From positions 32,001 through 96,000 of the IMG/VR virus record IMGVR_UViG_3300031867_000003: DNA of 64,000 nucleotides; one strand, given 5' to 3'. The notes beneath the pieces are model-generated. The model searched no databases. It saw only the letters and a list, made by a program, of their open reading frames with translations, and had not been told where the DNA came from. Shown here one piece after another: positions 1 through 64,000 of the stretch. Position 1 is the stretch's first letter. Each line of letters begins with the position of its first letter. The translations under genes and the position numbers were made by a program. Source of the DNA: a virus (taxonomy: Duplodnaviria; Caudoviricetes).

Positions 1-741
1 AAAAAATCCATCAAAAAAGATTCACCGTTCGTAAAGTTACTCACCGAGGAAACACTCCGTAAATTCTGCGATTCCGAAACACCGACTCATATTGACGAAA
101 TCGACTATAATCTGTATCTACGTTCCCTCGGAATAGTTAATATCGAGGAAGAACTCCAGGATTGTATTAAATACAAATATGAAAAACATGATGACGGCAC
201 TAAGAATAAAATCCCCAACGGCTACAGCTTTACAAAGATATTTAAGAAGTACGAAATAACCGACGAAGAAAAACAGAAGTATGCTACCAAAACCGTATAC
301 GGCAAATTTGACGGTATCCATACTCGCCGATTACTAAAGTATTTATTAAATGTATGTCAGTATCCTCCGTGCCCGGTTAAACAGAAAATCAAATATGAGG
401 AAGAACTTCTCGGTTACATTGATTACAAAGATCCAAAACTGCCAAAGAACTATTTCGTAGTCACGCAGCTTGATGATAAATACTCGCCAAAGTTTGTGGC
501 ATACTGCTTGAATAATGGTTCAACCGTCGAGATGAGGGTGCGTAAAAAGCGTAATCCTAAAAATCGCAATGACAAATGCAAAAAATCGTTTACCGATCAG
601 CCGTTTGCGAATGGAGATATTTTATATCTGATATCCTGGGGAAAAGAACCAAAGATGAGAAAGACAGATACCGGTTGGGAGAGTGATCCCTCGGTTATGT
701 ATACTTGGATGTATGATTACGACATGATCGACAATTTATAA
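1..741 (+). CDS. C-terminal part of a probable DNA polymerase III alpha-like protein (5'-truncated by the window)
   Basis: Frame 1 is open from base 1 to TAA at 741. It contains KYEEELLGYI, resembling the DnaE 'E..LG.Y' segment before the OB fold. Confidence 0.55.
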   Translation, partial: KKSIKKDSPFVKLLTEETLRKFCDSETPTHIDEIDYNLYLRSLGIVNIEEELQDCIKYKYEKHDDGTKNKIPNGYSFTKIFKKYEITDEEKQKYATKTVYGKFDGIHTRRLLKYLLNVCQYPPCPVKQKIKYEEELLGYIDYKDPKLPKNYFVVTQLDDKYSPKFVAYCLNNGSTVEMRVRKKRNPKNRNDKCKKSFTDQPFANGDILYLISWGKEPKMRKTDTGWESDPSVMYTWMYDYDMIDNL

Positions 742-753
742 GGAGCAATCGTT

Positions 754-1284
754 ATGGAAATAGATGAAATATTAAATGAAATTAATAGTCTTTCCGATGA
801 ATATAAACAAAAAATATTAGCCGAATTAAGAAAAGTAAGCGAAGAAAAATACAATAGCCAAATTCGAGAAAATGTCAGCGCTAATAGGAAATATGTTGGA
901 AAATGTTATTGTGAAGATAAGTGCCCGAAAAATGGTATGTTCCCTAAAATGAAAAAATATTACAAAATAATTTCAGAAAGATCAAACAATGATAATTATG
1001 TTTCGGCACTTATATTCTATGAGCATCCATTATATTGGTTTGATTATAAAAGTTCGGCCATAGGTTGTCCCGGAGATTATTTTTTAGGTAACTTTGATTT
1101 TTATGGGTTTTATGTAGATGATATATGGAATAGAACTTTAAATACAATGGAAGAAATTACGAATGACGAATATAATACCGCGGCGCGAAAACACACTGAC
1201 GAATTATTAGAATTAAAATGGAGTGCCGATCATTATCGATTTGGTGGAAAATTACCTACTGATTCAGATTGGGAGAAACAATAA
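754..1284 (+). CDS. hypothetical protein
   Basis: 176-aa ORF with SD AAGGAG. Confidence 0.7.
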   Translation: MEIDEILNEINSLSDEYKQKILAELRKVSEEKYNSQIRENVSANRKYVGKCYCEDKCPKNGMFPKMKKYYKIISERSNNDNYVSALIFYEHPLYWFDYKSSAIGCPGDYFLGNFDFYGFYVDDIWNRTLNTMEEITNDEYNTAARKHTDELLELKWSADHYRFGGKLPTDSDWEKQ

Positions 1285-1302
1285 AATAATTTATTAAATC
1301 CA

Positions 1303-1331
1303 TTGCAATCACTGAACTATAATGCTATAAT
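1303..1331 (+). promoter_or_regulatory. sigma-A type promoter
   Basis: TTGCAA-17bp-TATAAT with an extended -10 TG, preceded by a TTTATTAAA box. Confidence 0.65.
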
Positions 1332-1344
1332 AGAGGAGTAATAA

Positions 1345-2043
1345 ATGACAGAGTTTAAACAACCGATTAAAGTACTGGAGTTATTCTCCGGCTTCGAGTG
1401 CATGAGTAATGCATTTAGAGAACGAGGATGCCAGTGCTTTACCGTGGATTATGACGAACGTTTTCCGAGTGACCTTCACAAGGACATTCGGGACATAACC
1501 GCCGAAGAGATACTTAATGTTTTCGGCAAACCAGATATAATTTTTCTCGGCACTGATTGCACCACATACTCCGTGGCTGCAATCGGTCGCCACAGAACCA
1601 AAGAACCGAGCGGTAATCTCGCACCTAAAACTGATAAAGCCCGTCTTGCTGATGAACTTAATATCCATTGCATTGAGTTGGTTAGACAATTAAATCCCAC
1701 AATCCAGATTTGGGAGAATCCTGTCGGCGCTCTCCGAAAGATGGATTTTATGAAGTGTATTCCGTATATCAACACTACCACGTATTGCCAGTATGGTTTC
1801 AGCTACCGCAAGGCTACGGACTTTTTTAGTAACATCGACCTTCATTTAAAACCGCCTTGCAAAAATGGCGATCCGTGTCATGAGAAAGCAAGTCGAGGTG
1901 CTAGAACCGGATTACAAGCGATTAAAGATCCGGCACTAAAGGCTATATATCCGCCGGAACTTTGCAAAGATATTGTTGATGAGTGCTTGAAGGTTATTTC
2001 CAGTGGTGAGAAACCGCCACTTTTTAAAGAACCTATTGATTAA
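1345..2043 (+). CDS. small phage C5-cytosine methyltransferase-like protein
   Basis: Motif I VLELFSG, catalytic-like DC (GTDCTTYS), motif VI ENP, and YCQYG...RKATD. Confidence 0.75.
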   Translation: MTEFKQPIKVLELFSGFECMSNAFRERGCQCFTVDYDERFPSDLHKDIRDITAEEILNVFGKPDIIFLGTDCTTYSVAAIGRHRTKEPSGNLAPKTDKARLADELNIHCIELVRQLNPTIQIWENPVGALRKMDFMKCIPYINTTTYCQYGFSYRKATDFFSNIDLHLKPPCKNGDPCHEKASRGARTGLQAIKDPALKAIYPPELCKDIVDECLKVISSGEKPPLFKEPID

Positions 2044-2061
2044 TTATTAAAGGAGAGTATA

Positions 2062-2595
2062 ATGATATTGGAGAATTACCGATACACATAGAAAGAGCAG
2101 GATGAGTTACTGAGGAGTATTACGATTGTCTGCGATACTCGGGAACAAAAGAATGAACATATCACTTCGTACTTCGACAGCAAAAAAATCCCATGGATAA
2201 GTAAGAAATTACCATTCGGAGATTACACATTTTTGATTCCAAAGAACGAGGAACTCGGCATATCTCGCGACTTGTGGTTTGATAAAGTGTGTATTATAGA
2301 AAGAAAAAATTCGCTTGATGAGATAAGTTCCTGTTTTACTGGGTCCAGGGATAGGCTTAAAAAGGAATTTGCACTTGCTCCTGAAAATAAGATGATGATC
2401 ATTGAAAACGCATCATACTCCGACATGGTACTCGGCAACTATGATACGAAGTATGATGCTAAAAGCTTCTGGGCTAGTTACCATAGTTTTTGGAGTGAGT
2501 TCAATTTGCCGATTATGTTTATCCCGGATAAAAAATATACCGGAATGTTTATCAGAGGACATTTTTATTATTACGTGAGGAATATTATTAAATAA
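2062..2595 (+). CDS. ERCC4-domain nuclease with one in-frame TAG (2089-2091)
   Basis: SD AAGGAG plus ATG at 2062. DTREQ, GDY and IERK motifs lie in one frame once TAG is read through. Confidence 0.8.
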
Positions 2596-2606
2596 GGAGA
2601 AAGACT

Positions 2607-3062
2607 ATGACGATTAATTTTATTAATGCAGATATTAAAACTGCACCACAGGGTTATACAATGGTTACAGCATTTTCAGCAGACTTCAACTGCGATGTTG
2701 GTATCAATAAAGTAATGGATCAGATGTTTAATATTGAGAAACGTAAATCCAATATTAAAGTATTTAAGGGCAAAAAGCTTGCCCGACTTGATAATTTATA
2801 TATGCTGCTTGTAAAAGACAGTAGTTATGATAAACCGGTATTTGACAATCTTATTGCTTGCCTTGAAGAATTCAAGACCAAGTGTAAAAAGAACGGTATC
2901 ACAAAAGTTGCCATGCCGGCAATTTGTACTGGGAAAAATGGTTTTGCTGTTGATGACGTGATTCAGGCAATTGATGAGATATTTTTCGACACTGATATTA
3001 GTATTGTAATGTATGTAGGTGATGAAGTATTTAGGTATGTTTGTTCCGCATATGAGGGTTAA
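2607..3062 (+). CDS. macrodomain protein (divergent TARG1/DarG-like)
   Basis: SADF..GI, LYMLLVK and AMPAICTG motifs. Paralog of 28037..28489. Confidence 0.65.
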   Translation: MTINFINADIKTAPQGYTMVTAFSADFNCDVGINKVMDQMFNIEKRKSNIKVFKGKKLARLDNLYMLLVKDSSYDKPVFDNLIACLEEFKTKCKKNGITKVAMPAICTGKNGFAVDDVIQAIDEIFFDTDISIVMYVGDEVFRYVCSAYEG

Positions 3063-3064
3063 TT

Positions 3065-4324
3065 ATGAGCGATTATAAGCCTGTATATTTAGTGATGGTA
3101 TCATCTAACAATAACAATAAATACTATCGTATGCTGGCGAATACCGATGGCGAAACTTTTACGGTTCAGTATGGCAGAGTAGGGGCGAGTTCTCAAACGA
3201 GGACTTACCCTCTGCGAGACTGGGATAAGAAATACAACGAGAAAATCCGCAAAGGTTACGTAGACCAAACACATCTGATGGAAGATTTAATATCGGTGGT
3301 GGATACGAAGCCGGATACTCCGGAGTATAAAGCAATCGAGAACGCTGCTATAGCAGAGATTGTTGACCGCTTAATGAGTATGGCTAAAAAGAAGGTCCAG
3401 CAGAATTACCGTGTGGAATCAAATCAAGTTACTCAGGCGATGGTTGACGAAGCGCAGAAAATAATTGATAGCCTTACAACTATAACAACGATTAAAGCGT
3501 TTAATGAGGAATTGATGAAACTGTTTACCACAATTCCGCGAAAGATGGGTAATGTTAATGATTATCTGGCTAGGTCAACTGATGATTTTGCCCGTATTAT
3601 TAAAGACGAACAAGATCTGCTTGATGTTATGCGAGGCCAGGTAATCACTCACTCGGCTATGGATGATAAACAGACGGCTTGGGATGATAGCGTTGAAAAT
3701 TCTCCGAAGAATGACAAGACCATTCTTGAGGCTATGGGTATTGTGATGAAACCCGTTAACGATGCCGAAGTTGAAGTCATTAAAGATATGTTGGGCGACT
3801 GCAAGGATAAATTCTATCAAGCGTGGAGAGTAACCAATTTGGCTACTCAAAAACGATTTGATGATTTTGTAGATAAAGAAAATATTAAAGATGTTAGGTT
3901 GTTTTGGCATGGGAGCAGAAATGAGAACTGGTGGTCAATTATTAATAATGGTTTGATGATTAGACCTACAAATGCTGTGATTACAGGAAAATTATACGGA
4001 TACGGTATTTACTTCGCCCCTAAAGCAAGAAAATCATTAGGGTATACAAGTTTAAGTGGCAGCTATTGGGCGAGAGGTGATTCATCATCTGGATTTATGG
4101 CATTAATGGAAGTTGCATATGGAGAACCATATGATGTTTATTCTTTTGACAGCAAATACAATTCATTAACTTATGATGAACTTCAAAAGTTTAAAAGAGG
4201 GGCTAATGCATTACATGCTCATGCCGGAGCCGACATGGGTTATGGCAATCCATTAAGAAATGATGAAGTAATAGTATATAAGGAAGATCAAGTAAGTATT
4301 AAATATTTAGTTGAATTGAGGTGA
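3065..4324 (+). CDS. PARP-family ADP-ribosyltransferase (WGR-like, helical regulatory and catalytic domains)
   Basis: NNNKYY...YGRVG WGR-like domain. H-Y-E triad in WHGSR, YGIYFA and NDEVIVY. Confidence 0.88.
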   Translation: MSDYKPVYLVMVSSNNNNKYYRMLANTDGETFTVQYGRVGASSQTRTYPLRDWDKKYNEKIRKGYVDQTHLMEDLISVVDTKPDTPEYKAIENAAIAEIVDRLMSMAKKKVQQNYRVESNQVTQAMVDEAQKIIDSLTTITTIKAFNEELMKLFTTIPRKMGNVNDYLARSTDDFARIIKDEQDLLDVMRGQVITHSAMDDKQTAWDDSVENSPKNDKTILEAMGIVMKPVNDAEVEVIKDMLGDCKDKFYQAWRVTNLATQKRFDDFVDKENIKDVRLFWHGSRNENWWSIINNGLMIRPTNAVITGKLYGYGIYFAPKARKSLGYTSLSGSYWARGDSSSGFMALMEVAYGEPYDVYSFDSKYNSLTYDELQKFKRGANALHAHAGADMGYGNPLRNDEVIVYKEDQVSIKYLVELR

Positions 4325-5055
4325 TTTATATTGTAGAACCTAATCAAAAATATGGAAGACTAACCACAATTTGTGTTGTTGGCAAGACAAAAGACAGAGC
4401 AAATATTTGGAAATGTATTTGCGATTGTGGCAATTACGTCAATGTTAGATCTCAGAGTTTGACGAGTGGTAATACAAAGTCATGTGGATGCTTGCAAAGA
4501 GAAAGGGTTGGAAAGAAATCTACTGAAAGTCGATTATTAAATAAGTATGATCTTTCTGGTGAATATGGCATTGGATACGCTACAAATGGAGAGGAATTCT
4601 ATTTTGATTTAGAAGATTATACGTTAATAAAAGATTATACATGGTCTATAAATGACACTGGGTATGTAACATCTAATCCATTCGGAAAACATTTAAGAAT
4701 GCATATGCTTGTAATGAATAAAAAAGACAGGTCTGACGGTAAAGATATTGACCATATAAATCATAATACCAAAGATAATAGAAAAGGAAATCTTAGAATA
4801 ATAGAATATTACCAAAACATTACACATTGTATAACTTATTCTAACAATACATCAGGAAGAAAAGGTGTATCTTGGGATAAATCAAGATCAAAATGGATGG
4901 CGACAATTACATATAATAAGAAAACATATCATTTAGGTAGATATGATAATTTTGAAGATGCAGTTAAAGCAAGAGAAGACGCAGAAAAAAGGATTCATAA
5001 AGAATTTCATTATGATGAATCACAAAACGAAGAAAGGGATAAGGCTATATCATGA
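4321..5055 (+). CDS. HNH/AP2 homing endonuclease
   Basis: WKCICDCGN...SCGC, DHINHNTKDNRKGNLR, and an AP2-like NTSGRKGVSW...YHLGRY. Confidence 0.85.
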   Translation: MIYIVEPNQKYGRLTTICVVGKTKDRANIWKCICDCGNYVNVRSQSLTSGNTKSCGCLQRERVGKKSTESRLLNKYDLSGEYGIGYATNGEEFYFDLEDYTLIKDYTWSINDTGYVTSNPFGKHLRMHMLVMNKKDRSDGKDIDHINHNTKDNRKGNLRIIEYYQNITHCITYSNNTSGRKGVSWDKSRSKWMATITYNKKTYHLGRYDNFEDAVKAREDAEKRIHKEFHYDESQNEERDKAIS

Positions 5056-5426
5056 AGGTTTACGTAATAGAAAAAGGAGTCTATTCCGATCGCCATATAA
5101 TCGGCGTTGTTGAGTCCGAAGAAGAAGCAAAAAACATTGTCGAGGCTATTAAATGCGGAGATTATAATGACAATTCAATTAGTTATGAGGAGTATGACAC
5201 TCGCCAGTTTTTAGATAAGCGATTAAGATATAATGTCACTAGATATAGCGACGGAGACTGGCAAGTGAAATATGATGATTATGACTTGTATAAGGAATTT
5301 AAAGAGAATATTTGTGTTTATTCAGATTACTACGTCATATATGCCAATTCTCCCGATCAGGCTATCAAAATCGCCCAGGACATGAGAGCGGAAGAGTTAG
5401 CTCGTAGGAATGGACTAACAGAATAA
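5052..5426 (+). CDS. hypothetical phage protein
   Basis: 124-aa ORF with an ATGA overlap. Confidence 0.7.
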   Translation: MKVYVIEKGVYSDRHIIGVVESEEEAKNIVEAIKCGDYNDNSISYEEYDTRQFLDKRLRYNVTRYSDGDWQVKYDDYDLYKEFKENICVYSDYYVIYANSPDQAIKIAQDMRAEELARRNGLTE

Positions 5427-5537
5427 TCATAACACAATATATAGTGCTTGGATAACAACATAAACCACAATATATAGAGGAGAATATCCAATGAAAAGAA
5501 TTTTTGATTGGATAAATAAATTAATTATTAAATATGC

Positions 5538-5566
5538 TTGACGTAATAAATAATCTGTGATAGTAT
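5538..5566 (+). promoter_or_regulatory. sigma-A type promoter upstream of the split methyltransferase operon
   Basis: TTGACG-17bp-TAGTAT with an extended TG. AATTATTAAA box lies just upstream. Confidence 0.65.
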
Positions 5567-5830
5567 AGTCAACATAAGCACCAACTAAATATTTGAGGAA
5601 GGAGTTCATTATGAATTATCGGACATGTCCAATCTGTGGAAGAGCAATGATCCTGTGCAGTACATACGCACACGGTCAAGTACCTAAAAGGATTTTTAAA
5701 TGTAGCTGCGGTTTCCGGACAGATGTGGATATGTCCGGTTTGTCGTATAGCGACTTTCTTAATCGATATCACTTTGGTGATAGCAACACAAATAACCATA
5801 ACAAACCAATTAATTATTAAAGGAGCAATA

Positions 5831-6682
5831 ATGATAACAAACAAAATTAGACTGATTGAGCTATTCGGCGGCGTGGGATGCCAGTCGATAGCATTGAGGG
5901 ATTTGGCTATTGCTAATGGTCTTAATCCGGATGACGTATTTGAACACTATAAATTGGTCGAGTTCGATAAATTTCCGGTCAAAAGCTATAATGCGATTCA
6001 TGGTACGGATTTTGTACCGATGGATATTCAAGAAATTCATGGCGAAGACATAGATGTTGAGGAACCGGACAAATATACGGCAATCTGGACGTACTCGTTC
6101 CCATGTCAAGATCTTTCAGTGGCTGGAAAACAAGCTGGGATGGACAGAGACAGCGGAACTCGTAGTGGATTACTTTGGCAAGTAGAACGTTTATTAAACG
6201 AAGTACATAATCTTCCGAATATCCTTATCATGGAGAACGTCACACAAGTCCATAGCAAAAAGAATCTTCATAACTTTGAAGAATGGTGCCAGTTCCTCGA
6301 ATCCAAAGGATACTACAACTATTGGCAAGACCTTGAAGCCAGTGAGTATGGTGTACCCCAGCACCGCAACCGTTGTTTTATGGTAAGTACCCTCGAAGAA
6401 ATCAACTTCGAATTTCCGCAGCCGATTCCGCTCCATGAGGTTATGAAAGACCGACTCGACCCAGTTGTAGATGAGAAGTTCTATATCAACAATGAAAAAG
6501 CGGATGCTCTCATTCAGCAGCTTATTGCCGACGGTAAACTTGATGAGGAGACAATCCTCGAAGCTGTTGATTTATCAGTTAATAACCCAGACACTCTTGA
6601 TATTGCGAATTGTGTCAGTGCGAGAACAGACCGTGGAATCAGCAACCGCAGATCTGAGGGATCGGGAGTTGTGCAATGTTGA
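5831..6682 (+). CDS. C5 DNA methyltransferase, N-terminal catalytic part (motifs I-VIII plus one TRD-like module)
   Basis: ELFGGVG (I), SFPCQDLS (IV), MENV (VI), PQHRNRCF (VIII). Motifs IX and X are absent. Confidence 0.92.
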   Translation: MITNKIRLIELFGGVGCQSIALRDLAIANGLNPDDVFEHYKLVEFDKFPVKSYNAIHGTDFVPMDIQEIHGEDIDVEEPDKYTAIWTYSFPCQDLSVAGKQAGMDRDSGTRSGLLWQVERLLNEVHNLPNILIMENVTQVHSKKNLHNFEEWCQFLESKGYYNYWQDLEASEYGVPQHRNRCFMVSTLEEINFEFPQPIPLHEVMKDRLDPVVDEKFYINNEKADALIQQLIADGKLDEETILEAVDLSVNNPDTLDIANCVSARTDRGISNRRSEGSGVVQC

Positions 6683-6871
6683 AGAATGAACTAACCTCAA
6701 CAATGCCAATTGTTCTCGGCAGAGTACTTCCTTTGACTTCTGATAAAATACACCAGAATCAGGAAGTATACTATGAGGGGGGTCATCTGTACGATTAAAG
6801 CTACACACTACAAAGACCCTCCAAAAGTATTGGTTAAGGAGATAGTAACAAATGAAGAAAGCAACAATTGA
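6676..6871 (+). CDS. TRD-like mini-gene 1, frameshifted at G6 (6777-6782)
   Basis: MLKNE...HQNQEVYYEG, then VICTIKATHYKDPPKVLVKE in the +1 frame. Confidence 0.7.
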
Positions 6872-7035
6872 CCAACTCGGCTGGCTAGAGCGCGGTAACG
6901 GCAAAACTCAATCTAATGTTGTATACTCTGTGGGGGGTCGCGCCGTGTGTTTGCGCCGGCTGTGGAGTAAAATATTGGATTTACATAATAGATAGGGTAA
7001 AAAGCGATGAAGAAACAAATCACGGCAATTTTTAG
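6852..7035 (+). CDS. TRD-like mini-gene 2, frameshifted at G6 (6932-6937)
   Basis: MKKATIDQLGW...QSNVVYSVG, then VAPCVCAGCGVKYWIYII in the +1 frame. Ends at TAG 7035, or at TAA 7053 under code 15. Confidence 0.7.
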
Positions 7036-7183
7036 AAACATGGGGAGTACTAACGAGGATAGAATACCATCATATAGATTAACCGATGTAGCTGAAGCTA
7101 TATTAGCCAGGGATTATAAAGGATGGGGAAATTATTTTGCTAATGGAGTTATTGAAATTGAAAAACTTGAACCAACCGATTAA
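7007..7183 (+). CDS. TRD-like mini-gene 3
   Basis: TDVAEAILARDYKGWGNYFANGVIE, similar to the module ending the N-terminal gene (DIANCVSARTDRG...SGVV). Confidence 0.7.
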   Translation: MKKQITAIFRNMGSTNEDRIPSYRLTDVAEAILARDYKGWGNYFANGVIEIEKLEPTD

Positions 7184-7346
7184 AGTCGGATTTATCGATT
7201 ACTCCGGTTCGGGCAAAGCCCACCAGTCCAATACTGTATACTCGGCGAATGGCATTTGCCCATGTATTTGTAGCTATGCCAATCGGTATGGCGGAGTACA
7301 ATCCAATATATTAGTACGTGAGAATAATTATGGAAAAAATCAGTAG
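7158..7346 (+). CDS. TRD-like mini-gene 4
   Basis: GGAG plus TTG start. HQSNTVYSANGICPCI...NILVRE. Confidence 0.7.
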   Translation: MKNLNQPIKVGFIDYSGSGKAHQSNTVYSANGICPCICSYANRYGGVQSNILVRENNYGKNQ

Positions 7347-7500
7347 TATTTTTATCGGCAATATTTACGGTCACAAAGATGCCTATGCCGGCGCAGTGTT
7401 TGGAGTGCAAGGGCTGTGTCCGGCAATCAAGGCGAACTCCGGCGGTAATACTCAGCCGATAATAGTGGTGAAAGACAATGGTAACAAATCAGTTAATTAG
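7330..7500 (+). CDS. TRD-like mini-gene 5
   Basis: IGNIY...AGAVFGVQGLCPAIKANSGGNTQPIIVV. Confidence 0.72.
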   Translation: MEKISSIFIGNIYGHKDAYAGAVFGVQGLCPAIKANSGGNTQPIIVVKDNGNKSVN

Positions 7501-7678
7501 ATTAGGTAATATATACGGTTTCACAGGCGGATCGTTTGCCGGCAATGTATATTCTCATCGCGGATTATGTCCTGCGATTAACACTGCCGGCGGTGGCAAC
7601 CGTGAACCGATAGTGATTATTAAGGAGATAAATTATAAAGCTAATCAAACAAATAATATGCGCGTCGAGGGGACGTAA
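7478..7678 (+). CDS. TRD-like mini-gene 6
   Basis: LGNIY...AGNVYSHRGLCPAINTAGGGNREPIVII. Confidence 0.72.
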   Translation: MVTNQLIRLGNIYGFTGGSFAGNVYSHRGLCPAINTAGGGNREPIVIIKEINYKANQTNNMRVEGT

Positions 7679-7820
7679 CCCGAATAATCCGAGTGACCGC
7701 AGTAGAACCGGTGGCGGTATTCTTGTGCAACGTCTGGAGCTTGCTGAGGATGAACTCGCACATACGATTACCTCAGTAGCTAAGGATAATTGGGTGTTCG
7801 AAATATATGGAAAAGAATGA
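7635..7820 (+). CDS. TRD-like mini-gene 7 (apparent ATA start; missing from the ORF track)
   Basis: AAGGAG then ATA. CASRGRNPNNPSDR...QRLE...AHTITSVAKDNWVFE. Confidence 0.65.
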   Translation: MKLIKQIICASRGRNPNNPSDRSRTGGGILVQRLELAEDELAHTITSVAKDNWVFEIYGKE

Positions 7821-8016
7821 AAAGCTATTAGATTCTCGCTGTCTTGTGCCAAAACGTACCGAGTATGGTAAGCGTATACGCAAAGATTATGAGGCACATC
7901 GATTATATGAGCATCGTTCCAACATGATGATGTTACATCCTCGCACAGACGGATGCATAAATACATTAACAACAATACTAAAGGATAACTACATCCTGGA
8001 AATATATGAGAGATAG
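7807..8016 (+). CDS. TRD-like mini-gene 8
   Basis: RTEYGKRIRKDYE...PRTDGCINTLTTILKDNYILE. Confidence 0.72.
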   Translation: MEKNEKLLDSRCLVPKRTEYGKRIRKDYEAHRLYEHRSNMMMLHPRTDGCINTLTTILKDNYILEIYER

Positions 8017-8212
8017 TAATAAAGATAATGATAACAAACTAGTGCCGATTTGTCTCGGCGGAATCGGCGAAATTAATTATGGCAAGCAATATCGCCTCGG
8101 TAACCGTGTTTATGACAGCAGAAGTGTTGCCATGGCACACTGTGCTAATCCTGTCGGTAATCTCGGCGGTTATACATATTTATATTTAGTAGTAGAGGCT
8201 AATAATGAGTAA
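8006..8212 (+). CDS. TRD-like mini-gene 9
   Basis: LGGIGE...GNRVYDSRSVAMAH...GGYTYLYLV. Confidence 0.7.
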   Translation: MRDSNKDNDNKLVPICLGGIGEINYGKQYRLGNRVYDSRSVAMAHCANPVGNLGGYTYLYLVVEANNE

Positions 8213-8630
8213 ACCACTTTTTAAACTTGACAATCATTTATTATATTTTGATTATATATTGGAATACTTTGACTTATTTCATCCGATGTTTTACGTGTGC
8301 AGGGACGATAATGATGAACGTTTTTTGGTTTTGAGGATGGATTTATGTGAGAAGGAATCATACTTGATTACCGAAATCAGCCTAAACGATTTAAATAATA
8401 TGCTATTAGGGAATATCACTATAAGATCGGCATTTCTTGATCGATCATCATTCTACGAGGTTCACTGTTTAACGGAGAACTACTCAGATGACGTAGTAAC
8501 AAAACGTGAAATATCAGAATTCCCTATAGAATACTTACCGGGTAAAGATTATAAATATGTTCTATATGATGACGAGCATAGAGAGTATCAAAAACGAATT
8601 GCAAAAGAATTGGAGAAAACCAATAGTTAA
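8205..8630 (+). CDS. unrelated hypothetical protein inserted in the TRD array
   Basis: 141-aa acidic ORF with no TRD-module motif. Confidence 0.7.
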   Translation: MSKPLFKLDNHLLYFDYILEYFDLFHPMFYVCRDDNDERFLVLRMDLCEKESYLITEISLNDLNNMLLGNITIRSAFLDRSSFYEVHCLTENYSDDVVTKREISEFPIEYLPGKDYKYVLYDDEHREYQKRIAKELEKTNS

Positions 8631-8632
8631 TT

Positions 8633-8854
8633 ATGCAAGAAATTGGACTAATATTTTTAGGAGGTCTCGAGAGTAGCCTGTGGCTAGATAACGGCAAGAG
8701 ACTATCTCGGAATTTCCGCCAAGGATACAGAGTATATGATAGCCGAGGATTAGCTAATACACTACCGAGTAGTAGCATTGGCGGTCTCGGCGGTAACAGT
8801 GGATTATATTTGGTAATTGAGGTAGATAATGAGTTCAGTAATAGCGGAAGATGA
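8633..8854 (+). CDS. TRD-like mini-gene 10
   Basis: LGGLE...QGYRVYDSRGLANTL...GGNSGLYLV. Confidence 0.72.
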   Translation: MQEIGLIFLGGLESSLWLDNGKRLSRNFRQGYRVYDSRGLANTLPSSSIGGLGGNSGLYLVIEVDNEFSNSGR

Positions 8855-9055
8855 CCCTTTCAATATTATTAAAAATAACCGGTATGGGGGGGGAGATATA
8901 AGATGTTTTACGAAAAACATGGATATATTCCCGGAATTTTTCACCCATATAGTTTACAAGACACTTCGCAGATAGCTTGTACACTGTGTTGTGATTGCGG
9001 AGCGCCGGGACATGCAAGTAATATGATGGTGATAACTAAGGAAAGGATTGATTAA
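8829..9055 (+). CDS. TRD-like mini-gene 11, frameshifted at G8 (8886-8893)
   Basis: MSSV...NRYGG, then RYKMFYEKHGYIPGIFHPY...IACTLCCDCG...MMVI in a shifted frame. G6 or G9 restores the frame. Confidence 0.68.
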
Positions 9056-9057
9056 AT

Positions 9058-9348
9058 ATGAGTAGTGATAATATGACAGAAACAAAATACCGTTACAGAA
9101 TTCGCAAGCTTACGCCAAAGTGTTGTTGGCGTCTGATGGATATAGCCGGTCCAAATGATGAATACTTTAATCGGGCTGAACAAGTCAATTCGAATTCACA
9201 ATTGTACAAGCAGGCCGGCAACGGCATCGTCCGCTCAGTGCTGATGGGCATTTTCTCGCAGCTTGACATCGCCGGCATCCGCAAGTGGAATGACATGAGC
9301 GATGAAGAAATTAACCGTATGTTACATTATCAAGAAATTACCTCTTGA
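9058..9348 (+). CDS. C5 DNA methyltransferase, C-terminal part (motifs IX-X)
   Basis: RIRKLTPKCCWRLM (IX) and SQLYKQAGNGIV (X). Confidence 0.9.
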   Translation: MSSDNMTETKYRYRIRKLTPKCCWRLMDIAGPNDEYFNRAEQVNSNSQLYKQAGNGIVRSVLMGIFSQLDIAGIRKWNDMSDEEINRMLHYQEITS

Positions 9349-9410
9349 TTAATTATTAAATGTGTGGTAATGTATAGATAATCAATTAATTATTAAAGGA
9401 GGCATCCCAC

Positions 9411-9644
9411 ATGGCAGAACCCGGAACCCTAACCCAGGAGCATGTACTCCAGTGGACGAATACGATGATGGATTTGTACACGGACAGACGACTGATGACG
9501 TTCGGACTATTCCGAGATTTGTTTAACCACATCGAGTGGTACTACTGTAAGTATCCGGACGGTACAGTGGTGAAACTGTCGGGGAACGTCCACGTAGCTA
9601 TTGATGAGTTTAATAAGCGGTCGCCGAATAGTACCGCAATATAA
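9411..9644 (+). CDS. hypothetical protein
   Basis: SD AAGGAGG. Follows a promoter-like TTGATT-17-TAATGT at 9345-9373. Confidence 0.65.
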   Translation: MAEPGTLTQEHVLQWTNTMMDLYTDRRLMTFGLFRDLFNHIEWYYCKYPDGTVVKLSGNVHVAIDEFNKRSPNSTAI

Positions 9645-9657
9645 GGTGGTGATTATC

Positions 9658-10227
9658 ATTAGCAAATATAGCGGGAAATGCGATCTATACGATGTTCTTG
9701 TAGATATCCGTGAAATCACTGACTTCTCTAAAGTAAAAATATACTCGGCTAACAATTCTATTATCCCGTTACGAATTGATTCTCAGAAAGATTTAATGCC
9801 GTACTACCCATATATAGTCGCAATAAGCGTTGGGGATAGTGACGGCACTCAAATTATCCACTTGAGTGATAAATCTTACGTTGACACCGAAGAAGAAGAA
9901 CATCTCATCTGGGATCTTGATACTCTTAAGCGGTATTATCGCCGCCAGAAGCGCAAACATCAGCCGTTTGATAGCGATGAAGCGCTGAAGAAAATAAGTT
10001 TTTTTGACGACCCTGCCGAGTACAAGAAAGAACTTGTTAATCGTGTCATAGAACTCGGCGAAAAAGCTACCATAGAAGATATACATATCCCATTCATGGA
10101 TACCATGAGACAGCGACTTTATGAAGATATGGTTGCTGCTGGATGGAATGACGATAGAGCTTATGAGTGGTGCTTCGGCTGGAAGAGATTGTGGGATAGG
10201 ACGAAAAACACCTTGTCCAAAAGCTAG
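9658..10227 (+). CDS. hypothetical phage protein (start uncertain, likely ATT after AAGGTGGTGA)
   Basis: SKYSGKCDLYD N-terminus. Ends at TAG, so it may extend about 6 codons under code 15. Confidence 0.6.
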   Translation: MSKYSGKCDLYDVLVDIREITDFSKVKIYSANNSIIPLRIDSQKDLMPYYPYIVAISVGDSDGTQIIHLSDKSYVDTEEEEHLIWDLDTLKRYYRRQKRKHQPFDSDEALKKISFFDDPAEYKKELVNRVIELGEKATIEDIHIPFMDTMRQRLYEDMVAAGWNDDRAYEWCFGWKRLWDRTKNTLSKS

Positions 10228-10299
10228 GAAAACACTAGAAAATAAATTATTAAAAAATGCAATGAAAATTGAATTTTATTGGAAGATATTAGGCTTCCT

Positions 10300-10490
10300 A
10301 CCGGGCGAGGTATTATCCCACGCCCAATAATCACGGATATTCCGCGAGGGATATTTCGTGCGGGTTATTTTGGCCCCGAAAGCTGAGGGAGTATATTTTG
10401 ATGATGGGTTATACACCGTTACGATGTATTCCGGAGAAATATATTACCACTCGGCAAAACCGATGTAAATTTTATACAGTGCCGAATGTG
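10300..10490 (+). ncRNA. putative tracrRNA of the Cas12f-like system
   Basis: 5' hairpin GGGCG...CGCCC. Anti-repeat ACCGATGTAAATTTTATACA (10459-10478) pairs with the repeat, using G:U pairs and one bulge. Confidence 0.7.
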
Positions 10491-10496
10491 AATTTG

Positions 10497-11059
10497 AGGT
10501 TGTAGATGTGAGGATTTACATTGGTACAAAACCTTTGCCAATCGTTCTACGTCCGAATACTTGTTTTATAGATGTGAGGATTTACATTGGTACAAAATCT
10601 TAGCCATCAAAATCCCTCATTTGTAACTGTTTTGTAGATGTAAGGATTTACATTGGTACAAAACCTTATCTGGAAGATATGTCAGTGAAGGAAGTTTTGG
10701 AAATGTAAGGATTTACATAGGTACAAAACTTCAAGCCAGCTTGATTTAAGTTTACGCTTGTTTTGTAGATGTTAGAATTTATATTGGTACAAAACCCACC
10801 GGATCCGAACGATACTGATTGACATGTTTTGTAGGTGTAGGGATTTACATTGGTACAAAACTAGAGCCGACAAGGGGAATGCATAAGTTTCGTTTTGCAG
10901 GTGCAAGGATTTACATAGGTACAAAACCATAAAGACAAAGCCCGAAACGCCATCAACGTTTTGTAGGTGCAAGGATTTACATAGATACAAAAACTCGGCA
11001 GTTTCGAAGTTCTATAGACTTCTACTTTGGAAGTGTAAAGATTTATGTGGAGATATAAT
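10497..11059 (+). CRISPR. CRISPR array: 8 repeats plus 1 degenerate terminal repeat, 8 spacers of 29-30 nt
   Basis: Consensus GTTTTGTAGATGTAAGGATTTACATTGGTACAAAAC (36 nt) at 10497, 10563, 10629, 10694, 10760, 10826, 10892 and 10958. Degenerate copy at 11024. Confidence 0.95.
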
Positions 11060-11061
11060 AA

Positions 11062-12408
11062 ATGATTACGAGAAAAATTCAGTTATATCCTATTGGAGAT
11101 GAAAAAGAAGTTGATAGAGTATACACATATTTAAGAGATAGCATTAAATCGCAGAATAAAGCGATGAATCAATATATGTCTAATCTGTATGTGGAAGAAT
11201 TATTAAATGCGTCCAAAGAAGATCGAAAAGAATTAAATGCATTATATACTAGAATTCCGACCAGTAAAAAAGGAAGCGCTTATAGTCTGGATTTGGAATT
11301 CCAAAAAGGACAGATGCTTGGTTATATAACCAGAGCAATAGATTCAGATTTTAAAAAATCACTAAAAGACGGGTTGATGTATGGGAAAGTATCTCTCCCG
11401 GTTTACTCAAATAGCAATCCGTTATTAGTTCATGTGAATTATTGCAATTTGCGTAGTAAGGTTCAAAAACAAACAGGCACTAACACTGGTATTTACCACA
11501 ACTACGAATCTCATCAGGAGTTTTTATCTCATTTGTATAAAACAGATATAGAAATATATCTTCAGTTCTGCAATAATATTTTGTTTAAATTAAATCTCGG
11601 TGATAGCCTCAGAAAATCTCGCGAAATCCGTTCAGTAATACAGAAAATATTTGAGGAAGAATATATTATCCACGGTTCGCAGATCCAGTTAAAGAAGAGG
11701 AAAACTGGCAAGGGCGAAGATATATTCTTACTGCTATCAATCGAAACTCCGGTTGTTAAGCATGAACTTGATGAAAATATTGTTGTCGGCGTAGATCTCG
11801 GCGTGGCAAATCCGGCAGTATGTGCAGTAAACATTAACGGCAATTATAAATTCCTGGGCGACGGAGAAACATTCCTTCATTATAAACAAAAATCCAAAGC
11901 CGAAAGACGCAGACTTCAGAGAGCTCTAAAGTATACAAATGGCGGTCACGGAAGAACCAAAAAACTGAAAGCACTCGATAGATTGAAAGAACGTGAGAGC
12001 AACTTTACTACAACGTATTCTCATAAGCTCTCAAAAGATGTTGTAGATTTTGCCATTGAACAGCATGCCAAATACATCAACCTCGAGGATTTAACCGGAA
12101 TAGATGACAAAGATGGTAAAAAACTTCTCGATTGTTGGAAATACTACGAACTTCAGCAGTTTATTATCTACAAAGCTACTCATCATGGCATAGTAGTCCG
12201 CTTTATTAATCCAAAATATACATCTCAGACTTGTTCCAAGTGCGGAAATCATGCCGAGGGGCAGCGTGACGGTCATAGTTTTACATGTAAAGATTGTGGC
12301 GAAGAGCTTGATGCCGATCTTAATGCAGCCAGAAACATTGCTATGTCAACAAATTTTGTTGAAAGAGGCAAGAAGAAAAAGAAAAAGAATAAAACCGATA
12401 ATAAATAA
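11062..12408 (+). CDS. cas12f: Cas12f-like (TnpB-derived, type V-F/V-U3-like) RNA-guided nuclease
   Basis: 448 aa. RuvC GVDLG, NLEDL and DADLNAARNIA. Zn ribbon CSKC/CKDC and GGHGRTKKL motif. Directly follows the array. Confidence 0.82.
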   Translation: MITRKIQLYPIGDEKEVDRVYTYLRDSIKSQNKAMNQYMSNLYVEELLNASKEDRKELNALYTRIPTSKKGSAYSLDLEFQKGQMLGYITRAIDSDFKKSLKDGLMYGKVSLPVYSNSNPLLVHVNYCNLRSKVQKQTGTNTGIYHNYESHQEFLSHLYKTDIEIYLQFCNNILFKLNLGDSLRKSREIRSVIQKIFEEEYIIHGSQIQLKKRKTGKGEDIFLLLSIETPVVKHELDENIVVGVDLGVANPAVCAVNINGNYKFLGDGETFLHYKQKSKAERRRLQRALKYTNGGHGRTKKLKALDRLKERESNFTTTYSHKLSKDVVDFAIEQHAKYINLEDLTGIDDKDGKKLLDCWKYYELQQFIIYKATHHGIVVRFINPKYTSQTCSKCGNHAEGQRDGHSFTCKDCGEELDADLNAARNIAMSTNFVERGKKKKKKNKTDNK

Positions 12409-12570
12409 TATTTTGCCTGAGACGGCATTGTTACTACCGAAGAAATGAATTCGGTAGCTAATAACTGACCAATTAAGCGGTGGGTTGGGGTTAGCTCCGA
12501 AAGGTGATTATGTCCAAGGATGAAGTAACTACCGCATCTACTAAGAGATAAAATATAATAGTTGGAAGGA

Positions 12571-13668
12571 GTGATTACTATAGATATTGATGTTAGTGAA
12601 TTACGGGTGGGATAGGTTTATAGTTATAAAGAATTGTGTGAACTGATAGGTGCTGAGTATAAAAAAGGCGCTGGCAAAACTTATCAACTAGAAAAATTTG
12701 GAGAAACAGGATTTCAGAGATTTTTTAATTTTGAAAAAGTAGGACGAGGAAAGTATGAGGTTCTTGAAATCTATGATGAACCGCTCCCTATAGAAGATGA
12801 AAGACATAAAGGTAATAACAAAGTATACAAACATTACATAGAGCTGGTATTAATGAATTATCTGGCGAAGAAAGGTACTCACGTTGAAACATTTACTATG
12901 AGAGATCTGTGGCAGCTCCTCGGAATGATAAATGAAAAATATGGGAAAGTAGATAACGATAAACTACTTTCTATGAATAGCTGCATTACGTCATATGAAA
13001 TTAATAATTTCTATTTTAGGAGTGATAAAAAGTTACGTCAAATATTATTATCCGCACTTAAAAATTTGCGCAATAGAAGATTAATAGACTGGCAATTACA
13101 AACAGTTGTCTGTAAAGAGAAGAACGGCAAGGAAGAATGGTTTGTAGCTAATGATAGCGAAATAGAATTAATTCTTGATGCAGAATACGAGATACTTCAT
13201 CGAATGGGATTTACAAAAATGTTTCAGGTGATTTCTTCTTTTAAAACAAAAGAATTTTATACAGCCGTCGAGAATCTTTTATATAAGAAGAAAAAATGGA
13301 AAAATTATTATAAGCGATATAAAATTATATTCAACGCCAACAACATAAAAGAATCCGTTCCCGACGTCGAAGCAGAGCTAAAAAGAGCATTATTAAATGC
13401 AAAAATCATATTATACTTAAATAACGAAGCAGAAACGGCATATAATTCAAAACTAAAAGAATACAATGGCAATCTGGCGCATGAAGTTTACGTTCAAGGA
13501 AATATTATTGAAGCACTACATGCTTTCAAATATCCCGATGATTATGTAGTTGCTCAGAGGATGTTGTCAGATGAACTTATTAATACGCATGATTACTCGC
13601 CCGAAATTATTAATGAGTTACTTAATACAGAAGCGTCAGATAAAGAATTGGATATGATGTTTCCTTGA
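12571..13668 (+). CDS. putative DNA-binding or replication initiator protein with in-frame TAG (12613-12615)
   Basis: ELRVG(TAG)VYSYKELCELIG continues into the 344-aa ORF. Start uncertain (GTG 12571 or ATA 12580). Followed by an AT-rich inverted repeat. Confidence 0.55.
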
Positions 13669-13680
13669 TGGAGAATTTTT

Positions 13681-13745
13681 TTACACAATTTATAATTTCA
13701 TACTATATAATTCCTTAGTATAGTATACCGTTTTAAATTGTGTAA
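13681..13745. repeat. AT-rich inverted repeat, possible origin element
   Basis: TTACACAATTTA...TAAATTGTGTAA enclosing ATACTATA/TATAGTAT. A second hairpin lies at 13817-13846. Confidence 0.55.
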
Positions 13746-13892
13746 TCGGAATTATATTACTGTCTACCTCAACAAAGCATTGTTTCGGTAGAAAAAATCT
13801 TAATTTATTAACTAGCCCGCATCGGCAAATACTTTTGTCGGTGCGGAAAATATAAACTAATAACCATATATATTCCCAAAGGAGGACACCTT

Positions 13893-16489
13893 ATGTACGC
13901 AGAATGCATCAATCCACCAAATGAACTATTTACTAGCGGAGAATTATACCAGTATTCACAACCTGGCGAAGATTACGAAGTCTACGTAAGCGACTACTAT
14001 ACGTTGCTGTTATCTGATGAACAATTTGATTATTACTTCCGACAAGTATAAGGAGATTTTGCCATGGAACGATTATCTGGCGAATACAATCGCGGTTTTA
14101 CACAAGGGATTCTCGCAGTTCAGGGCGTACTCAAATACATACAGCCAGATTTATCCCATCACCACAAACGACTAACTCCAAAGTTGATAGATGAATTATT
14201 AAAATGTTGTATAGATAACCGTGAAAATCTGCGAGAGAGTGTTAATGGCTTCATTAGATATAATGGTACTACTAAATCATTTGAGTTTTATGAGCCGAAT
14301 ACAAGGAGGTAATCACTATGAATGAATCAAAATTTGCTGTAGGAGACAAGGTTGTCCTCGGCTACCGTAGGGTTTTAAATCCTGCTATCGGCATAGTCAT
14401 CAGAGTTACCGATAAGCGGAAGGATGTGATCGTAGATTTTGACGGATTCCAACAAACATTTGATTGCTATGGTCGCAGTAAATCCGTTGACATATGGTAC
14501 AGTAGCTACATTGAGTTACTTACCCCGGCTATGGAACAAGACATCGAGGATAACTTGGTAATCGCCAAGTGTAAAAAGATGATGAAAGATACCACATTGA
14601 TCAATGCCGATCAGGCAGCCAGAATAATTGCAATTCTTGAGGAGGAATCCAATGAACATTGATATTATTAATAATAATGGTAACACTACCGACAAAGAAC
14701 TCCCCGACATCTATCCCCTTACCATAGTTCGCGATCGATATAATGGTACGTATTCCGGTGGTTATTTTACCGCATGGAATCTTTATCCCTGGGGTATTCC
14801 GGAGGAAGTTTTTGGCGATGATAATTCATGTTGGAGTTATTTCAGAACTACTCGTGATATATATGGATGCGGAGCCACTCCGGATGAGGCAATTGCGAAT
14901 TTAGCAAAAAGATTAAAGGAGAATATAGATGATGAGTAAGGATAATCACAAAGTAACCGCCACTTGGTCTGGGAATTACCCGTGTTTATGCATCGGTACC
15001 TGGACACTGACTATTGACGGTGTCGATTATACTGACCATATACCCCGGGAAATTGTTAATGAACCGATGTACACCTTCGGCACTTATACTGAGTGGTACT
15101 TTGATGACGAATGGCAAGAGCAATTTAATGACTACGAAGACGGTTTATCCTCTGTCGATTGGATCGCCGCTAATGATGAATGGCTGAGTACGATAACCGA
15201 TGATTATAACCTCAAATCCCAGATTTACTTCGCATTTAATAAGAACGATTTCCGCTATGGTAGTTGTGGCGGTTGTATATGATGAGATGATTAAGGAGAA
15301 TTCTCTATGGTAAGAATTATTATTTGTGGTTCACGAGAGTTTAATGATTATGCCAAACTTTGCCGAGTAATGGATAATATCGGCATCCATGCTATTGCCA
15401 ATAACGATTATGTCGAAATTATCAGCGGTCATTGTCGGGGAGCAGATATCTGTGGCGAAAAATTTGCCACCACGTATGGCTATCCGCTCAAGGTGTTTAA
15501 AGCCGATTGGGAGACTTACGGTAAAGCTGCCGGACCGATCCGTAATCGCCAGATGGCCAAGTATGCCGCCCAGGCTGATGAGGGCGTTGTAGTTGCATTT
15601 CCGATTGGATCAAGCCGTGGAACTCGCCATATGGTAGACATTGCTAATCAGTATGGACTTGAGGTTTATGTAATTGAGGAGAACGATGATGTCGAAGCCG
15701 ATTGAAACAAGTGATAGCAAACCTAAATTTCTTTCATTAATAGACGAATTGGAAGAATCCGGCAAATTCCCAAGCTATGAACAGTTTTTGGAACTTTATG
15801 ATTGTGCTTATAATGAGGGATACAAGAGAGGGCACGATGATGGTTACAAGGTAGGGCTAGCCGTAGGAAAATATTCTAAGTGGCTGGAAGCACACGAAGA
15901 GGATAACCCTATGGACAATACGAAAAATCGCAACTGTCACTCGTGTAAGTATGATAATCAGTATAACGTACATTGGTCATGCTGCTTGTGTCGTGCCGGA
16001 AGTCAATGGGAGAGCGCCGATGAAGAACAGAATTAAACGATTTATTAAACAGTTGTTTTGTCACCATGAGTATCATATAATCCGTTGGCATTATACTCAT
16101 GGTCCGATAAATAATGATCCGCCGTTTATTGAAGGTCTCAAGATGTGTGCCGAATGCGGTAAAAGGAAGTATTTTTATTGTTCCCAAAGTAGTGAACTCG
16201 GAAAATATATTATGACTTGTCTGCAAGGACGACAGTGGTAAGGAGAATTAGTATGAAAATAAAGGTTAAAGATTTATTTGCGAATGTTCTATTACCGAAT
16301 GCTATTGTCCTATTACTCATTGAGGACGGCGGTTTTGTCGGTATATTTGAAGCAGGAAGTTATCCGGTACAATATGCGTGGTGGGAAGTAACCGGTGTAA
16401 CCAGCGATTACTTCGAAGGTGATGGACCGTTTGATGGATCGGTAGTTAAGGTATGGATTAAAGAATCTGATGATGATGAAGAAGGTTAA
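13893..16489 (+). other. cluster of small hypothetical ORFs (e.g. 14064, 14318, 14652, 14929, 16020, 16253)
   Basis: Tightly packed ORFs with SD sequences and overlaps. Confidence 0.65.
15307..15705 (+). CDS. SLOG-family (DUF2493/YspA-like) protein
   Basis: IICGSREF, ISGHCRGAD, GKAAGPIRNRQM and SRGT motifs. Confidence 0.85.
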   Translation: MVRIIICGSREFNDYAKLCRVMDNIGIHAIANNDYVEIISGHCRGADICGEKFATTYGYPLKVFKADWETYGKAAGPIRNRQMAKYAAQADEGVVVAFPIGSSRGTRHMVDIANQYGLEVYVIEENDDVEAD

Positions 16490-16501
16490 TGGATAATAAT
16501 C

Positions 16502-16711
16502 TCGGCGGTAGACAAGCACAGAGTTACGTTAGTAACCTCAAAGTCGAGAAGACAATGTTAGCCTCGGGAAAGGGACACAGGGGCGAGACACCCCAGAGGG
16601 CATAGACTAAAAATTGTATTTGCGAATACCCCTCGAACTATGGTGCAACCCGGAAGAGGATGCGTGTGATTGAGGAGTGGGGATAAACCGATCCGACTGC
16701 ACACCCGCCGA
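16502..16711 (+). ncRNA. candidate structured ncRNA
   Basis: GC-rich intergenic stretch closed by TCGGCGG/CCGCCGA, with an internal GGGG-N7-CCCC hairpin. Confidence 0.45.
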
Positions 16712-16739
16712 ACCAGATAAATATAAAAGGAGAAGAGAT

Positions 16740-17588
16740 ATGCCTATACATGATGAAATTGGAACAAGAATGAAAAAGTATTACGAAGAAATCCCCAAGA
16801 CAAGATTGATGAGGCGCTGTCCCGTGATTATTCGACTTGACATGCGCGCAGGACACTCATATACGAAGGGATTTAAAAGACCGTTTGATGATATATTCAT
16901 TAAATCAATGCAAGATACTGCGAAGTATTTATGCCAGAATGTACAAGGGGCGGTTATGAGCTATCAACAGAGTGATGAGATTAGCTTATTGCTTATTGAC
17001 TACCAAACACTTAATTCTCAGGCATTCTTTGATTACGAGGTACAGAAAGTTTGTAGCATTACTGCCTCGATGGCGACACTTGCGTTTAATGAAGCATTTG
17101 AAAAAAATGTGTATAATTTAATGCATAAAACAACTGAAAACAATCAAGATGACTCCGATGAGTATAAAGAAGCTCTTTTAAAGGCAATGACAAAAGGTGC
17201 GATGTTCGATAGTCGTTGCTTCAATCTGGTGAAGGAGGAATGCGCAAATTATTTTTATTGGCGTCAACTCGATGCTACTCGCAACAGCATCCAGATGGTA
17301 GGTCAGGCGAATTTCTCACACAAAGAACTCCAGGGTAAATCTTGCAATGCTATCCAAGATATGTTGCACGAGCAGCGCGGAATTAACTGGAATGATTTGC
17401 CAACTTATCAGAAGCGCGGCTCTTGTTGCATTAAGATTGAGGAACTTGCCGACGGAGCTATAAAAGAACTCGGCGATGGGTCGGGAGTTTATAATGAGGG
17501 TGACGTAATTCGTCGTAGATGGGTTATTGATAATGATATCCCGATTTTTACAGGCGACTGTCGCCAGTATATTGAACGATTTATTTGA
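16740..17588 (+). CDS. thg1: tRNA-His guanylyltransferase (Thg1/TLP-like)
   Basis: RMKKYYE, IIRLD, QSDEISL, FDSR and WRQLDATRNS motifs. Confidence 0.9.
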   Translation: MPIHDEIGTRMKKYYEEIPKTRLMRRCPVIIRLDMRAGHSYTKGFKRPFDDIFIKSMQDTAKYLCQNVQGAVMSYQQSDEISLLLIDYQTLNSQAFFDYEVQKVCSITASMATLAFNEAFEKNVYNLMHKTTENNQDDSDEYKEALLKAMTKGAMFDSRCFNLVKEECANYFYWRQLDATRNSIQMVGQANFSHKELQGKSCNAIQDMLHEQRGINWNDLPTYQKRGSCCIKIEELADGAIKELGDGSGVYNEGDVIRRRWVIDNDIPIFTGDCRQYIERFI

Positions 17589-17597
17589 GGATGTATT

Positions 17598-18140
17598 ATG
17601 ATTAGAGGATTATACAAATTCGCCGAGCGATGGTCAGAGTGTGGCTCGGTATACATTGTTTCGGATACACATTTTGACGATCCGGATCGGGAACTTATGG
17701 GGTATACGATATCTACACAAGACCATGTTGATGTTATCAAACGTACTGTTCATAAATCCGACACCCTCATTCATTTGGGGGACGTCGGTAATCCGGAATA
17801 TTTTAAATTGATCCGAGGATACAAAGTTCTGATTATGGGAAACCATGATGAATCAGCTACTCGATTTAAACCGTATTTTGATGAAATCTATGAGGGACCG
17901 GTGATAATAGGTCGCAAGTTGATTCTGTCCCATGAGCCGGTAGATGTCCCCTGGGCATTTAATATACACGGACACAACCATAATGCCGAGAGCATGTTTA
18001 GCCCATATCATCTAAACGTTGCGGCGAACGTCGCATCATACGATCCGGTGAACCTCGGTAAACTAATCAAAGATGGGTGGTTGGCTACGGTCGAAGATAT
18101 CCATCGCATAACTATTGATAATGCTATTAATAAAAAATAA
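17598..18140 (+). CDS. calcineurin-like metallophosphoesterase
   Basis: SDTH, HLGD, GNHD and HGHNH motifs. Confidence 0.88.
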   Translation: MIRGLYKFAERWSECGSVYIVSDTHFDDPDRELMGYTISTQDHVDVIKRTVHKSDTLIHLGDVGNPEYFKLIRGYKVLIMGNHDESATRFKPYFDEIYEGPVIIGRKLILSHEPVDVPWAFNIHGHNHNAESMFSPYHLNVAANVASYDPVNLGKLIKDGWLATVEDIHRITIDNAINKK

Positions 18141-18843
18141 GGAGGAAAAATGATATGACGATTTTAACAACTGCAATGGAGTTACTTGCAATTCAGGACG
18201 ATATTCTTAGACGAGAGAAAATTTATAGTATTGATTATGACATTATTATGTTTGAGCAGATCTGGGGAAGTACAGCTCTTGGATTTCCGGGAGTCGGCGG
18301 TAGTGCAATGACAGAAGCTACCACATATGTGCTGATTCCGAAGAAAGAGGCTGATTGCGCCCATGTATATTTTGGTTCGCAGTTCGCATACAAGGTTAAC
18401 GGTCTTACACAAACGTTTATGGATGATTTAAACAATCATTCTATGGCGAGCGTGATGGAAGCGAGCAGTCGATATGGTAGTTTAGAGAGTGAGGAGACTA
18501 CAGATGAAGATAGCGCTGACTGAAGAGCAATACGCCGAGTTGAGAAAAGATCATTATCTTGAAATAATTATTAACGAAGCTACTAAACAGAATTTGTATT
18601 TTGAATTTAATGATGCCGGTGCATTCAACTACGGCGAAATTAATCAAAAGGGTGTTCCGGGGTATCCGAGGGGATTTTATTTTGACGATGGGGATTTGAA
18701 AAAGATAATTCCCGCCAAACCCACCGACCCGTCTTGGTACCATAATGAACCTCTGTGCCCTAACTGTGGCGCATATATGTTGTATCATTATGAATGCTGT
18801 CCTAAATGCGGTCAGACGCTAGACTGGAGAGAGCGTGATTAAT

Positions 18844-19362
18844 ATGATGAGTAACGAGGTAGCTACTAGCATTATATTCTTAGATGTTGACGGCGTTCTA
18901 AATTGCGATTCTGCTAAAGCACTGGCACCGAGTGGGGCACTAGGCGTGATGGATTCCAAGGTCAAGTTACTGAGAACAATTATTGATCTTACAGATGCCA
19001 AAGTTGTTCTCAGTAGTGATTGGAGACTATGTGAGCCGGGGAATCGTGATTATAAGTATCTAGAGAATAAACTGTGGTACAAAGGCGGTATCAAAATCTA
19101 CGGTAAAACTCCGGATATTGACTGGCGACGTCGCGGACAGGAGATACTTGCTTGGCTCGGGCAGCATCCGCAAGTTACTTCGTGGGTTGTGTTGGACGAT
19201 ATTAGGTTTGATGATTTTTCTCGCCCGGAGTTTGTCGGTCATTTGGTAATTACTGATTATAAGATTGGACTCATGGATCTTGATGCTCTCAAAGCTGTCA
19301 AAATATTGCGTGGCGAGTATATTGAAGAAGGTGAGGATTATGACCCAGACGAACTGCCCTAA
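18844..19362 (+). CDS. HAD-superfamily hydrolase
   Basis: FLDVDGVLN, LSSDWR, RGQEI and VLDD motifs. Confidence 0.85.
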   Translation: MMSNEVATSIIFLDVDGVLNCDSAKALAPSGALGVMDSKVKLLRTIIDLTDAKVVLSSDWRLCEPGNRDYKYLENKLWYKGGIKIYGKTPDIDWRRRGQEILAWLGQHPQVTSWVVLDDIRFDDFSRPEFVGHLVITDYKIGLMDLDALKAVKILRGEYIEEGEDYDPDELP

Positions 19363-19695
19363 TTGTGGAGCGCCGATTGAACCGTACAAGATTAGGTGCG
19401 ATTATTGCGGAACTTACTACCTAGATTTGACCGCTTTCGATATGAGTGAGAATAAACCATACTATGTAAAGTTTCGCATACCAGGCGGAACTATTACCAC
19501 AAGAGCGATTCCCGAGGTGAAGAATGTGGATGTGTACGAGGATTCGTTTAATGCTCTGGATTGTATGGGGAATACGGTTGCAACATTTGTTAATTCTCGA
19601 AGCTGCGATATTGGAGTAATATTCCACTCGGTGGTTAGTCCGGAAGATAATACGCTATACAAAATTGAAATAAATAATTAATTATTAAATACATA

Positions 19696-19724
19696 TTGAC
19701 AATGAATACACTATGTGCTACCAT
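19696..19724 (+). promoter_or_regulatory. sigma-A type promoter flanked by AATTATTAAA boxes
   Basis: TTGACA-17bp-TACCAT with an extended TG. Confidence 0.65.
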
Positions 19725-20730
19725 AAGACAGTAGTTAATTATTAAATATATGAGGGACATATATATGAAAATAAAATACAGAAAAAATGATGTAGTCCAG
19801 TTTACCGAAGACCACAAGTGGATGGCTTCGCTAGGGATTATATCTGACATTCGAGAACAAGATGGCGATATTTCCTACATGATTGGAGTACCAATTCCGC
19901 AGCAGGGTATTGCATATATTTGGTCTAGCGAACCTGATATTGAGTTTGAGTATGTCGGCAGAGCAATACTTGGAGAAGCGGAGGATTAATTATGCTTATA
20001 TGCAATAATACGGATCAAATGTTATATGTTTCCGGTCACCAAATAAAACCTCGAGAGTTCGATGAGGTCATTGAAAGTTGTTTTGATATGATTAGTATTC
20101 ATTGTGATTTAGGCTCCTCACAAATTATATGTGAGTACGGTCAGCGAGAAATCAAAAACTTCGGAAATATTATTGCTGAAGAATCAGATGGTCTAGACCC
20201 TGATAATAAGAAAATTATTATAGTTAATAGCAAATAAAACAAAATTTTGATTGGATATATAATATGATTGATAAAAATAATTCTGTTCCCAATACGCGAG
20301 AGCTGCTTCATATTCATAATGAGCAGAAAGAAGAATGTCGAAAAGAACATGAGAAGAAGCGCCTAAGAAATTATATTCTTAGCGATACAATGTATGTTGA
20401 TTCAATAAAACCGGAGTGCCTTCGCCAGGAAATAGTTGAAGAGATTGGTAGTGGCAAGGAAGTCATATTTAGTATATATCATGGCGGCAGAAAATTTTTA
20501 GAATATCCAATTCAGCTAATTGATAAGGAGGCATGATTATGTTTAACGAAAAAGACGCAATGCCAGAAATGGACGTTGAAGAATATAAAGAAGCGTTGCT
20601 ACGGTCAATTAATGTGGAATTGGGATTGGAATACGGGGAGAACGATAATTATCACGTTGGACTTAGGAACGGATTAAGAATTTGCAGGGCTTTTATAGAT
20701 GGGAAAACTCCGGATTATGAATAATGAGTT

Positions 20731-20900
20731 TCTGCGGTGGCGGAATAGACATCCACAATCGGGGTAACCGGGAGGATGGTAAAGAAGTGGCGGAACGCCC
20801 TTCATTTGTAGACGCTTATACATAAGGCGCATACTCAGAACGACCAATGACGAGTTGTTATACAATGGCGCCATATGTGGTGCAAATCCACATCCGCAGA
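20731..20900 (+). ncRNA. expanded tRNA-like RNA 1
   Basis: Acceptor stem TCTGCGG/CCGCAGA. Leu-type D-arm halves GGCGGAATAG...TAGACGC separated by an insert. T-arm ATGTGG-TGCAAAT-CCACAT. Confidence 0.6.
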
Positions 20901-21868
20901 ATTGGAGAATATATGAAGTTAGGAATTTTAATTATTACTATTGTGATATTAACGGTTGTAATTTTAATATATGTCGCTAACGCTTCGAGCTATTATGAAT
21001 GCATAAGCGACGAACAAACAATAACATTTGATGAATTTATTAAACTTGAAGCGGTTGCACCGGAAAAATGGATTATATCTGATTGGGTATATTACTGTGT
21101 ATATTATGGCAGTACAAGGATTTTTATGAAGACTTATTTTGATGAATTGAGATTGGCTCATGCGGCGAAAAAACTTGATAAACTAGAACTTCAATCAGCT
21201 ATGGATAAAAAACGAGCAGAGTTGATAAAATCCTGGCAATCAGACATCGATAATTATCGCAGCGAATATATGGACGCTATCAAGACATACTTCAATGAGG
21301 GTAAGATACTATGAAACGGTATAAAGTCTGGGTTAGGCTTGAAGAAGAATATGATGATATAGTCGCAAACTCCAAAGAAGAAGCATTCATAGTTGCTAGT
21401 GATGCAGCAATTAGCGGTGGCAGTTGGTATTATTCAGTAGAAGAAATTGAGGATTACGATGAAGATAGTGAGAAATAATCATGCTAAGCCATATATTATA
21501 TACCTTCGGGACGAACAAATCACGGAGAATCCTCATTATAATTGTGATGCTGTAAGTATAAGATGGGATGATGGAGGAATGTCATGTAGCACTTTACAAA
21601 CCCTGCATCCGATTACTAGCGAGCAAGCAAATGCAATAAGGAGTGATAATCGTGACTAAAAACATATCTTATAAACAAGTTATATGTGATATCTGCGGTA
21701 AAGAAGAGAGAATCGATCAATCAAACGATTTACCTCCTAAATGGGGAGAATTAAAATGTGGATGGCATTTTAAATATGATTGCTGCCCGGAATGTATACA
21801 AAATCTCAAGACGACAATAGAGGAGATAAAAAAGAATAACACTCGTCCCAAAATAGTAATAACAAAGG

Positions 21869-22180
21869 ATGGATGTATACGTGTTGAAGATTAAAGAAGC
21901 TGAGTTATATCAAGAAATCGAATTATTCGACGACGATAAAAAAATAGGTGAAGCCGAGGTTGATATTAATAACAAAATGTTATCCAGACTAAGTATTTTT
22001 CCGCCGTATCAAAATCGCGGCTACGGGCAGCAAGTAGTTAAGATGTTGTGTGAAAAGTATGGATGTAATAATCTATGGGTTAATGCCGATAATGATATGG
22101 CAATTCATGTTTATGAAAAATGTGGATTCAAAATGGTAAAGCCCACAATGTATATGATGGAGTTAAATACCGATGACTAA
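21869..22180 (+). CDS. GNAT-family acetyltransferase
   Basis: YQNRGYG and N..AIHVYEKCGF motifs. Confidence 0.85.
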   Translation: MDVYVLKIKEAELYQEIELFDDDKKIGEAEVDINNKMLSRLSIFPPYQNRGYGQQVVKMLCEKYGCNNLWVNADNDMAIHVYEKCGFKMVKPTMYMMELNTDD

Positions 22181-22806
22181 TTTTGATAGAATTCGCCAGA
22201 TGACGGAGGAAGAATTTGCCGATTGGCTCGAGGATTTTGCCGAAGCATATGTGGAATTTTGGCTGCTAGGCACATGTAAGAGTGTTAGAGAAGACGACAA
22301 AAGAATTCAGTTGGGTATGTTAAAATCAGAATATATTGGAGATAAGATGTTTGAATTCTGAGAAGGAGAAAATAATGGTTAAAGTATTTACAACAAATAG
22401 CAATGGTAAAATTGAATTTACCAAAGATGAACTTGAGAAGCTACTCAACGAAGTATGGCGAGATGGATATGATTCTAATAAATCGCTTTGGTGGCCATCG
22501 TCGCCGACTACTCCTGTGGGTAGACTTAGCCCAGGCGAAGAATCGATGCAGCTTACGTGCTGAATCGGTGGTGATGCGTAATGAATAACTATAGTGATGA
22601 AGAAATAAAATCAATACTTGTATGTCTTAAAACTCTTGCGCAAATGTCTACGGCACTCGCCAGACCTGTTTGTAGTCAATGCGAACTTTATGATTATAAT
22701 GAGATGTCCGATGAAGGATATTGCGCAGCTAAGGATTACGAACCGATTAAACTATATCGAAAACATCGCCCTGATTGGTGCCCGAGATTAAGGGGGGTAA
22801 TGACTG

Positions 22807-23346
22807 ATGGAAGAAACCACGAAGTTGATACAAAAACTGCGGAATAGAGAACATATTAGTAGGGAAGAAGTTGGTCTTACGGCTAATAATGAAGGATATT
22901 ATCCGAGATTGGAGAGTAAAATCATGGAATTAAAATGTTGCCCATTTTGTGGTAGTACTGTTGAATTAAAGAAGGAGCCTATCTGTGGATATGGCGGATG
23001 TTATTCATATTCGATCCGATGTGATAACTGTGGATGTGAACTGGATTATGAGAAAAATGATACTGTATATCGCTCGGACGAAGAAGCGATTAATAATGTC
23101 ATTCCCGTATGGAATAAGAGGGCATCAGCCCCTATAGAAGAAGCACAAGAGATCAATGAAATAATCAATCAAGCTTTTCTCAATGCTTGTAAATATCTTC
23201 AACGTAATCCACCGGCAGAACTAGAGGATTATTCCATAGAGGAACTTAATGCACTTGCAGGAGCCGGAAGTTATGAGGATGGTTATAAACAGTGGGCGAA
23301 TTACTTTATTAATAACGCAATTAAGAATTCGAAGCATGAGGACTGA
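22807..23346 (+). CDS. Lar-like (restriction alleviation) Zn-finger protein; may start at 22924
   Basis: MELKCCPFCG...IRCDNCG...WNKRA. Confidence 0.65.
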   Translation: MEETTKLIQKLRNREHISREEVGLTANNEGYYPRLESKIMELKCCPFCGSTVELKKEPICGYGGCYSYSIRCDNCGCELDYEKNDTVYRSDEEAINNVIPVWNKRASAPIEEAQEINEIINQAFLNACKYLQRNPPAELEDYSIEELNALAGAGSYEDGYKQWANYFINNAIKNSKHED

Positions 23347-24027
23347 TATGCGAATAATAGATGCAAATACAGATTACTATGATTACCTTCAGAATATATA
23401 CCGAGATAATTCTTTGGTGTTTGATCGGAGAGATTCATTTGTACTAACTAAGAAACTTCTTTGTGAGAGTTTAAAAGTTAATAGCTGGCAATCTACTGAT
23501 TATAGCAATAAAAATTATCTATTACTTCAAATTTGTAATTCCTTTTGGTTATTTGGTGTAGATATAATCAAATTCGATGGATATCGCGCAACTGATTATA
23601 ATATAAAATTGCTAAGATCATGGAAAAACTACGATAAGACCAGAAAGCTGATTAGTTTAGACGTTATATACTTTGGATTTATTCCCGGATATTATAAACT
23701 TAAAGATTCGGAGAAAATGCTTGATTCACAAATTCAGGCAATCGATACTAATAACTATCGAGTTTGGAAGAGTATAAATAGATTTTTTATTTATCCTGGT
23801 GATGATCTGAGCAGAAAAATAGAGAAACATATTCCACTACTGAAAGCATGTGGGATTGCTGAATGGGTTGATCCGCTTGATGTGTATCTAGCATTCGAGG
23901 AATATTTTTCTTTAGAAAAAAGTTCTTCCGAGAGGAGAGAACCAATTGGTAATACTGATATTGATAAAATTAAAAGCCATGGGTTTGATGTTAAAACATC
24001 TTTTAGAAGGAAGAAAGGGGTTGTTTT

Positions 24028-24426
24028 ATGAGAACCATTTTACTGTACGCCATGGTATTCCTCCATATTGTAGATGACTATTATCTTCAAGGGATTCTGG
24101 CGCAAATGAAGCAGAAGTCCTGGTGGGAGAAAAATGCACCAGATCCGCTTTATAAAAACGATTACAAGGTTGCGTTAATTGAACATACTTTCAGTTGGAC
24201 GTTTATGATTATGCTGCCAATAACTGTAATGATGGTGATTAACAATAATATATTGATAATTCCATGGAGTATAGCATTTGTTGTTAACTGGATTATCCAT
24301 GGATGGGTAGATCACTTAAAAGCTAATGTCCATAATATAAGTCTTGTGGTTGATTAAATAATTCATATCTGTTAGATTATTGGGACATGGTGCGTAATGA
24401 CAGAGTTAATGGGGGTTGTCGGATGA
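24028..24426 (+). pseudogene. DUF3307-like membrane protein with TAA at a Gln-like position
   Basis: HIVDDYYLQG...H...D.LKAN...VD(TAA)IIHIC(TAG)IIGTW. The reading frame continues to TGA at 24426. Confidence 0.55.
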
Positions 24427-25904
24427 GTGTAGTGGTTAAAGGTATAAAAATGCCACGGTCGTGTTCTGATTGCCAATTGAACCTTGAACAGATGGCATGT
24501 TCTGTCACGGGGACAAGATGGTGGAGCGACACAATGGTTCTAATGGATTTCGATTGTGACAATGAAAGGCTTTACGATTGTCAAATAGATGAACTTCCGG
24601 AGCATCATGGTAGATTAATTGATGCCGACAAAATGAAACAGTGGTTTTTCCGACCATATTCAAATGAGGAAAGTTATTCCAATATTGATATTGCAAGGAT
24701 TATAGATAGTCAAGCTACTATTGTTGAAGCAGAATGAAAGAGGTTATGGAAATGATTAAATTAAATATAGAAATGCCAGAAAGTTGGTTAGATTGTCCAT
24801 TTATGGAAGAAGATGCAGACGATAATACGCCATGGTGTTATTTTGAACCGTATGTTGACGGACGATGTACTGGATTGTTCCAGGGCAAATGCCCGATAAT
24901 TCGGGATGAAAATACAGAATGAAAGGGTTATTCTATGGGGGATAATATATGAGACTGATTGATGCTAACGAATTATTAGAACACGCGTGGAGAGATAAAC
25001 TCGACAGTAGAGAATTAATAGCAAACATGATTGAAAGCGCTCCAACGGTTTATAATCGAGAAAAATGTGGCGAGGCTAATATCATAATGGGGGATAGAAG
25101 TTACAGCGAGGGATGTGTATCTGACTTTGTTTCTATTCTTCTAGCGAATGGATATGAAGTAAATATTAAACGAAATTGTAATAAATTTAATATCGAGTAT
25201 TATAAACAACATGAGTCTATGTTTGAATTTTAATAAAAGGATTTCTTAATGAACTATAAAGAATTTGCAAAAACACTTTTTGATTCTGAAGGCCAAATGT
25301 TTCCAAATGGCACAGACGCGCAGACTTGTTTGAATATTTTGGCGGATCATTTCTTGGGAAAAGATTTGGTACTAAATTATCCTGGTCATATAACTCAATG
25401 GAATTCTGAAGTTACTCATGAAATTTTGAGAAAATATCCATCTGGAAAAATTAGAAGAATACACAAATAATAAATGGGGGGTTATTTAATGGATATAAAA
25501 AGAGTTAATCATATTGAATTACATTTTAATCATAAGGATAATTTGGAAACATTATTATTTATGAATAATGATTGTGAAATTGTTATTAGAAACCTAAAAC
25601 GAGACCATATTATAGTTGGCGGAGAAGCAGTAAACAATTACACTTATGATTTTATGAGCTTGTGGTTTAAGACCGATGACGATGATTATTATAATCATAA
25701 TTATGAATCGTTAAAAAAATTAAAAACCATTAAACTAGATGATCTTTGCTCGATAGTTATTAAATATACCGATGGTACGGAGATGATGGTGCATCCAACT
25801 GAAGATATTACATATATAGCCATGAACAATGAAAATGAATATTTACATGTGATGTATCAGAAATGAAACAGTACTTTGATAAATATTAAATATGGTAATA
25901 GAAT

Positions 25905-26468
25905 ATGGTAATAGATTTAGAAAACTGTAATAACAAGTATGGAATTATTTACACGGATCCGCCATGGCAACAATCAAAAGGCGGTAAAAAATCTGTAAGA
26001 CCAAATTCTAGTGGGGGGGAGTTATCGTACCCAACAATGAGTATAGAGGACATCTCTTCACTGCATGAAAATGTTTTTAATAAATTAACAGAGAAAAAGC
26101 ATGATGTCTTTATGTGGACAATTGACAAATATTTAATAGATACAGAACAGTTTATGAAAAAACTTGGGTACACAAGACATGCTAGGATTATATGGGATAA
26201 GATTACTGGTCAAGCTACAGCATTTACTGTCAGATTTACACACGAATATTTGTTATGGTTTTATAAAAAAGGGAATATCTTAATGCCAGCAGATAGTACT
26301 CGCGGAAAATATTCAGATGTAATAAGAGAACAAGTAAAACGGCATTCGCAAAAACCGCAATGTGCATATGAAATGCTAGAAGATATGTTTCCAGATACTA
26401 AGAAACTAGAATTATTTGCGAGAAACAAACGACCTGGCTGGGACTGCTGGGGCAATGAAGTAGCATAA
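25905..26468 (+). CDS. MT-A70 family adenine methyltransferase
   Basis: DPPW, HSQKP and LELFAR...GWDCWGNE motifs. In-frame G7 at 26013-26019. Confidence 0.9.
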   Translation: MVIDLENCNNKYGIIYTDPPWQQSKGGKKSVRPNSSGGELSYPTMSIEDISSLHENVFNKLTEKKHDVFMWTIDKYLIDTEQFMKKLGYTRHARIIWDKITGQATAFTVRFTHEYLLWFYKKGNILMPADSTRGKYSDVIREQVKRHSQKPQCAYEMLEDMFPDTKKLELFARNKRPGWDCWGNEVA

Positions 26469-28036
26469 AACGATTCTTTTATGGAGACGGCGATAATGAC
26501 AGAAGAAAAGGCTCTTGAAGCATTTAAAAATATATATAACGAAATAGATAAAGATAACCATCTGTTTGTTGGAACGATTAATCCAGAGATGATTATGATT
26601 GCTATTGAAGCATTGAAATATAAGATTAGCACAAGAATTATTACAGATAGTATAACGATAGAATGAGTTTTTTATATGGATGATAATAAAGAAAAAATAG
26701 TTGACGCTTTAAGCCAAGTGGCGGAGGAATATTTAGTTCCAGTCGAAGAAATTGCTGAGGCATTAAAAATAGTGAATAATAGGATGAAAGAATTTTTAGA
26801 TTCCGGTAAAAAACTTTCGGAAAAAGACTGGGAAAGAATGTTCAATAATTTATAAAAAGATTATTTAATTGGAGTAATAATATGGATTTTAAACTTGGAA
26901 ACATACCAATTCGTAATGCCAGAAATATAGAGTGGGAATCAAATGATGATGGCACTGGACAACTTTGGTTCAATGCCATGTTTGTAGACAAAGATGGCGA
27001 AGAACAAATTGTGAGATTCCATATATTTCGATTAAAGTTTGATGATCCGCTGATATCTATGGAATCTGTCAACAACAAGTTATATGAGGTTGAAGTACTA
27101 TGATTGGTAAGTGTTCAAATGTATGCAACAATAAAACATCCGAGGGTTATTGCAAAACGACAGGATGCATCAATCCTCGCTATCAGCAGTATTTATTTAC
27201 CGGGGTCGAAGACGGATGGATTAAGGTTGATAAAAAAACATGGGACGAATATCAGATGATGAAAAATCCTGATTATGGAGTTGGAAAATATAGTTGATAA
27301 AAAAATATTTGATGAGGTGTTAAATGCACTTGTATGAAATCGAGGCAGATTATAGACCGAAGAATCCAAACAAGCCTAAATATTATGTCTGGGCCGATAC
27401 AGTTAAAGAGGCAAAATTGGTTTTTAGCAACATAATCAGTTGGCTTACAATTTATAATGTCACTACGGTGGACGAAGAAGCTGCTTGCAAAATATGTAAT
27501 GAGCCAAATAAACATATAATCATATAAAAACAGTGGAGATAAATATAATGTCACGACATAAACGAAAAGGTCGAGCCATCGATCATTGCTGGAAATTTTG
27601 TAAATATAAAGGTGATATATCATTTTACGCCAAGTGTAGCTGTGGATTTCTATATCCTTGTTATAAAAATATTCCCCCTAATCCGATACATATTGTTCCG
27701 GCTCCTGAGAAGTTATTTAATTATTGCCCGCATTGCGGAGCGAGAAAAACTAGATATTATGAAGAAACAATTTATATAGATCGATATTTATTTGAGAATT
27801 GACGTTATTAGGAGGTATAATATGGATAACACACAAGAAGCATTAAACAGAGCCAAGACACTTCTTAAAGCTACCGGGAAATTACTTAAAAAACAAGAGG
27901 ATTCATATTATGTATTAAATATTTTAAAAGAAACTGTTTATTATGATGGGGCCGAATGTGACGGTTTATGTTTGTTGGATGATATTAGATATTGGCTTGA
28001 TGAATTTACAACTGATAATATAGATGAGGAAGATTT

Positions 28037-28489
28037 ATGACGTACAAAGAAGAAAAACGTGATTTATTCACTGTCGATGATAGCTATTACTTGGCACATT
28101 GCATCAGCGCGGATTTTAAACTTGGCGCGGGAATCGCAGTTGAATTTGATAAACGATTCAATTGTCGCAAGAGATTATTCGAAATGTATCCGTCATCAAG
28201 AGTTCCTTACTGGGATAAGCTCCAAGATAGATTCAAGGGATTATGTACTATTACGGATCCCGTCTATAATCTAATAACCAAGCGCAACTATTGGAATAAG
28301 CCGACATTAACAACTATGGAAAACGCGCTACTTTGGATGAAAGAAGATTGCGAAATTCGCAAGATTGATAAACTGGCAATGCCGAAGATTGGCTGCGGAT
28401 TAGATAAATTACACTGGGAAGATGTGTCTGCATTAATTAAAAAGGTATTCGATGACACTGATATAGAAATTTTGGTTTGCGTCCAGTGA
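28037..28489 (+). CDS. macrodomain ADP-ribose hydrolase (TARG1/DarG-like)
   Basis: AHCISADFKLGAGIA, NLITK and AMPKIGCGLDKL motifs. Confidence 0.88.
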   Translation: MTYKEEKRDLFTVDDSYYLAHCISADFKLGAGIAVEFDKRFNCRKRLFEMYPSSRVPYWDKLQDRFKGLCTITDPVYNLITKRNYWNKPTLTTMENALLWMKEDCEIRKIDKLAMPKIGCGLDKLHWEDVSALIKKVFDDTDIEILVCVQ

Positions 28490-31400
28490 TAGGAGTTTAT
28501 GATGGCTAAAGGAACAAGAGAATGCCCGGTTTGCTCCGAAGATTGTTCAGTACTATGATGATACGCTTTTTGATCTGAACGGTATTCATACCACAATTTA
28601 CCAGGATCTTGCCAAAGAGGTATTCGGCACTTTTGATGGAGTTTGCTATTGCACTGAAAAGGTTGAGGAGTAATGCACACTGTTTGGGCGGTTACCTATT
28701 TAGATGAATATGATCACTCGCAAATGCTGATATTTGATAATCCATTAGCAGCATATGCTTGCCGCCGTTACTTCTATAATATTTATAGGGGTAACGTGCA
28801 AGTTGATCAGCACGAAGTTTATGGTAGCTTTATGGCGGCTGGGAATGAGGACGAATAATGTGGAATCCAGAGACTGATGCTTGTGATTACTGCTATGAAT
28901 GTGAATATTTTTTACATGAGTACTGGAATTGTCAAGGCGAATTAGAACCTTGTTTGGAATTCATACCAAAGAAGGATTCTAAATATAAGAAAGTCGAGGT
29001 TGTTGTTACGAAGGAGAAATAAATGTTAAACGATTCATATTGGAAAGAACACAATGATGGCGAACGTGCTTATTTATATTCCATGGATGGTAGAACAATA
29101 GCTTTTATCCAGAGAAAAAATGATATATGGAGTTGTTCCATATACGAGGAGTTTATTAGTGAAGATTTTTATTGGAGGGGGATGGATTCAATTAAAGAAG
29201 TTGAATGGCAAGTAACTCTTTATATTAGTAATAAGTGTAATAAGATAGCTAATCAACTTCATAAAATTCGGGATCATCTTCCGAGTATTCATGATCTGGC
29301 TGAAAAAGCAGGAGTTATAAAATGATCTATTTAGCAATTGGGAATGTTGTTTTTATGTTGGGATATATAGTTGGTAAAATATGTGCTACATACGAATACA
29401 ATAAAACAAGTCTTTGACGGTGGTTAATATGGACAATATAAAATACGTTACAAAAGAAGAAGTTGATAAAAATAAATATGGGTATGCAGTATGCGAATGC
29501 ACGGTTTTTGGTCCAGACTATGGTATACAAGTACCAAGAAAAAAGTATAATGATTTTGTTAAATTTAAATGTCCAAGATGTGGTATGGAACTCGGATTAT
29601 TTGTAAGAGGTACTGATCCGAATTGTGATTATTTTAATGTATGTTAAATATTAGATTTTATGAGGAAGATCACGATGAGTTGGATGGATGAATTGTATTA
29701 TATAATTACCACGCCTGTAATTAAACAATTTGGTGTTAATGCTCTATTATCGAAGGATTTATGGCTTCAAGTGATTGAGTTAATGGCAGATGAGCTGACA
29801 ACAAAAAATTCTATATTGTTTGAAAAGTATAAGATTTGATGATGCAGAGTAACATTTACTTTGATTGGAGAAAAATATGAGCTATAACGAGAACGGTATT
29901 TGTAAATTCGCAATAGAACGAGAAGATAGTCATGGTTCGCAGCAACGTCATCCGCTGCAATTGGTGGCTTGAAGATTATAAACCGGAATTTTTGGAGTAT
30001 TTTGAGGAGATATGAGGAACATGGTTAAAGTATTTACAACAAACAGTGATGGCAAAATTGAATTTACCAAAGATGAGTTGGAAAAATTATTAAACGAAGT
30101 GTGGGAAGACGGACGTAGTTCTTGCTACTGGTGGTCATCGCAGACGATTACGAGTGATAAAATAACAACGCCACTTTACGTCAATAAAGGCGCTGAAATT
30201 ACTTGTATAGCAGGCGAATGAAATTAAGGGATAAGGATATGTGTGGGACAAAAGATAAACCGTGCTGTACTTGCTTTTATGGTGATGGCGGATGCCTTGC
30301 TTCTATGAGAGAGGATTTTTATATGTCTGCTACGGAAGAACAGGTACGGGAACGATTAGAAAATGGTTCGTATTCGGAATACCAGGATGTTATGAAGACG
30401 TATTTGAAAGCATTTGAAATAGCAGCTAAACAAACAATACCACCATTAGAAGATATGAGTCGGATGAACCAAATTTTAAGAGAGCGATTATATTGCTGTG
30501 TAGATAATTAATAAATGAAATTGAGGTTTCATAGGAGAGATTAGTAATGGCTGAATATATTAACAGTGATGTTAAAGTAGTCGGTATTGGCGATAATATA
30601 GAAATTGACATTCCAGAACCAATCGCATCAATAAACTTTGACGCACTTCATGCTGGTACATATGTGGTGGATGTCAAACAAGATGGGTCTTATTCGGCTG
30701 TTTTTGTTGGAACAATGTATGAAAACTAAGTTTTACTGGAGAAAAATGATGGAAAATAATATTAGAACAGTCAAACAACTATATGACGAGTGCGTTAAAA
30801 ATAATATAGAGAATTATGAAATTAGGTGTTTATTTAAATCCTGGGATAATGAAGGATATATCGGCGAGTTGGTGACGGCTCCATATCCTTATACACATAA
30901 CGATCAAGATAAATGCATTAATTTGTATTTTAATCAGACATATAAGATGTTGTAATAAAATTAAGTTTTGTTGGGGAGTAATATGGATATATATGAACTA
31001 ATAGATTACTACATTGATAAATATCTAGAAGAAAAGGAACATCAAACAGATGGATATACTCTTGCTGGGATGTTACAGGGATTATTATGGATTTGTCGCT
31101 TTGGTGGCGTAACAGATGAGAATCTTGGTGATGATAGATTAATAAAAATATCTGGCAAATGAAATAAACGATTGGAGGCACTATGACAAATTTTGAAAAA
31201 TATGTGAGCAGCTTAACACAGGATCGATTTATTAATTCGATGATATTGAATTGTGACGGCTGTCCTGTATATCCATGCTGTGAAGATGGAACTGAAGACA
31301 ATGGAATTGATTGCAAAGAAAGACTTCGTGATTGGTGTGAAGCTGAGAATTGAGGTACAGTCCAGTTATGAGAGAAACTAGAAGAATATGATTATTAAAC

Positions 31401-32398
31401 AACGAAAGGAGAGAGTTCACGATGAATAATCAAACAACCACTACCTTCGTGAACGAATATGATAAGTATGATTAATTTAGGAAATATTGTAATAACTGAA
31501 TTTACGAATGCGGAACTTTATAGAAACTTAGATACAGATAGCGACACGCTGTATTTTGAGGGTATAGCCGAAGTCGATGATTCTGACGAAAAACAAAAGA
31601 TGGTATTGGGTAGAATTCCAAATTTTGGTACAAAATCTCATTCCCCGATAAATAATTGTGATTTGCAGAGGCTACAAATAAAAAAAGAATATGAAAAGTC
31701 TATCGGCATACAGTACGATAATGAGGAACTTTTATATACTTTAGAGCAATTGAGCTCTGCTACACTAAACATAGACGAAATAAATAATAAAGAATTGCCA
31801 GATAATATTTCAATAATAAAGACTAAATATAATGTTATTGAGAAGAATGGGCTCCATAAGGTTCAAGGAGTATCGTGACTGCCAATGAAATTAGGAGAAC
31901 ATAAAATAGACCGTGTTGTTATATAACAATGATGATTATTATCCAGCCAATATAATTATTAAAAATAATGATACAAACAATAAGGAGCAAATATGGCAAT
32001 TAGATTAGGGGATCAAGTAATAGATGAAATATATCGTGTGCTAGTTGACGGTAAAGATATTATGACCGTTGATAACACACCAATTCACATAACCATCGAA
32101 GCAGAATGTTGCGATGTCACAGATGATAGCGGCAATATAATTAAAAAAAGATTTGTTTTGTCGAGATATGCTTTCTCCAATGAGCATGAGTATGTACAAA
32201 TCCTTGCGGGAGATGATAAACCTGCACATCAATTATGTATTACCGGAACTGGATGGAGAAGTAGACCGCATAAAAAGAAACGTATAGCAAAAAAATGGGA
32301 AAAAAGATACGGTATGTCCTACGGATTTTGCTCAGTAAACAGATTTGTGCGAGGAGATTTGGTGATAAGAACACTAGATTAATAAAATAAGTATTTTG

Positions 32399-32578
32399 TC
32401 TGCGGTGACAGAATAGGTATTGTTCGGAAACACCGATCATATAGTAGTCAGCATAACGACCATAGCCGGTGAGATGACAGGTGAAAAAAGTCGATAAAAA
32501 CACATTAACGGGTTATGCTTAGATAGTCTGAGGCTGCTTGTAAAGATGAACTGCAAGGTGCAAATCCTTGCCCGCAGA
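32399..32578 (+). ncRNA. expanded tRNA-like RNA 2
   Basis: Acceptor stem TCTGCGG/CCGCAGA. D-arm ACAG-AATAGGTA-TTGT. T-arm GCAAGG-TGCAAAT-CCTTGC. About 125 nt replace the anticodon/variable arm. Confidence 0.6.
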
Positions 32579-33611
32579 TGTGAGCAATTTCATTAAAAGG
32601 TTTCCCTTCCGCTCACCGACAAATGTAAGGAAAGACTTACCCGTATACTAATCAGTGTCTGAAGCGGAGTGTAAAATGGCACAGATTATAAATAAACTTG
32701 TTTGTAAAGGAATTAATAATATGCTATTTACAGCACACAAAGATGCAGCCGTTGATTATGACGGCGCTGAAATTAAAGAGTTCAATAAATACTTCGATTC
32801 TCCATTTGTCCCATTTCCCGGTGGAGGACTTAATAGATATTGTTATGTAATTTATCAAGGACTATTTGGCAAATATAAAATCAGACAGTGCGAAGTCGTC
32901 TCGGTTTGGTTCACTAATATCTGGGGATGGCGCATGGATAACGGCTGGACGTTTAGTAGCGATGAACTTGATAAAACCGTGTTCAGATATGACAAAGAAA
33001 ATCTTAACAAAGCTATTGAGATTTGTGAAAAGAAAAACAGGATGAGGAAAGTTAAGGTTAAATACCTTTAAATGAGTGTTGAGGTAATGAAAAGGATCGG
33101 AAGATATGATTTACTTCCACCCTGTGAGCAACAATGAAATCTGAGTTTCATCGGAAAAGGAGTAAAAAATGGATAGATTTGAAAGAATTGCAGATATTCA
33201 GACAATTGATAGAAAAACAGCAAAACAGCTTATTGAAACCCTTGAAAACACTGGACTTTTTGTATGCCTCGGCGGACTTTATGGCCAGGACGAATGCAGC
33301 TTCATGGTGATGAAAAAATGTACCCCCGATGAAAATAAAATTTGATTGGAGAAAGGTTAATCGATTATGACAAATCTTGTATTTAGAACTCGACTATCAA
33401 ATATTATTACTCAAGCATATCAAATAAGTCGTGATACGGTTGAAACAATTGAAGGAGCCCCGATTATCAAAGATGGGAAATGCGTAGGATATATTAACAA
33501 AGTAGATATTGGAAATGATGAGTGCTTCGGAATTTTATTTGTACACGAATTGATGCCTTGGTTTACTAAAAATGCTGATACGATTACATCACTTTCCTGG
33601 GAGGATTGAAT

Positions 33612-34718
33612 ATGAAAGTATATAAGCAGAAACAGTATCTTGTATTCGATCTCGATGATGGAAAAACAGTAAAATATGATTTTGCTAAAAAGGTTGCCAT
33701 CGGCAAAAGCGGAAAGGTCGTTAAAGATTTAAGGACGCAGTTATCCGGAAAAAGCTTGGACGAGGTTTTTAATAGTTGTGAGGATAAAAACTATGCAAAA
33801 TTCTTGCGGTGGGTACGTAATAATAGCAGTTGTTATATTACCAATATTGGAACTGTTTTGTCTCATGTCCCGGAATATTCTCGATTTGAGCAGTTTTTCT
33901 CTGCGGGAGTTGATGTATTATCAAATGCATTGTCATATGATATAAAACATATCCCTAAAGGGTTAATAAAAATATGTCGTGAATATGATATACCTCTCCG
34001 TGATACTCTCGTAAAGTCATATAAAGAAATACCAGATGCTTACAATATTGTATTTTCAATGAGTTTTGTCTCATTGGATAAACAAGACATTCGATACTTA
34101 TTTACTGATACATATTATCAATCGGGTGGTTATAAAAGTACATATAATAGAGCTATAAAAGACTATGGATATACTGCAAAAGGATTACTGAAATATTTAG
34201 ATTATTGCAAGACATATGAGGCTTTTAATAGTATAGTTAGCGCTTTAGGAACATTAATAGACTATGCATATATGATGAAAAAAATATCCCCCAAATTTGA
34301 TAAATATCCACGTCATTTGCTAACTACTCATCAAATCGCTGCAAGAAATTATAACAGATTAAAACATCAGTTTGATGAAATTGCTTTTAAGAAAAGAATT
34401 AATCCCGATATGGAGAAAACCTTTGGCGATTATAAATTCTATTATCCTCGTTCCACTCAAGACATTAAGGATGAAGCAGTAATGCAGAATAACTGTGTAG
34501 CCTCATATATACAGCGCGTCCTTGATGGGGAGTGCGATATTTTATTCCTCAGATATAAAGAATTACCGGATAAATCGTTGGTAACTATTGAGGTAAGAAA
34601 TAATCATATTGTCCAGGCTCGTCAGAAGTTTAATGATCCTGTCACAGAATTGCAGCAAGATGCTATCAATAAGTGGAACGAATGGTATGGCAAAAAGATG
34701 ATTGGTATGGCTTCATAA
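33612..34718 (+). CDS. PcfJ-domain protein
   Basis: EAVMQNNCVASY, ILFLR, TIEV and QARQKFN motifs. Confidence 0.8.
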   Translation: MKVYKQKQYLVFDLDDGKTVKYDFAKKVAIGKSGKVVKDLRTQLSGKSLDEVFNSCEDKNYAKFLRWVRNNSSCYITNIGTVLSHVPEYSRFEQFFSAGVDVLSNALSYDIKHIPKGLIKICREYDIPLRDTLVKSYKEIPDAYNIVFSMSFVSLDKQDIRYLFTDTYYQSGGYKSTYNRAIKDYGYTAKGLLKYLDYCKTYEAFNSIVSALGTLIDYAYMMKKISPKFDKYPRHLLTTHQIAARNYNRLKHQFDEIAFKKRINPDMEKTFGDYKFYYPRSTQDIKDEAVMQNNCVASYIQRVLDGECDILFLRYKELPDKSLVTIEVRNNHIVQARQKFNDPVTELQQDAINKWNEWYGKKMIGMAS

Positions 34719-36536
34719 GGAGATATAATATGAAGGTAGTTGAAAATATTGGTTATATACTTGATGGTTTTGGTAATATTATTGGGAGCGGCATGTTTAA
34801 TATGAAAGTTCCGAGTCTTAACGATATCGCATCTGGGAAAAAAGATAAAGTAGTATGTAGGTTTAATAGCGATAAAACATTTAGAGCTACGATAGATGTA
34901 GATAGCATCGATATAAGAAATATGAAAAGATTTATTCTTAAGGGGACAAATAACTGGCGTAAAATGCATGGTTTGCCGATGCAGCACTACAAAAGATATC
35001 CACATGAGAAAAAGTCGAGGAAAAAATAATGAAACATGAATTAGGATTTTGGTTCTGGTACTATATTGTAATGATAGCTAATGGTGTAACATCAATTCTT
35101 ATTGGCATAAAGTTGGCGAGACCCTCCAATATTGTTCTAGGAGCACTTTTAATTATTATTTATTCTTTTCTACTATGGGACTATAAAAACATGGATTAAT
35201 GGAGAAAACATATGGCTATTTTAAAAATCAGAAATGAATTTAATGATGATATAACATTAGATGTAATTGCCAAAGCCGAGCGAAGAGTGGCTAAAAAGAA
35301 AGAAGTTCTTGAGGATATACAGAATGAATATGAACTTCTTGAGAAGCAAGCTTTTGGCCTATATAAATCCATAATAGAATATTATATGTTGGATTGTGCT
35401 ACTATCGGCAAAGCCGCAAAATGGCTAGGTATGGTAGAGAAAAACAAAGATGCCAATGGTAACAAACTGGATAAACGCAAAAAACATGAAGAGAAGGATG
35501 CATTCATTTATATCCAGAATATTGTTAAAAGATTATTAGACCTAGAAGACTTCGAAATTACAAATATATTGGACTATAATTATAGTCAAGGTAAGAATAT
35601 AGAGTTTTCTTCGTATGGTCATAATTGGATATTGGAAGTTCCGTGGGTGTCTAATGTTACACTAAAATCGTATCAGTATACTGGTAAATATGTATTTATG
35701 TTGATGATATCACATAGAGATAGTGACTGGAGTTCGACTGTTGTGGGATCAACATTTGAAGAAAAAGAATTAAAAGATATCATGAAGAATGCCATTAAGA
35801 AATATTGCTCTGTGGATAATGGTGGTGATTGATATGATGAGCTGGGATGAATTCCGGGATGAAATGATGAAGTATGACGGTCACAACATTCGAGAAGAGA
35901 ATAAAAAGCTGATAGAACGATATCCGTTCTTGAAGCCACATAATTCTCATTATGATTACGGATGGACAAAACTGGATGAACTGCCGGAAGGATGGTATGC
36001 TGCTTTTGGGCTTCAAATGTGTGAGGATCTGCGCAATATTCTTATTGAGGGGGACTATCTTGATAAGTATGAAATCCTTGAAATTAAGGAGAAATGGGGT
36101 CGGCTAACCTGGTATGATTGTGGAGTACCGGATAGTATTAGTGTTAAGTATGATTATTGGATTGCTAGGTACGAAGATTTATCAGAGATGACTTGTATCC
36201 ATTGCGGTAAACAGGGCAAGATGGTAATCAAGGGTTATTGGCTCTATCCAATATGTAAGAAATGTTTTGAAGAAAAGAATAAGAATAAAGATTACGAGGA
36301 GTGGACGTCATGAGAAATCCCGATAGATTAGATGGATTTTATGAGGAGTTAAAGAGTATTCATAAGAAATACCTAAGTGACTGGCGATTTGGACAGCTAT
36401 GCTATAACTTCTTTGAGTGGCTAAATAATATTAAGGGGATAGATCCGTTCTTCCCAGAAGAAGATAAGATGTTGGAATACTTAAAAGAGTATATGTCTCC
36501 CCTAATAGGAAAATATAATTAATTATTAAATAGGTA

Positions 36537-36565
36537 TTGCAAGAATCAACAAAGTGTGCTATAGT
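36537..36565 (+). promoter_or_regulatory. sigma-A type promoter flanked by AATTATTAAA boxes
   Basis: TTGCAA-17bp-TATAGT with an extended TG. Confidence 0.6.
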
Positions 36566-37638
36566 ATATCTATACTAATTAATTATTAAAGAAAGAGGTA
36601 CAAAGTATGCCGAGGATGTATATTTGCCGGGATGTAATCGTGATAATGTGGCTTGGATACGAATGGATTATCCCGAGATTTTTCCAAAACAGGAGGAAGA
36701 GATGGTAACTAAAGTATTACTGATACTATTGATAATTTATAACGTGGGTTTTCTGGCAGCCTATGTGGGGATAAAACCGCCGATTAGCTTCTGGCGTGAT
36801 TTCTTTAGCGTTAGGAACATACTAGGCTGGATTTACGGACTTATTCTTGCCATATTGTCAACTCCTGCGGTAATTGTCTACTATGTGTTTTTTTGGATAC
36901 TAGTATTAATCACATGGTTAGATATCTTCGGAACTAAGAAACCACTCAGAATGGCGAAATTCTCGCTAGGCATTAATAAGGAAGATGAGAAATGAAATAT
37001 AAACCATATACACCGTTTTGTTATAAATTTCCGCTACGCTATAGGTTACTTCACCCGATTGAACGGCTTCATGACATTGGATTAAATATTAAATACGCAT
37101 ATCAGCGGATTAAGTATGGATGGTGTGAGAAAGATACATTTGATATTGATACATGGTTTCTGAATGTTGTTCCTCAGATGTTGAAGTATTTCCGAGATCA
37201 TCTTCACGGTCATCCGGTGTTTATGCTGGACAATGGGGAACTCGACCCAGACAGCGAACATCGTTGGAATATGATACTGGACGAAATGATTTCTTGCTTC
37301 GACGCTATTAACAATGACATTTTAAACATTTACAATTCTAATGATAAATACAAAGACCGGGCATTTGAGTTACTTTCCAAACATTTCTGGAATTTGTGGG
37401 ATTGAGGTAATTATATGATTAACGTAAAAGATTTTGAAGGGTGGACACCCGAAATTGAACTGGCTTCTGATAGCAATAAAAATGGACGAGTTACACTGAG
37501 TGCGTTGGTAGACCTAGATAATTCCAGCGTGGAATATGGCGTAGTTCATTATGTTAAGAACAAAAAGAAGTCGGTTCATTTTAATTATTTAGACACTGCT
37601 GTTAACTATTATAACAACAAACTTTGAGGGGAAGAATT

Positions 37639-39558
37639 ATGACTACATATGCTGAAATGGTAGATTTGATTAACCGAGCTAAAGAAGCATATTATGGCTC
37701 TGGAGAGACAATAATGTCGGACCAGGAATATGATAGGCTTGTTGCTAGGGCTGAGAAGCTTGGTTATGTGGAAACTGTCGGTTCTGCTCCAATTGATGCT
37801 ATTGAAAAAATCAAACATGAACATCCGATGTTATCATTGGATAAAATTCATACAATTAACGAGGTTAAGTCATTTCTCAAGTACGATAGTGTGGCAATGT
37901 GGAAAGCTGACGGATTGAGTGTGTCAGCTACCTATATAGACGGTAAACTTACCAGGCTAGAAACTCGCGGCAACGGTTCGGTCGGCAATGACATTATGCA
38001 TCATGCGATGTCAATTGAGAATCTGCCGATGACGATTAACAAGTCCGGAAAGTATGTAATTGACGGTGAGTGCGTAATTCTCTATCCGGATTTTGAGAAA
38101 ATTAATTCCAAGATTTTTGATACCGAAAAATATAAGAACCCAAGGAATCTCGCAGCCGGTTCGCTAAACCTACTGGATGGAGCAATTTCTGCTAAACGTC
38201 ATCTTAAGTTCTTCGCCTGGGATGTTATTGAAGGTGGCGAGGGTGAACTGTTTGTGGATTTAGCTAAGGCTTATTCGTTGGGATTCGATATTGTTGATGC
38301 TACTTACCTTTATGCTGATAGTGATGTGGATCAAATTCAGAACGCTATTGATATGCTGAAGAAGTCCGCCGAAGACATGGGATTCCCGATTGATGGTATT
38401 GTAATTAAATATGACGACTTAAAGCTTAGAGATTCTCTTGGGTCAACGGCCCATCATCCGCGCAATGCGCAAGCGTTTAAATTTGTTGATGATTCATATC
38501 CTACAAAACTTATTTCGGTTGATTGGCAAATCGGCAAAACAGCGCAGCTTACTCCGGTAGCTATTTTTGAACCCGTAGAGATTGATAATACGGAAGTGAG
38601 CAAAGCAACTCTTCATAATATTACAATTATGAAACAGCTTGGTATTACTAATGGATGCACTTGTTATATAAAGAAATACAATATGATAATCCCAGGCGTA
38701 GATTCAGTAGATGATGATGGCAACGGCGAAATTGAAATCCCGGAATTTTGTCCAATTTGTTCTGCTCCGACTCGCATAGTCAAGGAGAATAAATCCGAAG
38801 TTCTTTACTGTACCAATGACGAATGTCCTGGAAAAACTCTCGGCAAATGGGTGGCATTCGTGTCAAAGAAGGGTATGGATATTGACGGACTTTCGGAACA
38901 GACTCTGGATAAGCTAATCAACTTTGGCTATTTAACCAACATGTTTGAGAGTGTTTATTCTCTTCATTTGTATAAGAACGAACTCTACAAGATTGACGGT
39001 TTTGGCAAGAAGTCAATTGACAATTTGTTAGCTGCGATTGAATCCAGCAAAGAATGTGACTTAATCCATTTTATTACCGCATTTTCTATCCCTGGAATCG
39101 GAGAGGGACAGAGTAAACTACTGGCGAAGTTCTTCAAGACATTCGATGCGTTCAGTAAAGCTTGTGATAACCAGTATGATTTTTCAAATATTCCGGGAAT
39201 TGGTCCGGTGCTTAGTCGCAACATTAATAAATGGTGGATGCTTAACCATATGCAGATGCTTGATATTGCTAACATCGTATCGTTTATTGGCGATGATTTC
39301 ATGAATAAGCCGGACGGTCACTATCCACTGGTCGATAAAACATTTGTTGTCACTGGATCTGTTCATCATTATAAGAACCGCAACGAATTGCAGAAGATTA
39401 TTGAAGATCTCGGCGGTAAAGTGGTCGGCTCTGTTAGCAAATCTACCAGTTATCTGATTAACAACGATGCTACCAGTGATAGTAGTAAGAATAAAAAAGC
39501 TAAATCACTAGGTATCCCGATTATTACTGAAGAACAATTTTTGGAACTTATTAAATAA
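37639..39558 (+). CDS. ligA: NAD-dependent DNA ligase
   Basis: MLSLDK, KADG, TRGNG, NPRNLAAGS, Zn finger, HhH and C-terminal BRCT. Confidence 0.95.
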   Translation: MTTYAEMVDLINRAKEAYYGSGETIMSDQEYDRLVARAEKLGYVETVGSAPIDAIEKIKHEHPMLSLDKIHTINEVKSFLKYDSVAMWKADGLSVSATYIDGKLTRLETRGNGSVGNDIMHHAMSIENLPMTINKSGKYVIDGECVILYPDFEKINSKIFDTEKYKNPRNLAAGSLNLLDGAISAKRHLKFFAWDVIEGGEGELFVDLAKAYSLGFDIVDATYLYADSDVDQIQNAIDMLKKSAEDMGFPIDGIVIKYDDLKLRDSLGSTAHHPRNAQAFKFVDDSYPTKLISVDWQIGKTAQLTPVAIFEPVEIDNTEVSKATLHNITIMKQLGITNGCTCYIKKYNMIIPGVDSVDDDGNGEIEIPEFCPICSAPTRIVKENKSEVLYCTNDECPGKTLGKWVAFVSKKGMDIDGLSEQTLDKLINFGYLTNMFESVYSLHLYKNELYKIDGFGKKSIDNLLAAIESSKECDLIHFITAFSIPGIGEGQSKLLAKFFKTFDAFSKACDNQYDFSNIPGIGPVLSRNINKWWMLNHMQMLDIANIVSFIGDDFMNKPDGHYPLVDKTFVVTGSVHHYKNRNELQKIIEDLGGKVVGSVSKSTSYLINNDATSDSSKNKKAKSLGIPIITEEQFLELIK

Positions 39559-39644
39559 GGACTAACTGTTAAGTTATTAAAAACATAGAAATATGTAGTC
39601 AAACATAATTAAAAGTGGACACGATTAGCCTTTTAATTATGGAT

Positions 39645-39870
39645 TTAACAGTAGGTTTCGAGCCTAAGTGAGTGCTGGATAATGAAAGTTACTCTGCATG
39701 ATGAACTACGATAGAGAGATAAGGCAAAAACACACCTTCGGATGCACTTTCAGTCCGTTGCTCTGTGAGTGCCAACCAAGAAACATCGCTAATGTCCTGC
39801 GGTGAAAACAGGGAAACACATGTTCTTCTTTCCGTCATTGGCACGAAGGAAAATTCTCCGAAAGGAAGGT
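39645..39870 (+). ncRNA. putative IscB omegaRNA (boundaries approximate)
   Basis: Structured non-coding region directly upstream of iscB, with ACACCTTCGGATG...TCCG..GCTCTG and CATTGGC..GAAGG segments typical of IscB leaders. Confidence 0.6.
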
Positions 39871-39877
39871 GTCAGAA

Positions 39878-41119
39878 ATGACAAATTATTGTTTTGTGTT
39901 GGATGCCGATGGAAAACCATTAAGTCCAACAAAAGAAGTAAAAGGTTGGTATATGATACGAAAAGGGAAGGCCAGCCTTGTATCAAAGTACCCAATGGTA
40001 ATACAACTGAATCGTAAGATACCTGATAATGAAATCTGTAAAGATGAAATTCGCTGCGGAATTGATGATGGTGGTCTTCATGTAGGGATTGCCCTAGTTC
40101 AAAAATGCCGGACTAAAAATAAGGTATTATTTAAAGGTACTGTAGAACAGCGCAACGATGTAAAACATCTTATGGACGTACGTAGAGGTTACCGTAGGTA
40201 TCATAGGTATCACAAAAGGCACCGCAAAGCAAGATATAATAATCGTAAATCTTCAAAACGAAAAGACAGAATTGCACCGAGTATACTGCAAAAACGCCAG
40301 GCGATTATACGAGTAATGCATTACTTAAATAAGTGGATTAATATAACTTCGTATTGGCTTGAAGATGTCGCTATAGACATACGTGCATTAACTGACGGAT
40401 ATAAACCTTATAGGTGGAAGTATCAGGAATCTAATCGTTTAGATGAAAATATACGAAAAGCAGTGATCTTGAGAGATGGCTGTAAATGTATGGAATGCGG
40501 TAGAACTGATACAAGATTAGAAGTACATCATATAAAGCCTAAAAGGCTTAATGGTTCTAATACAATGGACAATCTGATTACACTTTGTGAAGGATGCCAT
40601 CGGATAACTGAGGGGAAAGAAGAACAGTATATGCAACACTATTTTAACAGACTTAGTTCTTCAGATAATAAGTATCTCAATTACGCAAGCCATGTAATGA
40701 TAGGTAAAATGTGGTTGCAAGGACAGCTATCTGAACTTGGGGATCTTCATCTTACAACGGGCGGCGATACTGCGAATAAACGCATAGATTGGAATATAGA
40801 GAAGTCCCATTCTAATGATGCCATCTGCATTGTTGATTTAGAACCTGATACTACTGATATTAAAGAGTGGATTATTAAACCTATACGCAGACAAAGTAAA
40901 GCTAAGACTGACAATGTATTAGGAATTAAGCATAAAGATTTTGTAGAGTACACTTTCAAAAATGGTGAAACCCATAGAGGGTACGTAACAGCGTTATATC
41001 CAAAACAAAATGCTTTAAATTTCCAGAGTCCTACAAAACATTGCAAGAAAGTAAATGCAAGAAAATGTAGATTGCTATGGAAATTTTCGAAAATTTATTG
41101 GTTAGATAGTGTGTCTTAA
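39878..41119 (+). CDS. iscB: IscB (RRXRR + HNH) RNA-guided endonuclease, IS200/IS605 family
   Basis: PLSP motif, [26 protein letters not shown]...N...NLITLC, and HSNDA. Confidence 0.9.
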
Positions 41120-42088
41120 ACACATTTTTGTATATTTAAACACTATTAACAATATTTTTATAAGGAGGAATTTATGAAACCGGTTGATGTAATTAACACA
41201 ATCACTAATCTTGAGGCAGATGAGATAAAGGAACTTGCCGATATCCGTTCCGCCGAAGATATTAACGATAAAACTTTTGATAAACTGTATGCTCGCACAA
41301 GGTGGCATATTCAACACTCATTCGAAACAGGTTGGAATACTTGTTGTGATTTTCTATTGTCATGGTTCGATGATATGAAAACCACTCTCGAAGAAGAGGA
41401 TAACCCTGGAATTCTAACCCTAGATCAACTGATTCAAACAATTCGCAAGTTTAAACTTGGTGATAATGAGGTGGATGAGGGATGAGTTGGTGGACAGAAA
41501 TAGGAGATGTAGTCCAGTTTAATGAAAAACATGACTGGCGCGGAGTAATAGGAATAATCACTGAAATCAAACAAATTGACGGCGGTGATATCAAATATAG
41601 AATTGGTGTGCCGATGTTGAACGGGGGAGTTGCCTATATTTACTCCCTTGGCTCAGCTGCCGAATTTGAGTACATTGGTAAAGCAGCATTATGGGTAGAC
41701 GGCAAAATTATAGGGGGAGAATACAATGAATGTTAATGTGACTTTTCATGGGCAGTTATCTGTGAACGCCGCGGATGAAAACATTGGTAATTCTGTTGCT
41801 CTCCAAATGCTATATGACAGACTGAAAAACATCGACGGTTTTTCTTATATTAGAACCGGAATGCCCGGTTGCGAGGTTAGAATTTGTCGAGTCAATGATT
41901 GGGAAGGGCTGTATATTAACAATGAAATTGCCATCCAGGGGCATCATCTGGACGTAGGAGAAGTGCTTCACTGCCTTGAAAATATCGGCAATATCAATTT
42001 CATTAGCGAATGGTGTAATGAAAGACAGATTGAGGAACTCGGTGGCTTTCCGCATTATTATACCGATTTAAAAATGGGGTAAATAACA

Positions 42089-42325
42089 ATGATTAAACTA
42101 CAAATTCAATTTGACAAAGTTAATAAATTATGTGCTATCTGCGAAGCCGTACCATTTGATGTAGATATTGTTTGTGGAAAGTACGTTGTTGACGGCACCA
42201 GTGCAATGGGGGTTGCTTCTTTAATTGGCAGAACGGTCACTGTTAATCCAGTGGCGATTGATGACCAACGTCAAGTGTTTGACTTCTATGAAAAATTAAC
42301 TTCGATCGGAGCATATCAAGTATGA
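42089..42325 (+). CDS. HPr-like protein
   Basis: DVDIVCGKYVVDGTSAMGV resembles the HPr 'VDAKSIMG' segment. Confidence 0.65.
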   Translation: MIKLQIQFDKVNKLCAICEAVPFDVDIVCGKYVVDGTSAMGVASLIGRTVTVNPVAIDDQRQVFDFYEKLTSIGAYQV

Positions 42326-42335
42326 ATAATTTTAT

Positions 42336-43827
42336 AGAATTGGAGCGTAAAACCCACTACCCTTGGGTAGTGGGATATAAGCGATCTCTCAACAGTATAT
42401 TTTACCAAAACAATGTGTTTCAGTAAAATGTATGCCATAATATACATACAGGAGAAATCCGAGTCTTTAGAAAGGAGTAAGACTATATGTATCTATCTGT
42501 AAAGCAACAGGTTAAGCATCTATCAAAGGAAGATTACAAAACTATTAGAGAACTCTGTCATATAGCTAAGAACCTCACAAATGAGGCTATCTATAATGTA
42601 AGACAGTATTACTTTACGGGGGGTGAGTACCTTAACTATAAGAAAAACTATGCTCTTCTCAAAAATAGCCCTAACTACAAGGCGCTAAATTCCAACATGG
42701 CACAACAGATACTTAAAGAAGTCGATGGCAGTTTTAAATCATTCTTCGGGCTTCTTAAACTTGCGAAGTAGGGCAAATATGCTTTTAAGGATTGTAAGTT
42801 ACCACATTATCTTCCGGAAGACGGATATACCACGCTTGTAATCGGGTTTGTAAGACTAAATGGTAATAAACTGATACTTCCGTTTTCTAACAGCTTCAAG
42901 AAAACACATAAAGCTGTAGAGATAACGATACCACCTATATTGCTTGATAAAAAGGTTAAAGAGATTCGTATTATTCCTAAAGCAAAGGCAAGGTTCTTTG
43001 AGATATAGTATATCTACGAAGTAGAGATTATTCAAAGAAATCTAAACCAAAACAACGCACTTGCTCTTGACCTTGGAATAAATAATCTTATAACCGCTGT
43101 ATCAAGTACAGGGAAATCGTTCATCATTGATGGAAGAAGGCTTAAATCTATAAACCAGTGGTTTAACAAAGAAAATGCAAGGCTTCAGTCTATCAAGGAT
43201 AAACAAGGTTTTGGTAAAAAGACAACCAATCGTCAAAAAGCTATTGCAAGAGACAGAAATAACAAAGTGAACGATTATATGAACAAAGCAGCACGTAAGA
43301 TCATAGATTACTGTGTTGCTAACGATATAGGTACGCTTGTTGTCGGCTACAATGAAACATTTCAATGTGATACCAATATGGGTAAACGAAATAATCAGAC
43401 CTTTGTAAACATCCCTTATGCTCAGTTACGGGATAAATTAGCGTATCTTTGCGAGTTAAACAGCATCACTTTTGTAAAACAAGAAGAATCTTATACATCC
43501 AAAGCAAGTTTTTGGGATAAGGATACTATTCCTATCTATAATGCTGATAACCCGAAAGAATATCAGTTTAGCGGTAAGAGAATGTGCAGAGGATTGTATA
43601 AAACAGCAAGTGGTAGTTCATTTAATGCAGATGTAAATGGGGCATTAAACATTATGCGTAAAAGTAGCGTTGTGGATATGAATATCCTATACGGTAGAGG
43701 CGAAGTGGACACGCCTATAAGAATAAGGATTGCCTGACTTGTCAGGTGGAAACTTAAATATCACACTTCTTAAATAGAGTTGCAAGACTCTTAGAAGCCA
43801 TGTACCTTTAGGTGTGTGGTAGTTCAC
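42336..43827 (+). mobile_element. non-autonomous IS200/IS605-family (IS1341-like) element inserted into an FNT gene
   Basis: Left hairpin CCCACTACCC-TT-GGGTAGTGGG follows TTTAT. Right end ...GTGGTAGTTCAC. Removing the element restores ATG AAT AAT TTT ATT AAA TCG ATT ATG in frame. Confidence 0.82.
42487..43737 (+). CDS. tnpB: TnpB with two in-frame TAG codons (42769, 43006)
   Basis: ALDLG, EESYTSK and NADVNGALNI motifs. TAGs fall in LAK(Q)GKY and FEI(Q)YIY. Confidence 0.85.
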
Positions 43828-43837
43828 TAAATCGATT

Positions 43838-44398
43838 ATGGCGGGATGGGCATTTCTCGCATCTGATAACAAATTAGTGGGATCTATTCTTTTTTCAATC
43901 GGGCTGCTGTTGGTTTGCACTATGGGATACAACCTGTATACCGGCAAAATCTGTAAAGCATTTACAATCGGTGGTCCAAAATTTATTTTGTTTCCGTGGA
44001 TGCTACTGGGCAATTTTCTCGGCACATTTATTGTGGCAATGTTAACCAGAGTAGGGCGTCCACTTCTGATAGATAAGGCAACGGCTGTTTGCTCGGCAAA
44101 ATTATCTGAGGGACTTGCGGTAATTCCGCTGGCAATCATGTGTAATGTGATGATTTATTACGCGGTTACTAACTTTAGATATAATCCTCATCAACTCGGC
44201 AAATATCTGGGGATTATTCTCAGCGTAACAATATTTGTTTACTGCGGTTTTGAGCATTGTGTGGCTAATGCCTACTACTTTTTTGTTGCCGGTTTCTCCA
44301 TCATGTACATACCATTCTTGCTACTGAATGTTCTCGGCAATACAATTGGGGGAATCGTTATATATAGATTAGACACTTTATCAAAGATTAATTATTAA
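43838..44398 (+). CDS. formate/nitrite transporter family protein (original start at 42322, cut off by the IS)
   Basis: LFSIGL, NLYTGK, GNFLG, CN, FEHCVANAYY and GNTIGG motifs. Confidence 0.82.
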   Translation: MAGWAFLASDNKLVGSILFSIGLLLVCTMGYNLYTGKICKAFTIGGPKFILFPWMLLGNFLGTFIVAMLTRVGRPLLIDKATAVCSAKLSEGLAVIPLAIMCNVMIYYAVTNFRYNPHQLGKYLGIILSVTIFVYCGFEHCVANAYYFFVAGFSIMYIPFLLLNVLGNTIGGIVIYRLDTLSKINY

Positions 44399-44412
44399 AG
44401 GAGTAAGTAACT

Positions 44413-44646
44413 ATGAAGATTTTTAACATCAAAAACATTGAGGGATTCTTCAACGTGGTTGATAAGTGCAAGGGTCAGGTACATGTGGTGTCTCCGGAGG
44501 GCGATGATATTGTACTGACCAGTAAGCTGAGTAGGGTTGTCTTTGCGGTGATTAATGAGGAACAGATTAATAATCTGAATCTGGAACTCAAGTGTGAGAA
44601 CCCCGAAGATACAATGCTGTTTATGGATTTCTTGGCGAGAGGTTAA
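44413..44646 (+). CDS. small HPr-fold-like hypothetical protein
   Basis: FFNVVDKCKGQVHVVSPEGD.VLTSKLS. Confidence 0.5.
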   Translation: MKIFNIKNIEGFFNVVDKCKGQVHVVSPEGDDIVLTSKLSRVVFAVINEEQINNLNLELKCENPEDTMLFMDFLARG

Positions 44647-45061
44647 TTATGAGCGAGTATTATGTTAATGAAGAAAAAGGTACTGTTGTAAGTGTTTATG
44701 ATTCGGGTGACTGGGGATTGCATGATTTCTCACAGAAGGTACTGAAGCACGTTCATGGTCCGAGGATTTATCGCAATGTTATTGCGGATATTATTGACTC
44801 CAACATCTTTCCAATTTATCCGCAGTATATCCGTGGTGTTGCCAAGCTTGGTGAGAATGATTCCTGGGATGAAACCAAGGGTAAGAAAATTGCCGATCAG
44901 AAAGTCGCACTGAAGAAGAATGACCGCATTGTTAAACAGGCGATTCTGGTTAAGAAGCACTTGCTCAATATTGTTAAGGAACTTGATGTGATTATCAGTA
45001 AGTACTCTGAGAAGTGTGCTGCTATTGAAGAGGACTTTGATAGGTATTATGTAAAGGGGGA

Positions 45062-45274
45062 ATGATGATGGAAGTGATACTGTATAGTACTCATTGTCCT
45101 AAATGCAATATTCTTGAGAAAAAATTGGACTCAGAAAATATTAAATATGCAACCGTCACGGATGCGGATGTAATGATTGAGAAAGGATTTAAATCCACAC
45201 CAATTTTAGAGGTTGATGGAGTAGTAAAAACGTTTAAAGAAGCTATTGACTGGCTTGAGGAACTGGAGGATTGA
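45062..45274 (+). CDS. glutaredoxin/NrdH-like protein
   Basis: CPKC and TP.LEVDG motifs, directly upstream of nrdD. Confidence 0.8.
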   Translation: MMMEVILYSTHCPKCNILEKKLDSENIKYATVTDADVMIEKGFKSTPILEVDGVVKTFKEAIDWLEELED

Positions 45275-45280
45275 TAACTT

Positions 45281-47257
45281 ATGGACATTCAGCTGAAATT
45301 AACTAAAGATTTTGAAAGATATTTAAATGAACTCAAGAATAAATATGGCGAAGATTTCGAATATATTAACGGTATTCATCCTAGCCAGTTAGACTTCTCT
45401 GAGTTCATTGATAATTTCGTGGATAAGGGTACTTTGGCTGATGCCAGTATTGATCCGAATGCTAATGCCAATAATCGAGACATCCGTAGTTTTATGACAG
45501 AAAAGGCTAAAAGTGAAGATAAACTCTTTGGACTAAATAAAATATTCTCTACTATGAAGAAACAGTGGGGATTAAGAACCGCAAAACAGTGGTTCGAGCA
45601 AGAATTTAGCAAAGGGTTCTATCTAAATGATAGCACAACGGCATCGTATTTTCCATATTGTTGGGCGAATGATTTGACCAGATTAGCTACTGAGGGATTA
45701 TTCTTTTTGAATAATTATAATAATCAACCTCCAAAACATTTAACAACATTTGTAGATGATCTAATTGAATTTGTTTCCTTCTTGTCAAATAGACAGTCTG
45801 GTGCTGTTGGTTTGCCAAATGTTCTTATCTGGGCTTGGTGGTTCTGGAAGAAAGATGTTGAAACCGGTTATTATATTAAAAATCCCGATTACTATCTTAG
45901 ACAGCAATTCCAGAAAATTGTTTATCGACTTAACCAGCCGTTCCTAAGAATTGACCAGAGTAGTTTTACTAATGTATCAATTTTTGACAGACCTTATCTT
46001 GAAGGAATTTTCGGCGGAGTTGAGTTTCCGGACGGTACATTCGCTATTGATCATGTTGAAGATTTGATTAAATGTCAGAAAGCTTTCATGGAAGTCGTTG
46101 CTGAGATTAGAAGAGAACAAAATATGTTTACATACCCGGTTCTTACATATTCTCTTCTTAAGCGTAATGATTTTAAAGAAGGCGAAATTGAAGAAATGAT
46201 CAAAACCAGAAACTGGGATATTTTCGTAGATAAAGATTTTGCGAGATGGTGTTCCGACCATAATGTGGAATGGAATGATTCTAACTTCTTCTGTAGCGAT
46301 AATGTTGGAGTACTAAGTAATTGCTGTCGTCTGCTGTCTGATACAACCAAACTTGATGCATTTATTAACTCTATTGGTGGTACCGCACTTTCCGTAGGAT
46401 CGTGTCGAGTCAGTACAATTAATCTGGTAAGAATTGCTTATGAGAGCGAATTTGATAAGAAAAAATATATGAGAATTCTTAGACAGAGAGTTCTGCTTGA
46501 TTGTAAAGCGCTGTATTCAATGAGACATATCCTTAAGAGAAACATCGAAAAAGGGTTGCTTCCCAATTATCAGGATGGAGCCGTTGAACTTAGTAAACAG
46601 TTTTGTACAATCGGCGGAATCGGAATGTACGAAGTTATGGATTTATTTGGATTGATTAACACGGATGAATTCGGCTGTAAGTCCTACTCTGATGAAGCGG
46701 TAGAGTTTGCTACGAAAATTCTCGATACAATGAATGAAGTTAAGGATAATTTTGAGTGTGACTTTACATTTAACATTGAAATGATTCCCGCTGAGAACTG
46801 CGCCGGGGTTATTTGTCAGGCAGATAATTTAATCTACGAGCAGAACAAATATTTCATTTATTCTAATCAGTGGATTCCACTTATGGAGAAATGTACAATC
46901 CAGGAGAAATGTAGACTTGGTTCTTTATTCGATGAAAAATGTGGCGGTGGATGCATTGCCCACATTAATGTCGAAAATAGATTCGCGAATAATGACGCAG
47001 CATGGGATATGTTGAATTATGTTGCAGCTATGGGAGTCATTTATTTTGCGTTTACTACAAAAATTAGTGTTTGTAAGAACAAACATGCTTTTATTAGTGA
47101 GAATAAATGCCCTCAGTGCGGAGAACCTATCTCTGATACATATGCAAGAGTTGTTGGTTTTTATGTACCAATTAGTAGTTACCAGAAAATTAGAAAACGT
47201 GAGTTCGACAAGCGCCGTTGGATGAACGTTCTGAGCAATGATGGGATTATGCAATGA
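45281..47257 (+). CDS. nrdD: anaerobic (class III) ribonucleotide reductase
   Basis: PYC, QSGA, SNCCRL, IPAE, Zn site and glycyl-radical RVVGF. Confidence 0.92.
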   Translation: MDIQLKLTKDFERYLNELKNKYGEDFEYINGIHPSQLDFSEFIDNFVDKGTLADASIDPNANANNRDIRSFMTEKAKSEDKLFGLNKIFSTMKKQWGLRTAKQWFEQEFSKGFYLNDSTTASYFPYCWANDLTRLATEGLFFLNNYNNQPPKHLTTFVDDLIEFVSFLSNRQSGAVGLPNVLIWAWWFWKKDVETGYYIKNPDYYLRQQFQKIVYRLNQPFLRIDQSSFTNVSIFDRPYLEGIFGGVEFPDGTFAIDHVEDLIKCQKAFMEVVAEIRREQNMFTYPVLTYSLLKRNDFKEGEIEEMIKTRNWDIFVDKDFARWCSDHNVEWNDSNFFCSDNVGVLSNCCRLLSDTTKLDAFINSIGGTALSVGSCRVSTINLVRIAYESEFDKKKYMRILRQRVLLDCKALYSMRHILKRNIEKGLLPNYQDGAVELSKQFCTIGGIGMYEVMDLFGLINTDEFGCKSYSDEAVEFATKILDTMNEVKDNFECDFTFNIEMIPAENCAGVICQADNLIYEQNKYFIYSNQWIPLMEKCTIQEKCRLGSLFDEKCGGGCIAHINVENRFANNDAAWDMLNYVAAMGVIYFAFTTKISVCKNKHAFISENKCPQCGEPISDTYARVVGFYVPISSYQKIRKREFDKRRWMNVLSNDGIMQ

Positions 47258-47736
47258 CGGATACAATTACATTAAAAGGAATTATTGATGAGGACTTTGT
47301 TAACTACAGAGTCCCATCAATGGTACTTATGTTCCCAAAGTGTTCTTTTAAGTGTGGCACAAACTTTTGCCAAAACTCATCTTTAGTTAAAGCAGAAAAT
47401 GTTGAAGTCCAATTAAGTAGACTTTTTGGAAGATACATAAATAACCCAATAACAAATAGCGTTGTATTACAAGGGCTAGAGCCATTCGATTCATGGGATG
47501 AGTTATTCTCACTGATTAAATATTTTAGGGATAATGATTGTAATGATGATATTGTTATTTATACGGGCTATGACAAGTCTGAAATATTGGACATGGTGAA
47601 TGATTTAAGTATATTCCACAACTTAATTATTAAATATGGAAGATACATTCCAAATCAAAAATCACATTTTGATGACATACTGGGAGTGAGATTAGCGTCA
47701 GATAACCAGTATGCAGAAAGGCTAGATAATGACTAA
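47254..47736 (+). CDS. nrdG: anaerobic RNR activating radical-SAM protein
   Basis: CSFKC...CQN, GLEPF, YTGY and LASDNQ motifs. Confidence 0.88.
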   Translation: MTDTITLKGIIDEDFVNYRVPSMVLMFPKCSFKCGTNFCQNSSLVKAENVEVQLSRLFGRYINNPITNSVVLQGLEPFDSWDELFSLIKYFRDNDCNDDIVIYTGYDKSEILDMVNDLSIFHNLIIKYGRYIPNQKSHFDDILGVRLASDNQYAERLDND

Positions 47737-47997
47737 AGGTGACATTTATTATTACGCAAGAATTCACCCGGCTACAGGTATCTTCGAAGTAGATGAACTC
47801 TGCATCCGCACTGTGGAGGATACCTACTTCGTAGGTACTGAAAAAAAGACAAAGCAAGCGTTCTTATTTAACTATGACGAACTTGAAGAGGTCGTTTTTT
47901 TGGACAGAACAAAAGCGCTTGCTCTGGTTAAAGCTGCCGAGGCTGAATTCAAGGATAAGAAGAAATTTACTGTTGATTATGATGAAGGAGTAACTGT

Positions 47998-48519
47998 ATG
48001 AAAGTAGTTGGAAATTTTTATAAAGTAAGTCTCGACCAGTTTGCTGAAGATTGGCGAGATACATTTGGCATCCCGGACGATGATATAAACCGGCAACATA
48101 TCACCGACACATATAAGAATATTAAGTTGCCGACAAGAAGTACTTCCGGGAGTGCCGGTTATGATTTTGTCTCACCATTGCATTTTTGTTTGGAACCGGA
48201 AGATGATATCGTAATACCGACTGGGATTAGAGTAGAAATAACCAAACCTGGTTGGGCACTGATGATGTTTCCAAAATCCGGGCTTGGATTCAAGTATTAT
48301 ACAACTCTGGCCAACACGATTGGTATAGTGGATCAGGACTATTTTTATTCAGATAACGAGGGTCATATATTCCTCAAGATTAGAAACGAAGGCTCCAAAA
48401 CTATGCTTGTTGAAGCCGGAGACAAAATCGTCCAGGGAGTATTTCTCAAATTCGGCATTACATCCGATGATAATGTTACGGCAACCAGAAATGGTGGCTT
48501 TGGAAGTACCGGGAGGTGA
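47998..48519 (+). CDS. dut: dUTPase
   Basis: SAGYD, KSGLG, GIVDQDY and RNGGFGSTG motifs. Confidence 0.93.
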   Translation: MKVVGNFYKVSLDQFAEDWRDTFGIPDDDINRQHITDTYKNIKLPTRSTSGSAGYDFVSPLHFCLEPEDDIVIPTGIRVEITKPGWALMMFPKSGLGFKYYTTLANTIGIVDQDYFYSDNEGHIFLKIRNEGSKTMLVEAGDKIVQGVFLKFGITSDDNVTATRNGGFGSTGR

Positions 48520-49002
48520 CAATGAAGATTATTAAACATAATAGCGATAATAAACCATCGACTATTTCATTTCCTATTAAAGTGGCTTGTGAGCATTGCG
48601 GATCAATCATCGAACTGGAGAGTGAGGACGATTTCCACGAAGGGTATCTCGGCATGATGTATTTTAAATGCCCTTGTTGTGAGAAAGAGGCTTGTGTTGA
48701 CCATCCAGACCTTGATAAAAAAGTAACAATTGATAATCTGAATTTCCCGGATAATTTCTGGCATTTTGATTCCACTGACGGTGATGGGGTTCATGTACAA
48801 GACAAGGAAGTAACCGACTTTATTAAAGAATCGATTCTTAAGTTACGAAAAAATAGATTTGATGATGACTACGGCGATACATTCTACACCGGTACCGGAG
48901 ATACGTTTGTTTATGTAAAACGTTATCCCGGAGACGAAGAATATATGGTTGTTGTAGCACAGAATTACTATCAGACCGAGATTCCGTTCGAATTAGAAGA
49001 TT

Positions 49003-49515
49003 ATGCATAAGAGTATTTTTATTATTAATGGTCCGGCAACAGCCGGTAAAGATACATTTGTTAGTATGGTAAGTTCAATCGTGCCTACCATAAACTACTC
49101 ATCCGTCCAGGTAGTGAAGGAAGCTGCCTCGCTACTTGGATGGGAGGGTGGTAAATCTGAGAAAGATAGGAAGTTTCTCGCCGATATGAAATTCTTGAGT
49201 ACAGAGTATTCAGACGCCCCATATAAATCCATGGAGAAAAAGATATTTGAGTTCTTAGAGGATGAAATCCATGAGATGTTATTTCTCCATATTAGAGAAC
49301 GTGCCGAAATCGAGCGCATGGTAAAAGAATATCCAATGATTAGAACCATATTGGTCACCAGAAGCGGAGTTGCTCCAATCACGAGTAATTCCGCCGATGC
49401 CCAGGTATATGATTGGAGTTACGATTTTGTCATTGACAATTCGGGAACACTGGGCGATTTAAAGTCGGTAGCCAAAGAATTTGTTGATGATATCAATAAT
49501 AAGGAAGTGATGTAA
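49003..49515 (+). CDS. P-loop nucleotide kinase (dNMP kinase-like)
   Basis: GPATAGKDT P-loop. Confidence 0.7.
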   Translation: MHKSIFIINGPATAGKDTFVSMVSSIVPTINYSSVQVVKEAASLLGWEGGKSEKDRKFLADMKFLSTEYSDAPYKSMEKKIFEFLEDEIHEMLFLHIRERAEIERMVKEYPMIRTILVTRSGVAPITSNSADAQVYDWSYDFVIDNSGTLGDLKSVAKEFVDDINNKEVM

Positions 49516-49543
49516 TATAAGCAGCGGTAACGAAGATGAGATA

Positions 49544-50746
49544 TTGTGTCTGCTTGCATCTGATGCTACTATAGATACATCATATATCCGTTCTCAGATT
49601 GATGATATGAACCGGAGAAAGAAGTATCTAAACAACCATAAGTATGCAATCACGCAAAATAAAGATGGGAAGTGGTACACATATTTGCCCGATCCCGTTA
49701 AGGGCAGAAAATTGTATAAAAGAAGTTCGAGAAAAGAATTGGAAGATATCATAGTAGAATGCTATGAAAAGTTGGAGTCACTAGGCTCAACGTTCGAAGA
49801 AGTGTATTTCATGTGGAGAGAATATAAAGATAAGATGGTGTCCGATAATACGGCAGTCAGATATGATACTGACTACGCCAGATGTCTCGAGGGTACTGAT
49901 TTTGTAAAGATGCCGGTGTCAGTAATTACTGAAGATGACATATCTGTATTTATAAAACAGCGGATCGAGTCCCTGAAGTTGCCGAAGAAAGCAGCCAAAA
50001 TGTTATTCGGATACATCCACAACACTTTGTTATTCGCTTGCCGCCACAAGCTGATTGACGAAGATGTGATGAGGTTCATGAAACCCGGCGAATTTTATGA
50101 GTACTGTGTGGCATCAAAAAGATCGCAAAAATCCCAGACTATTAGCGATGAGGATAATGCTAAACTTCAGGCATTGTTGAGGGATGACATACAAAACAAT
50201 CCGACTTACATTCCTCCATATGCCGTAGTACTATCTTCGCTGACCGGAATGAGAGTCGGCGAACTGGCTGCATTAACTTGGGACTGCGTATTCGAAGATC
50301 GTTTATTAATTAACAAATCAGAGAAGTATAATCGCAAGACCAAGACCTACTCAATTGAAGGTACTAAGAATGGTAAATCCAGGGTATTTCCAATGACCAA
50401 AGAAATTAAAGAACTTCTTTATAACCTCAAAAAGATCGAAATTGCCAATGGATTCTTAACTGAATACGTATTTAGCGGAGAATCCGGACGAATTCATACA
50501 AATGTAATATGTAGTTGTATTAAAAACAAATGCCGAACTTTAGGTATTACAGAGCGAGGAATTCACGCATACCGTAAAACACTGAACTCCAAAATGAGAT
50601 GTAGCGGTGTCTCGGCAACGGTTGCGGCGAGTTTGCTCGGTCACTCACCAGAAGTCAACGAGCAATACTACACGTATGATGTTGCAGATTTCTCGACCAA
50701 AACAAGTATCATTTCCGAATTAAATAAGAAGGTAATGGGGGAATAA
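49544..50746 (+). CDS. tyrosine integrase (start may be ATA 49517)
   Basis: TGMRVGEL, TKNGKSR, HAYR, LLGH and catalytic Y in QYY. Confidence 0.92.
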   Translation: MCLLASDATIDTSYIRSQIDDMNRRKKYLNNHKYAITQNKDGKWYTYLPDPVKGRKLYKRSSRKELEDIIVECYEKLESLGSTFEEVYFMWREYKDKMVSDNTAVRYDTDYARCLEGTDFVKMPVSVITEDDISVFIKQRIESLKLPKKAAKMLFGYIHNTLLFACRHKLIDEDVMRFMKPGEFYEYCVASKRSQKSQTISDEDNAKLQALLRDDIQNNPTYIPPYAVVLSSLTGMRVGELAALTWDCVFEDRLLINKSEKYNRKTKTYSIEGTKNGKSRVFPMTKEIKELLYNLKKIEIANGFLTEYVFSGESGRIHTNVICSCIKNKCRTLGITERGIHAYRKTLNSKMRCSGVSATVAASLLGHSPEVNEQYYTYDVADFSTKTSIISELNKKVMGE

Positions 50747-50811
50747 CGGGAATTATTTTTCCCCCATTTTACCCAAAATTTTGTTACCTTTTGTTACCTG
50801 AAAGGTTTCGC

Positions 50812-50840
50812 TTGACAACTATCAAAAATAGTGCTATTAT
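50812..50840 (+). promoter_or_regulatory. sigma-A promoter for the reconstituted tRNA
   Basis: TTGACA-17bp-TATTAT with an extended TG. Confidence 0.75.
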
Positions 50841-50886
50841 GCAAAATGTCCAAAGCCCAGTAAATACAAGGGTTTGAGGAATACAC

Positions 50887-50932
50887 CGGGGTATGGCGTA
50901 GCTTGGTAGCGCGCTCGGCTGGGGGCCGAGAG
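50887..50932 (+). tRNA. 5' fragment of tRNA-Pro(GGG), att core
   Basis: CGGGGTATGGCGTAGCTTGGTAGCGCG CTCGG-CTGGGGG-CCGAG AG. T-arm and 3' acceptor strand are absent. Confidence 0.82.
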
Positions 50933-51096
50933 TCCTTCCCAAAACTGTTTTAAAAACGCTCAAACCCCAGTAAAATCAAGGGCTGGCGCTCATTTTTGAT
51001 ATGGCACAAATTTGTTACCTTTGTTACCTCGCTTCAGAAAGGCAAGAATTGGATATATGATGAAAGTTATTTGTGCAATCTGTACAAATAAGTCGT

Positions 51097-51128
51097 AAAA
51101 AAAGGGGATACCAAATCGGTGTCCCCTT
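51097..51128 (-). terminator. intrinsic terminator of the late operon
   Basis: AAGGGGATACC-AAATC-GGTGTCCCCTT hairpin with a U-tract on the minus strand. Confidence 0.75.
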
Positions 51129-51305
51129 AAATTATTTGATTATATGTCGTTATCTTGTTGTGACTTATCTTTATTTTGTTCTATTATGGGTAATTCCCAT
51201 ACCCTCATTTCTTGGAATTCAATTATTTTCTTTAAGTCCGGTATCTCCGGAGTCGATTTTGTCGCTCTTTGGATTTTGCCCCAGTTGAGTAGCGGTCTCC
51301 ATTTA

Positions 51306-51746
51306 TCACCCATTGACTTCACCGGGTTCTGTAATTACCTGAGTAGAAGCAATAACTTCCTCAGTAGTTGCAGGTTTTTTGTTTTCTTCTACAATCTTTC
51401 TAAGGATTTTAAGCGATTCATCAATCTATGTATCAATCCATTTAATTATATCTTCCTATGATGCTGCTTTATTTAAAATTGGCCATTGCTCGTACACGCG
51501 TTGCACAACTTGTGCCCTCTTAATACTTCCGGCTTTATTCCAAGCTTCATAATCTACTTCTGCATCACTTATGAGTTTTAACATAACTTCTCTAATCTAC
51601 GTTTTAACAATCTCAATTTTTTCTTCATCTGTTTTACCTAAGAAATTTTTAATCTTCGCAATAATTCCAAGTATTAAACCGATACATACTGCAATTGTAG
51701 TCCAATTCGTATTAATAAATTCCAAAAAATTCTGTAATCCCTTCAT
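51306..51746 (-). CDS. holin-like protein (3 in-frame TAG)
   Basis: N-terminal TM helix, then DAE...AGSIKRAQV, resembling LL-H type holins. Open under TAG=Gln. Confidence 0.65.
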
Positions 51747-51760
51747 AAATCATTTCCTCC

Positions 51761-52012
51761 TCATCCTACTCCCGGTGGTAATTCATCTGTTTCTTCATTA
51801 TCTTTATTCTTAGTTTTTGTCGTCTTTATCCAGCCTAATATCCCAAATTCACCTAACCCCGCCGCAAATACCGCGGCTATTAAAGAACTCGGTTCCATTA
51901 GACCGCGCTCGACAATATCCAATATTCGAAGTGTGAATAAAATAAGCAGAATCGCGACCAGAATTACCATCACATTTGAAAACTTAATTTTCTTCTTAAT
52001 CTTATTAAACAT
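51761..52012 (-). CDS. small two-TM membrane protein (holin-like)
   Basis: Two hydrophobic segments, located in the lysis cassette. Confidence 0.65.
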   Translation of the reverse strand: MFNKIKKKIKFSNVMVILVAILLILFTLRILDIVERGLMEPSSLIAAVFAAGLGEFGILGWIKTTKTKNKDNEETDELPPGVG

Positions 52013-52025
52013 TCACATCACTTCC

Positions 52026-52592
52026 TTAGATTGGGAACCCCTCTCTTAATCCTCTTTCGTATCTTTCATTTATAATCTTCATAGAAGCGCTTACACGACC
52101 ATTTTCGAGATTGTTTGCTTTTAAGATTCTTTCGTAATTCTAATATTTTTCAATTAAATGAGTATAATTTTCTTCGTCAAAACATTTTCCTTCGCGTACC
52201 TAATTTGCAAATTCAAGAATTGTCCATCGCATATTATCAATAGCTATTTTAGTATCCTCAGCTTCTTTCTTTTCAAACTTCTCTGACAAATTATTAATAG
52301 CTGTCATAACTTCTTTCTGAGAGTCTTCCATACGCTAATTAAACTGCATACGGCATTCTCTGGATTCTTTCTAATCTTGTTTGATTTGATTTATTTCCGA
52401 TTTTATACCGGAGATACTTTCATGCATCTCTCGTTTTTCGCGCATCGATTTTGTTTCTATACCAGTAATTTCCTATATTTTTTTTGCTAATACATATATA
52501 CCTACACCAACTATCGCAAGAATTATTATACCAATTATTAACTCTCGGTAGTTGATCTAAAATACATATTCTAGCATTTCTTGGTCTGGCAT
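52026..52592 (-). CDS. membrane-anchored coiled-coil lysis-cassette protein (6 in-frame TAG)
   Basis: SD GAGGAGG and ATG 52592. TM helix, then MRWTILEFAN and LENG. Open under code 15. Confidence 0.7.
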
Positions 52593-52607
52593 TAGTCTCA
52601 CCTCCTC

Positions 52608-54212
52608 TCAACTAACTCTAGCAATATACTACGCAGCTACAAAACCATAAATATGTGAATTAACACATATGTATAGCCAATCGGAGCCATCGAGGGCGGT
52701 GACTTTATCACAAACCTCGACCTCATATCCTTTTTCTAACTGAGGCCATGACACAATATTGGCATAAGAATACCCCGGACCCGACCTCACATTAAGATTA
52801 TTATCAATTGATTTGCCGACGTACTGAACCGTTTTGTTGACAGTGTATGTTCCGTCGGCTCGTTGTTTGTTGACTGTTGGAGTTGTTGCGGCTGAAATTA
52901 CAGGTTTAGCGGTAGTAGGTTTAGTAGTGTTGGTTTGTTTGGCGTCTTTTTTTTCTTTAATTAGCTAATCAATCTTTTTCATTGTTTTATTGCCGACGAT
53001 TCCGTCAACTTCAAGGCCATATTTTTTCTGGAACTCAATAACAGCATTATAAGTATGTTCGCCAAATTCACCGTCTTCATCAAGGTTGACATTCATCAGC
53101 TAATTAAGTTTTTTCTATAGATTTTTAACCGCACTGCCGACATCTCCGTACTGGATATCAGAAGAGGACGCCGACACTGTAGTTGTAGCAGTGCCGTTTC
53201 CTACATATCTAAGTACCACATTCCATGGATAATTCCGATAATCGCGGATTAAGATCTCTCGTCCGGTTTGATCGCCCGGTTGTCCGCCGGTTGCCTTCCC
53301 AAGTTCGTTTACACTGGCTTCGACCTCTTTGCCACTACCGCAATACATAGCGACGTGATGTACATGGTTAAGTAATATATCTCCGCGCTACATACCGTTC
53401 CCCGTATTGAGGTTAACAGTGCTAGTAACATCTTTGAAGCCATACTTCAAAAATACTTCATACATATTCCCCGTATACATGGCGCCACCTTTGGATTTAA
53501 CCGGAACGCCGGCTTGTTCCCATGCGGTAATCGTTAAACTGGAACAATCATAATCTCCGCGCTCATTCCAGCGGTATGCCTGATCGTAGCCGTGAGATGC
53601 ATCCCTAGCGACTTTCTCCATAAACGAGATTGCCGATTCAATAATCGCCACTACATTAGTAGTAGCAGCAGTAGTAGTAGTGGTTATCGGTTTTTCGGTT
53701 GAACTCGGTTTACTGATATAGCCAAACGCATCAGTATACCCATTGGCACCGTCGGGAAAACAAAAGAATGTCCATGACGAACCATAGACATTCTTTACCT
53801 TGGTAATATCTTTTTTATACATACTCCGATTTGTAGGAGTAAAAGGTACTCCATTATTGCTTGCGCTTGCGATATCGGATAAGCAATCATACTCATCCAC
53901 GTAGGACGGGAGACTACGATTGCCGTTGAGAATAACGTCCTTCACCGCATTAATTACAGATTGCGGAGCATAATTACCGTTGATATATGGTTTATTAAAC
54001 GATTCAGTCCCATACCAACCGGACTTCACCGTACAATCAAATGGGTTGCTATATTTTTTAGTCTGATACCGTTCGTAATAATTCAACATATGCGATGCAC
54101 ATGCCCGTACACCGGCATCATTGGAACCCTACTCTCGGTAGCAAATATTTGCCAAACCGCGAATTTGGGTTTCTGTAAGGTTATATGATTTTCCTTTATA
54201 TATTTCTGACAT
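52608..54212 (-). CDS. endolysin: NlpC/P60-like peptidase, PG-binding and SH3b domains (in-frame TAGs)
   Basis: YDCSSL...HHVAMY, DGEFG/DGIVG and LNVRSGPG motifs. One 534-aa frame under code 15. Confidence 0.85.
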
Positions 54213-54229
54213 AAGTTTCACCTACCTTA

Positions 54230-57200
54230 TTATCCTAAATCTATAAGCTTACAAGTTGACGTATTAACAGAAGCGGTAAATTTCATGGTAGTAGTCGTCA
54301 ATGTAATCGTTACTCCGCTACCTGTTGCGGTATTAGTGGCGGCACTCCCCGAAACTCCATGAAATGTGTCTAATTTCATATAAAATGTTTGCCCACATTT
54401 AAATATCCAGGCTCCTCTTGCTGCCGTACCGGACGCGGTATTGTACCAAACTACTAACATATATACATGACTAGCGATTAACGTATACTCGGTGTTTTTT
54501 GTTACGTTCATTACTCCTACAGCTGAGAATCTATTTTCACCGGAATCAAACTAAAAACTATCGGCCAATACTCGGCTACTTACTTGTAGAGTTCCTTTTA
54601 TGTATACACTCGTGTCAAGGGGAGTACTATCATATCGTCCTTGTAGGTTTATATCGGATGCATTTATAGACAATATGCTTTTATGCCCAGAATACATAAT
54701 ATTTTCATATTGATCGATGGTAATTCCGCATGTAGGCCGTATATTTGTATACCCGCCATATGTACCGTCAACTTGTGCTTCCTAAAAATTAGTACCAATA
54801 GCAAGTGTCCTCTGGTATCCGGTTCCGGTGACACGAAGAGCGTTTGCTCTTATACAATCGAAAGATTCCCCTTTCATATTGGAACTTTCCCCCTCGGCAG
54901 GATATCCCTTAATTCTTACAGCCCTGGTAACTGTAATATTATCCGCAGAAGCCGATCTCATCCAAACAGTTCCGCTACGTTGTACGCCGAAAGTATTTCC
55001 TATTGCAAGTCTTATATGCTCATAAGTGCCGATACCAATAGTTCTCGTTATATCTGTACTTCCAAAATAGATACCGGTATCTGCATTATTGTTTCTGGGG
55101 TCTCCGGTATATATACCGCCGGAGTCAATTGTCATACCGCCAATTTTACCGGATGTACTATATAATGCCCCGGCACTCGTAACACCAAAAGTATTGCCGG
55201 ATGTAAATACCCAACCGGATATACTATCAGAGCCGCCGATAGAAGCTTTTGCACTAGAACCCCCGGGAATTAAAAAAGCACTTTTGGTAGCGCCTACTTT
55301 GTCGTTAGTATTAACAACGTATGACAGTTCGCCAGCTTTTATTGTCCAACCGCCAATCTTACCAGAAGTGCTATACATTGCTCCAGTACTTGTTACGCCA
55401 AATGTATTACCCAAGGTTAACGTCCATCCAGATATACTACCTGAACTACCGATGTTCGCCGATCCAGATGAACCTCCAGGAATTAAATATGCACTATTAC
55501 TATGTCCCAAACTATATGTACTATAATGTAAGTCTCCGGTTCCTATTGTCCAACCGCCAATACTGCCTCCCGTCGCAGTGATATCACCGAATATTACCGC
55601 ATTATTAGCATAAACAATTCCGGTGTTATCAATGCCGAAATTACTTCCGACGGAAACTCTTAAACCGGTTATGCTAAGACCATTAATTGTTCTACTAAAG
55701 TCGGTAGTAGACAGTCTTAGCGCTCCACTAGCGGTTGATGTTTTTGTTTTGCTAAATATAGAATCAGCATCAATCGAGAAACCACCAATTTCTCCAGTTG
55801 ACGCATTAATCTCTCCGGACACGGTAACATTTGCCGCATATAAATGACCATCATATGTAACGCCAAAATTTGATCCCGCAGTAATTGCCCAGGTCGAAAT
55901 GCTACTCGACCCGGCAATACTTGCCGGGCTACTCGCGCCGCCAGGTATTAGGAATATTCCGCTCGTTCCTAAAGTAGCACCAGAGGCACTGCTAGAATAA
56001 CCATACAGCTTATTACCTGTAATAATCCAGTTGCCGATTCTGCCCGCCGTGCTGTATATTCTACCTACGTTATCCACGCCGAAACTATTATCAATTGCAA
56101 TTGCCCATGTATTATCTATTGATCCACCAACATTGGCATTTTCAACATAATATCCTGACGGGCTTAAAATCATGCTCCTGCTAGAGCCTAAATTCCCTTT
56201 TTTTATATAATTAGAAGAAATGTCCCAGCCTGCAATTTTACCATATGACACATATAGCCCACCGTCGGTATTTACACCAAATGTATTGCGTGAAGTAATT
56301 ACCCATCCGTCCTTTGTAGCGTCAGAGCCTCCTATTGCTGCTTTTCCGGCATTGCCAATTCCCATGTCATTGCTTGATCCGCCTGGAATAAGATAGACGC
56401 TGCCGTTCTATGAATCGGCGAAATTGCCGTACGACAACATTTTTTCGGAGATTGTCCAACCGCCAATCAATCCTTCATTTGCCACTATATAGCCTTCTAT
56501 CCATGAATTGCCTTTAGTGTATAAACCCCATTGATAATCTAATAACGCATCATTTCCGGTTGTTTTATCTTTATATTTTAATTTTCCGAGATTGCCCATT
56601 CGCGCAACAGGAGAGACATCCCTGCCGCCATACACATCAATATATGATAATTTATTATCTCCGTAGGAAGTTAATATCAATCCGACAGGATATGTAGTTT
56701 CGCCCTATACTCCGGTTGGGCAGACTTGATACATCATTATTGCAAATTCATTTAAAACATCTGTTCGATATTGGACCCCCTATGTTAATCTGGAAGCGTT
56801 TTCGATAGTCGCCTTTATTTGCATTGTATGATTGCCGACATTAATAGCAGTAATCATTCCGTCACTCGCACCTAGCACACAAGTATCAATTTTTCCGGAT
56901 AATCTCACTTTTGAACCAACTCGCCAGTCCGCGCCACAAGCCGTCCAATAATTCTGCTGTGTGGAAGAACCGGTGTTGTCTACAATATTAGTTTCATCAT
57001 GTACCGTCAAGGTTACCGTTTTTCCGCTAATAATATTTACCGTAACATCTGTAACGCTACTCTAATATATGGTCGGAGCGACAAGTAATGTACCGCCGAG
57101 ATTTTGCATTGTCATATGTTCACCGAGTGATGTCCATCGGAGATTGCCAATTATATCCACGTCGCCGTCTATTGTTACTTTGTCACCAAAGTTCGACGTG

Positions 57201-57544
57201 TTGTTAACTACTAAATTCTTTGCTTCAATCGTTTCCGGAATTTTTACATTATTCTACAGGTTTAGCCAATATTTATTATTAACAGTGTCTTGTGTTTCAA
57301 ATATTCTACTGGTCATTGCACTATTATTTTTATAATGAAAATCTATTTTTGGGGCGTTATTATATATTCCTATGCCACCGTAAAAATTTGTATTTCCATT
57401 CAACTTGGCATTCCCCGATACGTCCAAATCGGCAACGTCCAAATCATTTATTGTTGTCGTACCGCTTACGGCAATATCATCAAAATATGCCTTTTGTAAA
57501 AATCGCGAAGCACCATTAACAATTAAATTCTTTAGAATAGCCAT
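54230..57544 (-). CDS. tail fibre/spike-like protein of about 1100 aa (in-frame TAGs)
   Basis: Five ORF-track fragments share one frame and are separated by TAG. Repeats of G.IGGWTI...FGV...G.LY. Confidence 0.78.
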
Positions 57545-57577
57545 ATAATCCCCCTTTCTCCCTTAGGAGAGGGGAAA

Positions 57578-58078
57578 TTATTCCCGCTCTCCAAGAATTG
57601 CATCAATCATATTAAGTGTGTCGAAGCCGATGCGTTCGTCAATAGTGTCAATATAATCATCAATGTTAACTCCGTTATATTCGTATGTGTTTTGTTCCTT
57701 AAGGATTTCATCAAGTCGAGCATTAAGATCAGAAATTGCCTTCTGATATTCCTCAAGGTACTCATCTTTAACCTGAAGACCGTCTTTCATAACTTCGTTA
57801 CCGTCATCATCCACAACCGGATTGCCGGCTTCGTCAAGTTCCGGTAGCATTGTCTTGTTGGCATGAGTTTCATCAAAGTATACGTCGCGGATTTTCTGGA
57901 GTTCCGCATCTCTGAACTCCTCATACGCCTTTGTATCGCCACTCATTTTTTCAATAGCGCGTTTCAGATTCCACTTAATTTTGAGCGGAAGTTTATCCAT
58001 AGTTTCTTTATTATTAACAAGTTGGTTATAAAATGCTACACAGTTAACAGCCTCAACAACATACAAATTTTTCTTCAT
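57578..58078 (-). CDS. hypothetical tail-region protein
   Basis: Acidic 166-aa ORF with SD AAGGAG. Confidence 0.7.
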   Translation of the reverse strand: MKKNLYVVEAVNCVAFYNQLVNNKETMDKLPLKIKWNLKRAIEKMSGDTKAYEEFRDAELQKIRDVYFDETHANKTMLPELDEAGNPVVDDDGNEVMKDGLQVKDEYLEEYQKAISDLNARLDEILKEQNTYEYNGVNIDDYIDTIDERIGFDTLNMIDAILGERE

Positions 58079-58149
58079 AATTATAATTCTCCTTTTCTTC
58101 ATAAATTTACATTCACATAATAATTAATCAATCAATCATCACTCAATCA

Positions 58150-59007
58150 TCACTCAGTTGTTTCGTCTCCATAGACGATATTCATAAATTCATCAATAGC
58201 AGCACTGCCGTCACCACCACCTTGTCCCGGAGTAGTTCCGATGTGTGGAAGGTTTGCAATCGCCGCACTATACAGTTCGGTATATTTTTCACTAGTCGCG
58301 GAATCAAAATCCATAGCAAATGAATAGCCGGCAACTTCATCCTTGGTAGTAGCACCGTTAATCAGTTCCTTCACTAGGGTAAGCCGGATATTATTAGCGT
58401 TAACAAACTGTTGCATAGCAAGATATACCTTCATAAAATCATCAACCGAGTAGTTAACTCCGTCATACGGCACAGTAGTAATTTTTCCATCACTGGAGAT
58501 AATCACACTATATAAGTTCATAATAGCCATCTGAGAATCCGGACTCATCGAGAACAGTTTAGATCCGGTAGATAATTCCGCATGAACTCCGGTCGTGACA
58601 GTATCGAGATAGTCCGCTTCCGCACGTTTAAGGTAGTAATCCTTTACCTCGGCAAGCGTCATGGTTTCGGGATCGACTACCGGGTTCACGACTTGATCGA
58701 TTCGTTCAATAATCTCCATGAGGTTCGCCTTAGTCAGTGCAACACTCATAGTTTCGGCGAATTTGCCTTCGCCCTCTACATACATACGTCCCAGATACGA
58801 TATCTGAGAGAACCCGTCAAAACACGTAAATGAACCGACTACCGTACCGTCCATATAGATATCGAGGCGCTTAATGTCGGTAAACGCGGATTTCACTGCT
58901 TCAAAATCGGAGCTCTGAACATACAGCACCATATCATTTTTAAACATATTGGAATCCCAACGGGATAATCTGAACGTTGTATTATTAACTCTAGCAGTAA
59001 TAATCAT
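58150..59007 (-). CDS. tail-fibre assembly-like protein
   Basis: MIITARVNN... Position next to the tail fibre and a helical C-terminal domain. Confidence 0.55.
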   Translation of the reverse strand: MIITARVNNTTFRLSRWDSNMFKNDMVLYVQSSDFEAVKSAFTDIKRLDIYMDGTVVGSFTCFDGFSQISYLGRMYVEGEGKFAETMSVALTKANLMEIIERIDQVVNPVVDPETMTLAEVKDYYLKRAEADYLDTVTTGVHAELSTGSKLFSMSPDSQMAIMNLYSVIISSDGKITTVPYDGVNYSVDDFMKVYLAMQQFVNANNIRLTLVKELINGATTKDEVAGYSFAMDFDSATSEKYTELYSAAIANLPHIGTTPGQGGGDGSAAIDEFMNIVYGDETTE

Positions 59008-59008
59008 A

Positions 59009-59689
59009 TTATTCCACCACCTTCCAGCCGGCTGGATATGCTGCCGGACTCCAAACATTGTTGTCGATTGTCGATTCGTAAACAACACCTTCAAAAGTTA
59101 CTTTGTCGCCGGTCATATACGGATTGCCGGCATCGGGCTGTGTCCACTCGGGAATTTCTTCAGTCGGTTCCGGAGTGGGTTCCGGTTCTGGTTCGGGATC
59201 GGGTGTAGGTTCTGGATCTGGAGTTGGTTCCGGAGTCGGCTCGTCGCCACCCTCATCCTCAACAACTTCAAAGTAGTTACCGACTAACGAAGCAGCAGCA
59301 GCATAGAGCGGTTGACCACTGTCTCTCAGACACAAATAAAGGATTCCGTCCTCAGTGTAATAAAGATCCTTGACCACCGTGAGATTTTCATTATACGGAA
59401 TCGGGTCATCAATAGCGCCGCTATGAATTTCGTCAATGCGCTCCCACAGAGAAGCAGTAGCGGTGGACGGTTCCCAACCGGTTTGGCTCGTGTGAGCCTG
59501 ACGGCACTTCCACAGTTCGACCTCTTCGCCGGGTTTATAGCTAACACGTTTGCCTACTTCGTAATCAGTATCTGGTTTCCACCGTTCAACAAATGTTGCA
59601 ACAGACAATGCTGTCTGATCATCAAGAGTTTCAGTTACATATTCGAGGAGCTTGCGAAGTTCCTTTGCTTTAGCTGTAATATTACTCAT
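59009..59689 (-). CDS. carbohydrate-binding (CBM5/12-like) domain protein with Pro-Glu-Thr linker
   Basis: WKPDTDYEVGKRV...CRQAHTSQ..WEP, EPTPEPTPDPEP repeats and Y.TGDKV...NVWSP..YPAGW. Confidence 0.75.
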   Translation of the reverse strand: MSNITAKAKELRKLLEYVTETLDDQTALSVATFVERWKPDTDYEVGKRVSYKPGEEVELWKCRQAHTSQTGWEPSTATASLWERIDEIHSGAIDDPIPYNENLTVVKDLYYTEDGILYLCLRDSGQPLYAAAASLVGNYFEVVEDEGGDEPTPEPTPDPEPTPDPEPEPEPTPEPTEEIPEWTQPDAGNPYMTGDKVTFEGVVYESTIDNNVWSPAAYPAGWKVVE

Positions 59690-59876
59690 AGTCATCTTCC
59701 TCCTTTGTTTGGTCTAAATCTCCCATAATGGTATTAGTGAACATGTTTAATTCATCTGCCTGTTTTGCAACAAGCTATTTTAATTCTTCATTTTCAGCCC
59801 TTAGATTTAACATCATTACACGTTCCTTCGGCGACATTGTTCTGGGCTGATAAAAAATCTTTCCGTTGCTACTCAT
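59682..59876 (-). CDS. small coiled-coil protein (1 in-frame TAG)
   Basis: MSSNGKIFYQPRTMSPKERV... open under code 15. Confidence 0.55.
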
Positions 59877-60906
59877 AATATTTCATCCTTTCATCATACC
59901 AATGTTGTAACTTTGTTATTAGCTAATGATTATTTCCCTTGCTCATAAATGACAATCTCGCGGTTTTACTATCCTCTATACATTGTTTCGTCCGTTCGCC
60001 TTTGGCGTACATTTTCATTAGCTTTTTCAGAATATATTTAAACTCCCTAACCGATTGACTTCGCGGGAACTATAACACCTTGCCCGTGTCAGTCACTCTC
60101 CACTAAAATCCTATGAACTCAATTCCTTTGGCTAGAGTAGTAATATGTGTCTTGTCTTCATGAGGAGTTAAACATAATTTATCCAATTCTTTTGTGATCT
60201 CATCCAGACAATACTTTAAATATTCTTTATCCTCATGAATCAGAACCATGTCATCCATAACACGAATATAATCTTTGATATGAAGTTTCTCTTTAATAAA
60301 ATGATCGAGACCGTCAAGCAGACTTATACCGGCAATTTGTACCATTTGACTTCCCGGATTATATCCGGTATCACCTTCATACTATGCGTCGAGAATTTGC
60401 GCCACAATTTCATACGCATCCGGTTCTAATTTTTTACGAAACATTTCCTTTACAATATTATGCTTCATTGACGGATAATATTTCTTTATATCAATTTGCA
60501 AAATATACCCGTCGGTTCCATGGTTAATGTAAAAGCGTCGAAGTTGCTTGCGGAATAAATCCAAGCAATAATCTATTCCTTTACCTATTTGACATGCGCC
60601 ATTCTCTTTAATAAACGATTTTGACATTGTCGGATATAATATCTTGTCATTAAGTGTTCTCTGCCAGACTCTGTCTCGATATGATATTGCCAAGATATCT
60701 CTTGGTTTTGGTTTTGTTACCTAGAAAGAAACAGGAGCTTGAGACTTATATTCACCACTTTTCAGTTCATTGGAAAGCTATAGGATTTCTTCAAATCCGT
60801 GGAGTGAAAATCTCGCAACAGAGTCCTTCCATATGACTCCTTGTTGCGCTTTTAAATGACTTTCATATAAAGCCTCAAAACTCATGACTTCTTCGATTGC
60901 ATTCAT
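59794..60906 (-). CDS. DGR reverse transcriptase (in-frame TAGs)
   Basis: KPRDI, RDRVWQ, GKG, DIKKYY, GYNPGSQ, YIRVMDD and IEFIGF motifs in one frame under code 15. Confidence 0.9.
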
Positions 60907-61082
60907 AAATACAACCTCCTTTTTCTTGCTGTAATAGTGCGGCCGGTTCACCGACAACACATCAGCAAAATATTGTTTAGTATGGGAGTACCGCACCCAC
61001 ACAGGGTTATAAACTCCTTGCAACCGGGATTCTTCATTCTGCGACATATACGCATGTATTTTTATAAAATCCCGTCTCCAAT

Positions 61083-61184
61083 CGACAGCGAGGCGATTAG
61101 CGTTGTTCGGGTTATTGTTGTTCACATTACCAGACGAGTTCACATTACCCTCGTTATTGTTCCCGAGCCATGCCGAGCGAACCC
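61083..61184 (-). repeat. DGR template repeat (TR)
   Basis: 102-nt AAC/AAT-rich copy of the VR. Confidence 0.93.
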
Positions 61185-61220
61185 GCCCCAGCACATTAAT
61201 AGCTTATAACCCAAATATAA

Positions 61221-61670
61221 TTATTTTAAGTTCTTGTACCTCTTGTAGTCATTGTCTTTCCATCGTTGTAACTGATTGCGCACCAGAACTGTTTGCTGCG
61301 TCCAATAAGTATACCGTTTTGGCGGTAGGTGAAAAATTGGTGCGCTCAGTTCTATAAGTGCAAGAAGTTCATTGCATTTTGAAGTACTTTTGTCTTGCAA
61401 ATTTCTTCTATGCCGATAATTATTCTTATTCAGAAACGTGGAGTTTGCAGAATATGCACTCATATATAAATCCAGTACCGTTTCGCGGATCTTTGCGACC
61501 AGTTCCGGCTGTGGTGGATTTTTCTTATCCTTTTCTGCGTCACCACAAGGTACAACCTTAAAATTATTGTTGTTCTATAAAATCGTCAGAGTATAAACGC
61601 ATAATTTTTTCGCGTTTATCAAACCTTCAAGTTGCGATTCGTTACGTTGTTCCTTAGGTACATTTGACAT
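61221..61670 (-). CDS. avd: DGR accessory variability determinant (Avd-like), 1 in-frame TAG
   Basis: MSNVPKEQRNESQLE... 149-aa basic helical protein between target and TR. Confidence 0.75.
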
Positions 61671-61700
61671 TGTTTTAGTCCTCCTTTTATTCCTAGAAAA

Positions 61701-61724
61701 ATAGGCACTCTTACGAGCGCCTAT
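61701..61724 (-). promoter_or_regulatory. hairpin downstream of the VR (DGR homing hairpin or terminator)
   Basis: ATAGGCGCTC-GTAA-GAGTGCCTAT on the minus strand. Confidence 0.65.
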
Positions 61725-61737
61725 TAATGATTATTGA

Positions 61738-63237
61738 TTATATAATTGCGCAAGCGACAGCGAGGCGAATAGCGTAGTACGGGTAATTGCCGTTCACATA
61801 ACCAGACGAGTACACAAAACCCTCGAAAACGCTCCCGAGCCAAGCCGAGCGAACCCAATATGTTTGTGCAGAAGTAGTAGCATTTACCTAATATTTTTTT
61901 AACACCTCATATGTTCCGCTTGCCACGGTCTCTTCACTTTCAAGCAGTTCTTTATAATACTGGAACGGAGTCCCGTCCACCGTTGATATATTAGTAGCAT
62001 TCTTCAAATTCATTTCATGATGTGACGGCATCCAGAATTTATCATATGTATAATCAGTTCCACCGCCCATATAATTAGGCTCTTTTGTGGTAATCTTAAT
62101 CGGATGAATAGCGTTAACCAGATCACTGGATATATAGCTCTCAAATCCTAATTTATTATCATATCCGCTCGGCATTACATCACATTCGTGTTGTGCTTGC
62201 CACCATCCAGTTCCGGAATTATTTAGGTATTGCCTAGCACAACTATACTTCCAACTATTTGTTCCATAGCGAATAGCGTTAACCTAGTTCCATAATGTTA
62301 CAAACACCTTGTCATAATCTTCGTATGGAATAGTATCACCGACACTCAGATTAAGCGCGGTATATACGGTACCTTCTGCCGTATATCCATAGTAATAATG
62401 ACCGGCAGACGCTGTTTGCTCAGTAGCTTCAGTTTGTTCCGGCGCGTCAAATATCACTGTATCATGGTTTAAATATTCCATTATGAGAATTGGCACATTA
62501 TCGTAAGTTGTGCCGTCCTAAAGTTCCACTGTCTAAAAATCTGCCACAATCCACGGATTGGCATATTCAGTAGTACCAATTGTATACGTGTCGTTAATTA
62601 CGTCACCTACATTAAAATATTCATTTGCCCTACCGGTTTTTGCCACTTGTATCATCTTTTCCCAGGTGTCGGGAATAATATCCGCAACCGTTACCGGCTA
62701 AATAGCAGTCAGAACATACGGCTCTGTCCCGGTATATGTAAGAGTTACGTTTTGTGAACCCAGCGTTGACAGAATTGCAGGAGTAGCTGTATATTCGTTA
62801 TCCGATAAAATTCGTGTTTCACCGGTACTCCAAATCAGGGTTACTACCATACCGGTTTTATCAAATGTATTTCCGACTTCATATTCGGTTTGCGTTGGCG
62901 GAGTAGTCACAGTGATTGCGGTAGGGTAGGAGATATCCGGCAACTCAGCCACGCCATTATTTACCACGCTTACTCCACCAATTGTTACGTCCGAAATAGT
63001 TCCGTCCTATATAGCCTATATAGCATCACCCGTAGCCTTAGCATCGGCAGCTTGCCCGGTAGTACTCAGTGTAGCGTCAATATCTGGTGCTAAATTATTA
63101 ATTAACGTTTTAAGAACGGCACCGGTTACTTTCCGGCTGCCGCTCGTTGTTTCTATCATAAACACATCCGCATCATTAATTGTCGAGGCGGCTGTGAGAT
63201 TAGTTATCTTTTTTACTCCGTTTACCTTAATAGACAA
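61738..63237 (-). CDS. DGR target protein: Ig-like domain plus C-terminal CLec-like variable domain (in-frame TAGs)
   Basis: Four ORF fragments share one frame. TPPTQTEYEVGNTFDKTGM (Ig-like) and YWVRSAW...RLAVACAII C-terminus. Confidence 0.85.
61755..61856 (-). repeat. DGR variable repeat (VR)
   Basis: 16 mismatches to the TR, all at TR adenines. Confidence 0.93.
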
Positions 63238-64000
63238 TAAAATCATCCTCCTCTCCAATTGCGTATCCGTCGTCGGTTACGATAATAAAATTGTCATTTG
63301 ATGTGATGGGTGATGAGGGTACATGTTGATATGCGTCATCATTGTGTTTCCAGTAGGTTATTTCTACATCGGAGTTTGAATTGCTCCAGATGGTATTTGC
63401 GCCACGTAGGGTGGTGAGAGTTTGGGGGTCGATGGGGTAGACCGTCGGCGAATATACCTCACGAACAAGTTGAATATTATTATCAATAAACCATTGTCTT
63501 GCTGTATCTGCTGTTAAGGGTGTTTCAGAATGAATAAGAGTATGAAATCTATTAGATTGATTGAGTAATACATAATCTAATTCGTATCCAATCTCTAATG
63601 TACTAGACTTCTTATATCCGTATGATAATTTTGAACACATACTATTATTTGAAGATCCATATCCTTTTCCACCAACTCCACCAAATCCAACTTCATAGTA
63701 TCCATTACCTAAATCATTAAAAAGGTTTGTTTTGTTTAAATAAACATACTCTTTCCATGTTTCCACAATCTCCCCATTAATCAAATCCACATATCCGCCA
63801 TAGATTGTTTTAGGAAATGGAATAGTGATAAATGTACCGCTTGTATCATAAGGTGTAGGAGATGAACCATATTCAAGCTGTAATTCAATGCCCTTAGTTG
63901 TATTATGATATTCACATCTCCAATAATATGCATCTTCTTTTAATGTGAATGACCTATAAAATCGTCCTGGAGTGTATTGAGATGTCCATGTCATAGTCCA
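63227..64000 (-). CDS. C-terminal part of a tail-associated protein (truncated by the window)
   Basis: LQLEYGSSPTPY, YGGYVDL..G and TTLRGANTIWS motifs of minor tail proteins. Confidence 0.7.
   Translation of the reverse strand, partial: WTMTWTSQYTPGRFYRSFTLKEDAYYWRCEYHNTTKGIELQLEYGSSPTPYDTSGTFITIPFPKTIYGGYVDLINGEIVETWKEYVYLNKTNLFNDLGNGYYEVGFGGVGGKGYGSSNNSMCSKLSYGYKKSSTLEIGYELDYVLLNQSNRFHTLIHSETPLTADTARQWFIDNNIQLVREVYSPTVYPIDPQTLTTLRGANTIWSNSNSDVEITYWKHNDDAYQHVPSSPITSNDNFIIVTDDGYAIGEEDDFIVY

Follow-up and report, generated by a model that had tools for sequence, protein, structure and literature searches.

The window, by which we mean the whole 64-kb stretch of phage DNA that was analysed, comes from a metagenome-assembled virus record, and its other genes are intact, with ORFs of up to 658 aa. 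In this 202-kb phage a DNA cytosine methyltransferase is encoded in pieces, with two catalytic halves flanking a row of tiny genes (Table 1). The N-half and C-half lie in different frames and are separated by 2.4 kb of short plus-strand ORFs, an array made up of 11 TRD cassettes, each with one recognition module, and one unrelated 141-aa ORF; the total rises to 12 TRDs when TRD0, carried in cis by the N-half, is counted. Motifs I-VIII and motifs IX-X stand on two separate ORFs with their own starts, as in two-chain enzymes of the M.AquI type.

Table 1. Coordinates within the window of the methyltransferase halves, the TRD cassettes and the inserted ORF.
Feature	Position	Strand	Remarks
N-half gene, 283 aa	5831..6682	+	motifs I-VIII, helical linker, cis TRD0; stop TGA
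cis TRD0 in N-half	about 6569-6679	+	ANCVSARTDRGISN..GSGVVQC
TRD cassette A	6676..6871	+	halves 6676-6798 + 6773-6871; frameshift at G6 run 6777-6782
TRD cassette B	6852..7035	+	halves 6852-6995 + 6916-7035; frameshift at G6 run 6932-6937
TRD mini-gene C, 58 aa	7007..7183	+	ARDYKG type; 29-nt overlap of ATG with upstream ORF
TRD mini-gene D, 67 aa	7143..7346	+	HQSNTVY..GICPC type
TRD mini-gene E, 56 aa	7330..7500	+	GNIYG..GLCPAIKANSGGN type
TRD mini-gene F, 66 aa	7478..7678	+	GNIYGFTGGSFAGNVY..GLCPAINTAGGGNREP
TRD mini-gene G	7632..7820	+	RGRNPNNPSDR..TITSVAKDNWVFE type; without ATG/GTG/TTG
TRD mini-gene H, 69 aa	7807..8016	+	PKRTEYGK..TDG.INTLTT..KDNYILE type; 14-nt overlap
TRD mini-gene I, 68 aa	8006..8212	+	GNRVYDSR..NLGG..LYLVVE type; 11-nt overlap
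ORF inserted in array, 141 aa	8205..8630	+	non-TRD, possibly DUF6575-like
TRD mini-gene J, 73 aa	8633..8854	+	paralogue of I
TRD-like cassette K	8829..9055	+	halves 8829-8975 + 8903-9055; frameshift at G8 run 8886-8893
C-half gene, 96 aa	9058..9348	+	motif IX (RIRKLTPKCCWRLM) and motif X (YKQAGNGIV); without TRD of its own

The N-half matches PF00145 over profile positions 2-209 (E = 7.6e-40) and contains motifs I (FGGVGC), IV (FPCQ), VI (ENV) and VIII (QHRNR) of a C5 methyltransferase (MTase). The C-half aligns with positions 263-322 of the same profile at 19.3 bits, just under the 22-bit cut-off, and matches the PHROG DNA methyltransferase family at 8.6e-16; GNG is present in its motif X, while in motif IX a Cys replaces the conserved Glu found in 8 of 8 aligned relatives. 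These matches and the different frames bear out an earlier note on this DNA, which had placed motifs I-VIII and IX-X in separate genes; its reading of the first gene was right about the motifs and did not separate out the cis TRD at its end. The N-half with TRD0 could form a complete two-chain enzyme with the C-half.

Of the 11 cassettes, eight form intact mini-genes, 56-73 aa in length, and in the other three (A, B and K) a frameshift interrupts the TRD at a run of six, six and eight G, respectively. The 11 overlapping TRD ORFs reported in the earlier note thus stand as a count of cassettes; as single intact ORFs there are only the eight, and the ORF at 8205-8630 is not a TRD. The latter may be DUF6575-like, resembling clusters that partly carry this domain (ESM Atlas feature score 0.92, structure TM 0.90); it has no match in Pfam or PHROGs, and the related locus L012 lacks it between the orthologues of I and J. 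None of the mini-ORFs alone matches Pfam or PHROGs. The TRD-like module pattern that had been noticed in them is real, as units B-J match, in frame, the variable regions of between 1 and 12 of 12 single-chain reference MTases and are thereby homologous to functional TRDs; for TRD0, A and K no match was found in this small set of 12. In-frame homologues were found for mini-gene C in P0089, a single-chain MTase, and for G in 7 single-chain MTases, and H shares 60% identity with a TRD that lies in frame in P0050. The start region of G holds an ATT (7632) and an ATA (7635), the latter preceded at 7 nt by AAGGAG, and in the L002 orthologue an ATG occupies the position of the ATA. In L012 the orthologues of A (1666-1857) and B (1838-1996) are single ORFs, the latter reading GTGGGTGGT at the window's break site, and the orthologue of K is likewise broken, but elsewhere (T3).

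Each mini-gene starts just inside the end of the preceding gene, nearly always one frame forward, and a +1 frame step is seen at 12 of the window's 16 junctions; for five loci together the figure is 43 of 53. A stop closes off every TRD, and each TRD lies in another frame than its neighbours, which is not the arrangement of tandem TRDs in one polypeptide known from the SPR/phi3T type. Most junctions are not situated at homopolymers, and L021 repeats an identical 8-nt overlap (ATGAnTAA/TGA/TAG) at six of them. A convincing SD sequence is present at only about half of the starts, fewer than the earlier note had supposed; the others have weak SDs, and their overlap with the stop ahead of them is 8-47 nt.

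L002, L003, L012, L021, L031-L033 and other loci, drawn from different samples and independent metagenomes, have the same chain of mini-ORFs, and many phage sequences from gut and rumen share the layout. When the 94 loci that possess both halves are sorted by number of ORFs, 30 prove to be single-chain and 27 two-chain; 3-4 ORFs are present in 26 and at least five in 11. Single-chain relatives are found within the clade itself (L018 with 739 aa and Dulem virus 39 with 527 aa). An HMM search with TRD-F reached 1,521 database clusters (E<=1e-3), and among the best 150 of these, 71 are stand-alone ORFs of at most 120 aa without catalytic motifs, 51 join a C-half to one or more TRDs, and about 10 comprise a full single chain. 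Stand-alone homologues of TRD-F form 43 clusters of 38-109 aa, which start 2-12 residues ahead of the conserved core, and ORFs with two fused TRDs are present in the database. Relative to L002, dN/dS is 0.06 for the N-half, 0.08 for the C-half and 0.06-0.43 for the mini-ORFs (G, 0.06; F, 0.13; E, 0.43), and the stop of the N-half after VVQC/VIQC is kept. Overall, the proteins remain 50-73% identical where synonymous sites are saturated; against L012 and L003, with dS saturated, the figure is 55-73% (66% for D and its L012 orthologue, likewise with saturated dS); dN/dS for mini-gene I against L012 is 0.16. These rates indicate that the mini-ORFs are under purifying selection, each unit in its own frame. 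In L002 and L008, the two closest relatives, the N-half is broken directly after PCQ by 6- or 8-nt insertions, and the window's lineage may therefore be losing the system.

The earlier note had proposed a search of the mini-ORFs against the variable regions of C5 MTases and a comparison of related phages for kept stops and starts and for purifying selection; units B-J match such regions, stand-alone homologues of the TRD-F type prove to be widespread, the split is conserved, and starts are kept across saturated divergence. It had also allowed that close homologues might be continuous and the breaks unique or due to assembly, and the same breaks recur in independent samples, with single-chain relatives existing beside them. 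The recurrence of the mini-ORF chain in independent metagenomes, the start/stop overlaps and the conservation of proteins at saturated synonymous sites together argue that the split methylase is neither an artefact nor the product of plain decay.

Cassettes A, B and K hold three of the seven runs of at least six G in the 64-kb window, among them its only G8, and thus place slippage-prone tracts within coding sequence. In the methylase region of the 94 related loci such tracts show a 17-fold enrichment (85 in 160 kb versus 18 in 593 kb, p = 6e-40), and they occur in 32 of 37 loci with at least three ORFs versus 5 of 30 single-chain loci, a correlation suggesting that some of the stand-alone ORFs in the database are OFF-state fragments. 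In L021 an ATG-(AAGCAAC)5 leads, depending on frame, to one TRD, to another or to a stop; the repeat that immediately follows the N-half in L007 and L011 determines whether TRD0, the next TRD or a stop is read; and a homologous G8, placed at one and the same TRD motif, keeps the frame in L033 but not in L032. The longer repeats of the relatives clearly appear to select or switch TRDs, which would make phase variation part of the system, and the switches on free mini-ORFs in L021 and L032/L033 argue that the free peptides are functional. Repeat switching across the family appears to be a second mechanism layered on the split.

A three-chain model was built from residues 1-244 of the N-half, cut before the cis TRD, the C-half and TRD-F. 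As the earlier note had envisaged for N + TRD + C, the free TRD-F docks, with an ipSAE of 0.91 against 0.00 for the best of 3 controls, although this score may owe something to single-chain MTase structures that the model has learned. Of 80 solved complexes 58 attain this mark, as do 2 of 110 mismatched pairs. At least 76% of contacts agree between docking runs, and partner pLDDT is at least 68. TRD-F sits at the canonical TRD position, between the motif VIII region of the N-half and the motif IX strand of the C-half, with TRD residues 42-52 contacting C-half residues 9-18 and TRD residues 24-39 contacting N-half residues 176-180; folded alone it reaches a pLDDT of 57. The cis TRD removed from the modelled N-half could compete for the docking site. 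We infer that the TRDs would assemble with the core in trans.

We consider it probable that the locus represents a true and conserved form of the multispecific phage C5 DNA methyltransferases, one that is made in several chains and whose TRDs assemble in trans. A single mRNA would cover the whole chain, and coupled termination and re-initiation would release free TRD peptides of 56-73 aa. Each free TRD would be unfolded alone and fold against the core, its last hydrophobic strand pairing with the C-half strand that opens motif IX and its recognition loops resting against the N-half at the motif VIII face, so that the small domain is rebuilt. Different TRDs would give holoenzymes with different target sites, and we propose that phage DNA methylated at many sites would in this way escape many host Type II restriction enzymes, one enzyme core protecting against them all. 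The poly-G runs in the three cassettes that are out of frame in the assembly may be slippage switches, or recent knock-outs, for single specificities. Against this explanation stand the frameshifts in 3 of 11 cassettes, the missing canonical start of unit G, the Cys in motif IX, the weak SDs, the broken N-halves of L002 and L008, the link between multi-ORF loci and slippage-prone tracts, and the poor tolerance of M.SssI for distal splits.

An alternative that we judge unlikely holds that the cassettes are a frame-staggered store, in which a TRD is active only as a covalent fusion with either the N-half or the C-half, slippage at a repeat or homopolymer decides which cassette is in frame, and the mini-ORFs are the unfused OFF state. 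The tract enrichment and its concentration in loci with at least three ORFs, the choice made directly behind the N-half in L007 and L011, the fused two-TRD ORFs and the frequency of A5-A8 runs at junctions would fit such a store, but no junction of the largest arrays (the window, L012, L003, L002, L031) carries a long tract, and every frame closes after one cassette, so that a single slip fuses two units at most. Junction start codons are moreover kept across saturated divergence, and the repeats of L021 stand behind the mini-ORFs' own ATGs and not behind the catalytic halves.

Decay of an ancestral single-chain multispecific MTase by accumulated frameshifts is a poorer account still. Each unit evolves under purifying selection in its own reading frame, starts regularly overlap upstream stops, as in the six identical overlaps of L021, the frame steps run predominantly in one direction, unlike random indels, and the same breaks appear in independent samples; all this has to be set against the TRD-internal frameshifts, the loss of the motif IX Glu, the broken N-halves of L002 and L008, the differently placed break in cassette K of L012 and the existence of single-chain relatives. 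There is a slighter chance that the free TRD peptides serve another role, modulating or blocking the core enzyme, retargeting a host C5 MTase or binding DNA directly. The N-half with TRD0 and the C-half could already be a whole enzyme and a TRD alone is predicted to be unfolded, both of which would suit such a role, yet the units share homology with TRDs that work in single-chain enzymes, always lie between the two halves and, for TRD-F, dock where a TRD belongs. Homopolymer miscalls or a chimeric strain consensus, suggested by a metagenome-assembled record with three breaks at poly-G runs, are highly improbable given that most junctions are not situated at homopolymers, that the other genes of the window are intact and that many independent assemblies share the architecture.

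If assembly in trans is correct, this would be the first C5 MTase with a free-subunit specificity module and the first three-chain C5 MTase, and hundreds of unannotated ORFs of 40-100 aa beside methylase fragments in gut and rumen viromes would be explained. Such loci should not be labelled pseudogenes by default. The system would offer a natural plug-in for programming 5mC specificity, of relevance to split-MTase tools, and with the repeat-driven TRD selection of the relatives it points to phase-variable phage methylomes, so far described for bacterial Type I and III systems. We regard as evenly poised the wider proposition that C5 MTases can work like Type I enzymes, with a shared core, here itself divided over two chains, that owes its sequence specificity to exchangeable TRD subunits. 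These subunits, each of about 60 aa, would be translated separately and fold nowhere but on the core, and phages would carry their genes in arrays of up to a dozen, individually switchable by slippage-prone repeats; a phage population so equipped would spread its risk between being shielded from Type II restriction and being exposed to methylation-dependent restriction. Our literature search found no prior description of a C5 MTase with separate TRD mini-genes, no precedent for three-piece complementation of a C5 MTase, and no C5 MTase equivalent of an HsdS-type separate specificity subunit or phasevarion.

The closest known relatives in design are the multispecific C5 MTases of Bacillus phages (SPR, phi3T, rho11s, SPbeta, H2), in which one core carries tandem independent TRDs, each of about 40-50 aa, between motifs VIII and IX; these classical enzymes have 3-4 TRDs and a presumed role in phage self-protection, and were reportedly treated by Trautner and co-workers in 1996 (EMBO J 15:1434; reference 31 of PMC12707154). 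The window shares with them the principle of one core and several TRDs, and its TRD types have in-frame homologues among the TRDs of multispecific single-chain enzymes, whereas here each TRD has its own stop and start, neighbours lie in other frames, the core is divided between two genes and there are 12 TRDs instead of 3-4. M.AquI and M.EcoHK31I are natural two-chain C5 MTases whose motifs I-VIII and IX-X reside on separate polypeptides that assemble non-covalently (PMC3404938), a division seen in the window and, in exactly two-gene form, in 27 of the 94 related loci. In M.AquI one variable region is divided over the two chains; in the window it would take the form of alternative, extra third chains, and the C-half has no variable part. 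Pieces of M.HhaI, M.SssI, M.BspRI and M.BsuRI cut in the variable region re-associate into active enzyme (PMC3404938, PMC3439449), and splits in the distal variable region of M.SssI are poorly tolerated (PMC3404938); this complementation differs from the locus described here in being artificial and limited to two pieces. In Type I HsdS and phase-variable hsdS/mod systems (phasevarions), simple-sequence repeats switch or alter specificity (PMC7383803, PMC5909438). Those systems belong to an unrelated class (N6-adenine, gamma/beta), are encoded by cellular genes and hold TRDs of about 150 aa within one S subunit, but they have in common with the split methylase, as proposed here, the logic of a separate specificity polypeptide, a shared catalytic subunit and switching by repeats.

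Our analysis concerns a C5 methyltransferase (MTase) encoded on a 202-kb virus record of about 37% G+C, of which the window covers bases 32001-96000. As the earlier note had proposed, its catalytic motifs lie in two separate genes, the N-half (motifs I-VIII) and the C-half (motifs IX and X). When the three forward frames are mapped from stop to stop, a chain of short open frames appears between the two; it comprises eleven target-recognition domain (TRD) cassettes, A to K, and one unrelated 141-aa ORF. The proposal of 11 free-standing TRD mini-genes stands as a count of cassettes, of which eight are each one unbroken ORF of 56-73 aa, and fails for A, B and K, which are frameshifted at poly-G runs. 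These three account for three of the seven runs of six or more G in the window, the G8 being unique there. In the related locus L012, cassettes A and B are each one ORF, and the K orthologue is broken at another site than in the window; the window's runs in A, B and K most plausibly switch individual cassettes or knock them out. The final 37 residues of the N-half (ANCVSARTDRGISN...GSGVVQC) form a recognition module in cis, TRD0, of a type also fused to the N-half in relatives, and TRD0 may compete with the free TRDs.

Features of the split methylase locus and of related N-half genes (positions refer to the window unless a locus is named)
Feature	Position	Strand	Description
N-half	5831-6682	+	C5 methyltransferase motifs I, IV, VI, VIII; 283 aa; PF00145 E 7.6e-40, profile positions 2-209
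TRD cassette A			frameshifted inside module; G6 run at 6777
TRD cassette B			frameshifted inside module; G6 run at 6932
TRD cassette C	7007-7183	+	intact
TRD cassette D	7143-7346	+	intact
TRD cassette E	7330-7500	+	intact
TRD cassette F	7478-7678	+	intact
TRD cassette G	7632-7820	+	intact
TRD cassette H	7807-8016	+	intact
TRD cassette I	8006-8212	+	intact
Non-TRD ORF	8205-8630	+	141 aa; between cassettes I and J
TRD cassette J	8633-8854	+	intact
TRD cassette K			frameshifted inside module; G8 run at 8886
C-half	9058-9348	+	motifs IX and X; 96 aa
L002 insertion	L002:6280-6285		6 nt, TAGCAT
L008 insertion	same place as in L002		8 nt, TAGTGCAT
(TTAC)4-5 repeat	L005:6218, L011:6218, L017:2721, L018:6383, L050:4218, L066:890

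The Shine-Dalgarno-like sequence said to precede most of the mini-ORFs is present at about half of the starts, the other half lacking a good one. In place of the ATG of its L002 orthologue, unit G carries ATT/ATA, with a perfect AAGGAG 7 nt upstream of the ATA. The 141-aa ORF begins with the same ATGAGTAA overlap as the mini-ORFs and has no counterpart at the corresponding place in L012; language-model and structure look-up make it possibly DUF6575-like.

Searched alone, the mini-ORFs gave nothing meaningful in Pfam, PHROGs or PDB sequence searches. Comparison with the variable regions of single-chain C5 MTases bears out their reading as TRDs, with in-frame homologues there for units B to J; unit H is 60% identical to P0050, and units G and C are 55% and 65% identical to P0089. 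TRD0, A and K had no match among the small single-chain reference set, and modules resembling A and TRD0 occur as in-frame fusions in three related loci (L009, L005 and L013). Two top HMM matches, P0044 and P0129, were rejected as TRD relatives, being unrelated repeat proteins.

The same architecture recurs in viral contigs from other samples (L002, L003, L012 and L021) and in Logan and ENA assemblies (L031-L033) located via single mini-proteins. Across the window locus (5831-9348) and the first four of these relatives, 43 of 53 successive junctions move the reading frame on by +1 and the downstream start sits a few codons within the upstream ORF; six junctions of L021 share one identical 8-nt overlap, ATGAnTAA/TGA/TAG. 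Purifying selection, for which related phages had been the suggested check, is seen against L002 (N-half 87% identical), with a mini-ORF dN/dS of 0.06-0.43; relative to L012 and L003, synonymous changes have reached saturation and the proteins are still 55-73% identical, as are both catalytic halves. From these comparisons the locus appears to be neither an artefact nor simple decay, and its multi-gene architecture is well supported. We conjecture that linker codons for Asn/Asp/Tyr-Asp/Glu (AAT GAn, TAT GAn) may give rise to ATG and so to the regular +1 step.

A word-indexed search returned 43 clusters of stand-alone TRD-F homologues, with ORFs of 38-109 aa that start 2-12 residues ahead of an invariant GNIYGFTGGSFAGNVY core. 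An exhaustive profile search gave 1,521 TRD-F-type clusters; among the best 150 of these, 71 are of 120 aa or less and lack catalytic motifs, 51 combine TRD(s) with a C-half and about 10 are full single-chain enzymes. The 94 loci that we classified, each with both halves, divide into single-chain (30), two-chain (27), three to four ORFs (26) and five or more (11), and the window holds the largest array among them. In L009:6656-7596 two alternative genes, each with TRD(s) and its own motifs IX-X, come after a single N-half gene, which is another mix-and-match arrangement. N-half relatives come mainly from genomes of Lachnospiraceae, other Clostridia and Treponema. Neither megablast of the region nor tblastn of TRD-F found a match in GenBank phages, and scanning representative bacterial genomes with the TRD-F profile likewise revealed no relative. 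Among GenBank phages the nearest is Dulem virus 39, whose N-half, 61% identical, belongs to an ordinary 527-aa single-chain gene.

Slippage-prone repeats add a second layer to the split genes. Over the 94 loci we counted 85 such tracts in the 160 kb of methylase locus versus 18 in 593 kb of flanks, a 17-fold enrichment (binomial p 6e-40); 32 of the 37 loci having at least three ORFs contain them, versus 5 of 30 single-chain loci; long tracts are carried by L021, L032, L060 and L066. Directly after the N-half lie (AACAGAG)5 in L007 and (GAAC)12 in L011, past which one frame reads TRD0, another runs open through TRD0 into the TRD behind it, and the remaining frame stops. L021 has a mini-ORF start followed by (AAGCAAC)5 and then different TRDs in two frames with a stop in the third, as well as (ACAG)7 and (GAACA)12 just past the ATGs of other mini-ORFs and of the C-half gene. 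In L033 a G8 at the GGG motif of one TRD-F-type unit is in frame; in L032 it is out of frame, and the 2-kb array of L032 contains ten G/C runs of 7-8 nt, with none outside it. This enrichment and placement suggest that phase variation accounts for part of the multi-ORF appearance of the family. The large arrays (window, L012, L003, L002 and L031) are free of long tracts at all their junctions, and a tandem repeat scan of the window array found no non-triplet-unit repeats of several copies; the split in these arrays appears to be stable. A (TTAC)4-5 repeat encoding a YLLTY stretch lies just ahead of N-half motif IV at six sites in relatives, and could be an ON/OFF switch of the whole enzyme.

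Programmed +1 ribosomal frameshifting fails as a general mechanism, since the overlaps lack a common slippery motif and ATGAnTAA junctions do not allow re-pairing in the P site. An alternative genetic code is rejected because the breaks are frame changes and units end in TAA, TAG and TGA alike. Promoter-like sites showed no excess (17 versus 18.8 in the shuffled control); terminator-like sites, all weak consensus matches, numbered 8 versus 3.4 (sd 2.2), with four on the + strand at 5742-9249.

The structure prediction proposed for N-half, TRD and C-half was run with TRD-F, the scored partner, and with the N-half cut before its cis TRD (residues 1-244). The three-chain model has an interface score (ipSAE) of 0.91, the best of three controls reaching 0.00, with at least 76% contact agreement between runs and a partner pLDDT of at least 68; of 80 solved complexes 58 attained that mark, as did 2 of 110 mismatched pairs. 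The model places the terminal strand of TRD-F (residues 42-52) over the strand that opens motif IX (C-half residues 9-18), and TRD-F residues 24-39 over motif VIII (N-half residues 176-180). Because the modelled topology is canonical, this result perhaps reflects recall of single-chain structures, and the docking would show compatibility of a free TRD with the core, not binding. TRD-F alone is predicted by AlphaFold2 with low confidence (pLDDT 57), which would fit a peptide that folds on the core. On balance we lean towards trans-assembly of free TRDs with the two halves. Distal splits of M.SssI complement poorly (PMC3404938).

Motif IX of the window (9118-9123) reads TPKCCW, with Cys where all eight aligned relatives have Glu (TP.E); this conserved Glu is lost in the window's phage only. 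In the two nearest relatives, L002 and L008, an insertion directly behind the PCQ codons breaks the N-half; the site is near the point at which an intein is inserted in other relatives. An intein with a LAGLIDADG endonuclease splits the N-half at the catalytic PC motif in L021:4741-6516 (Pfam Intein_splicing 1.2e-14), L012:1001-1100 and the protein P0165.

A homing-endonuclease-like ORF with HNH and AP2 domains (4321-5055) lies just upstream of the methylase locus, and a Macro-domain ORF (2607-3062) precedes a 419-aa ORF (3065-4324) that carries WGR and PARP catalytic domains. A second, weakly C5-methylase-like ORF (1345-2043, 232 aa; PF00145 24.8 bits, profile positions 1-126) has GTDC for the PC motif and ENP for ENV, and lacks motifs IX/X. 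A 66-nt-period repeat array (10503-10990) stands directly upstream of a 448-aa ORF (11062-12408) with Cas12f1-like TNB and OrfB_IS605 domains; together they look like a phage-borne miniature CRISPR-Cas12f/TnpB-like locus.

The architecture had been put forward as undescribed, and in agreement with this a literature search of incomplete coverage turned up neither C5 TRDs encoded as separate genes nor phage methyltransferases with repeat-selected TRDs. Among known systems, those that come closest are the multispecific single-chain enzymes of Bacillus phages, and M.AquI and M.EcoHK31I with their two chains. In logic, the Type I HsdS subunits and the repeat-switched Type I/III methyltransferases are nearest.

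Follow-up and report, generated by a model that had tools for sequence, protein, structure and literature searches.

Layout of the methyltransferase locus

The window, the whole 64,000-nucleotide stretch of DNA analysed from a 202,175-bp phage genome, holds a cytosine methyltransferase in many parts, among them three small genes for putative target-recognition domains (TRDs) that are each broken by a short G run (Table 1). The N-terminal half aligns with Pfam PF00145 at positions 2-209 (E 1e-39), contains the large-domain motifs I, IV, VI and VIII and is also called at 283 aa in near-identical contigs; among GenBank phages, a single weak match to this half was found and nothing else. The C-terminal half corresponds to positions 263-322 of the same profile at 19.3 bits, narrowly missing the 22-bit cut-off when the 96-aa piece is searched alone, and its RKLTP..RLM and QAGNGIV motifs are invariant in an alignment of relatives. 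Between positions 6683 and 9057 lie about 11 TRD-like modules; as in enzymes of the SPR/phi3T type, several tandem TRDs are thus predicted between motif VIII and motif IX. Beside the three broken modules, both halves and eight other TRD modules are intact.

Table 1. Features of the split C5 cytosine methyltransferase locus (window coordinates; TRD assignments are putative; OFF and ON refer to the predicted reading frame).
Feature	Position	Strand	Remarks
N-terminal catalytic half, C5 cytosine methyltransferase	5831..6682	+	283 aa; motifs I-VIII: FGGVG, FPCQ, ENV, QHRNR
TRD mini-gene m1, broken	6676..6871	+	ORF 6676-6798 plus ORF 6773-6871
G6 tract in m1, OFF	6777..6782	+	ON if G5 or G8
TRD mini-gene m2, broken	6852..7035	+	ORF 6852-6995 plus ORF 6916-7035
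G6 tract in m2, OFF	6932..6937	+	ON if G5 or G8
TRD mini-gene m3, intact	7007..7183	+	ARDYKG type; orthologues in L006, L001, L175
TRD mini-gene m4, intact	7137..7346	+	VYSANGICPCI...GG
TRD mini-gene m5, intact	7330..7500	+	98% aa identity to L175, dN/dS 0.04
TRD mini-gene m6, intact	7478..7678	+	partner chain in complex model
TRD mini-gene m7	7635..7820	+	SRGRNP...QRLE...TITSV.KDN type; ATA at start codon position (ATG in L001)
TRD mini-gene m8, intact	7807..8016	+	
TRD mini-gene m9, intact	8006..8212	+	
141-aa ORF within TRD array, no assigned function	8205..8630	+	kept in L175 (96% aa, dN/dS 0.06) and L183
TRD mini-gene m10, intact	8633..8854	+	93-97% aa identity to L174/L179, dN/dS 0.04-0.08
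TRD mini-gene m11, broken	8829..9055	+	ORF 8829-8975 plus frame of ORF 8903-9055
G8 tract in m11, OFF	8886..8893	+	ON if G6 or G9
C-terminal methyltransferase half	9058..9348	+	96 aa; motifs IX RKLTP..RLM and X QAGNGIV

Start and stop codons are separate for each module, and the frame changes along the array; core and TRDs do not form one polypeptide. This split layout, with separate starts and ribosome-binding sites, is kept in the related loci L001, L006, L007, L175 and L185, and in L010, L064 and L007 the same module types are found fused between motifs VIII and IX. A reassignment of stop codons that would fuse the mini-ORFs was ruled out, as TAA, TAG and TGA all occur among the stops and neighbouring ORFs overlap out of frame with each other. 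Searched alone against Pfam at E<=10, the mini-ORFs returned nothing relevant, a PDB sequence search with m7 gave no match, and the Pfam search with the 141-aa ORF was without a match as well. The mini-proteins are taken as TRDs because of their motif likeness and the position of their fused counterparts between motifs VIII and IX. Conservation extends to m7, which shares 92-95% aa identity with L175 and L001 at a dN/dS of 0.06.

Modelling of the N-half, the C-half and m6 as a complex gave a score of 0.89 (best of 3 controls, 0.02). This score passes a mark that 58 of 80 solved complexes reach, as do 2 of 110 mismatched pairs; since solved structures of single-chain C5 methyltransferases exist, it may stem from resemblance to these and not from binding. 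The runs agreed in at least 86% of contacts, with a partner pLDDT of at least 71, and the modelled TRD sits between the halves, in contact with motif VIII on the N-half side and motif IX on the C-half side. The model suggests that free TRDs may assemble with both methyltransferase halves. The proposal from the sequence-only reading that separate TRD genes would allow one to be OFF without loss of the enzyme fits this model as well as the conserved split layout and the intact state of both halves and eight modules.

Reading frames and tract lengths

In m1, the ORF at 6676-6798 leaves the motif at ...EVYYEGG and VICTIKATHYKDPPKVLV continues it in the ORF at 6773-6871, a +1 shift. The same shift applies to m2, where the motif stops at ...NVVYSVGG in the ORF at 6852-6995 and is continued by VAPCVCAGCGVKYW in the ORF at 6916-7035, while in m11 the ORF at 8829-8975 stops the motif at ...IIKNNRYGGG and RYKMFYEKHGY follows in the frame of the ORF at 8903-9055 (-1 shift). 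The sequence and a homopolymer scan place the runs exactly where the sequence-only reading had put them (G6 at 6777-6782, G6 at 6932-6937 and G8 at 8886-8893), and an in-silico frame test bore out its claim that the motif resumes in another frame at each tract and is restored by G5/G8, G5/G8 and G6/G9, respectively. The repaired products comprise 64/65 aa (m1), 60/61 aa (m2) and 74/75 aa (m11), all other lengths resulting in truncation. Its assertion that the G6 tracts of m1 and m2 occupy an equivalent site also holds, as both lie on one shared Gly-Gly pair in the TRD motif (VYxxGG before xxC/PT-I/L). In m1, m2 and m11 alike, the G run is the sole lesion, with no second stop or indel. As at contingency loci, a repeat tract lies within the reading frame and its length sets the frame. 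Tetra- or pentanucleotide repeats were not found at the methylase locus of the window; at the loci of relatives, (GACA)n, (ACTT)n and (ACAGC)n repeats are present.

Only 8 runs of at least G6 and none of at least C6 occur in the whole 202,175-bp genome. Three of these 8 fall within the 2,375 bp of the TRD array (binomial P = 8.7e-5), the G8 of m11 being the longest G run of the genome, and the remaining G6-G7 runs of the window either preserve the frame or lie between genes. The three tracts are neither assembly noise nor codon bias; the latter is disfavoured because GGG, at 13%, is used least among the Gly codons and GGG-GGG encodes 0 of 110 Gly-Gly dipeptides in ORFs of at least 200 aa.

Relatives were compared at the tract sites over 300-nt flanks, which are 86-94% identical. 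At the m1 site, the window has G6 (OFF), L181 and L182 have G8 (ON, 65 aa) and L175-L178 have G9 (OFF). The m2 site shows G6 (OFF) in the window, G7 (OFF) in L175, L176 and L178 and G8 (ON) in L181 and L182, the ON allele of L182 giving a 67-aa product. At the m11 site, G6 (ON, L185), G7 (OFF, L179), G8 (OFF, window) and G9 (ON, L183 and L184) form a series, and the ON alleles encode 74-75 aa (P0007-P0014). P0014, present in two independent assemblies, is 100% identical to the predicted G9 product of the window's m11. Lengths predicted to be ON are thus found in nature at each site, that is, G8 for m1, G8 for m2 and both G6 and G9 for m11. Intact one-frame orthologues of m1 are encoded in L006 (58 aa), L180 (57 aa, P0002) and L181/L182 (65 aa, P0006); the more distant L006 and L180 have no tract. 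The sequence-only reading had named homologs lacking G runs at these positions as evidence against itself, and the comparison returned runs of varied length at 3/3 sites. Close relatives differ in tract length at conserved flanks, with both ON and OFF alleles occurring, as is typical of contingency loci, and because relatives have the same runs at frame-restoring lengths, these tracts have the look of mutational on/off switches for the DNA sequences that the phage methylates. In two near-identical assemblies (ENA ERZ27256863 and Logan SRR9036512), the m1 and m2 ORF lengths are those of the window, so there is no heterogeneity at the consensus level. A 52-aa call for m2a in the ENA contig was considered as a SNP or tract change and dismissed, as the product (P0023) ends ...NRQGKKR and the gene caller had read TAG as Q.

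The pattern extends to the family, members of which are also found in Lachnospiraceae or Treponema prophages. Across about 150 related loci, 118 runs of at least G7 were counted in 125 kb of TRD region and 20 in 1,268 kb of flanks, an enrichment of about 60-fold, and in all but 2 of the TRD-region runs it is the coding strand that bears the G. Family tracts fall on the same conserved Gly-Gly positions, and orthologous ones range from G6 to G9. Of the runs of at least G6 in the TRD region of these loci, 72 keep the reading frame and 71 disrupt it. In some pairs of relatives, 240 nt of flank are 100% identical, yet the tracts differ (G9 versus G7, G9 versus G8). Up to 9 tracts per locus occur in relatives such as L161, compared with 3 in the window.

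We consider it likely that the three G runs act at the DNA level as hypermutable contingency tracts and are placed on the Gly-Gly of free TRD mini-genes of a multispecific, multi-subunit C5 methyltransferase. Polymerase slippage during phage DNA replication would add or remove one G and move a single 60-75-aa TRD subunit into or out of frame, with no effect on either half of the catalytic core or on the eight remaining TRD genes. All three switchable modules would be OFF in this phage (G6, G6 and G8) and ON in sister phages. Slipped-strand ON/OFF switching of single TRDs, as proposed from the sequence, is supported by the length series and the natural ON alleles, with slippage as the presumed cause; switching may be reversible within one population and would be expected to alter methylation specificity. 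Being short, the G6 tracts probably switch slowly, as the fast-switching G runs of well-studied bacteria comprise 8 or more. The OFF state of m1 and m2 in 2 of 3 sampled lineages would fit relaxed use, too.

Alternative explanations of the frameshifts

Homopolymers are classic sites of indel errors, and the frameshifts could be artefacts of sequencing or assembly at tracts that are truly in frame. This is very improbable. The 60-fold enrichment in the methylase TRD region spans about 150 independent assemblies, and errors alter a run by a base and do not create runs; moreover, ERZ27256863 and SRR9036512 give the m1 and m2 ORF lengths of the window. Miscalling would also have to be reconciled with the other G6-G7 runs of the window, none of which disrupts a frame, and with relatives in which 15/25 G6 and 14/40 G7 runs are out of frame. 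Contig names of the relatives (NODE_..._cov_ and k141_, SPAdes/MEGAHIT style) suggest short-read assembly, and short-read consensus seldom miscalls runs of G6-G7 length. A decay of modules, in which G runs would be mutational hot spots in unneeded TRD genes and length differences would represent neutral drift devoid of adaptive switching, would account for the OFF state of all three tract-bearing modules in the window and of m1 and m2 in the L175 lineage as well, for the shortness of the G6 tracts and for the variable TRD content (4 modules in L001, about 11 here), module number varying between relatives and modules therefore being gained and lost. We nevertheless regard decay as unlikely, because the broken modules are under purifying selection. 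Compared with L175, m1 and m2 together show a dN/dS of 0.17 over 118 codons, with wrong-frame controls at 1.08 and 1.23, and m11 shows 0.07 against L174 and L179, so that both halves of the broken modules evolve at 0.07-0.17, like intact modules (0.13). Neither the absence of any further lesion from m1, m2 and m11 nor the ON alleles in sister phages, one of them identical to the repaired product of the window, agrees with decay, and the same applies to runs built from the rarest Gly codon and to a strand-specific enrichment hard to obtain without selection for the runs themselves.

Purifying selection on m1 and m2, despite both being out of frame in two lineages, would be expected if full-length TRDs were made from OFF alleles by transcriptional slippage or ribosomal frameshifting, with DNA length of minor importance. 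On G runs, glycyl-tRNA can re-pair in any frame, and such runs resemble Shine-Dalgarno sequences; in the genome of the window, G6 runs at 22792 and 25476 do function as ribosome-binding sites. However, the required shift is +1 at m1 and m2 and -1 at m11 and differs among m2 alleles (G6 versus G7). Varying by site and by allele, it does not amount to a conserved programmed shift of fixed size. For RNA polymerase, efficient slippage is largely a matter of A or T runs of about 9 or more, whereas two of the tracts are just G6, and DNA tract lengths do vary between relatives. Recoding as the main explanation therefore appears quite unlikely; it could operate together with DNA slippage. Use of the G runs as internal ribosome-binding sites was rejected as a common function, since the arrangement at m11 alone fits (G8, then AGATATAAG, then ATG at 8903) and those at m1 and m2 do not.

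Relation to known systems and biological meaning

Naturally split C5 methyltransferases are known in M.AquI and M.EcoHK31I, which consist of two subunits and have one specificity. As in these enzymes, the fold of the phage methyltransferase would be built from separately translated chains divided near the variable region; it differs in combining two core chains with many alternative TRD chains, three of which would be gated by G runs. To our knowledge, no simple-sequence switch has been described in the multispecific enzymes of Bacillus phages. These enzymes, M.SPRI, M.Phi3TI, M.Rho11sI, M.H2I and M.SPBetaI (Trautner et al. 1996, EMBO J 15:1434, listed among the references of PMC12707154), are likewise phage-encoded C5 methyltransferases with a single catalytic core and a presumed anti-restriction role, and they share the row of short modular TRDs between motif VIII and motif IX, one target being expected for each. 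In contrast to the single polypeptide of the Bacillus phage enzymes, the locus described here has about 11 individual TRD mini-genes that overlap one another, and its core is divided into an N-half and a C-half.

Bacterial phase-variable Type III mod and Type I hsd genes form phasevarions (PMC7383803), and cj0031 of Campylobacter is a poly-G contingency locus of Type IIG (PMC4889913). In these bacterial loci, too, a repeat inside a methyltransferase or specificity gene shifts the frame by its length and alleles differ between close strains; the outcome there, a heritable and reversible change in methylation, is by analogy predicted for the phage. They are, however, cellular adenine methyltransferases, switched as whole genes or by truncation of HsdS and studied for effects on host gene expression, whereas the present locus belongs to a phage and encodes a C5 methylase, and each switch would act on one specificity subunit, giving combinatorial states rather than an enzyme that is ON or OFF. 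A phasevarion being a regulon controlled by a phase-variable methylase, this label fits only loosely; control of a regulon is not what one would first expect of a lytic-type 202-kb phage, and hedging against host restriction is the likelier pay-off. Closer in carrier are the adenine run of T2/T4 agt and the poly-G tracts in Fletchervirus receptor-binding genes cited together with it (bioRxiv 10.1101/2025.10.21.683753), where a homopolymer in a phage gene generates subpopulations by reversible frameshifts. T2 agt also modifies phage DNA and mediates a trade-off between two restriction systems, but these cases concern a glucosyltransferase or tail proteins under a single gene-level switch, with no modular specificity subunits. 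No C5 methyltransferase is listed in that preprint, and no publication on poly-G tracts within the TRDs of phage C5 methylases came up in our literature search.

Phase-variable methyltransferases have been known from bacteria, and multispecific C5 methylases from a few Bacillus phages, where they serve against restriction in a fixed form; the locus presents a third form, in which specificity modules are separate small genes, some with what would be a private mutational switch. If DNA-level switching at the G runs is true, phage hedging between two opposing kinds of host defence, methylation-sensitive and methylation-dependent, could be studied in a simple, testable system, and the TRD subunits would be natural plug-in parts for engineering the specificity of cytosine methylation. 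Switching would also account for the many "frameshifted" methylase genes of gut phages, which pipelines call pseudogenes or whose mini-genes they overlook. Methylomes of metagenomic phages may then be mixtures. The phage population would carry mixed methylation repertoires, which can be seen as a hedge because a methylated site resists a Type II enzyme but is exposed to methyl-dependent (Type IV) restriction. To the wider proposition of a combinatorial methylome switchboard, with a constitutive two-piece C5 core and a library of free TRDs each toggled by its own poly-G, as a hedge common to the family, we give an even chance. Should it hold, the three switches would allow 8 states in this phage, and a single burst would release phages that differ in their protective methylation, thereby hedging bets between Type II systems, against which the mark is needed, and Type IV systems, which attack it; phages and prophages of gut and rumen, together forming a large family, would have this strategy in common.

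Anatomy of the split methyltransferase locus

In the virus record, which comprises 202,175 bp, is rated complete and is covered by the window from base 32001 to 96000, a C5 cytosine methyltransferase is present in pieces. Between an N-half and a C-half lie about eleven overlapping ORFs of 55–75 aa (m1 to m11, in order), whose motifs are those of the variable target-recognition domain (TRD) of C5 methylases, either of the type VYxxxG-xCP-A/T-I...GG..P.I.E or of the type SRGRNP...QRLE...T-I/L-T..KDN. Fused versions of the same module types are found between motifs VIII and IX in distant relatives (loci L010, L007 and L064), and the split layout, in which every module has a start and a ribosome-binding site of its own, is also seen in L001, L006, L007, L175 and L185. 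L001 has an N-half 87% identical to that of the window and four modules. Its N-half frame is interrupted right past the catalytic FPCQ (6283–6315, between ORFs 6001–6282 and 6316–6858), while the tblastn alignment nevertheless continues across, representing either true inactivation or an assembly problem.

Features of the window (L numbers, related loci; P0014, related protein; ON, run length keeping a module in one frame; OFF, length breaking it)
Feature	Position	Description	Tracts in relatives
ERCC4 nuclease, TAG	2089	177 aa with TAG read as Q, otherwise 120 aa	
WGR + PARP catalytic domain protein	3065-4324	419 aa, just upstream of methylase locus	
C5 methyltransferase pieces	5831-9348		
N-half		283 aa; motifs I-VIII; PF00145 positions 2-209, E 1e-39	
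C-half		96 aa; motifs IX-X; PF00145 positions 263-322	
m1 run	6777-6782	G6 (OFF)	L181/L182 G8 (ON, 65 aa); L175-L178 G9 (OFF)
m2 run	6932-6937	G6 (OFF)	L175/176/178 G7 (OFF); L181/L182 G8 (ON, 67 aa)
m2a, TAG	6993-6995	52 aa, end NRQGKKR, TAG read as Q	
m7, ATA with preceding in-frame ATT	7632-7637	ATG start at this place in L001; good AAGGAG upstream	
m7, next standard start	7725	GTG, within module	
141-aa ORF	8205-8630	inside TRD array, unrelated to modules	
m11 run	8886-8893	G8 (OFF)	L185 G6 (ON, 74 aa); L179 G7 (OFF); L183/L184 G9 (ON, 75 aa); L174 interrupted GT-G7 (ON)
Cas12f/TnpB-like protein	11062-12408	448 aa; OrfB_IS605 + Cas12f1-like TNB domain; downstream of methylase locus	
Second DNA methyltransferase	25905-26468	187 aa; DPPW motif; MT-A70-like by eye	
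In-frame run in the latter	26013-26019	G7, encoding SSGGE	

The 141-aa ORF, for which no Pfam match was found, occupies the same place in L175 (96% on the amino acid level, dN/dS 0.06) and L183. The start-codon change in m7 may knock down a fourth module. The TAG readings stem from the gene caller's treatment of the near-identical ENA contig ERZ27256863 and join none of the TRD mini-genes. A macro-domain protein and the ERCC4 nuclease adjoin the WGR + PARP gene.

G runs in the window and its relatives

The sequence-only reading had proposed that G6, G6 and G8 runs frameshift m1, m2 and m11 as slipped-strand switches. Positions and lengths of all three are borne out by the sequence and a homopolymer scan, and at each run the module motif breaks off and continues in another frame (+1 in m1 and m2, –1 in m11). 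As predicted, rebuilding the tracts in silico restored full modules only with G5/G8 in m1 (64/65 aa) and m2 (60/61 aa) and with G6/G9 in m11 (74/75 aa). The whole genome holds eight G runs of at least six and no such C run, and three of the eight lie within 2,375 bp of the array (P = 8.7e-5). Codon usage does not account for the runs, since of all glycine codons GGG is used least (13%) and GGG-GGG encodes none of the 110 Gly-Gly pairs in long ORFs. Including the G7 in the second methyltransferase gene, methyltransferase genes hold half (4/8) of these runs.

Using the truncated products as queries of a protein collection led to clusters at ≥90% identity which also include full-length forms. DNA of the corresponding contigs, compared in 300-nt flanks that are 86–94% identical to those of the window, carries G runs of differing lengths at all three sites; the lack of runs in homologs that would have spoken against the proposed switches is thus not observed. 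Two assemblies contain the protein P0014, which matches in every residue the m11 product predicted for the window with G9. The more distant L006 and L180 have no run at these codons and modules intact in one frame.

Viral, metagenome and genome collections yielded about 150 loci whose N-half is related, those from the genome collections being mainly MAG contigs under the labels Lachnospiraceae, Clostridia, Treponema or Bacteroidales. Their N-half-to-C-half stretches (125 kb in total) contain 143 runs of at least G6, 118 of them at least G7 and the longest G12, versus 51 and 20, respectively, in 1,268 kb of flanks, corresponding to an approximately 60-fold enrichment of G≥7; C runs number 2 and 14. 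The frame is kept by 72 of the 143 runs and broken by 71. Runs are positioned at a few conserved Gly-Gly sites of the TRD types, orthologous tracts range from G6 to G9, and in some pairs lengths are unequal within 240 nt of 100% identical flank (L034 G9 versus L092 G7; L035 G9 versus L085/L088 G8). The densest cases, L161 (5711–7157; MAG, Candidatus Fimenecus) with nine and L120 (1899–3091; MAG, Bacteroidales) with seven runs, have G6–G9 inside 1.3–1.5 kb of TRD region. Some relatives bear extra intragenic repeats, either (GACA)4-10 and (ACTT)4-5 in the N-half (L064, L065, L066, L056, L060, L080, L047 (5712–5751, 5220–5237)) or (ACAGC)8 (L010, 6884–6923). Their copy numbers vary from contig to contig, hence there are further frame-setting repeats besides G runs; in the window's locus none was found.

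Sequencing error, decay or slippage

Sequencing errors are an unlikely source of the runs, as error cannot create them, m1 and m2 ORF lengths are the same in other assemblies and out-of-frame G6–G7 runs are frequent in relatives. Neutral decay of the broken modules is contradicted by the existence of ON alleles in nature and by dN/dS values: compared with L175, the m1 and m2 halves, each in its own frame, give 0.17 (118 codons) and intact m3, m5, m6 and m7 0.13, whereas wrong-frame readings of the same m1/m2 DNA give 1.08 and 1.23; for m11 versus L174 and L179, the value is 0.07. A second lesion was not found in any of the broken modules. These are not dead. Slippage in transcription or translation could co-exist, perhaps alongside DNA slippage; however, sites differ in the shift that they need, as do alleles of a single site, and two of the three tracts are no longer than G6.

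Proposed toggling of single specificities

Replication slippage at a G run most likely toggles a single TRD mini-gene, which would leave N-half, C-half and remaining modules untouched because the TRDs are separate chains. In a three-chain model, free m6 is placed between N-half motif VIII (residues 171–258) and C-half motif IX (residues 9–27) with a score of 0.89 (best control 0.02). Of solved complexes, 58 of 80 attain the mark, and of mismatched pairs 2 of 110. Contacts in the model agree to at least 86%, and the partner pLDDT is at least 71. The model supports assembly of both halves with a free TRD, but may just echo solved single-chain enzymes.

Phase-variable methylases are classic in bacteria. 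A literature search found no paper on the switching of phage C5 methylase TRDs by G runs; the concept of phage contingency loci has been published for T2/T4 and Campylobacter phage tail genes (bioRxiv 10.1101/2025.10.21.683753). Special to the window is the extreme split, with eleven free TRD genes, three of them gated and all three now OFF. Each methylation specificity would be beneficial against a Type II enzyme and costly against methyl-dependent nucleases, so mixed progeny would represent a hedge, a pay-off inferred from the T2 agt contingency locus, the homopolymer of which trades a shield from one restriction system for exposure to another (bioRxiv 10.1101/2025.10.21.683753).

Follow-up and report, generated by a model that had tools for sequence, protein, structure and literature searches.

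How does a phage that encodes no CRISPR adaptation genes come to carry a guide array of one CRISPR type next to the nuclease of another? The question is raised by a locus in a cattle-gut phage, whose 202,175-bp virus record derives from a bovine gut metagenome and has a CheckV completeness of 100%. We analyzed a stretch of 64,000 nucleotides of this record (positions 32,001 to 96,000 of IMGVR_UViG_3300031867_000003), referred to here as the window. PHROG matches within it to a polymerase, a DNA ligase, NrdD, an integrase and a tail fibre identify it as phage DNA. The original prediction, made from the letters alone, placed in this region a tracrRNA, an 8-spacer array and a 448-aa nuclease with an intact D-E-D triad; all of these elements were found, with small corrections to their coordinates:

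10329-10472, + strand: predicted tracrRNA, a conserved structured RNA upstream of the array
about 10332-10360, + strand: 5' hairpin of the tracrRNA
10460-10472, + strand: anti-repeat CCGATGTAAATTT, pairing with ATTTACATTGG in the repeat 3' half, with one G-U pair
10492-10498, + strand: leader end ATTTGAG, flush with repeat 1; the type II-A Group-1 leader-anchoring motif
10499-11059, + strand: CRISPR array of 9 repeats and 8 spacers
10499-10532, + strand: repeat 1, 34 nt long, lacking a TT that close relatives have
starts at 10563, 10629, 10694, 10760, 10826, 10892 and 10958, + strand: seven 36-nt repeats
11024-11059, + strand: degenerate repeat 9, containing the cas12f GGAG Shine-Dalgarno sequence (11047-11050)
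10533-10562, 10599-10628, 10665-10693 and 10730-10759, + strand: spacers 1-4, of 30, 30, 29 and 30 nt
10796-10825, 10862-10891, 10928-10957 and 10994-11023, + strand: spacers 5-8, of 30 nt each
11062-12408, + strand: cas12f gene, a 448-aa ORF of the type V-F1/V-U3 clade
11794-11796, 12085-12087 and 12316-12318, + strand: codons of the RuvC residues D245, E342 and D419 of cas12f, invariant in family alignment A1
within cas12f, + strand: zinc ribbon CxxC...CxxC (C391, C394, C409 and C412), invariant in family alignment A1

The position of the cas12f Shine-Dalgarno sequence inside the terminal repeat indicates that tracrRNA, array and cas12f share one direction of transcription. The phage genome has a single copy of cas12f. 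No Cas1, Cas2 or Cas4 was found either in the window or elsewhere in the virus record, which upholds the predicted phage-borne mini CRISPR system of Cas12f, tracrRNA and array lacking adaptation genes, and neither Cas9 nor Csn2 was present in the complete 202-kb genome. V-U3 systems are known to be without adaptation genes (PMC7229846). Because a cas9-cas1-cas2-csn2 operon is absent both next to the array and anywhere in the 202-kb genome, the locus is not a type II-A system, and the II-A design is limited to the array. Searches of the INPHARED phage collection returned no match to the locus or to the window array, and only noise for the arrays of two relatives; an Rfam scan of positions 9000-14000, at E up to 1, returned no family.

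The type II style of the array had been proposed from its geometry of 36-nt repeats and 30-nt spacers. That reading held, and it extends to the Group-1 leader-repeat junction, ATTTGAG-GTT (hyphens mark the boundary between leader and repeat); the ATTTGAG motif and its role in type II-A Group-1 adaptation have been described (PMC5382924). Across 99 arrays from about 90 related phage loci, the arrays begin with (A/T)TTGAG-GTTT and have 36-nt repeats and 30-nt spacers, 30 nt being the modal spacer length of the family. Related loci totaling 572 kb contain the sequence TTTGAG-GTT 105 times, at array starts, compared with 4.4 expected occurrences, an excess of about 24-fold. Exact ATTTGAG precedes 60 of the 99 phage arrays, compared with 11 of 13 csn2-linked arrays of Clostridia. 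The exact junction ATTTGAG-GTTT is present in related loci L003, L004 and L006; in the window the ATTTGAG leader runs into GTTG, two T residues having been lost. Phage repeats matched Clostridia II-A repeats at a mean best identity of 23.8/36 (maximum 28), versus 18.2 for controls with shuffled interiors, and the window's own repeats scored 20-21/36, inside the control range. It is strongly supported that the array carries all of the cis features used by II-A Cas1-Cas2 integration, namely ATTTGAG, GTTT(T)...AAAAC, 36-bp repeats and 30-bp spacers.

In related phages, turnover of spacers is confined to the leader end of the array. Of 19 informative array pairs, 16 have a common trailer end and different leader ends, and the reverse was seen in none. 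Spacers form a nested series from L028 through L030 and L032 to L031. The array of L003, whose protein is 97% identical to that of the window, has spacers 7 and 8 in common with the window (with 2 and 1 mismatches), its leader-side spacers all being different, and a relative from run X2 retained spacer 8 below upstream spacers that differ from those of the window. Strict leader-end turnover and nesting are the signature of integrase-mediated addition rather than of random recombination. Cas1 was absent from record G000 and from 10 related phage records, five of the 10 being at least 98% complete. That related phages gain spacers at the leader end only, though the tested records encode no Cas1, is thus strongly supported by the array comparisons, and the combination fits acquisition in trans.

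The II-A look of the guide array suggests that host machinery adds new guides for the phage, and we infer that acquisition is performed by a host II-A system. The explanation that we favor, and consider probable, is a phage-borne, predicted V-F1 (V-U3-clade) Cas12f interference module with an array of II-A design, into which the host's II-A system writes spacers that Cas12f and tracrRNA read against rivals. The host would be a member of the Firmicutes with a type II-A system. Spacers would probably be written while the phage is resident in this host, residency being probable because the phage encodes an integrase. The record behind one relative, L033, is classed by IMG/VR as a provirus. Cas1-Cas2-Csn2(-Cas9) of the host would insert new spacers into the phage array, and the phage's own Cas12f-tracrRNA would use them to cut competing phages, the functional spacers being those that by chance carry a Cas12f PAM. 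Type II-A hosts do occur among the Clostridia, since Csn2 was carried by 22 of the 399 genomes sampled from this class.

An alternative, which we regard as unlikely, is that the II-A look is a matter of ancestry: a host II-A array was captured once, and the differences in spacers arose by array recombination or through a non-II-A or unknown integrase. Consistent with this, no host II-A locus could be linked to the phage or its relatives. A scan for the repeat pattern in 185,579 species genomes gave 5 matches, which is about the level of chance, and none adjoined cas9. The one real match was a phage-type module on a 1.7-kb contig of an Oscillospiraceae MAG (G001); Cas1 and Csn2 had no match in this MAG, a result that is uninformative since the MAG is incomplete and the binning of the contig unreliable. 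Capture would also accord with the protospacers of relatives described below, which lack a 3' PAM-like motif, and with duplicated spacers in the arrays of L111 and RhCas12f, which indicate that recombination or duplication does occur. Against ancestry stands the leader, of which just the last 7-9 nt are conserved among loci with proteins as divergent as 36-55% identity. A locus may have several modules, and each of them keeps the motif; conservation of so short a leader end, in each module, points to selection on the junction itself. We know of no need of Cas12f or tracrRNA for ATTTGAG, and RhCas12f does not have it at its junction. Turnover that is strictly at the leader end, in nested series, likewise counts against random recombination.

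Within the favored reading, which has the host writing and the phage reading, the array of this particular phage may be frozen, as repeat 1 has lost 2 nt; because the repeats differ among themselves and repeat 1 is only 34 nt long, the window copy may no longer acquire spacers. A stronger version of this idea, that the Cas12f module of this phage is a decaying relic that has stopped acquiring spacers or interfering, seems improbable to us. It draws on the copy-to-copy variation of the repeats, the short first repeat, the degenerate last one and the fact that none of the 8 spacers has a known target. The ORF is nevertheless intact with all catalytic residues present, the tracrRNA is still structured and still pairs with the repeat, and the module persists, with different leader-side spacers, in close relatives of 97% and about 94% identity. 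As to targets, the window's 8 spacers gave no protospacer and no self-target in the phage's own 202 kb or in all related loci fetched, the INPHARED search gave none, and 22-23-nt prefixes had zero matches in IMG/VR (spacers 1-3) and in JGI metagenome contigs (spacers 1 and 5).

Targets were found for relatives. Six independent spacers from a sister subfamily match phage contigs encoding head and scaffold proteins. In 5 of these 6 protospacers CC occupies positions -3 and -2 (p 1.2e-7), mismatches are concentrated at the 3' end of the spacer, and no motif on the 3' (Cas9-side) flank is common to the six. In the sister subfamily, the sequences strongly support targeting of other phages by means of a 5'-CCN PAM and a seed at the 5' end of the spacer; the protein of this subfamily has only about 42% identity to that of the window. 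A 5'-CCN PAM, conservation of a 5' seed and the lack of a 3' PAM fit Cas12f and not Cas9. Type V-F1 nucleases are expected to cleave dsDNA in a 5' PAM-dependent manner, as a homodimer on one guide RNA; the 5' flank and seed of these six protospacers bear on this indirectly. The missing 3' motif, which would be expected from Cas9-guided II-A acquisition in the usual orientation, implies either that Cas9 does not pick the spacers or that the hosts differ. The possibility that 5'-CCN is a Cas9 NGG PAM read on the opposite strand was considered and set aside; it needs non-canonical spacer integration, and relatives of solved structure with C-rich PAMs offer a simpler account.

The structure of the tracrRNA also bears on which nuclease reads the array. 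After the 5' hairpin it consists of a CGGG/CCCG helix, a long hairpin (CUGAGGG...CCACUCGG) into which a lineage-specific sequence is inserted, and the 3' anti-repeat. The region is conserved in L004-L007, L009 and L097, and RNAalifold predicted 17 pairs, 7 of them with compensatory changes. A covariance model was built from a trimmed alignment rather than from the full 234-column alignment. All 159 matches of model R1 lie on the + (gene) strand and adjoin arrays, that in the window spanning 10358-10472 (58 bits); matches are about 63-65 nt long in many relatives. In many relatives, too, one gene is accompanied by 2-6 tracr-array modules. In the alignment, which had been fitted to the model, 98% of cells were paired, compared with 78.6% after shuffling; 10 of the 12 pairs covaried, and controls with slid partners dropped to 25-45% paired. 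The duplex of anti-repeat and repeat in the window has a predicted energy of -19.7 kcal/mol. Over 71 modules, cognate duplexes averaged -12.0 kcal/mol and non-cognate ones -8.8 kcal/mol (Mann-Whitney p 9e-16), the mean being also -8.8 kcal/mol for anti-repeats set against reverse-complemented repeats. These predictions strongly support a + strand tracrRNA whose anti-repeat, at its 3' end, base-pairs with the 3' half of every repeat. Given this pairing, the guide would consist of the 3' part of a repeat and the downstream spacer, as in other Cas12f systems.

These features weigh on another reading, that the arrays mainly serve or subvert host Cas9, their crRNAs loading via the host tracrRNA to act against rival phages or as a decoy, with Cas12f secondary. 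Leader, repeat ends, repeat 5' half and spacer length are all II-A-like, as this reading would have it, and a preprint reportedly describes phage RNAs that subvert Cas9. Nonetheless, each array has its own tracrRNA, whose 3' anti-repeat on the repeat 3' half has type V geometry and covaries with the repeat, an intact cas12f always lies beside the arrays, and the protospacers have the 5' PAM and 5' seed conservation noted above and no 3' PAM. We consider a main role with Cas9 decidedly improbable.

The nuclease itself is an ordinary member of the characterized Cas12f1/V-U3 family. The 448-aa protein matches the PADLOC profiles for Cas12f (PDLC01699, E 1.2e-99, with residues 2-434 aligned to positions 3-396 of the 399 in the profile) and Cas12u3 (PDLC00932, E 3.6e-99, full length), the Pfam domain Cas12f1-like_TNB (PF07282, 3.7e-24), also OrfB_IS605, and the NCBIfam family guided_TnpB (176.6 bits). 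Its top PDB matches are CnCas12f1 (8hr5, 4e-62) and RhCas12f (9NZP, 1.2e-49), and its D-E-D and zinc-ribbon residues align to those of CnCas12f1; identity to the Cn and Rh proteins lies mostly within the C-terminal 280 residues. Further matches were to 9nzo/9nzr (entered as Cas12f effector/nuclease, 4.5e-47), 8j1j (1.1e-44) and 7wju (3.6e-42), all of these best matches being characterized Cas12f1 proteins; ISDra2-type TnpB (1e-7) and Cas-phi (4.7e-08) matched only distantly. We take 9NZO/9NZR, 8J1J and 7WJU to be Al3Cas12f, OsCas12f and AsCas12f1, respectively, the pairing of names with entries being our own reading. The names Al3Cas12f and OsCas12f are those of PMC13186708. Assignment to Cas12f2 (Cas14b) was rejected, as NCBIfam NF049972 scored 131 bits against a cut-off of 450, with the C-terminal half alone matching. 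Residues and profiles together strongly support a predicted Cas12f1-family nuclease that is catalytically intact. The original prediction had gone further and suggested an independent transition from TnpB to Cas12. The matches to both Cas12f profiles and to CnCas12f1 and RhCas12f contradict this, as do the lack of adaptation genes, a known V-U3 trait (PMC7229846), and the tracrRNA core, which is homologous to the interval between the RhCas12f gene and its array (E 0.003, the top match in that locus). It is exceedingly improbable that the protein belongs to an IS200/IS605 or IS607 element, as a TnpB that takes its guide from an omega RNA downstream, with the array an unrelated neighbor: NCBIfam does place it in guided_TnpB and relatives are labelled "transposase" in public records, but it reaches only 71 bits for IS200_TnpB (cut-off 425) and 51 for IS607_TnpB (cut-off 350), the gene is single-copy with no TnpA, a search 3' of cas12f for an omega RNA or another tracr module found no structured RNA match under E 0.4, relatives have almost no non-coding DNA past the stop codon, and array and tracrRNA are kept beside the gene in about 90 loci.

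The locus thus resembles several known systems in part. With type V-F1 Cas12f1 systems (CnCas12f1, RhCas12f) it shares a protein of about 420-500 aa with a RuvC D-E-D and a zinc-ribbon TNB domain, a small array accompanied by a tracrRNA with its anti-repeat at the 3' end, and the absence of cas1, cas2 and cas4 (PMC7229846). The RhCas12f locus has tracrRNA core helices in common with it; unlike RhCas12f, whose native array has 30-nt repeats and 35-36-nt spacers, the phage system is virus-borne, with the array upstream of the gene, the junction ATTTGAG-GTTT, a 36-nt repeat and a 30-nt spacer. A homologue at E 1e-40 or better was present in only 1 of the 399 sampled Clostridia genomes. Spacers of 33-39 nt have been described for Cas12f systems in the literature. 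As in II-A Group-1 arrays (S. thermophilus CRISPR1 and csn2-linked arrays of Clostridia), ATTTGAG is flush with GTTT, 36-nt repeats end in AAAC, spacers are 30 nt long and polarity is toward the leader end (PMC5382924). Unlike type II-A systems, the phage genome has no cas9, cas1, cas2 or csn2, its tracrRNA is of type V build on the repeat 3' half, and protospacers of relatives have a 5' rather than a 3' PAM. Two reports concern adaptation in trans across CRISPR types: type VI-B reportedly relies on II-C adaptation (PMC8092290), and type IV-A3 on the Cas1-Cas2 of another system (bioRxiv 10.1101/2023.06.23.546257). The resemblance lies in an effector without adaptation genes, a foreign integrase and a compatible leader and repeat; in the phage case, by contrast, a virus would be borrowing from its host, and V-F would be paired with II-A. 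Cas-phi/Cas12j and Cas-lambda also reside in large phages as a single small RuvC effector with short arrays and no Cas1 or Cas2, presumably for use against competing elements. These effectors are separate Cas12 families, and Cas-phi needs no tracrRNA. We found no report in the literature of a II-A-type leader junction for either.

Loading of the phage arrays by host II-A systems, if it does take place, would give a natural example of CRISPR adaptation across types (II-A to V-F) and across genomes (host to virus), and would explain how phage CRISPR systems devoid of adaptation genes keep up to date. With cis requirements of only about 45 bp (leader end and one repeat), the proposal lends itself to a direct test in the adaptation assays that exist for S. 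thermophilus or S. pyogenes. Many compact Cas12f orthologues (about 425-450 aa) with short tracrRNAs come with the family as well and may interest genome editing, as may the 5'-CCN PAM deduced for the sister subfamily. For the lineage as a whole, we put the chances at about even that these large gut and rumen phages carry a chimeric CRISPR system, in which Cas12f of type V-F1, together with its tracrRNA, has been adjusted to read arrays of II-A format, Cas1-Cas2-Csn2 of the host writes the memory, and the phage nuclease uses it on rivals; the virus would then be a parasite of host adaptation across CRISPR types.

The CRISPR region consists, in order and entirely on the + strand, of a non-coding stretch, an array of nine repeats and eight spacers, and a 448-aa ORF, cas12f, which has no in-frame stop in the standard code. 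Its features are:

10227: end of the upstream ORF and left border of the region, which runs to 12408
10329 (start), + strand: 5' hairpin before the tracrRNA core
10358-10472, + strand: predicted tracrRNA (model match, 58 bits), the single such element in the window
10492-10498, + strand: leader end, ATTTGAG
10499-10532, + strand: repeat 1, 34 nt only
10563, 10629, 10694, 10760, 10826, 10892 and 10958 (starts), + strand: 36-nt repeats
11024-11059, + strand: degenerate repeat, containing the GGAG ribosome-binding site of cas12f

Spacers are 30 nt long except for one of 29 nt. Repeat 1 begins GTTG, not GTTTTG; the missing TT is present in two close relatives with the full 36 nt, namely L003, a locus with a 97% identical Cas12f protein, and an array variant in run X2, from another metagenome. 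The short repeat reflects either an assembly error in the homopolymer or a real T-run deletion, one that could prevent more spacers from being integrated. The repeats between 10563 and 10993 are graded, with GTAGATGTGAGG or GTAGATGTAAGG in leader-side copies and GTAGGTGCAAGG in trailer-side copies, as expected if each new repeat is a copy of the first one and the older copies drift. The ORF following cas12f (12572-13668) apparently starts at GTG 12572, after the ribosome-binding site GGAAGGA; a TAG lies in frame at 12614-12616 (GGA TAG GTT).

The 448-aa protein bears the Pfam domains Cas12f1-like_TNB and OrfB_IS605 and is assigned by NCBIfam to guided_TnpB, with scores for IS200 TnpB, IS607 TnpB and Cas12f2 far under their cut-offs. 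Among PADLOC profiles it matches Cas12f (1.2e-99) and Cas12u3 (V-U3; 3.6e-99) end to end, the remaining Cas12f subfamilies reaching 1e-43 at best. The best PDB matches are all Cas12f entries (8HR5, 4e-62; 9NZP, 1.2e-49; 9NZO/9NZR, 8J1J and 7WJU), compared with 1e-7 for solved ISDra2-type TnpB; solved Cas12f orthologues are named in PMC13186708. Residues D245, E342 and D419 and four zinc-ribbon cysteines do not vary among relatives. Because of the full-length Cas12f/Cas12u3 profile matches and the Cas12f structures at the top of the list, the effector is classified by sequence as a new member of the known Cas12f family, and the independent TnpB-to-Cas12 transition originally proposed is not supported. 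The phage genome has a single cas12f copy and, throughout its 202,175 bp, no Cas1, Cas2, Cas4, Csn2 or Cas9, upholding the earlier picture of an array and a RuvC nuclease with its D-E-D triad but no adaptation genes. V-U3 systems are described in the literature as lacking adaptation genes (PMC7229846).

In homologues whose proteins are 59-97% identical, each in a phage-like context, an array of the same kind stands immediately upstream of the gene, and an element conserved among them precedes that array. A six-locus alignment of this element revealed three helices, with compensatory changes in 7 of 17 pairs. A tracrRNA covariance model built from seven loci gave 159 matches in 75 sources (1-6 per locus), all on the strand of the gene and typically just upstream of an array; in the window, no comparable element was found downstream of cas12f. 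Across 120 distinct sequences, in an alignment that was fitted to the model, 98% of cells are paired versus 78.6% after shuffling, and covariation is seen at 10 of 12 pairs; pairing fell to 25-45% when partners were slid. At its 3' tail each tracrRNA has an anti-repeat, complementary to the 3' half of the cognate repeat. Mean duplex energies were -12.0 kcal/mol for cognate versus -8.8 for non-cognate pairs (p 9e-16), and -14.4 against the full repeat versus -8.8 against its reverse complement. In many relatives (L025, L077, L085 and other IMG/VR loci) a single cas12f gene is flanked by 2-6 separate tracr-leader-mini-array modules. Since each module keeps its own repeat variant, matching anti-repeat and TTTGAG/GTTT junction, a single nuclease apparently works with several variants of the guide scaffold.

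A bacterial homologue was found in one of 399 sampled Clostridia genomes; it is identical to PDB 9NZP (1.6e-276), which we take to be RhCas12f. The best match of the phage tracrRNA model in the RhCas12f locus lies between gene and array (E 0.003), with both helices in common, which argues that the effector and tracrRNA core come from the V-F1 lineage. In the native RhCas12f array, however, repeats are 30 nt and spacers 35-36 nt long and no junction motif directly adjoins the repeat, whereas the phage arrays are 36/30 with the motif. Cas12f systems in the literature have 33-39-nt spacers (PMC7229846). Together these comparisons mark the 36/30 format and anchoring motif, as judged from sequence, as a feature of the phage lineage rather than of V-F1 generally. 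In the native locus (L100), ATTTGAG occurs at ~1130-1150, ~9 nt ahead of the first repeat of the 30/36-format array, whose spacers 1 and 2 are identical duplicates. Directly upstream of the RhCas12f gene is a 204-aa ORF (2800-3414, - strand) whose translation, judged by eye, looks like a serine recombinase.

The type II-A geometry originally predicted is present, and extends to the leader end: the Group 1 type II-A junction is ATTTGAG/GTTT with 36-nt repeats (PMC5382924). TTTGAG/GTT occurs 105 times in 572 kb of related loci (4.4 expected), and nearly all occurrences are at the first repeat of an array beside cas12f. The 99 parsed family arrays hold 128 unique spacers, with a modal length of 30 nt. 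Among the sampled Clostridia genomes, 22 of 399 have csn2, and 13 csn2-adjoining arrays have the leader end ATTTGAG (11) or TTTTGAG (2), followed by GTTTGAGA... Phage repeats match csn2-linked Clostridia repeats at a mean best identity of 23.8/36 (maximum 28), against 18.2/36 with the inner 28 nt shuffled. The likeness extends along the repeat, the consensus sequences having GTTT.AGA, T.TAA.TT, TA.GGTA and AAAC in common. The window's own repeats, at 20-21/36, are inside the control range.

The window and L003 have two trailer spacers in common, with 2 and 1 mismatches, while their leader-side spacers (six and four, respectively) are all different. The run X2 variant keeps spacer 8 and differs upstream. 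Among 19 related array pairs that were not identical and had at least one spacer in common, the trailer end was common and the leader end different in 16, and the reverse was seen in none; some related arrays form a nested series of 2, 3 and 4 spacers. Cas1 was absent from ten related records of arrays with turnover, of which five are 98% complete or more. These sequence comparisons indicate that new spacers enter at the leader end in phages that lack a Cas1 of their own. Given the cis elements and array polarity, a host type II-A adaptation complex would most likely write the new spacers into the phage array. A species-genome repeat scan and a Cas1/Csn2 search in one incomplete MAG found no host link for the phage or its relatives. 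In L111 (the IMG/VR contig of L047), the same 30-nt spacer occurs twice running (reverse strand, 5855 and 5921), and phage contig L110 holds it in a different array type, with a downstream-type repeat, which suggests duplication and exchange between arrays.

Spacer searches, as earlier proposed, found no target for the window's own spacers. Matches to other phage contigs were obtained for six independent spacers of a sister subfamily (~42% protein identity); one group of these contigs has genes for major head and scaffold proteins. CC stands at -3 and -2 in 5 of the 6 protospacers (p 1.2e-7, allowing for how often CC occurs in the targets), mismatches lie at the spacer 3' end, and the 3' flanks of the six have no common motif. 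This pattern is indicative of type V behaviour, with a 5' PAM and PAM-proximal seed, and the CC flank is consistent with solved Cas12f relatives that have a C-rich PAM. The missing 3' motif counts against canonical Cas9 choice of spacers; if spacers are written by a host II-A integrase, PAM choice would be bypassed or else later selection would retain those that happen to have a Cas12f PAM. Spacers of Cas12f-carrying phages match L107 at 2849-2878, 5389-5409, 7590-7619 and 10436-10465. The lineage that includes L107 comprises small phages (10-25-kb contigs with head and scaffold genes) to which four or more distinct spacers, carried by different Cas12f phages, have matches; it looks like a recurrent competitor.

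The source record, of which the window covers bases 32001-96000, is a 202,175-bp IMG/VR virus with CheckV completeness of 100%, and PHROG matches in the window to a polymerase, DNA methyltransferase, NAD-dependent ligase, NrdD, integrase and tail fibre identify it as a large phage. The whole window was found in one sequencing run only, a bovine gut metagenome, which is probably the source of its DNA. The integrase is:

49544-50746: integrase, 400 aa (phrog_1, 6.8e-34)

The 379-kb record behind a relative, L033, is classed as a provirus in IMG/VR. A resident lifestyle would leave time for the host to acquire spacers. Analysis of the locus and genome by sequence and profile confirms the original prediction of a phage mini CRISPR system with a Cas12f-like nuclease and a type II-style array. 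The combination of Cas12f, II-A array format and leader-anchoring motif appears to be new, no description of it having been found in the literature searched. The preferred interpretation of the module is a phage-borne V-F1 Cas12f and tracrRNA that would read a II-A-format array and be aimed at competing phages.

Follow-up and report, generated by a model that had tools for sequence, protein, structure and literature searches.

The closest described relatives of the locus treated here are the TranC systems, transposon-CRISPR intermediates from which type V is reported to have formed through a functional split of the omegaRNA (Jin et al., Cell 2025;188:6283); further accounts are found in PMC13565253, PMC13639567 and bioRxiv 10.64898/2026.03.27.714800. 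As outlined in these sources, TranC cleavage can be guided by both a CRISPR RNA and an reRNA. For Cas12 tracrRNAs in general, an anti-repeat duplex combined with a pseudoknot at the 3' end of the repeat has been described (bioRxiv 10.1101/2025.01.20.633832), and in a lineage of RpoE-associated inactivated Cas12f/TnpB proteins a half repeat is fused with the tracrRNA, which re-creates an omegaRNA (PMC10691335). In type II-A systems, ATTTGAG/GTTT is the conserved leader-repeat junction that is needed for spacer integration, and the integration signals are restricted to about 10 nt of the leader (PMC5382924).

The locus belongs to a rumen phage with a 202-kb IMG/VR record that is rated complete by CheckV, and the window, that is, the whole 64-kb stretch of DNA that was analysed, comprises bases 32001-96000 of that record. 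A CRISPR array and the gene of a RuvC effector follow each other head to tail:

10499-11059, + strand: CRISPR array; eight 36-nt repeats and a degenerate ninth one, separated by spacers of 29-30 nt
10499-10532, + strand: repeat 1, 34 nt, with the partner of the anti-repeat at 10514-10525 and the pseudoknot partner CAAAAC at 10527-10532
11024-11059, + strand: degenerate ninth repeat, which holds the ribosome-binding site GGAG of the effector gene (11049-11052)
11062-12408, + strand: TnpB-like / Cas12f-like RuvC effector, 448 aa, with an intact D245-E342-D419 triad and a CxxC...CxxC zinc ribbon

The repeat consensus, GTTTTGTAGATGTAAGGATTTACATTGGTACAAAAC, from which the copies deviate by 1-3 bases, is palindromic and self-folds with -10.5 kcal/mol (GTTTTGTA with TACAAAAC, ATGTAA with TTACAT). 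Repeat 1 has 34 instead of 36 nt because its T-run is 2 nt shorter. A divergent 5' end of this repeat had been pointed out in a first-pass annotation of the sequence, and deviant it is, but the deviation is a 2-nt deletion private to the window phage; in the 97%-identical relative L003, repeat 1 is intact. Both the effector gene and the RNA scaffold described below occur once in the genome. Searches of the 202-kb phage genome gave no match for Cas1 or Cas2 and none above the family cut-off for Cas9, the best Cas9-type signal being a 21-bit sub-threshold HNH-like match.

As far as TranC is characterised in the outlines cited above, the locus resembles it in its TnpB-sized effector that is close to TnpB, in its short array, in its lack of adaptation genes and in a guide that appears, here in silico only, as an omegaRNA/reRNA split into a tracrRNA and a crRNA; phage-borne TranC examples, such as CauTranC9, exist as well. 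It differs from TranC as outlined there in the position of array and tracr upstream of the gene, with the tracr placed in a leader that has a type II-A end, and in that relatives of the window carry several orthogonal scaffold-array units per locus.

The effector combines the Pfam domains OrfB_IS605 and Cas12f1-like_TNB (E 3.7e-24 for the latter). It passes the NCBIfam model guided_TnpB with 176.6 bits against a cut-off of 100, and fails the Cas12f2 model with 131 bits against a cut-off of 450. Among 17 homologues D245, E342, D419, C391, C394 and C409 are invariant and C412 is nearly so. Its best relatives of solved structure are Cas12f-type chains, with 8hr5 at the top (E 4e-62), which was deposited as 'Transposase' and which we take to be CnCas12f1. 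The locus thus resembles Cas12f (type V-F) in having a miniature RuvC and zinc-ribbon effector with Cas12f-type best structures, and an anti-repeat duplex plus pseudoknot; it differs in that the PDB Cas12f chains align to effector residues ~160-440 only, i.e. the C-terminal ~280 residues, in the failed Cas12f2 model, and in an array that lies upstream and not downstream of the gene.

Homologues of the effector number in the thousands, and some of them are annotated as IS605 OrfB. A single-protein search of IMG/VR returned no effector relatives, whereas an alignment-based search found them. In the window the array adjoins the effector gene, and of some 90 related loci nearly all share this arrangement; in homologues with 97, 71, 66, 64 and ~58% identity the array lies directly upstream of the gene, and the leader is conserved in each. 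The P0055 contigs have the same genes next to the locus. In the neighbourhoods, which were viewed unsystematically, no TnpA was seen near any locus, and no transposon ends were seen.

Between position 10326 and the array, a structured RNA is predicted with the following parts:

10326-10474, + strand: tracrRNA / omegaRNA-derived scaffold (covariance model R1, 70.4 bits, E 7.5e-13)
10332-10336 with 10356-10360, + strand: stem 1 of the scaffold
10361-10364 with 10375-10378, + strand: stem 2, CGGG with CCCG, with compensatory changes in RNAalifold
10367-10372, + strand: pseudoknot strand ATTTTG, pairing with the repeat-terminal CAAAA immediately 5' of the guide
10382-10389 with 10447-10455, + strand: stem 3, GCTGAGGG with CCACTCGGC, with compensatory changes in RNAalifold; it encloses a lineage-specific insertion
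10459-10478, + strand: anti-repeat ACCGATGTAAATTTTATACA, with the conserved core ACCGATGTAAAT at 10459-10470 and a lineage-specific extension to 10478

The order of these elements is conserved in the leaders of related loci: a hairpin after AATCAC, then CGGG-TTATTTTG-CCCG, GAAAG, a stem TGAGGG/CCACTCA, an A-rich run and the anti-repeat. The covariance model R1 was built from the scaffold alone, without the repeat, and it has 171 matches in 78 phage loci, every one of them on the strand of the effector. Among 150 aligned matches, the 63 IMG/VR loci contribute 66 upstream and 76 downstream of the gene, and 50 of these loci have at least two. RNAalifold on 8 sequences predicted the helix of anti-repeat and repeat 1 unprompted, together with two scaffold stems, and 9 of 20 pairs were compensated. 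An Rfam scan of 8000-15000 (E<=1) returned no family.

The first-pass annotation had also described a TCGGCA/TGCCGA stem that brackets the anti-repeat. The two arms exist, at 10451-10456 and 10480-10485, but the bracket is not conserved: L003 has TGCCGG, and L004-L006 are without an equivalent. Moreover, the TCGGCA arm overlaps the conserved stem 3 strand CCACTCGGC at 10447-10455 and so conflicts with a conserved stem.

The anti-repeat itself has the sequence and position that had been given for it, and its partner in the repeat is ATTTACATTGGT. RNAduplex pairs 10456-10478 with the repeat through 15 bp, a 1-nt bulge and 4 bp, in agreement with the pairing with G:U pairs and one bulge that had been claimed, and because the duplex contains G:U pairs it assigns the RNAs to the + strand. 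Repeats 1-3 and 6 give about -19 to -20.1 kcal/mol and repeat 5 gives -17.6 kcal/mol; the duplex is weaker with repeats 4 and 7, and poor with 8 and 9, which are older repeats.

From the window by itself, this pairing is not clearly above chance. It tops the 4.1 kb flanks on both strands narrowly, with -22.5 against -21.2 kcal/mol for the next local match, and it is weaker than the duplexes at unrelated sites in other parts of the 64-kb window (-24 to -27.5 kcal/mol). As AT/GU-rich sequence gives a high background, a scan of duplex energies cannot judge the anti-repeat by itself. The segment might then be a chance match or a decayed 'repeat 0' in the leader, the more so as a degenerate copy of a palindromic repeat would resemble an anti-repeat, and GATGTAA indeed occurs in both the anti-repeat and the 5' half of the repeat. 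We find this reading hardly credible: the segment forms the 3' terminus of a scaffold defined by a covariance model, its G:U pairs give it strand specificity, and across many lineages it tracks the 3' strand of the repeat. The shifts occur in step, with compensatory changes in L004, L005, L011, L028 and others, of which three examples are listed:

Window: repeat strand ATTGGT, anti-repeat ACCGAT
L004: repeat strand ACGGGT, anti-repeat ACCTGT
L005: repeat strand ATAGGT, anti-repeat ATCTGT

Covariance across homologous loci had been proposed as a check, and it settles the question. In a comparison computed by script, the pairing within units was set against pairing with the repeats of other units (67 distinct units, 10,000 permutations that ignore relatedness among the units). 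For the anti-repeat and the 3' strand of the repeat the energies were -11.4 kcal/mol with the own and -7.3 kcal/mol with other repeats, and none of the 10,000 permutations was as good. The same holds for the ATTTTG strand and the last 5-6 nt of the repeat, with -3.6 (own) and -1.4 kcal/mol (other; 0 of 10,000). Despite the kinship of the units the conclusion is robust, given how many independent compensatory classes there are; the pseudoknot shows 11 of them, for example TTCAG/CTGAA, TTTGG/CCAAA, TTTCG/CGAAA, CCTTT/AAAGG and GTGTGA/TCACAC. Comparative covariation hence confirms the predicted anti-repeat as genuine, and the predicted contact of 10367-10372 is of the pseudoknot type that is known from Cas12f-type guides and omegaRNAs.

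A different result was obtained for the two ends of the repeat, whose complementarity could in principle provide the palindromic hairpin handle of tracr-independent crRNAs, as in Cas12a/Cas12j, with the scaffold as a relic or in another role. The stable self-fold of the consensus repeat would suit such crRNAs. However, the 5' and 3' ends pair with -2.56 kcal/mol within the own repeat and with -2.51 kcal/mol between units, 3,477 of the 10,000 permutations being as good (p ~0.35), and repeats that end in CTGAAC or TCACAC still start with GTTT(T)AGA. As this complementarity does not covary, while both scaffold strands do, the scaffold is the conserved partner of the repeat 3' end, and selection does not maintain a self-contained repeat hairpin. 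Given also the conservation of the scaffold in 78 loci, we consider tracr-independent crRNAs very improbable.

The relatives of the phage inform on the origin of the scaffold. In L007/L027 a scaffold is also present after the stop codon of the gene, where anti-repeat and repeat strand fold into a single hairpin with a 5-nt loop, and TACAAAAG and a single guide come next. A similar fused scaffold with a single guide lies directly after the gene in L017-L019, and the array of these loci is found ~85-125 nt away from the scaffold. Fused single guides, scaffolds with few repeats and full arrays are all present, so that three forms occur within one phage family. This supports a descent of the scaffold from a TnpB omegaRNA, and the interpretation as an intermediate between omegaRNA and tracr/crRNA, which had been offered from the window sequence, holds because relatives carry the fused omegaRNA form too. 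The concept of such an intermediate is already published as TranC and hence is not new.

Compared with the omegaRNA of TnpB (OMEGA, IS200/IS605), the polarity of scaffold then guide is the same, the effector is above the guided_TnpB threshold, and the fused scaffolds of L007/L027 and L017-L019, right after the stop codon and with a single guide, are alike. What differs is that the window effector is a single-copy gene, and that the scaffold precedes the gene and supplies an array of 8 spacers with turnover. A TnpB module would further be expected to have a TnpA partner, several copies, and an omegaRNA at the 3' end of the gene with one guide at the right end of the transposon. Such a 3' omegaRNA is present in L007/L027; downstream of the window gene R1 has no match, and an intact one is missing there. 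Instead, the following is found:

12409-12570, + strand: structured non-coding stretch 3' of the effector gene (fold z-score -2.5)

Within this stretch, GGTGGGTTGGGGTTAGCTCCGAAAGGTGA aligns to the region of the scaffold from stem 2 to GAAAG. R1 does not match 12409-12570 even with its filters off, and the pseudoknot strand and the anti-repeat are absent from it. The stretch is possibly a decayed remnant of an ancestral 3' omegaRNA and stands outside our working model.

For the window locus we think it probable that 10326-10478 is the tracrRNA of a phage-encoded, TnpB-derived type V CRISPR system of the Cas12f-like/TranC kind, and that it is embedded in the leader, co-transcribed with the array and paired in cis with repeat 1 and in trans with the remaining repeats. 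The scaffold would touch the 3' ~19 nt of the repeat twice, through 10459-10470 with ATTTACATTGGT and through ATTTTG at 10367-10372 with CAAAA(C). Since it lies inside the leader, it would share one + strand precursor with the array, and the effector gene would probably belong to this transcript as well. Pairing in cis with repeat 1 would produce a single guide of the omegaRNA kind, with the newest spacer in it, and the remaining repeats would be paired in trans by scaffolds of other transcripts.

The spacing argues for a single transcription unit. In 106 related units the scaffold ends a median of 12 nt (IQR 8-15) before repeat 1; in the window this distance is 24 nt, and because a median gap of 12 nt leaves no room for a promoter or terminator, co-transcription of scaffold and array is strongly implied. 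A terminator that separates the tracr from the array had been named as an observation against this arrangement; the 20 nt that separate anti-repeat and repeat 1 contain no predicted terminator. Where a locus has several units, scaffolds begin at most ~30 nt after the array before them, and arrays run into the ribosome-binding site of the effector. Promoter-like matches near the locus were no commoner than in shuffles, and no confident promoter emerged; RNA runs covering 10200-11200 are not listed among public runs.

The cis and the trans form are more difficult to tell apart, as the covariation would fit cis and trans pairing alike. One alternative is a canonical dual-RNA system, in which host RNases or the effector release the tracrRNA, the pairing takes place in trans only and the fused molecule is a short-lived precursor; the proximity of tracr and array would then reflect compaction of the phage genome and the position of the integration site. 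Trans use is in any case unavoidable for most guides: each primary transcript holds one scaffold and eight spacers, so that a cis-only mechanism cannot serve the array. The anti-repeat pairs with repeats 2, 3 and 6 as well as with repeat 1, and the RNAduplex energies support trans pairing with most other repeats as energetically feasible, in line with the trans pairing that had been suggested for the other spacers. The distant arrays of L017-L019 point to trans-like pairing at a distance within the family, and TranC and Cas12f are described as tracrRNA plus crRNA in the published outlines. The very short conserved spacing without space for separate transcription signals speaks against the dual-RNA alternative, as do the fused single-guide forms of the same scaffold in relatives and the predicted folds, since both the MFE and the centroid structure of 10326-10562 include the helix of anti-repeat and repeat 1 in cis. 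Neither this dominance of the cis helix nor the other two points prove a functional cis form, which could be cut before loading, for example in the 12-19-bp duplex or in the loop. On balance we regard a canonical dual-RNA system as rather unlikely, if a serious contender, and we put the chance that the cis form is a mere precursor at about a quarter. Under the combined cis and trans reading that we prefer, a cis guide predicts that the newest spacer is favoured, because no repeat other than the one before it is physically joined to a scaffold.

Fusions of a tracr and a crRNA have precedents. The Cas9 tracr-L and the phage vsgRNAs (bioRxiv 10.64898/2026.06.01.729453) are natural fusions of this type, some of them phage-encoded, but these regulate or inhibit the Cas9 of the host, whereas the fusion in the window, if used, would arm the type V nuclease of the phage itself. 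In the RpoE-associated lineage (PMC10691335), too, the tracrRNA adjoins a (half) repeat, and single-guide forms are found beside array forms; that lineage is nuclease-dead and regulatory, in contrast to the window effector, which keeps its D-E-D triad and is accompanied by an array that appears to grow.

The short linker between anti-repeat and array ends in a motif known from another CRISPR type:

10492-10498, + strand: ATTTGAG leader-end motif of the type II-A kind, abutting repeat 1 (GTT)

The motif makes up the last 7 of the 20 nt that separate the anti-repeat from repeat 1. Of 130 distinct related units, 82 have TTTG[AG]G and then GTT at this junction, and the background frequency is 0.3 per kb. 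The linker is better explained by a leader end in type II-A style than by a guide loop. Spacer content in related arrays changes at this very end. Nested gains at the scaffold-proximal end lead from L029 to L028, from L031 through L034/L036 to L035, and from L028/L042 to L029; the window and L003 have their two oldest, trailer-end spacers in common and differ in the newer leader-end ones, six in the former and four in the latter. Such gain at the leader end of related arrays indicates that arrays grow at the tracr-adjacent junction, in a phage without adaptation genes. New spacers would be integrated at ATTTGAG/GTTT, presumably by adaptation proteins of the host, and we infer that these are type II-A proteins.

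The likeness to the type II-A junction (PMC5382924) extends from the identical 7-nt leader end to the 36-nt repeat GTTT...AAAAC, the 30-nt spacers and the gain at the leader end. In contrast to type II-A, the phage is without cas1, cas2 and cas9, its repeat is adapted in the 3' half to a scaffold of type V, and the guide lies 3' and not 5' of the repeat. The leader-end motif and the gain of spacers at the junction could also be taken to mean that the conserved leader sequence acts only as DNA, which is bound or bent for the integration of spacers, and not as RNA. Yet the type II-A signals occupy only ~10 nt of the leader (PMC5382924), whereas the 150-nt scaffold shows RNA-type compensatory changes including G:U pairs and is also found without an array, as a fused single guide. 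A purely DNA-level element is for these reasons highly improbable in our view.

A repeat-pattern scan of 185,579 species genomes yielded three contigs, two of them with a scaffold-array unit of the window type. One such bacterial bin contains Cas1 elsewhere in the bin and no ATTTGAGGTTT junction. A search for Csn2 in two bacterial bins gave no match, control genomes being blank as well. Protospacers did not come up when the array was compared with INPHARED phages in distant mode, nor did spacers 1, 5 and 6, compared through their first 24 nt, have an exact match in IMG/VR; as no protospacer was found, no PAM/TAM is derivable.

A more far-reaching scheme, which is possible and in our opinion doubtful, would treat the locus as a chimera. 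Its leader and repeats would mimic type II-A so that Cas1-Cas2(-Csn2/Cas9) of the host load the spacers, the tracr welded to the leader would turn each new spacer into an instant single guide, and the orthogonal multi-unit codes of the relatives would serve one effector. If it is true that the leader in type II-A style recruits the adaptation of the host, a virus would borrow the memory of one CRISPR type for a self-encoded nuclease of another. The tracr in a leader of type II-A style, the spacer turnover beside the tracr and the orthogonal multi-unit loci of the relatives may be new.

What has been shown in silico, namely the pairings, the homology of the scaffolds and the polarised gain of spacers, has a wider bearing in two respects. 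The phage family displays proposed stages of the birth of type V from transposons side by side, from the fused omegaRNA with one guide over the scaffold with one or two repeats to full arrays that gain spacers. In addition, both RNA-RNA contacts can be read from natural covariation, which provides a rule of guide design for a nuclease of ~430-450 aa without a solved structure. The architecture favours tracr and repeat 1 as one transcription unit, as had been proposed.

One further element lies directly upstream of the scaffold:

10303-10325, + strand: possible 5' hairpin GGGCG ... CGCCC, with no T-run after it

Hairpins of different sequence occupy the same position in L004 (GGTGGC/GCCACC), L006 (GTGAC/GTCAC) and L007 (GGTGG/CCACC). 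The hairpin may form an additional 5' stem of the RNA, or it may mark where the upstream transcription unit ends.

Near-identical phages related to the one studied here carry arrays that are otherwise identical and that differ by one or two additional spacers, which are found at the scaffold-proximal end, next to the omegaRNA-derived tracrRNA. These differences were seen in units, each consisting of a scaffold with its array, in the following sets of loci:

Related loci compared for spacer gain
L028/L029: unit at 874
L031/L034/L035/L036: units at 1083-1215
L028/L029/L042: units at 1213-1281

The extra scaffold-proximal spacers in these sets are a clean natural record of polarised acquisition in phage-borne arrays. 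In the window, repeat 1 (10499-10532) is 34 nt long and its 5' T-run is two T's shorter than that of the repeat at 79-114 in the 97%-identical relative L003. This loss falls exactly at ATTTGAG|GTTT, the proposed integration junction, and every repeat of the window array shows slight differences. This array may no longer be efficient at acquiring spacers.

In many related phage loci, a single effector gene, encoding the TnpB-like or Cas12f-like RuvC protein, is flanked by three to four or even more scaffold-array units:

Related loci with several scaffold-array units
L054, L056-L058, L061, L063: units at about 1014-1283, 2795-2883, 3012-3231
L083, L090: further examples

Each unit in these loci has a matched code of its own, made up of pseudoknot strand and anti-repeat. 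In L054, for example, the scaffold strands and repeat ends pair as TTCAG/CTGAAC, CCTTT/CTAAAGG and TTTTG/CAAAAC, and such pairings suggest that the multi-unit loci hold orthogonal tracr:repeat pairs that would all be served by one protein. The same scaffold, with a five-repeat array, also occurs on a Lachnospiraceae rumen MAG contig, L095 (4484-5727, minus strand), where only a 262-aa ORF follows the array at the position expected for the effector. The effector may be truncated there, or the contig may represent a prophage or a phage contig that was binned with the MAG.

At the other end of the window array (11024-11064), the ribosome-binding site of the effector gene (GGAG, 11049-11052) sits inside the degenerate last repeat (11024-11059). 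As the last repeat thereby supplies this site, the nuclease mRNA has the array in its 5' untranslated region. L005, L028 and L046 are arranged in this way too.

Directly 3' of the effector gene, the non-coding stretch 12409-12570 is structured (fold z -2.5) and contains GGTGGGTTGGGGTTAGCTCCGAAAGGTGA, which is similar to the portion of the scaffold from stem 2 to GAAAG. The pseudoknot strand and the anti-repeat are both missing from it, and a search with the scaffold model gave no match to it. L002, a 97% relative, has this stretch too, and L004-L006, L011 and L013 lack it. A decayed 3' omegaRNA is a possible identity for it.

With a start at the GTG at 12571, which is preceded by a good ribosome-binding site, GGAAGGAG, the ORF listed from 12634 could reach further upstream; the added part (12571-12633) includes a TAG in frame at 12613. 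Two separate regions, 5723-6682 and 9058-9348 (Pfam PF00145 matches), encode the N-terminal and the C-terminal part of a C5 cytosine DNA methyltransferase; they are about 2.4 kb apart, with numerous small ORFs in between.

Follow-up and report, generated by a model that had tools for sequence, protein, structure and literature searches.

The DNA analysed here, referred to as the window, is a 64-kb stretch of the genome of a 200-kb rumen phage in which a recurring linker of 25-30 bases, running from the stop codon of one gene to the ribosome-binding site of the next, joins many small accessory genes. The comparison set consisted of five close relatives (G001 and L014-L017) and contigs from four other rumen runs, and the gene array at 24-33.6 kb was compared with them by blastn and by an adjacency test. 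The first-pass annotation had listed thirteen main sites of the form ATRAAA-N6-TTTBAT, all of which exist and read as it gave them. Of five weaker copies that it added, the one at 30955 is present, those at 27297 and 29849 are better placed one nucleotide earlier, and those at 29317 and 29978 match poorly. The features, all on the + strand and in window coordinates, are as follows.

10262..10279, +: motif copy acting as a pivot; its 15-nt core AAAATTGAATTTTAT is common to the window phage, G001 and G002
19765..24357, +: flanking block, largely colinear with G001 to ~22.8 kb; mostly overlapping junctions, one linker (20234)
20234..20251, +: linker ATAAAA-CAAAAT-TTTGAT; stop in left arm, then SD-like TGGAT; 26-nt gap
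22807-23346, +: Lar-like anti-restriction gene within the flanking block
23348-24031, +: anchor gene, found in five different upstream contexts
24358..33611, +: hyperplastic array of ~35 small genes, mostly 50-190 aa
24919..24936, +: linker ATGAAA-GGGTTA-TTCTAT, then GGGGG
25233..25250, +: linker ATAAAA-GGATTT-CTTAAT; right arm overlaps the start codon
25863..25880, +: linker ATGAAA-CAGTAC-TTTGAT
26465..26482, +: linker ATAAAA-CGATTC-TTTTAT, then GGAG
26658..26675, +: linker ATAGAA-TGAGTT-TTTTAT, straight into ATG
26852..26869, +: linker ATAAAA-AGATTA-TTTAAT, then TGGAG; an L015 block begins at its left edge
27296..27313, +: weaker linker GATAAA-AAAATA-TTTGAT, then GAGG
29644..29661, +: linker TTAAAT-ATTAGA-TTTTAT, then GAGG
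29848..29865, +: weaker linker AGTAAC-ATTTAC-TTTGAT, then TGGAG; G001 homology begins at its right arm
30515..30532, +: linker ATGAAA-TTGAGG-TTTCAT, then AGGAG
30547..30729, +: 60-aa gene, translocated in G001
30719..30736, +: linker ATGAAA-ACTAAG-TTTTAC, then TGGAG
30955..30972, +: linker ATAAAA-TTAAGT-TTTGTT, then GGGGAG
32382..32399, +: motif copy ATAAAA-TAAGTA-TTTTGT; left edge of blocks common to G001 and L014
33134..33151, +: motif copy ATGAAA-TCTGAG-TTTCAT in a 97-nt gap; SD 8 nt beyond
33329..33346, +: linker ATGAAA-ATAAAA-TTTGAT, then TGGAG; right arm holds the stop (TGA) of the upstream gene

Linker architecture and regional enrichment

The linker unit is degenerate: a stop codon (TAA or TGA) plus AA, about 6 nt, TTT(G/T/A/C)AT, the Shine-Dalgarno (SD) sequence (T)GGAG, 7-9 nt and ATG, with a gap that is often 26-27 nt. 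In one array, a third to a half of the junctions carry it in recognisable form and at constant spacing. A profile anchored on the SD, with no pattern imposed, showed nothing beyond an A-rich tract at 12-17 nt upstream of the SD and T-richness immediately 5′ of it, and outside the A/T runs the information content of the motif is low. Relative to the stop and the strong SD, the motif holds one orientation and register. The left arm contains TRA because TAG is almost never a stop here (1/50), and the motif looks palindromic because the stop plus A-run (TRA-AAA) stands opposite the U-run before the SD (TTT-AT); only four of nine exact + strand matches also match on the - strand. The left arm had been said often to supply the upstream stop codon, which it does at 20234, 24919, 25863, 26465 and 26852 and does not at 30515, 30719, 33134 and 33329.

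Both strands of the 64-kb window together contain 13 matches to ATRAAA-N6-TTTBAT, against 0.44 ± 0.78 in dinucleotide shuffles, or 41 against 12.4 expected when one mismatch is allowed. In the whole genome, with the right arm relaxed to TTTNAT, there are 22 exact + strand matches against 0-3 in Markov simulations; only about 12 of them are of the junction type, in two clusters (20.2-33.4 kb of the window and the ends of the record), and the remainder lie inside genes. Enrichment over a stop-plus-SD background had been set beforehand as a check on the motif, and it was found when junctions were counted from the gene calls of a simple caller with TAG read as sense: a TTTNAY right arm runs directly into the SD, as the first-pass annotation had described, at 8 of 46 junctions in the region and 1 of 230 elsewhere (p=2.7e-6), and among strong-SD junctions with a 10-45-nt gap the right arm and SD occur together at 7/13 and 1/47, respectively (p=3e-5), p-values that are to be read in the light of a degenerate pattern fitted post hoc. 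These counts rule out a generic stop-plus-SD effect as the source of the motif. The left arm lies on the stop codon at 10/46 junctions in the region versus 9/230 elsewhere, and the gap measures 25-28 nt at 7/46 versus 5/230. A scan of IMG/VR with ATRAAA-N6-TTTGATTGGAG returned at least 119 loci on unrelated contigs, with a single match in each of the 80 listed, approximately the level of chance. Genome-wide, motif density correlates with mosaic ends at rho 0.36, and at 0.29 once the focal bins are left out.

Around the linkers the RNA lacks structure, as expected of initiation regions. Folds computed with RNA parameters range from -0.1 to -6.7 kcal/mol with z mostly from -1 to +1, and pairing of the two arms is the best RNA fold at about 3 of 11 linkers; an RNA hairpin or attC-like fold at the 18-bp sites was ruled out by the weakness of these folds. 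Rfam models found nothing in the whole window at the gathering threshold, and the 293-nt non-coding stretch that follows the copy at 32382, which has no SD directly after it, holds no structured RNA (fold z = -0.21; no Rfam family in 32300-32750 at E<=1). Between 19 and 37.5 kb, promoter-like sites are not in excess (84 versus 90.7 ± 9.8 in shuffles) and terminator-like sites number 6 versus 7.5 expected, with none at linkers. Counts no higher than in shuffles rule out a promoter or terminator in the linker, as in a true promoter-early stem-loop (PeSL, see below), and there is no sigma-70 promoter within the linker because the 26-nt gap is too short for a -35/-10 pair. The promoters of this phage are flanked by a different, truly palindromic motif, TAATTAATTA.

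Gene shuffling among relatives and the position of breakpoints

Between 24 and 33.6 kb of the window, single genes have been gained, lost and permuted: G001 and L014-L017 have single-gene blocks in common with the window phage, in permuted order. A blastn search of the region against GenBank phages in near and distant modes gave no match. Small genes do act as cassettes, as the first-pass annotation proposed, in that the relatives differ in gene order and combination and block ends fall at junctions; the integron-like tyrosine-recombinase route proposed with it finds no support (see below). The 60-aa gene, for example, lies in G001 between the homologues of the genes at window 23346 and 23348, with joints at SD-like GGAG/GAGG. 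The proteins of the region include only one pair of paralogues; therefore the linker repeat does not stem from gene duplication, and tandem duplication of paralogues was ruled out as its source. The motif is missing from more distant relatives that share the anchor gene, which disfavours a deeply conserved function.

Linker cores recur beside different genes. There are 46 pairs of junctions that are identical at 17 or more of 20 positions despite unrelated genes on both sides, and the order of core subtypes, as read from junction lists, is the same in the window phage, G001, L014 and L017. The linker at 20234 is kept in G001 together with the genes on both sides. The core of the 24919 linker is found again beside other genes in G001, L014, L015 and L017, and G001 has an extra 1.1 kb at that place. 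The core of the 26465 linker, AAACGATTCTTT, precedes genes of three unrelated families in relatives, and two copies of it bracket five genes found only in G001. The core AAAATTAGATTT of the 29644 linker is common to G001, L014 and L017, beside different genes, and the 15-nt core GAAAACTAAGTTTTA of the 30719 linker is identical in the window phage, G001 and L014 and one base off in L015 and L017; the genes that flank it are unrelated. Within the 30515 linker, ATGAAATTRAGG has a second copy at 30218, with one gene between the two, and ATGAAATT is a real start codon in L014.

Several indels are flanked by two linker copies, with the crossover within the linker. The junction at 6640 in L017 fuses the left side of window 24919 to the right side of window 25863, and three genes are missing there; the junction at 12680 in L017 likewise combines G001 42890 with G001 43642. 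A contig from another run joins 25869 to 24931, and such 'going back' fits circles or permuted orders alike. The copy at 10262 had been noted to precede a CRISPR module, and a CRISPR array and a Cas12f/TnpB-like gene do lie directly to its right in the window phage, where G002 has a different TnpB-like module and G001 has neither. Because a TnpB-like module abuts a motif copy, insertion of the IS200/IS605 type 3′ of TTGAT/TTTAT was considered for all cassettes; it was set aside, as the linker folds show no obvious hairpins at the ends of the small cassettes.

The apparent crossovers are spread over four positions: behind the stop, on the border between spacer and right arm, at the 5′ edge of the SD and on the ATG. 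Blocks start at the left edge of the motif (-3 to 0 nt) at 24918, 26849, 30718, 32380 and 32382, and end at its right edge (+17 to +19) at 24936/8, 26482 and 29661, others ending in the spacer; homology with G001 stops within the linker at 25233 and directly after GGAG at 33329. Where the upstream gene is the same, homology ends 0-4 nt past the stop in 17 of 27 pairs, and where the downstream gene is the same, the distribution is bimodal, at 0-5 nt before the ATG in 24 of 43 pairs and at 9-18 nt (the 5′ edge of the SD) in 19 of 43, with placement precise only within the limits of 10-15% divergence and many of the gene pairs representing non-independent events. The expectation that breakpoints of gene gain and loss would fall on the motif is borne out for several indels between two copies and not for breakage as a whole, since junctions without the motif are broken among relatives as often (30/42) as junctions with it (13/14; p=0.15). 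Because motif-free junctions shuffle equally and other mosaic parts of the genome carry few copies, the motif is dispensable for recombination and may just hitch-hike.

Probable short-homology recombination and alternative explanations

Probably, the sites are stereotyped intercistronic linkers that form a family specific to this lineage, with conserved blocks that provide microhomology for recombination. They would connect accessory genes, some of them for anti-restriction, within polycistronic arrays and most likely give each cassette an unstructured, context-independent site of translation (re)initiation. The comparisons show the linker family, its confinement to the region and the shuffling of genes one by one with breakpoints on its blocks; the translational role, like the enzyme behind the shuffling, we infer. 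Most likely, genes are swapped at junctions by short-homology recombination with no integron-like enzyme. Since the short blocks TRAAA, TTTNAT, GGAG and ATG are found again at many junctions, exchange between non-allelic junctions would resolve on them. It could proceed by homologous, microhomology-mediated or copy-choice recombination and might be assisted by the Sak4-like AAA_24 protein that is encoded in the genome; RecT, ERF, RecA and a serine recombinase were not found there. Whole ORFs, with or without their own SD, would be swapped, inserted, deleted and permuted, and selection would retain only gene-preserving joints.

An unlikely alternative is that the linkers are only a by-product, reflecting shared ancestry and translation signals with no role in recombination, while random illegitimate recombination and selection for intact genes produce the shuffling. 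The equal breakage of motif-free junctions is consistent with this, as are the many breakpoints at a plain SD or ATG without the motif, the weak correlation of motif density with mosaic ends across the genome, and the distant relatives that lack the motif. Against it stand several indels that are bounded on each side by a linker copy and replaced by a hybrid linker in the shorter genome, the identical 15-nt cores kept between unrelated genes in five genomes, and breakpoints that cluster on conserved blocks, unevenly over the 26-nt gap.

By analogy with RegA and RegB of T4, a phage translational repressor or endoribonuclease might read the A-run and U-run by the SD on early mRNAs and co-regulate the cassettes. 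Such control would suit an unstructured motif that is confined to particular gene arrays, fixed in orientation and register relative to the SD and followed directly by GGAG, but it is decidedly unlikely: the motif is degenerate, with scant information beyond the A/T runs, about half of the genes of the array do without it, and distant relatives lack it.

The integron-like system, in which one of the phage's tyrosine recombinases would act on the 18-bp inverted-repeat sites and in this way capture, excise and rearrange cassettes, is very improbable. The genome does encode four members of the Phage_integrase family (genome positions 5548, 81544, 99005 and 144435); however, their best matches are generic Xer proteins, the nearest is 16 kb from the array, no recombinase of the IntI type, which is marked by a specific extra domain, adjoins it, and against the integron-integrase model TIGR02249 (cut-off 265 bits) one scores 77.8 bits in two split stretches, another 28.8, and two have no match. 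Classical core sites of the lox/FRT/dif type usually have inverted arms of 9-13 bp and a 6-8-bp overlap identical between partners. The linkers do have inverted arms around 6 bp, but these are 6 bp long, degenerate and asymmetric without covariation, and the spacers all differ between sites (CAAAAT, GGGTTA, CGATTC and others), which blocks classical strand exchange. Some apparent crossovers lie at spacer edges (25243 and 26470), but no fixed cassette boundary was found within the site: there are at least four apparent crossover positions, including the ATG and SD outside it, and site-free junctions are just as mobile. Like an integron, the array has promoterless cassettes in one orientation, parted by imperfect inverted repeats, and its content and order vary between relatives in a cassette-like manner, with a CRISPR-Cas12f module abutting one motif copy. 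Sites of the attC type, in contrast, are 57-141 bp long and have a folded bottom strand with extrahelical bases, a GTTRRRY core and one fixed cut made by an adjacent IntI; length, fold, core, cut and IntI are all absent at the linkers. There is also very little probability that an Xer-like recombinase, tolerant of spacers by way of single-strand exchange and replicative resolution, performs a phage-borne, integron-like capture, with CRISPR-Cas12f among its cassettes and the scattered breakpoints as later decay.

A DNA operator bound between genes by a dimeric phage regulator, offered in the first-pass annotation as the other explanation, is barely credible: an intergenic 18-bp near-palindrome recalls the stoperators of mycobacteriophages, which are located at gene ends, but the motif has low information content, a single orientation and register relative to stop and SD, no arm covariation and no two-fold symmetry (position 3 versus 4′, a stop-forced R versus G in TTTGAT), perfect palindromes are in the minority, and the promoters are flanked by another, true palindrome, TAATTAATTA.

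Comparison with known systems

The closest analogue of the linkers is the PeSL of T4-like phages. PeSLs are short intergenic repeats, concentrated in hyperplastic regions, that span from the upstream stop in an AT-rich stretch to the SD/start of the next ORFan. The copies are the places at which close relatives differ by indels and replacements, and homologous recombination between copies has been proposed as the mechanism; each PeSL has a GC stem-loop terminator as well as a strong sigma-70 promoter (Arbiol et al. 2010, PMC2839356; Comeau et al. 2014, PMC4122927). Mini-circles that arise by recombination of neighbouring copies are a further PeSL trait. A repeated intergenic motif that is enriched in a hyperplastic region, with the indels and replacements of relatives mapping to its copies, is found here too. 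Unlike the much longer PeSLs, the linkers occupy a gap of ~26 nt with no promoter or terminator signal above shuffles and no stable fold; each is a purely translational link from stop to SD within an operon. In lambdoid phages and mycobacteriophages, according to the Hendrix model, mosaic joints lie at gene boundaries, and crossovers are proposed to occur at short conserved intergenic sequences; relaxed recombination is carried out by phage Rad52-like or Sak4 proteins. Joints at gene boundaries and a phage-encoded annealing protein (AAA_24) are likewise present here, with the difference that the linkers form a sequence family of constant spacing whose cores persist while the genes on both sides change. 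The start-associated sequences (SAS) of Cluster K mycobacteriophages, reportedly described by Pope and colleagues in 2011, are said to be a short conserved SD-containing sequence that immediately precedes some of the genes of a single phage lineage. They resemble the linkers in this respect and differ in sequence, and to our knowledge they are tied neither to the upstream stop codon nor to gene shuffling.

Accessory regions of phages have the fastest turnover of anti-defence and host-takeover genes, and we know of scant documentation of single-gene traffic in them beyond T4-like phages. In this lineage of rumen jumbo phages, genes are permuted one by one in at least six genomes and several independent metagenomes, and the joints fall on the conserved blocks of a minimal linker from stop to SD. 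Should these linkers serve as crossover points, a plug-and-play array could be built from translation signals alone, with no need of a promoter, a terminator or a dedicated recombinase. Exchangeable cassettes here include a Lar-like anti-restriction protein, an MT-A70 methylase, a macro-like protein and, at the pivot copy, the CRISPR-Cas12f/TnpB module; since the linker marks such cassettes, it could steer the mining of this lineage for unknown counter-defence genes.

Linkers between the small accessory genes

The virus record (202,175 bp, of bovine rumen origin, GC content ~37%), of which the window covers bases 32001-96000, encodes within the window a PARP-like protein, a C5 methylase, Thg1, LigA and NrdD, and contains a CRISPR array that adjoins a Cas12f/TnpB-like gene. 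The 50 genes called in the focal region (window 19700-33700, which includes the array of small accessory genes) end in TGA (25), TAA (24) or TAG (1). Across the remaining genome there are 148 apparent TAG stops when TAG is taken as a stop codon, and coding density rises from 0.81 to 0.89 once TAG is called as sense; the scarcity of TAG among focal-region stops and the rise in density are consistent with TAG recoding.

The ATRAAA-N6-TTTBAT-type sites (left arm, six-nucleotide spacer, right arm) listed by the first-pass annotation are all present in the sequence. The strict pattern has 13 matches in both strands versus 0.44 expected, or 41 versus 12.4 with one mismatch allowed, and exact matches are also found within genes. 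When all gene junctions were printed, a linker unit could be read as stop codon (TAA or TGA) plus AA, ~6 variable bases, TTT(G/T/A/C)AT, (T)GGAG, 7-9 nt and ATG, often with 26-27 nt from stop to start. TTTNAY lies directly 5′ of the Shine-Dalgarno sequence (SD) in 8/46 focal-region genes versus 1/230 elsewhere (p=2.7e-6), and, when only junctions with a strong SD and a gap of 10-45 nt are compared, in 7/13 versus 1/47; the motif is therefore enriched over a stop-plus-SD background, and a generic stop-plus-SD effect is ruled out as its source.

In sequence, the motif is degenerate. A profile anchored on the SD and built without the pattern shows nothing more than A-richness 12-17 nt upstream and T-richness immediately 5′ of the SD, and control junctions from the rest of the genome have AAGGAG. 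A slightly different second cluster (TAATAAA-N6-7-TTTGAT-N2-3-AGGAG) is found outside the window at both record ends (genome 198800-202175 and 600-1950). Another class of junction, AATTATTAA(A)GGAG, is present at these ends but not confined to them. Despite unrelated genes on either side, 46 pairs of junctions are identical at 17/20 positions or more, with subtypes GAAAACTAAGTTTTA, AAACGATTCTTT, ATGAAAGGGTTATTTG, AAAATTAGATTTTAT, AATGAGTTTTTGAT and ATAAAATTTGATTGG. Since more distant relatives that carry the anchor gene (23348-24031) lack the motif, it is a young, lineage-specific family.

Gene shuffling and the ends of homology

Relatives were retrieved from IMG/VR with a PcfJ-like protein and the 227-aa product of the anchor gene; besides more distant ones, there are five close relatives (G001, locus L001; G002, locus L014; L015; L016; L017). 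G001 is colinear with window 19.8-22.8 kb and 33.6-37.4 kb and also shares 23.3-24.9 kb, with one extra gene at 23342, whereas 24.9-33.6 kb is mosaic, matching in blocks of one gene each. The same blocks recur in changed order in L014-L017; in L014, for example, the 23338 anchor is preceded by blocks 30237-30522, 28027-28441 and 27314-27523. In G001 the 60-aa gene of window 30547 separates the homologue of 23346 from that of 23348, and contigs of four additional rumen runs, belonging to different studies, show more joints at these same positions. The suggestion that small genes are captured or shuffled as cassettes is thus borne out. Among the cassettes that could be identified are genes for a Lar-like restriction-alleviation protein, an MT-A70 methylase and a macro/phosphatase-like protein. 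Only one paralogous pair was found among focal-region proteins (22375-22563 and 30021-30221, 58% amino acid identity over 64 residues); G001 also carries both copies. A 113-bp segment (22790-22902) that is not in G001 is flanked by direct repeats CCGAGATT and alters the 5′ end of the Lar-like gene. At 32400-32675, a 293-nt stretch with no called gene on the + strand is conserved in G001 and L014; its fold is not significant (z = -0.21), it has no Rfam match, and an 87-aa minus-strand ORF overlaps the beginning of the stretch.

Breakpoints do fall on motif junctions, 13/14 of which are broken in at least one relative, but every junction type breaks (30/42 others, p=0.15; 12/13 versus 20/21 when gaps are at least 10 nt). 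Genome-wide, motif density correlates weakly with mosaic ends (rho 0.36; 0.29 without focal bins). Homology blocks start at the left edge of the motif at 24918, 26849, 30718, 32380 and 32382 and end at its right edge at 24936/8, 26482 and 29661, while some end within the spacer. Where the same upstream gene precedes different downstream genes, homology ends 0-4 nt past the stop in 17/27 pairs; where the same downstream gene follows different upstream genes, the end is bimodal, either 0-5 nt before ATG (24/43) or 9-18 nt before it, at the SD's 5′ edge (19/43), and in none of these 43 pairs does homology run through the entire linker. The blocks TRAAA, TTTNAT, GGAG and ATG are the sole sequences common to unrelated junctions, and because homology ends cluster at the stop, motif edges, SD and ATG, the apparent crossovers lie on these four blocks.

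Several indels are bounded by a linker copy on either side, and the genome that is shorter there carries a hybrid linker. In L017, three genes are missing where the 24919 linker, represented by its left arm and spacer, continues into the right side of that at 25863, and L017 position 12680 is the junction of G001 linkers 42890 and 43642. Two AACGATT copies bracket five G001-only genes and ATGAAATTRAGG brackets one gene of the window, but the flanks differ, so neither is a clean indel. Judging from the hybrid linkers and the identical cores between unrelated genes, linker copies may take part in recombination.

The 10262 pivot and palindrome-flanked promoters

The linker copy at 10262 was confirmed to border the CRISPR module, which lies to its right in this phage. 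It acts as a pivot, with a 15-nt core common to this phage, G001 and G002; to its right are the CRISPR-Cas12f module here, a different TnpB-like module in G002, and neither in G001.

Regions bearing on the variable module (CRISPR array and Cas12f/TnpB-like gene in this phage, absent from G001)
Window 10262-13868
Locus L029, 2800-6232
G001, relative coordinates 23207-24030

Homology with G002 stops 2 nt beyond the right arm of the 10262 copy. At this left boundary of the module, short hairpins reminiscent of IS200/IS605 ends follow. In G002 the module protein is another one, of 457 aa (OrfB_IS605/TNB), and G002 showed no matching CRISPR array.

A sigma-70-like promoter (TTGCAA, 17 nt, TGcTATAGT) is bracketed on both sides by palindromic TAATTAATTATTAAA, probably forming an operator-promoter-operator unit that starts early operons.

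TAATTAATTATTAAA-promoter-TAATTAATTATTAAA units
Window 36520-36625
Window 19696-19764
L014, 10690-10775
G001, relative coordinates 41030-41119

TAATTAATTATTAAA is also found just 5′ of the SD at larger gaps in this phage, G001, L014, L015 and L016.

Probable recombination at translation signals

The reading that best fits the data is that recombination takes place at the linker's translation signals, which form short, conserved blocks; exchanges would resolve at these blocks within a stereotyped intercistronic sequence. No RecT, ERF or RecA was found in the genome, and the sole recombinase-like annealing candidate found is an AAA_24 (Sak4-like, RecA-core) protein of ~306 aa (genome 20613-21059, outside the window).

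The proposal of integron-like sites worked by a tyrosine recombinase is not supported, and a dedicated site-specific system is disfavoured. Spacers vary from site to site, and the 6-bp arms are asymmetric and do not covary, as the R of the left arm is set by the stop codon while TTTGAT is the commonest right arm. Linker RNA folds are weak, no better than shuffles. The genome encodes four generic Xer-like tyrosine recombinases, none of which adjoins the array, and their best integron-integrase score is 77.8 bits against a cut-off of 265; no serine recombinase was found in the genome.

Tyrosine recombinases
Genome 5548-6498
Genome 81544-82746 (window 49544-50746)
Genome 99005-99997
Genome 144435-145439

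Recombination at the translation-signal blocks would resemble the modular shuffling at intergenic sites described for the promoter-early stem-loops of T4-like phages (PMC2839356, PMC4122927); unlike those elements, the linkers have neither a promoter nor a stem-loop, and no promoter or terminator signal was found at them. We infer a translational role for the linker, which may promote recombination or may merely mark the units that are exchangeable.
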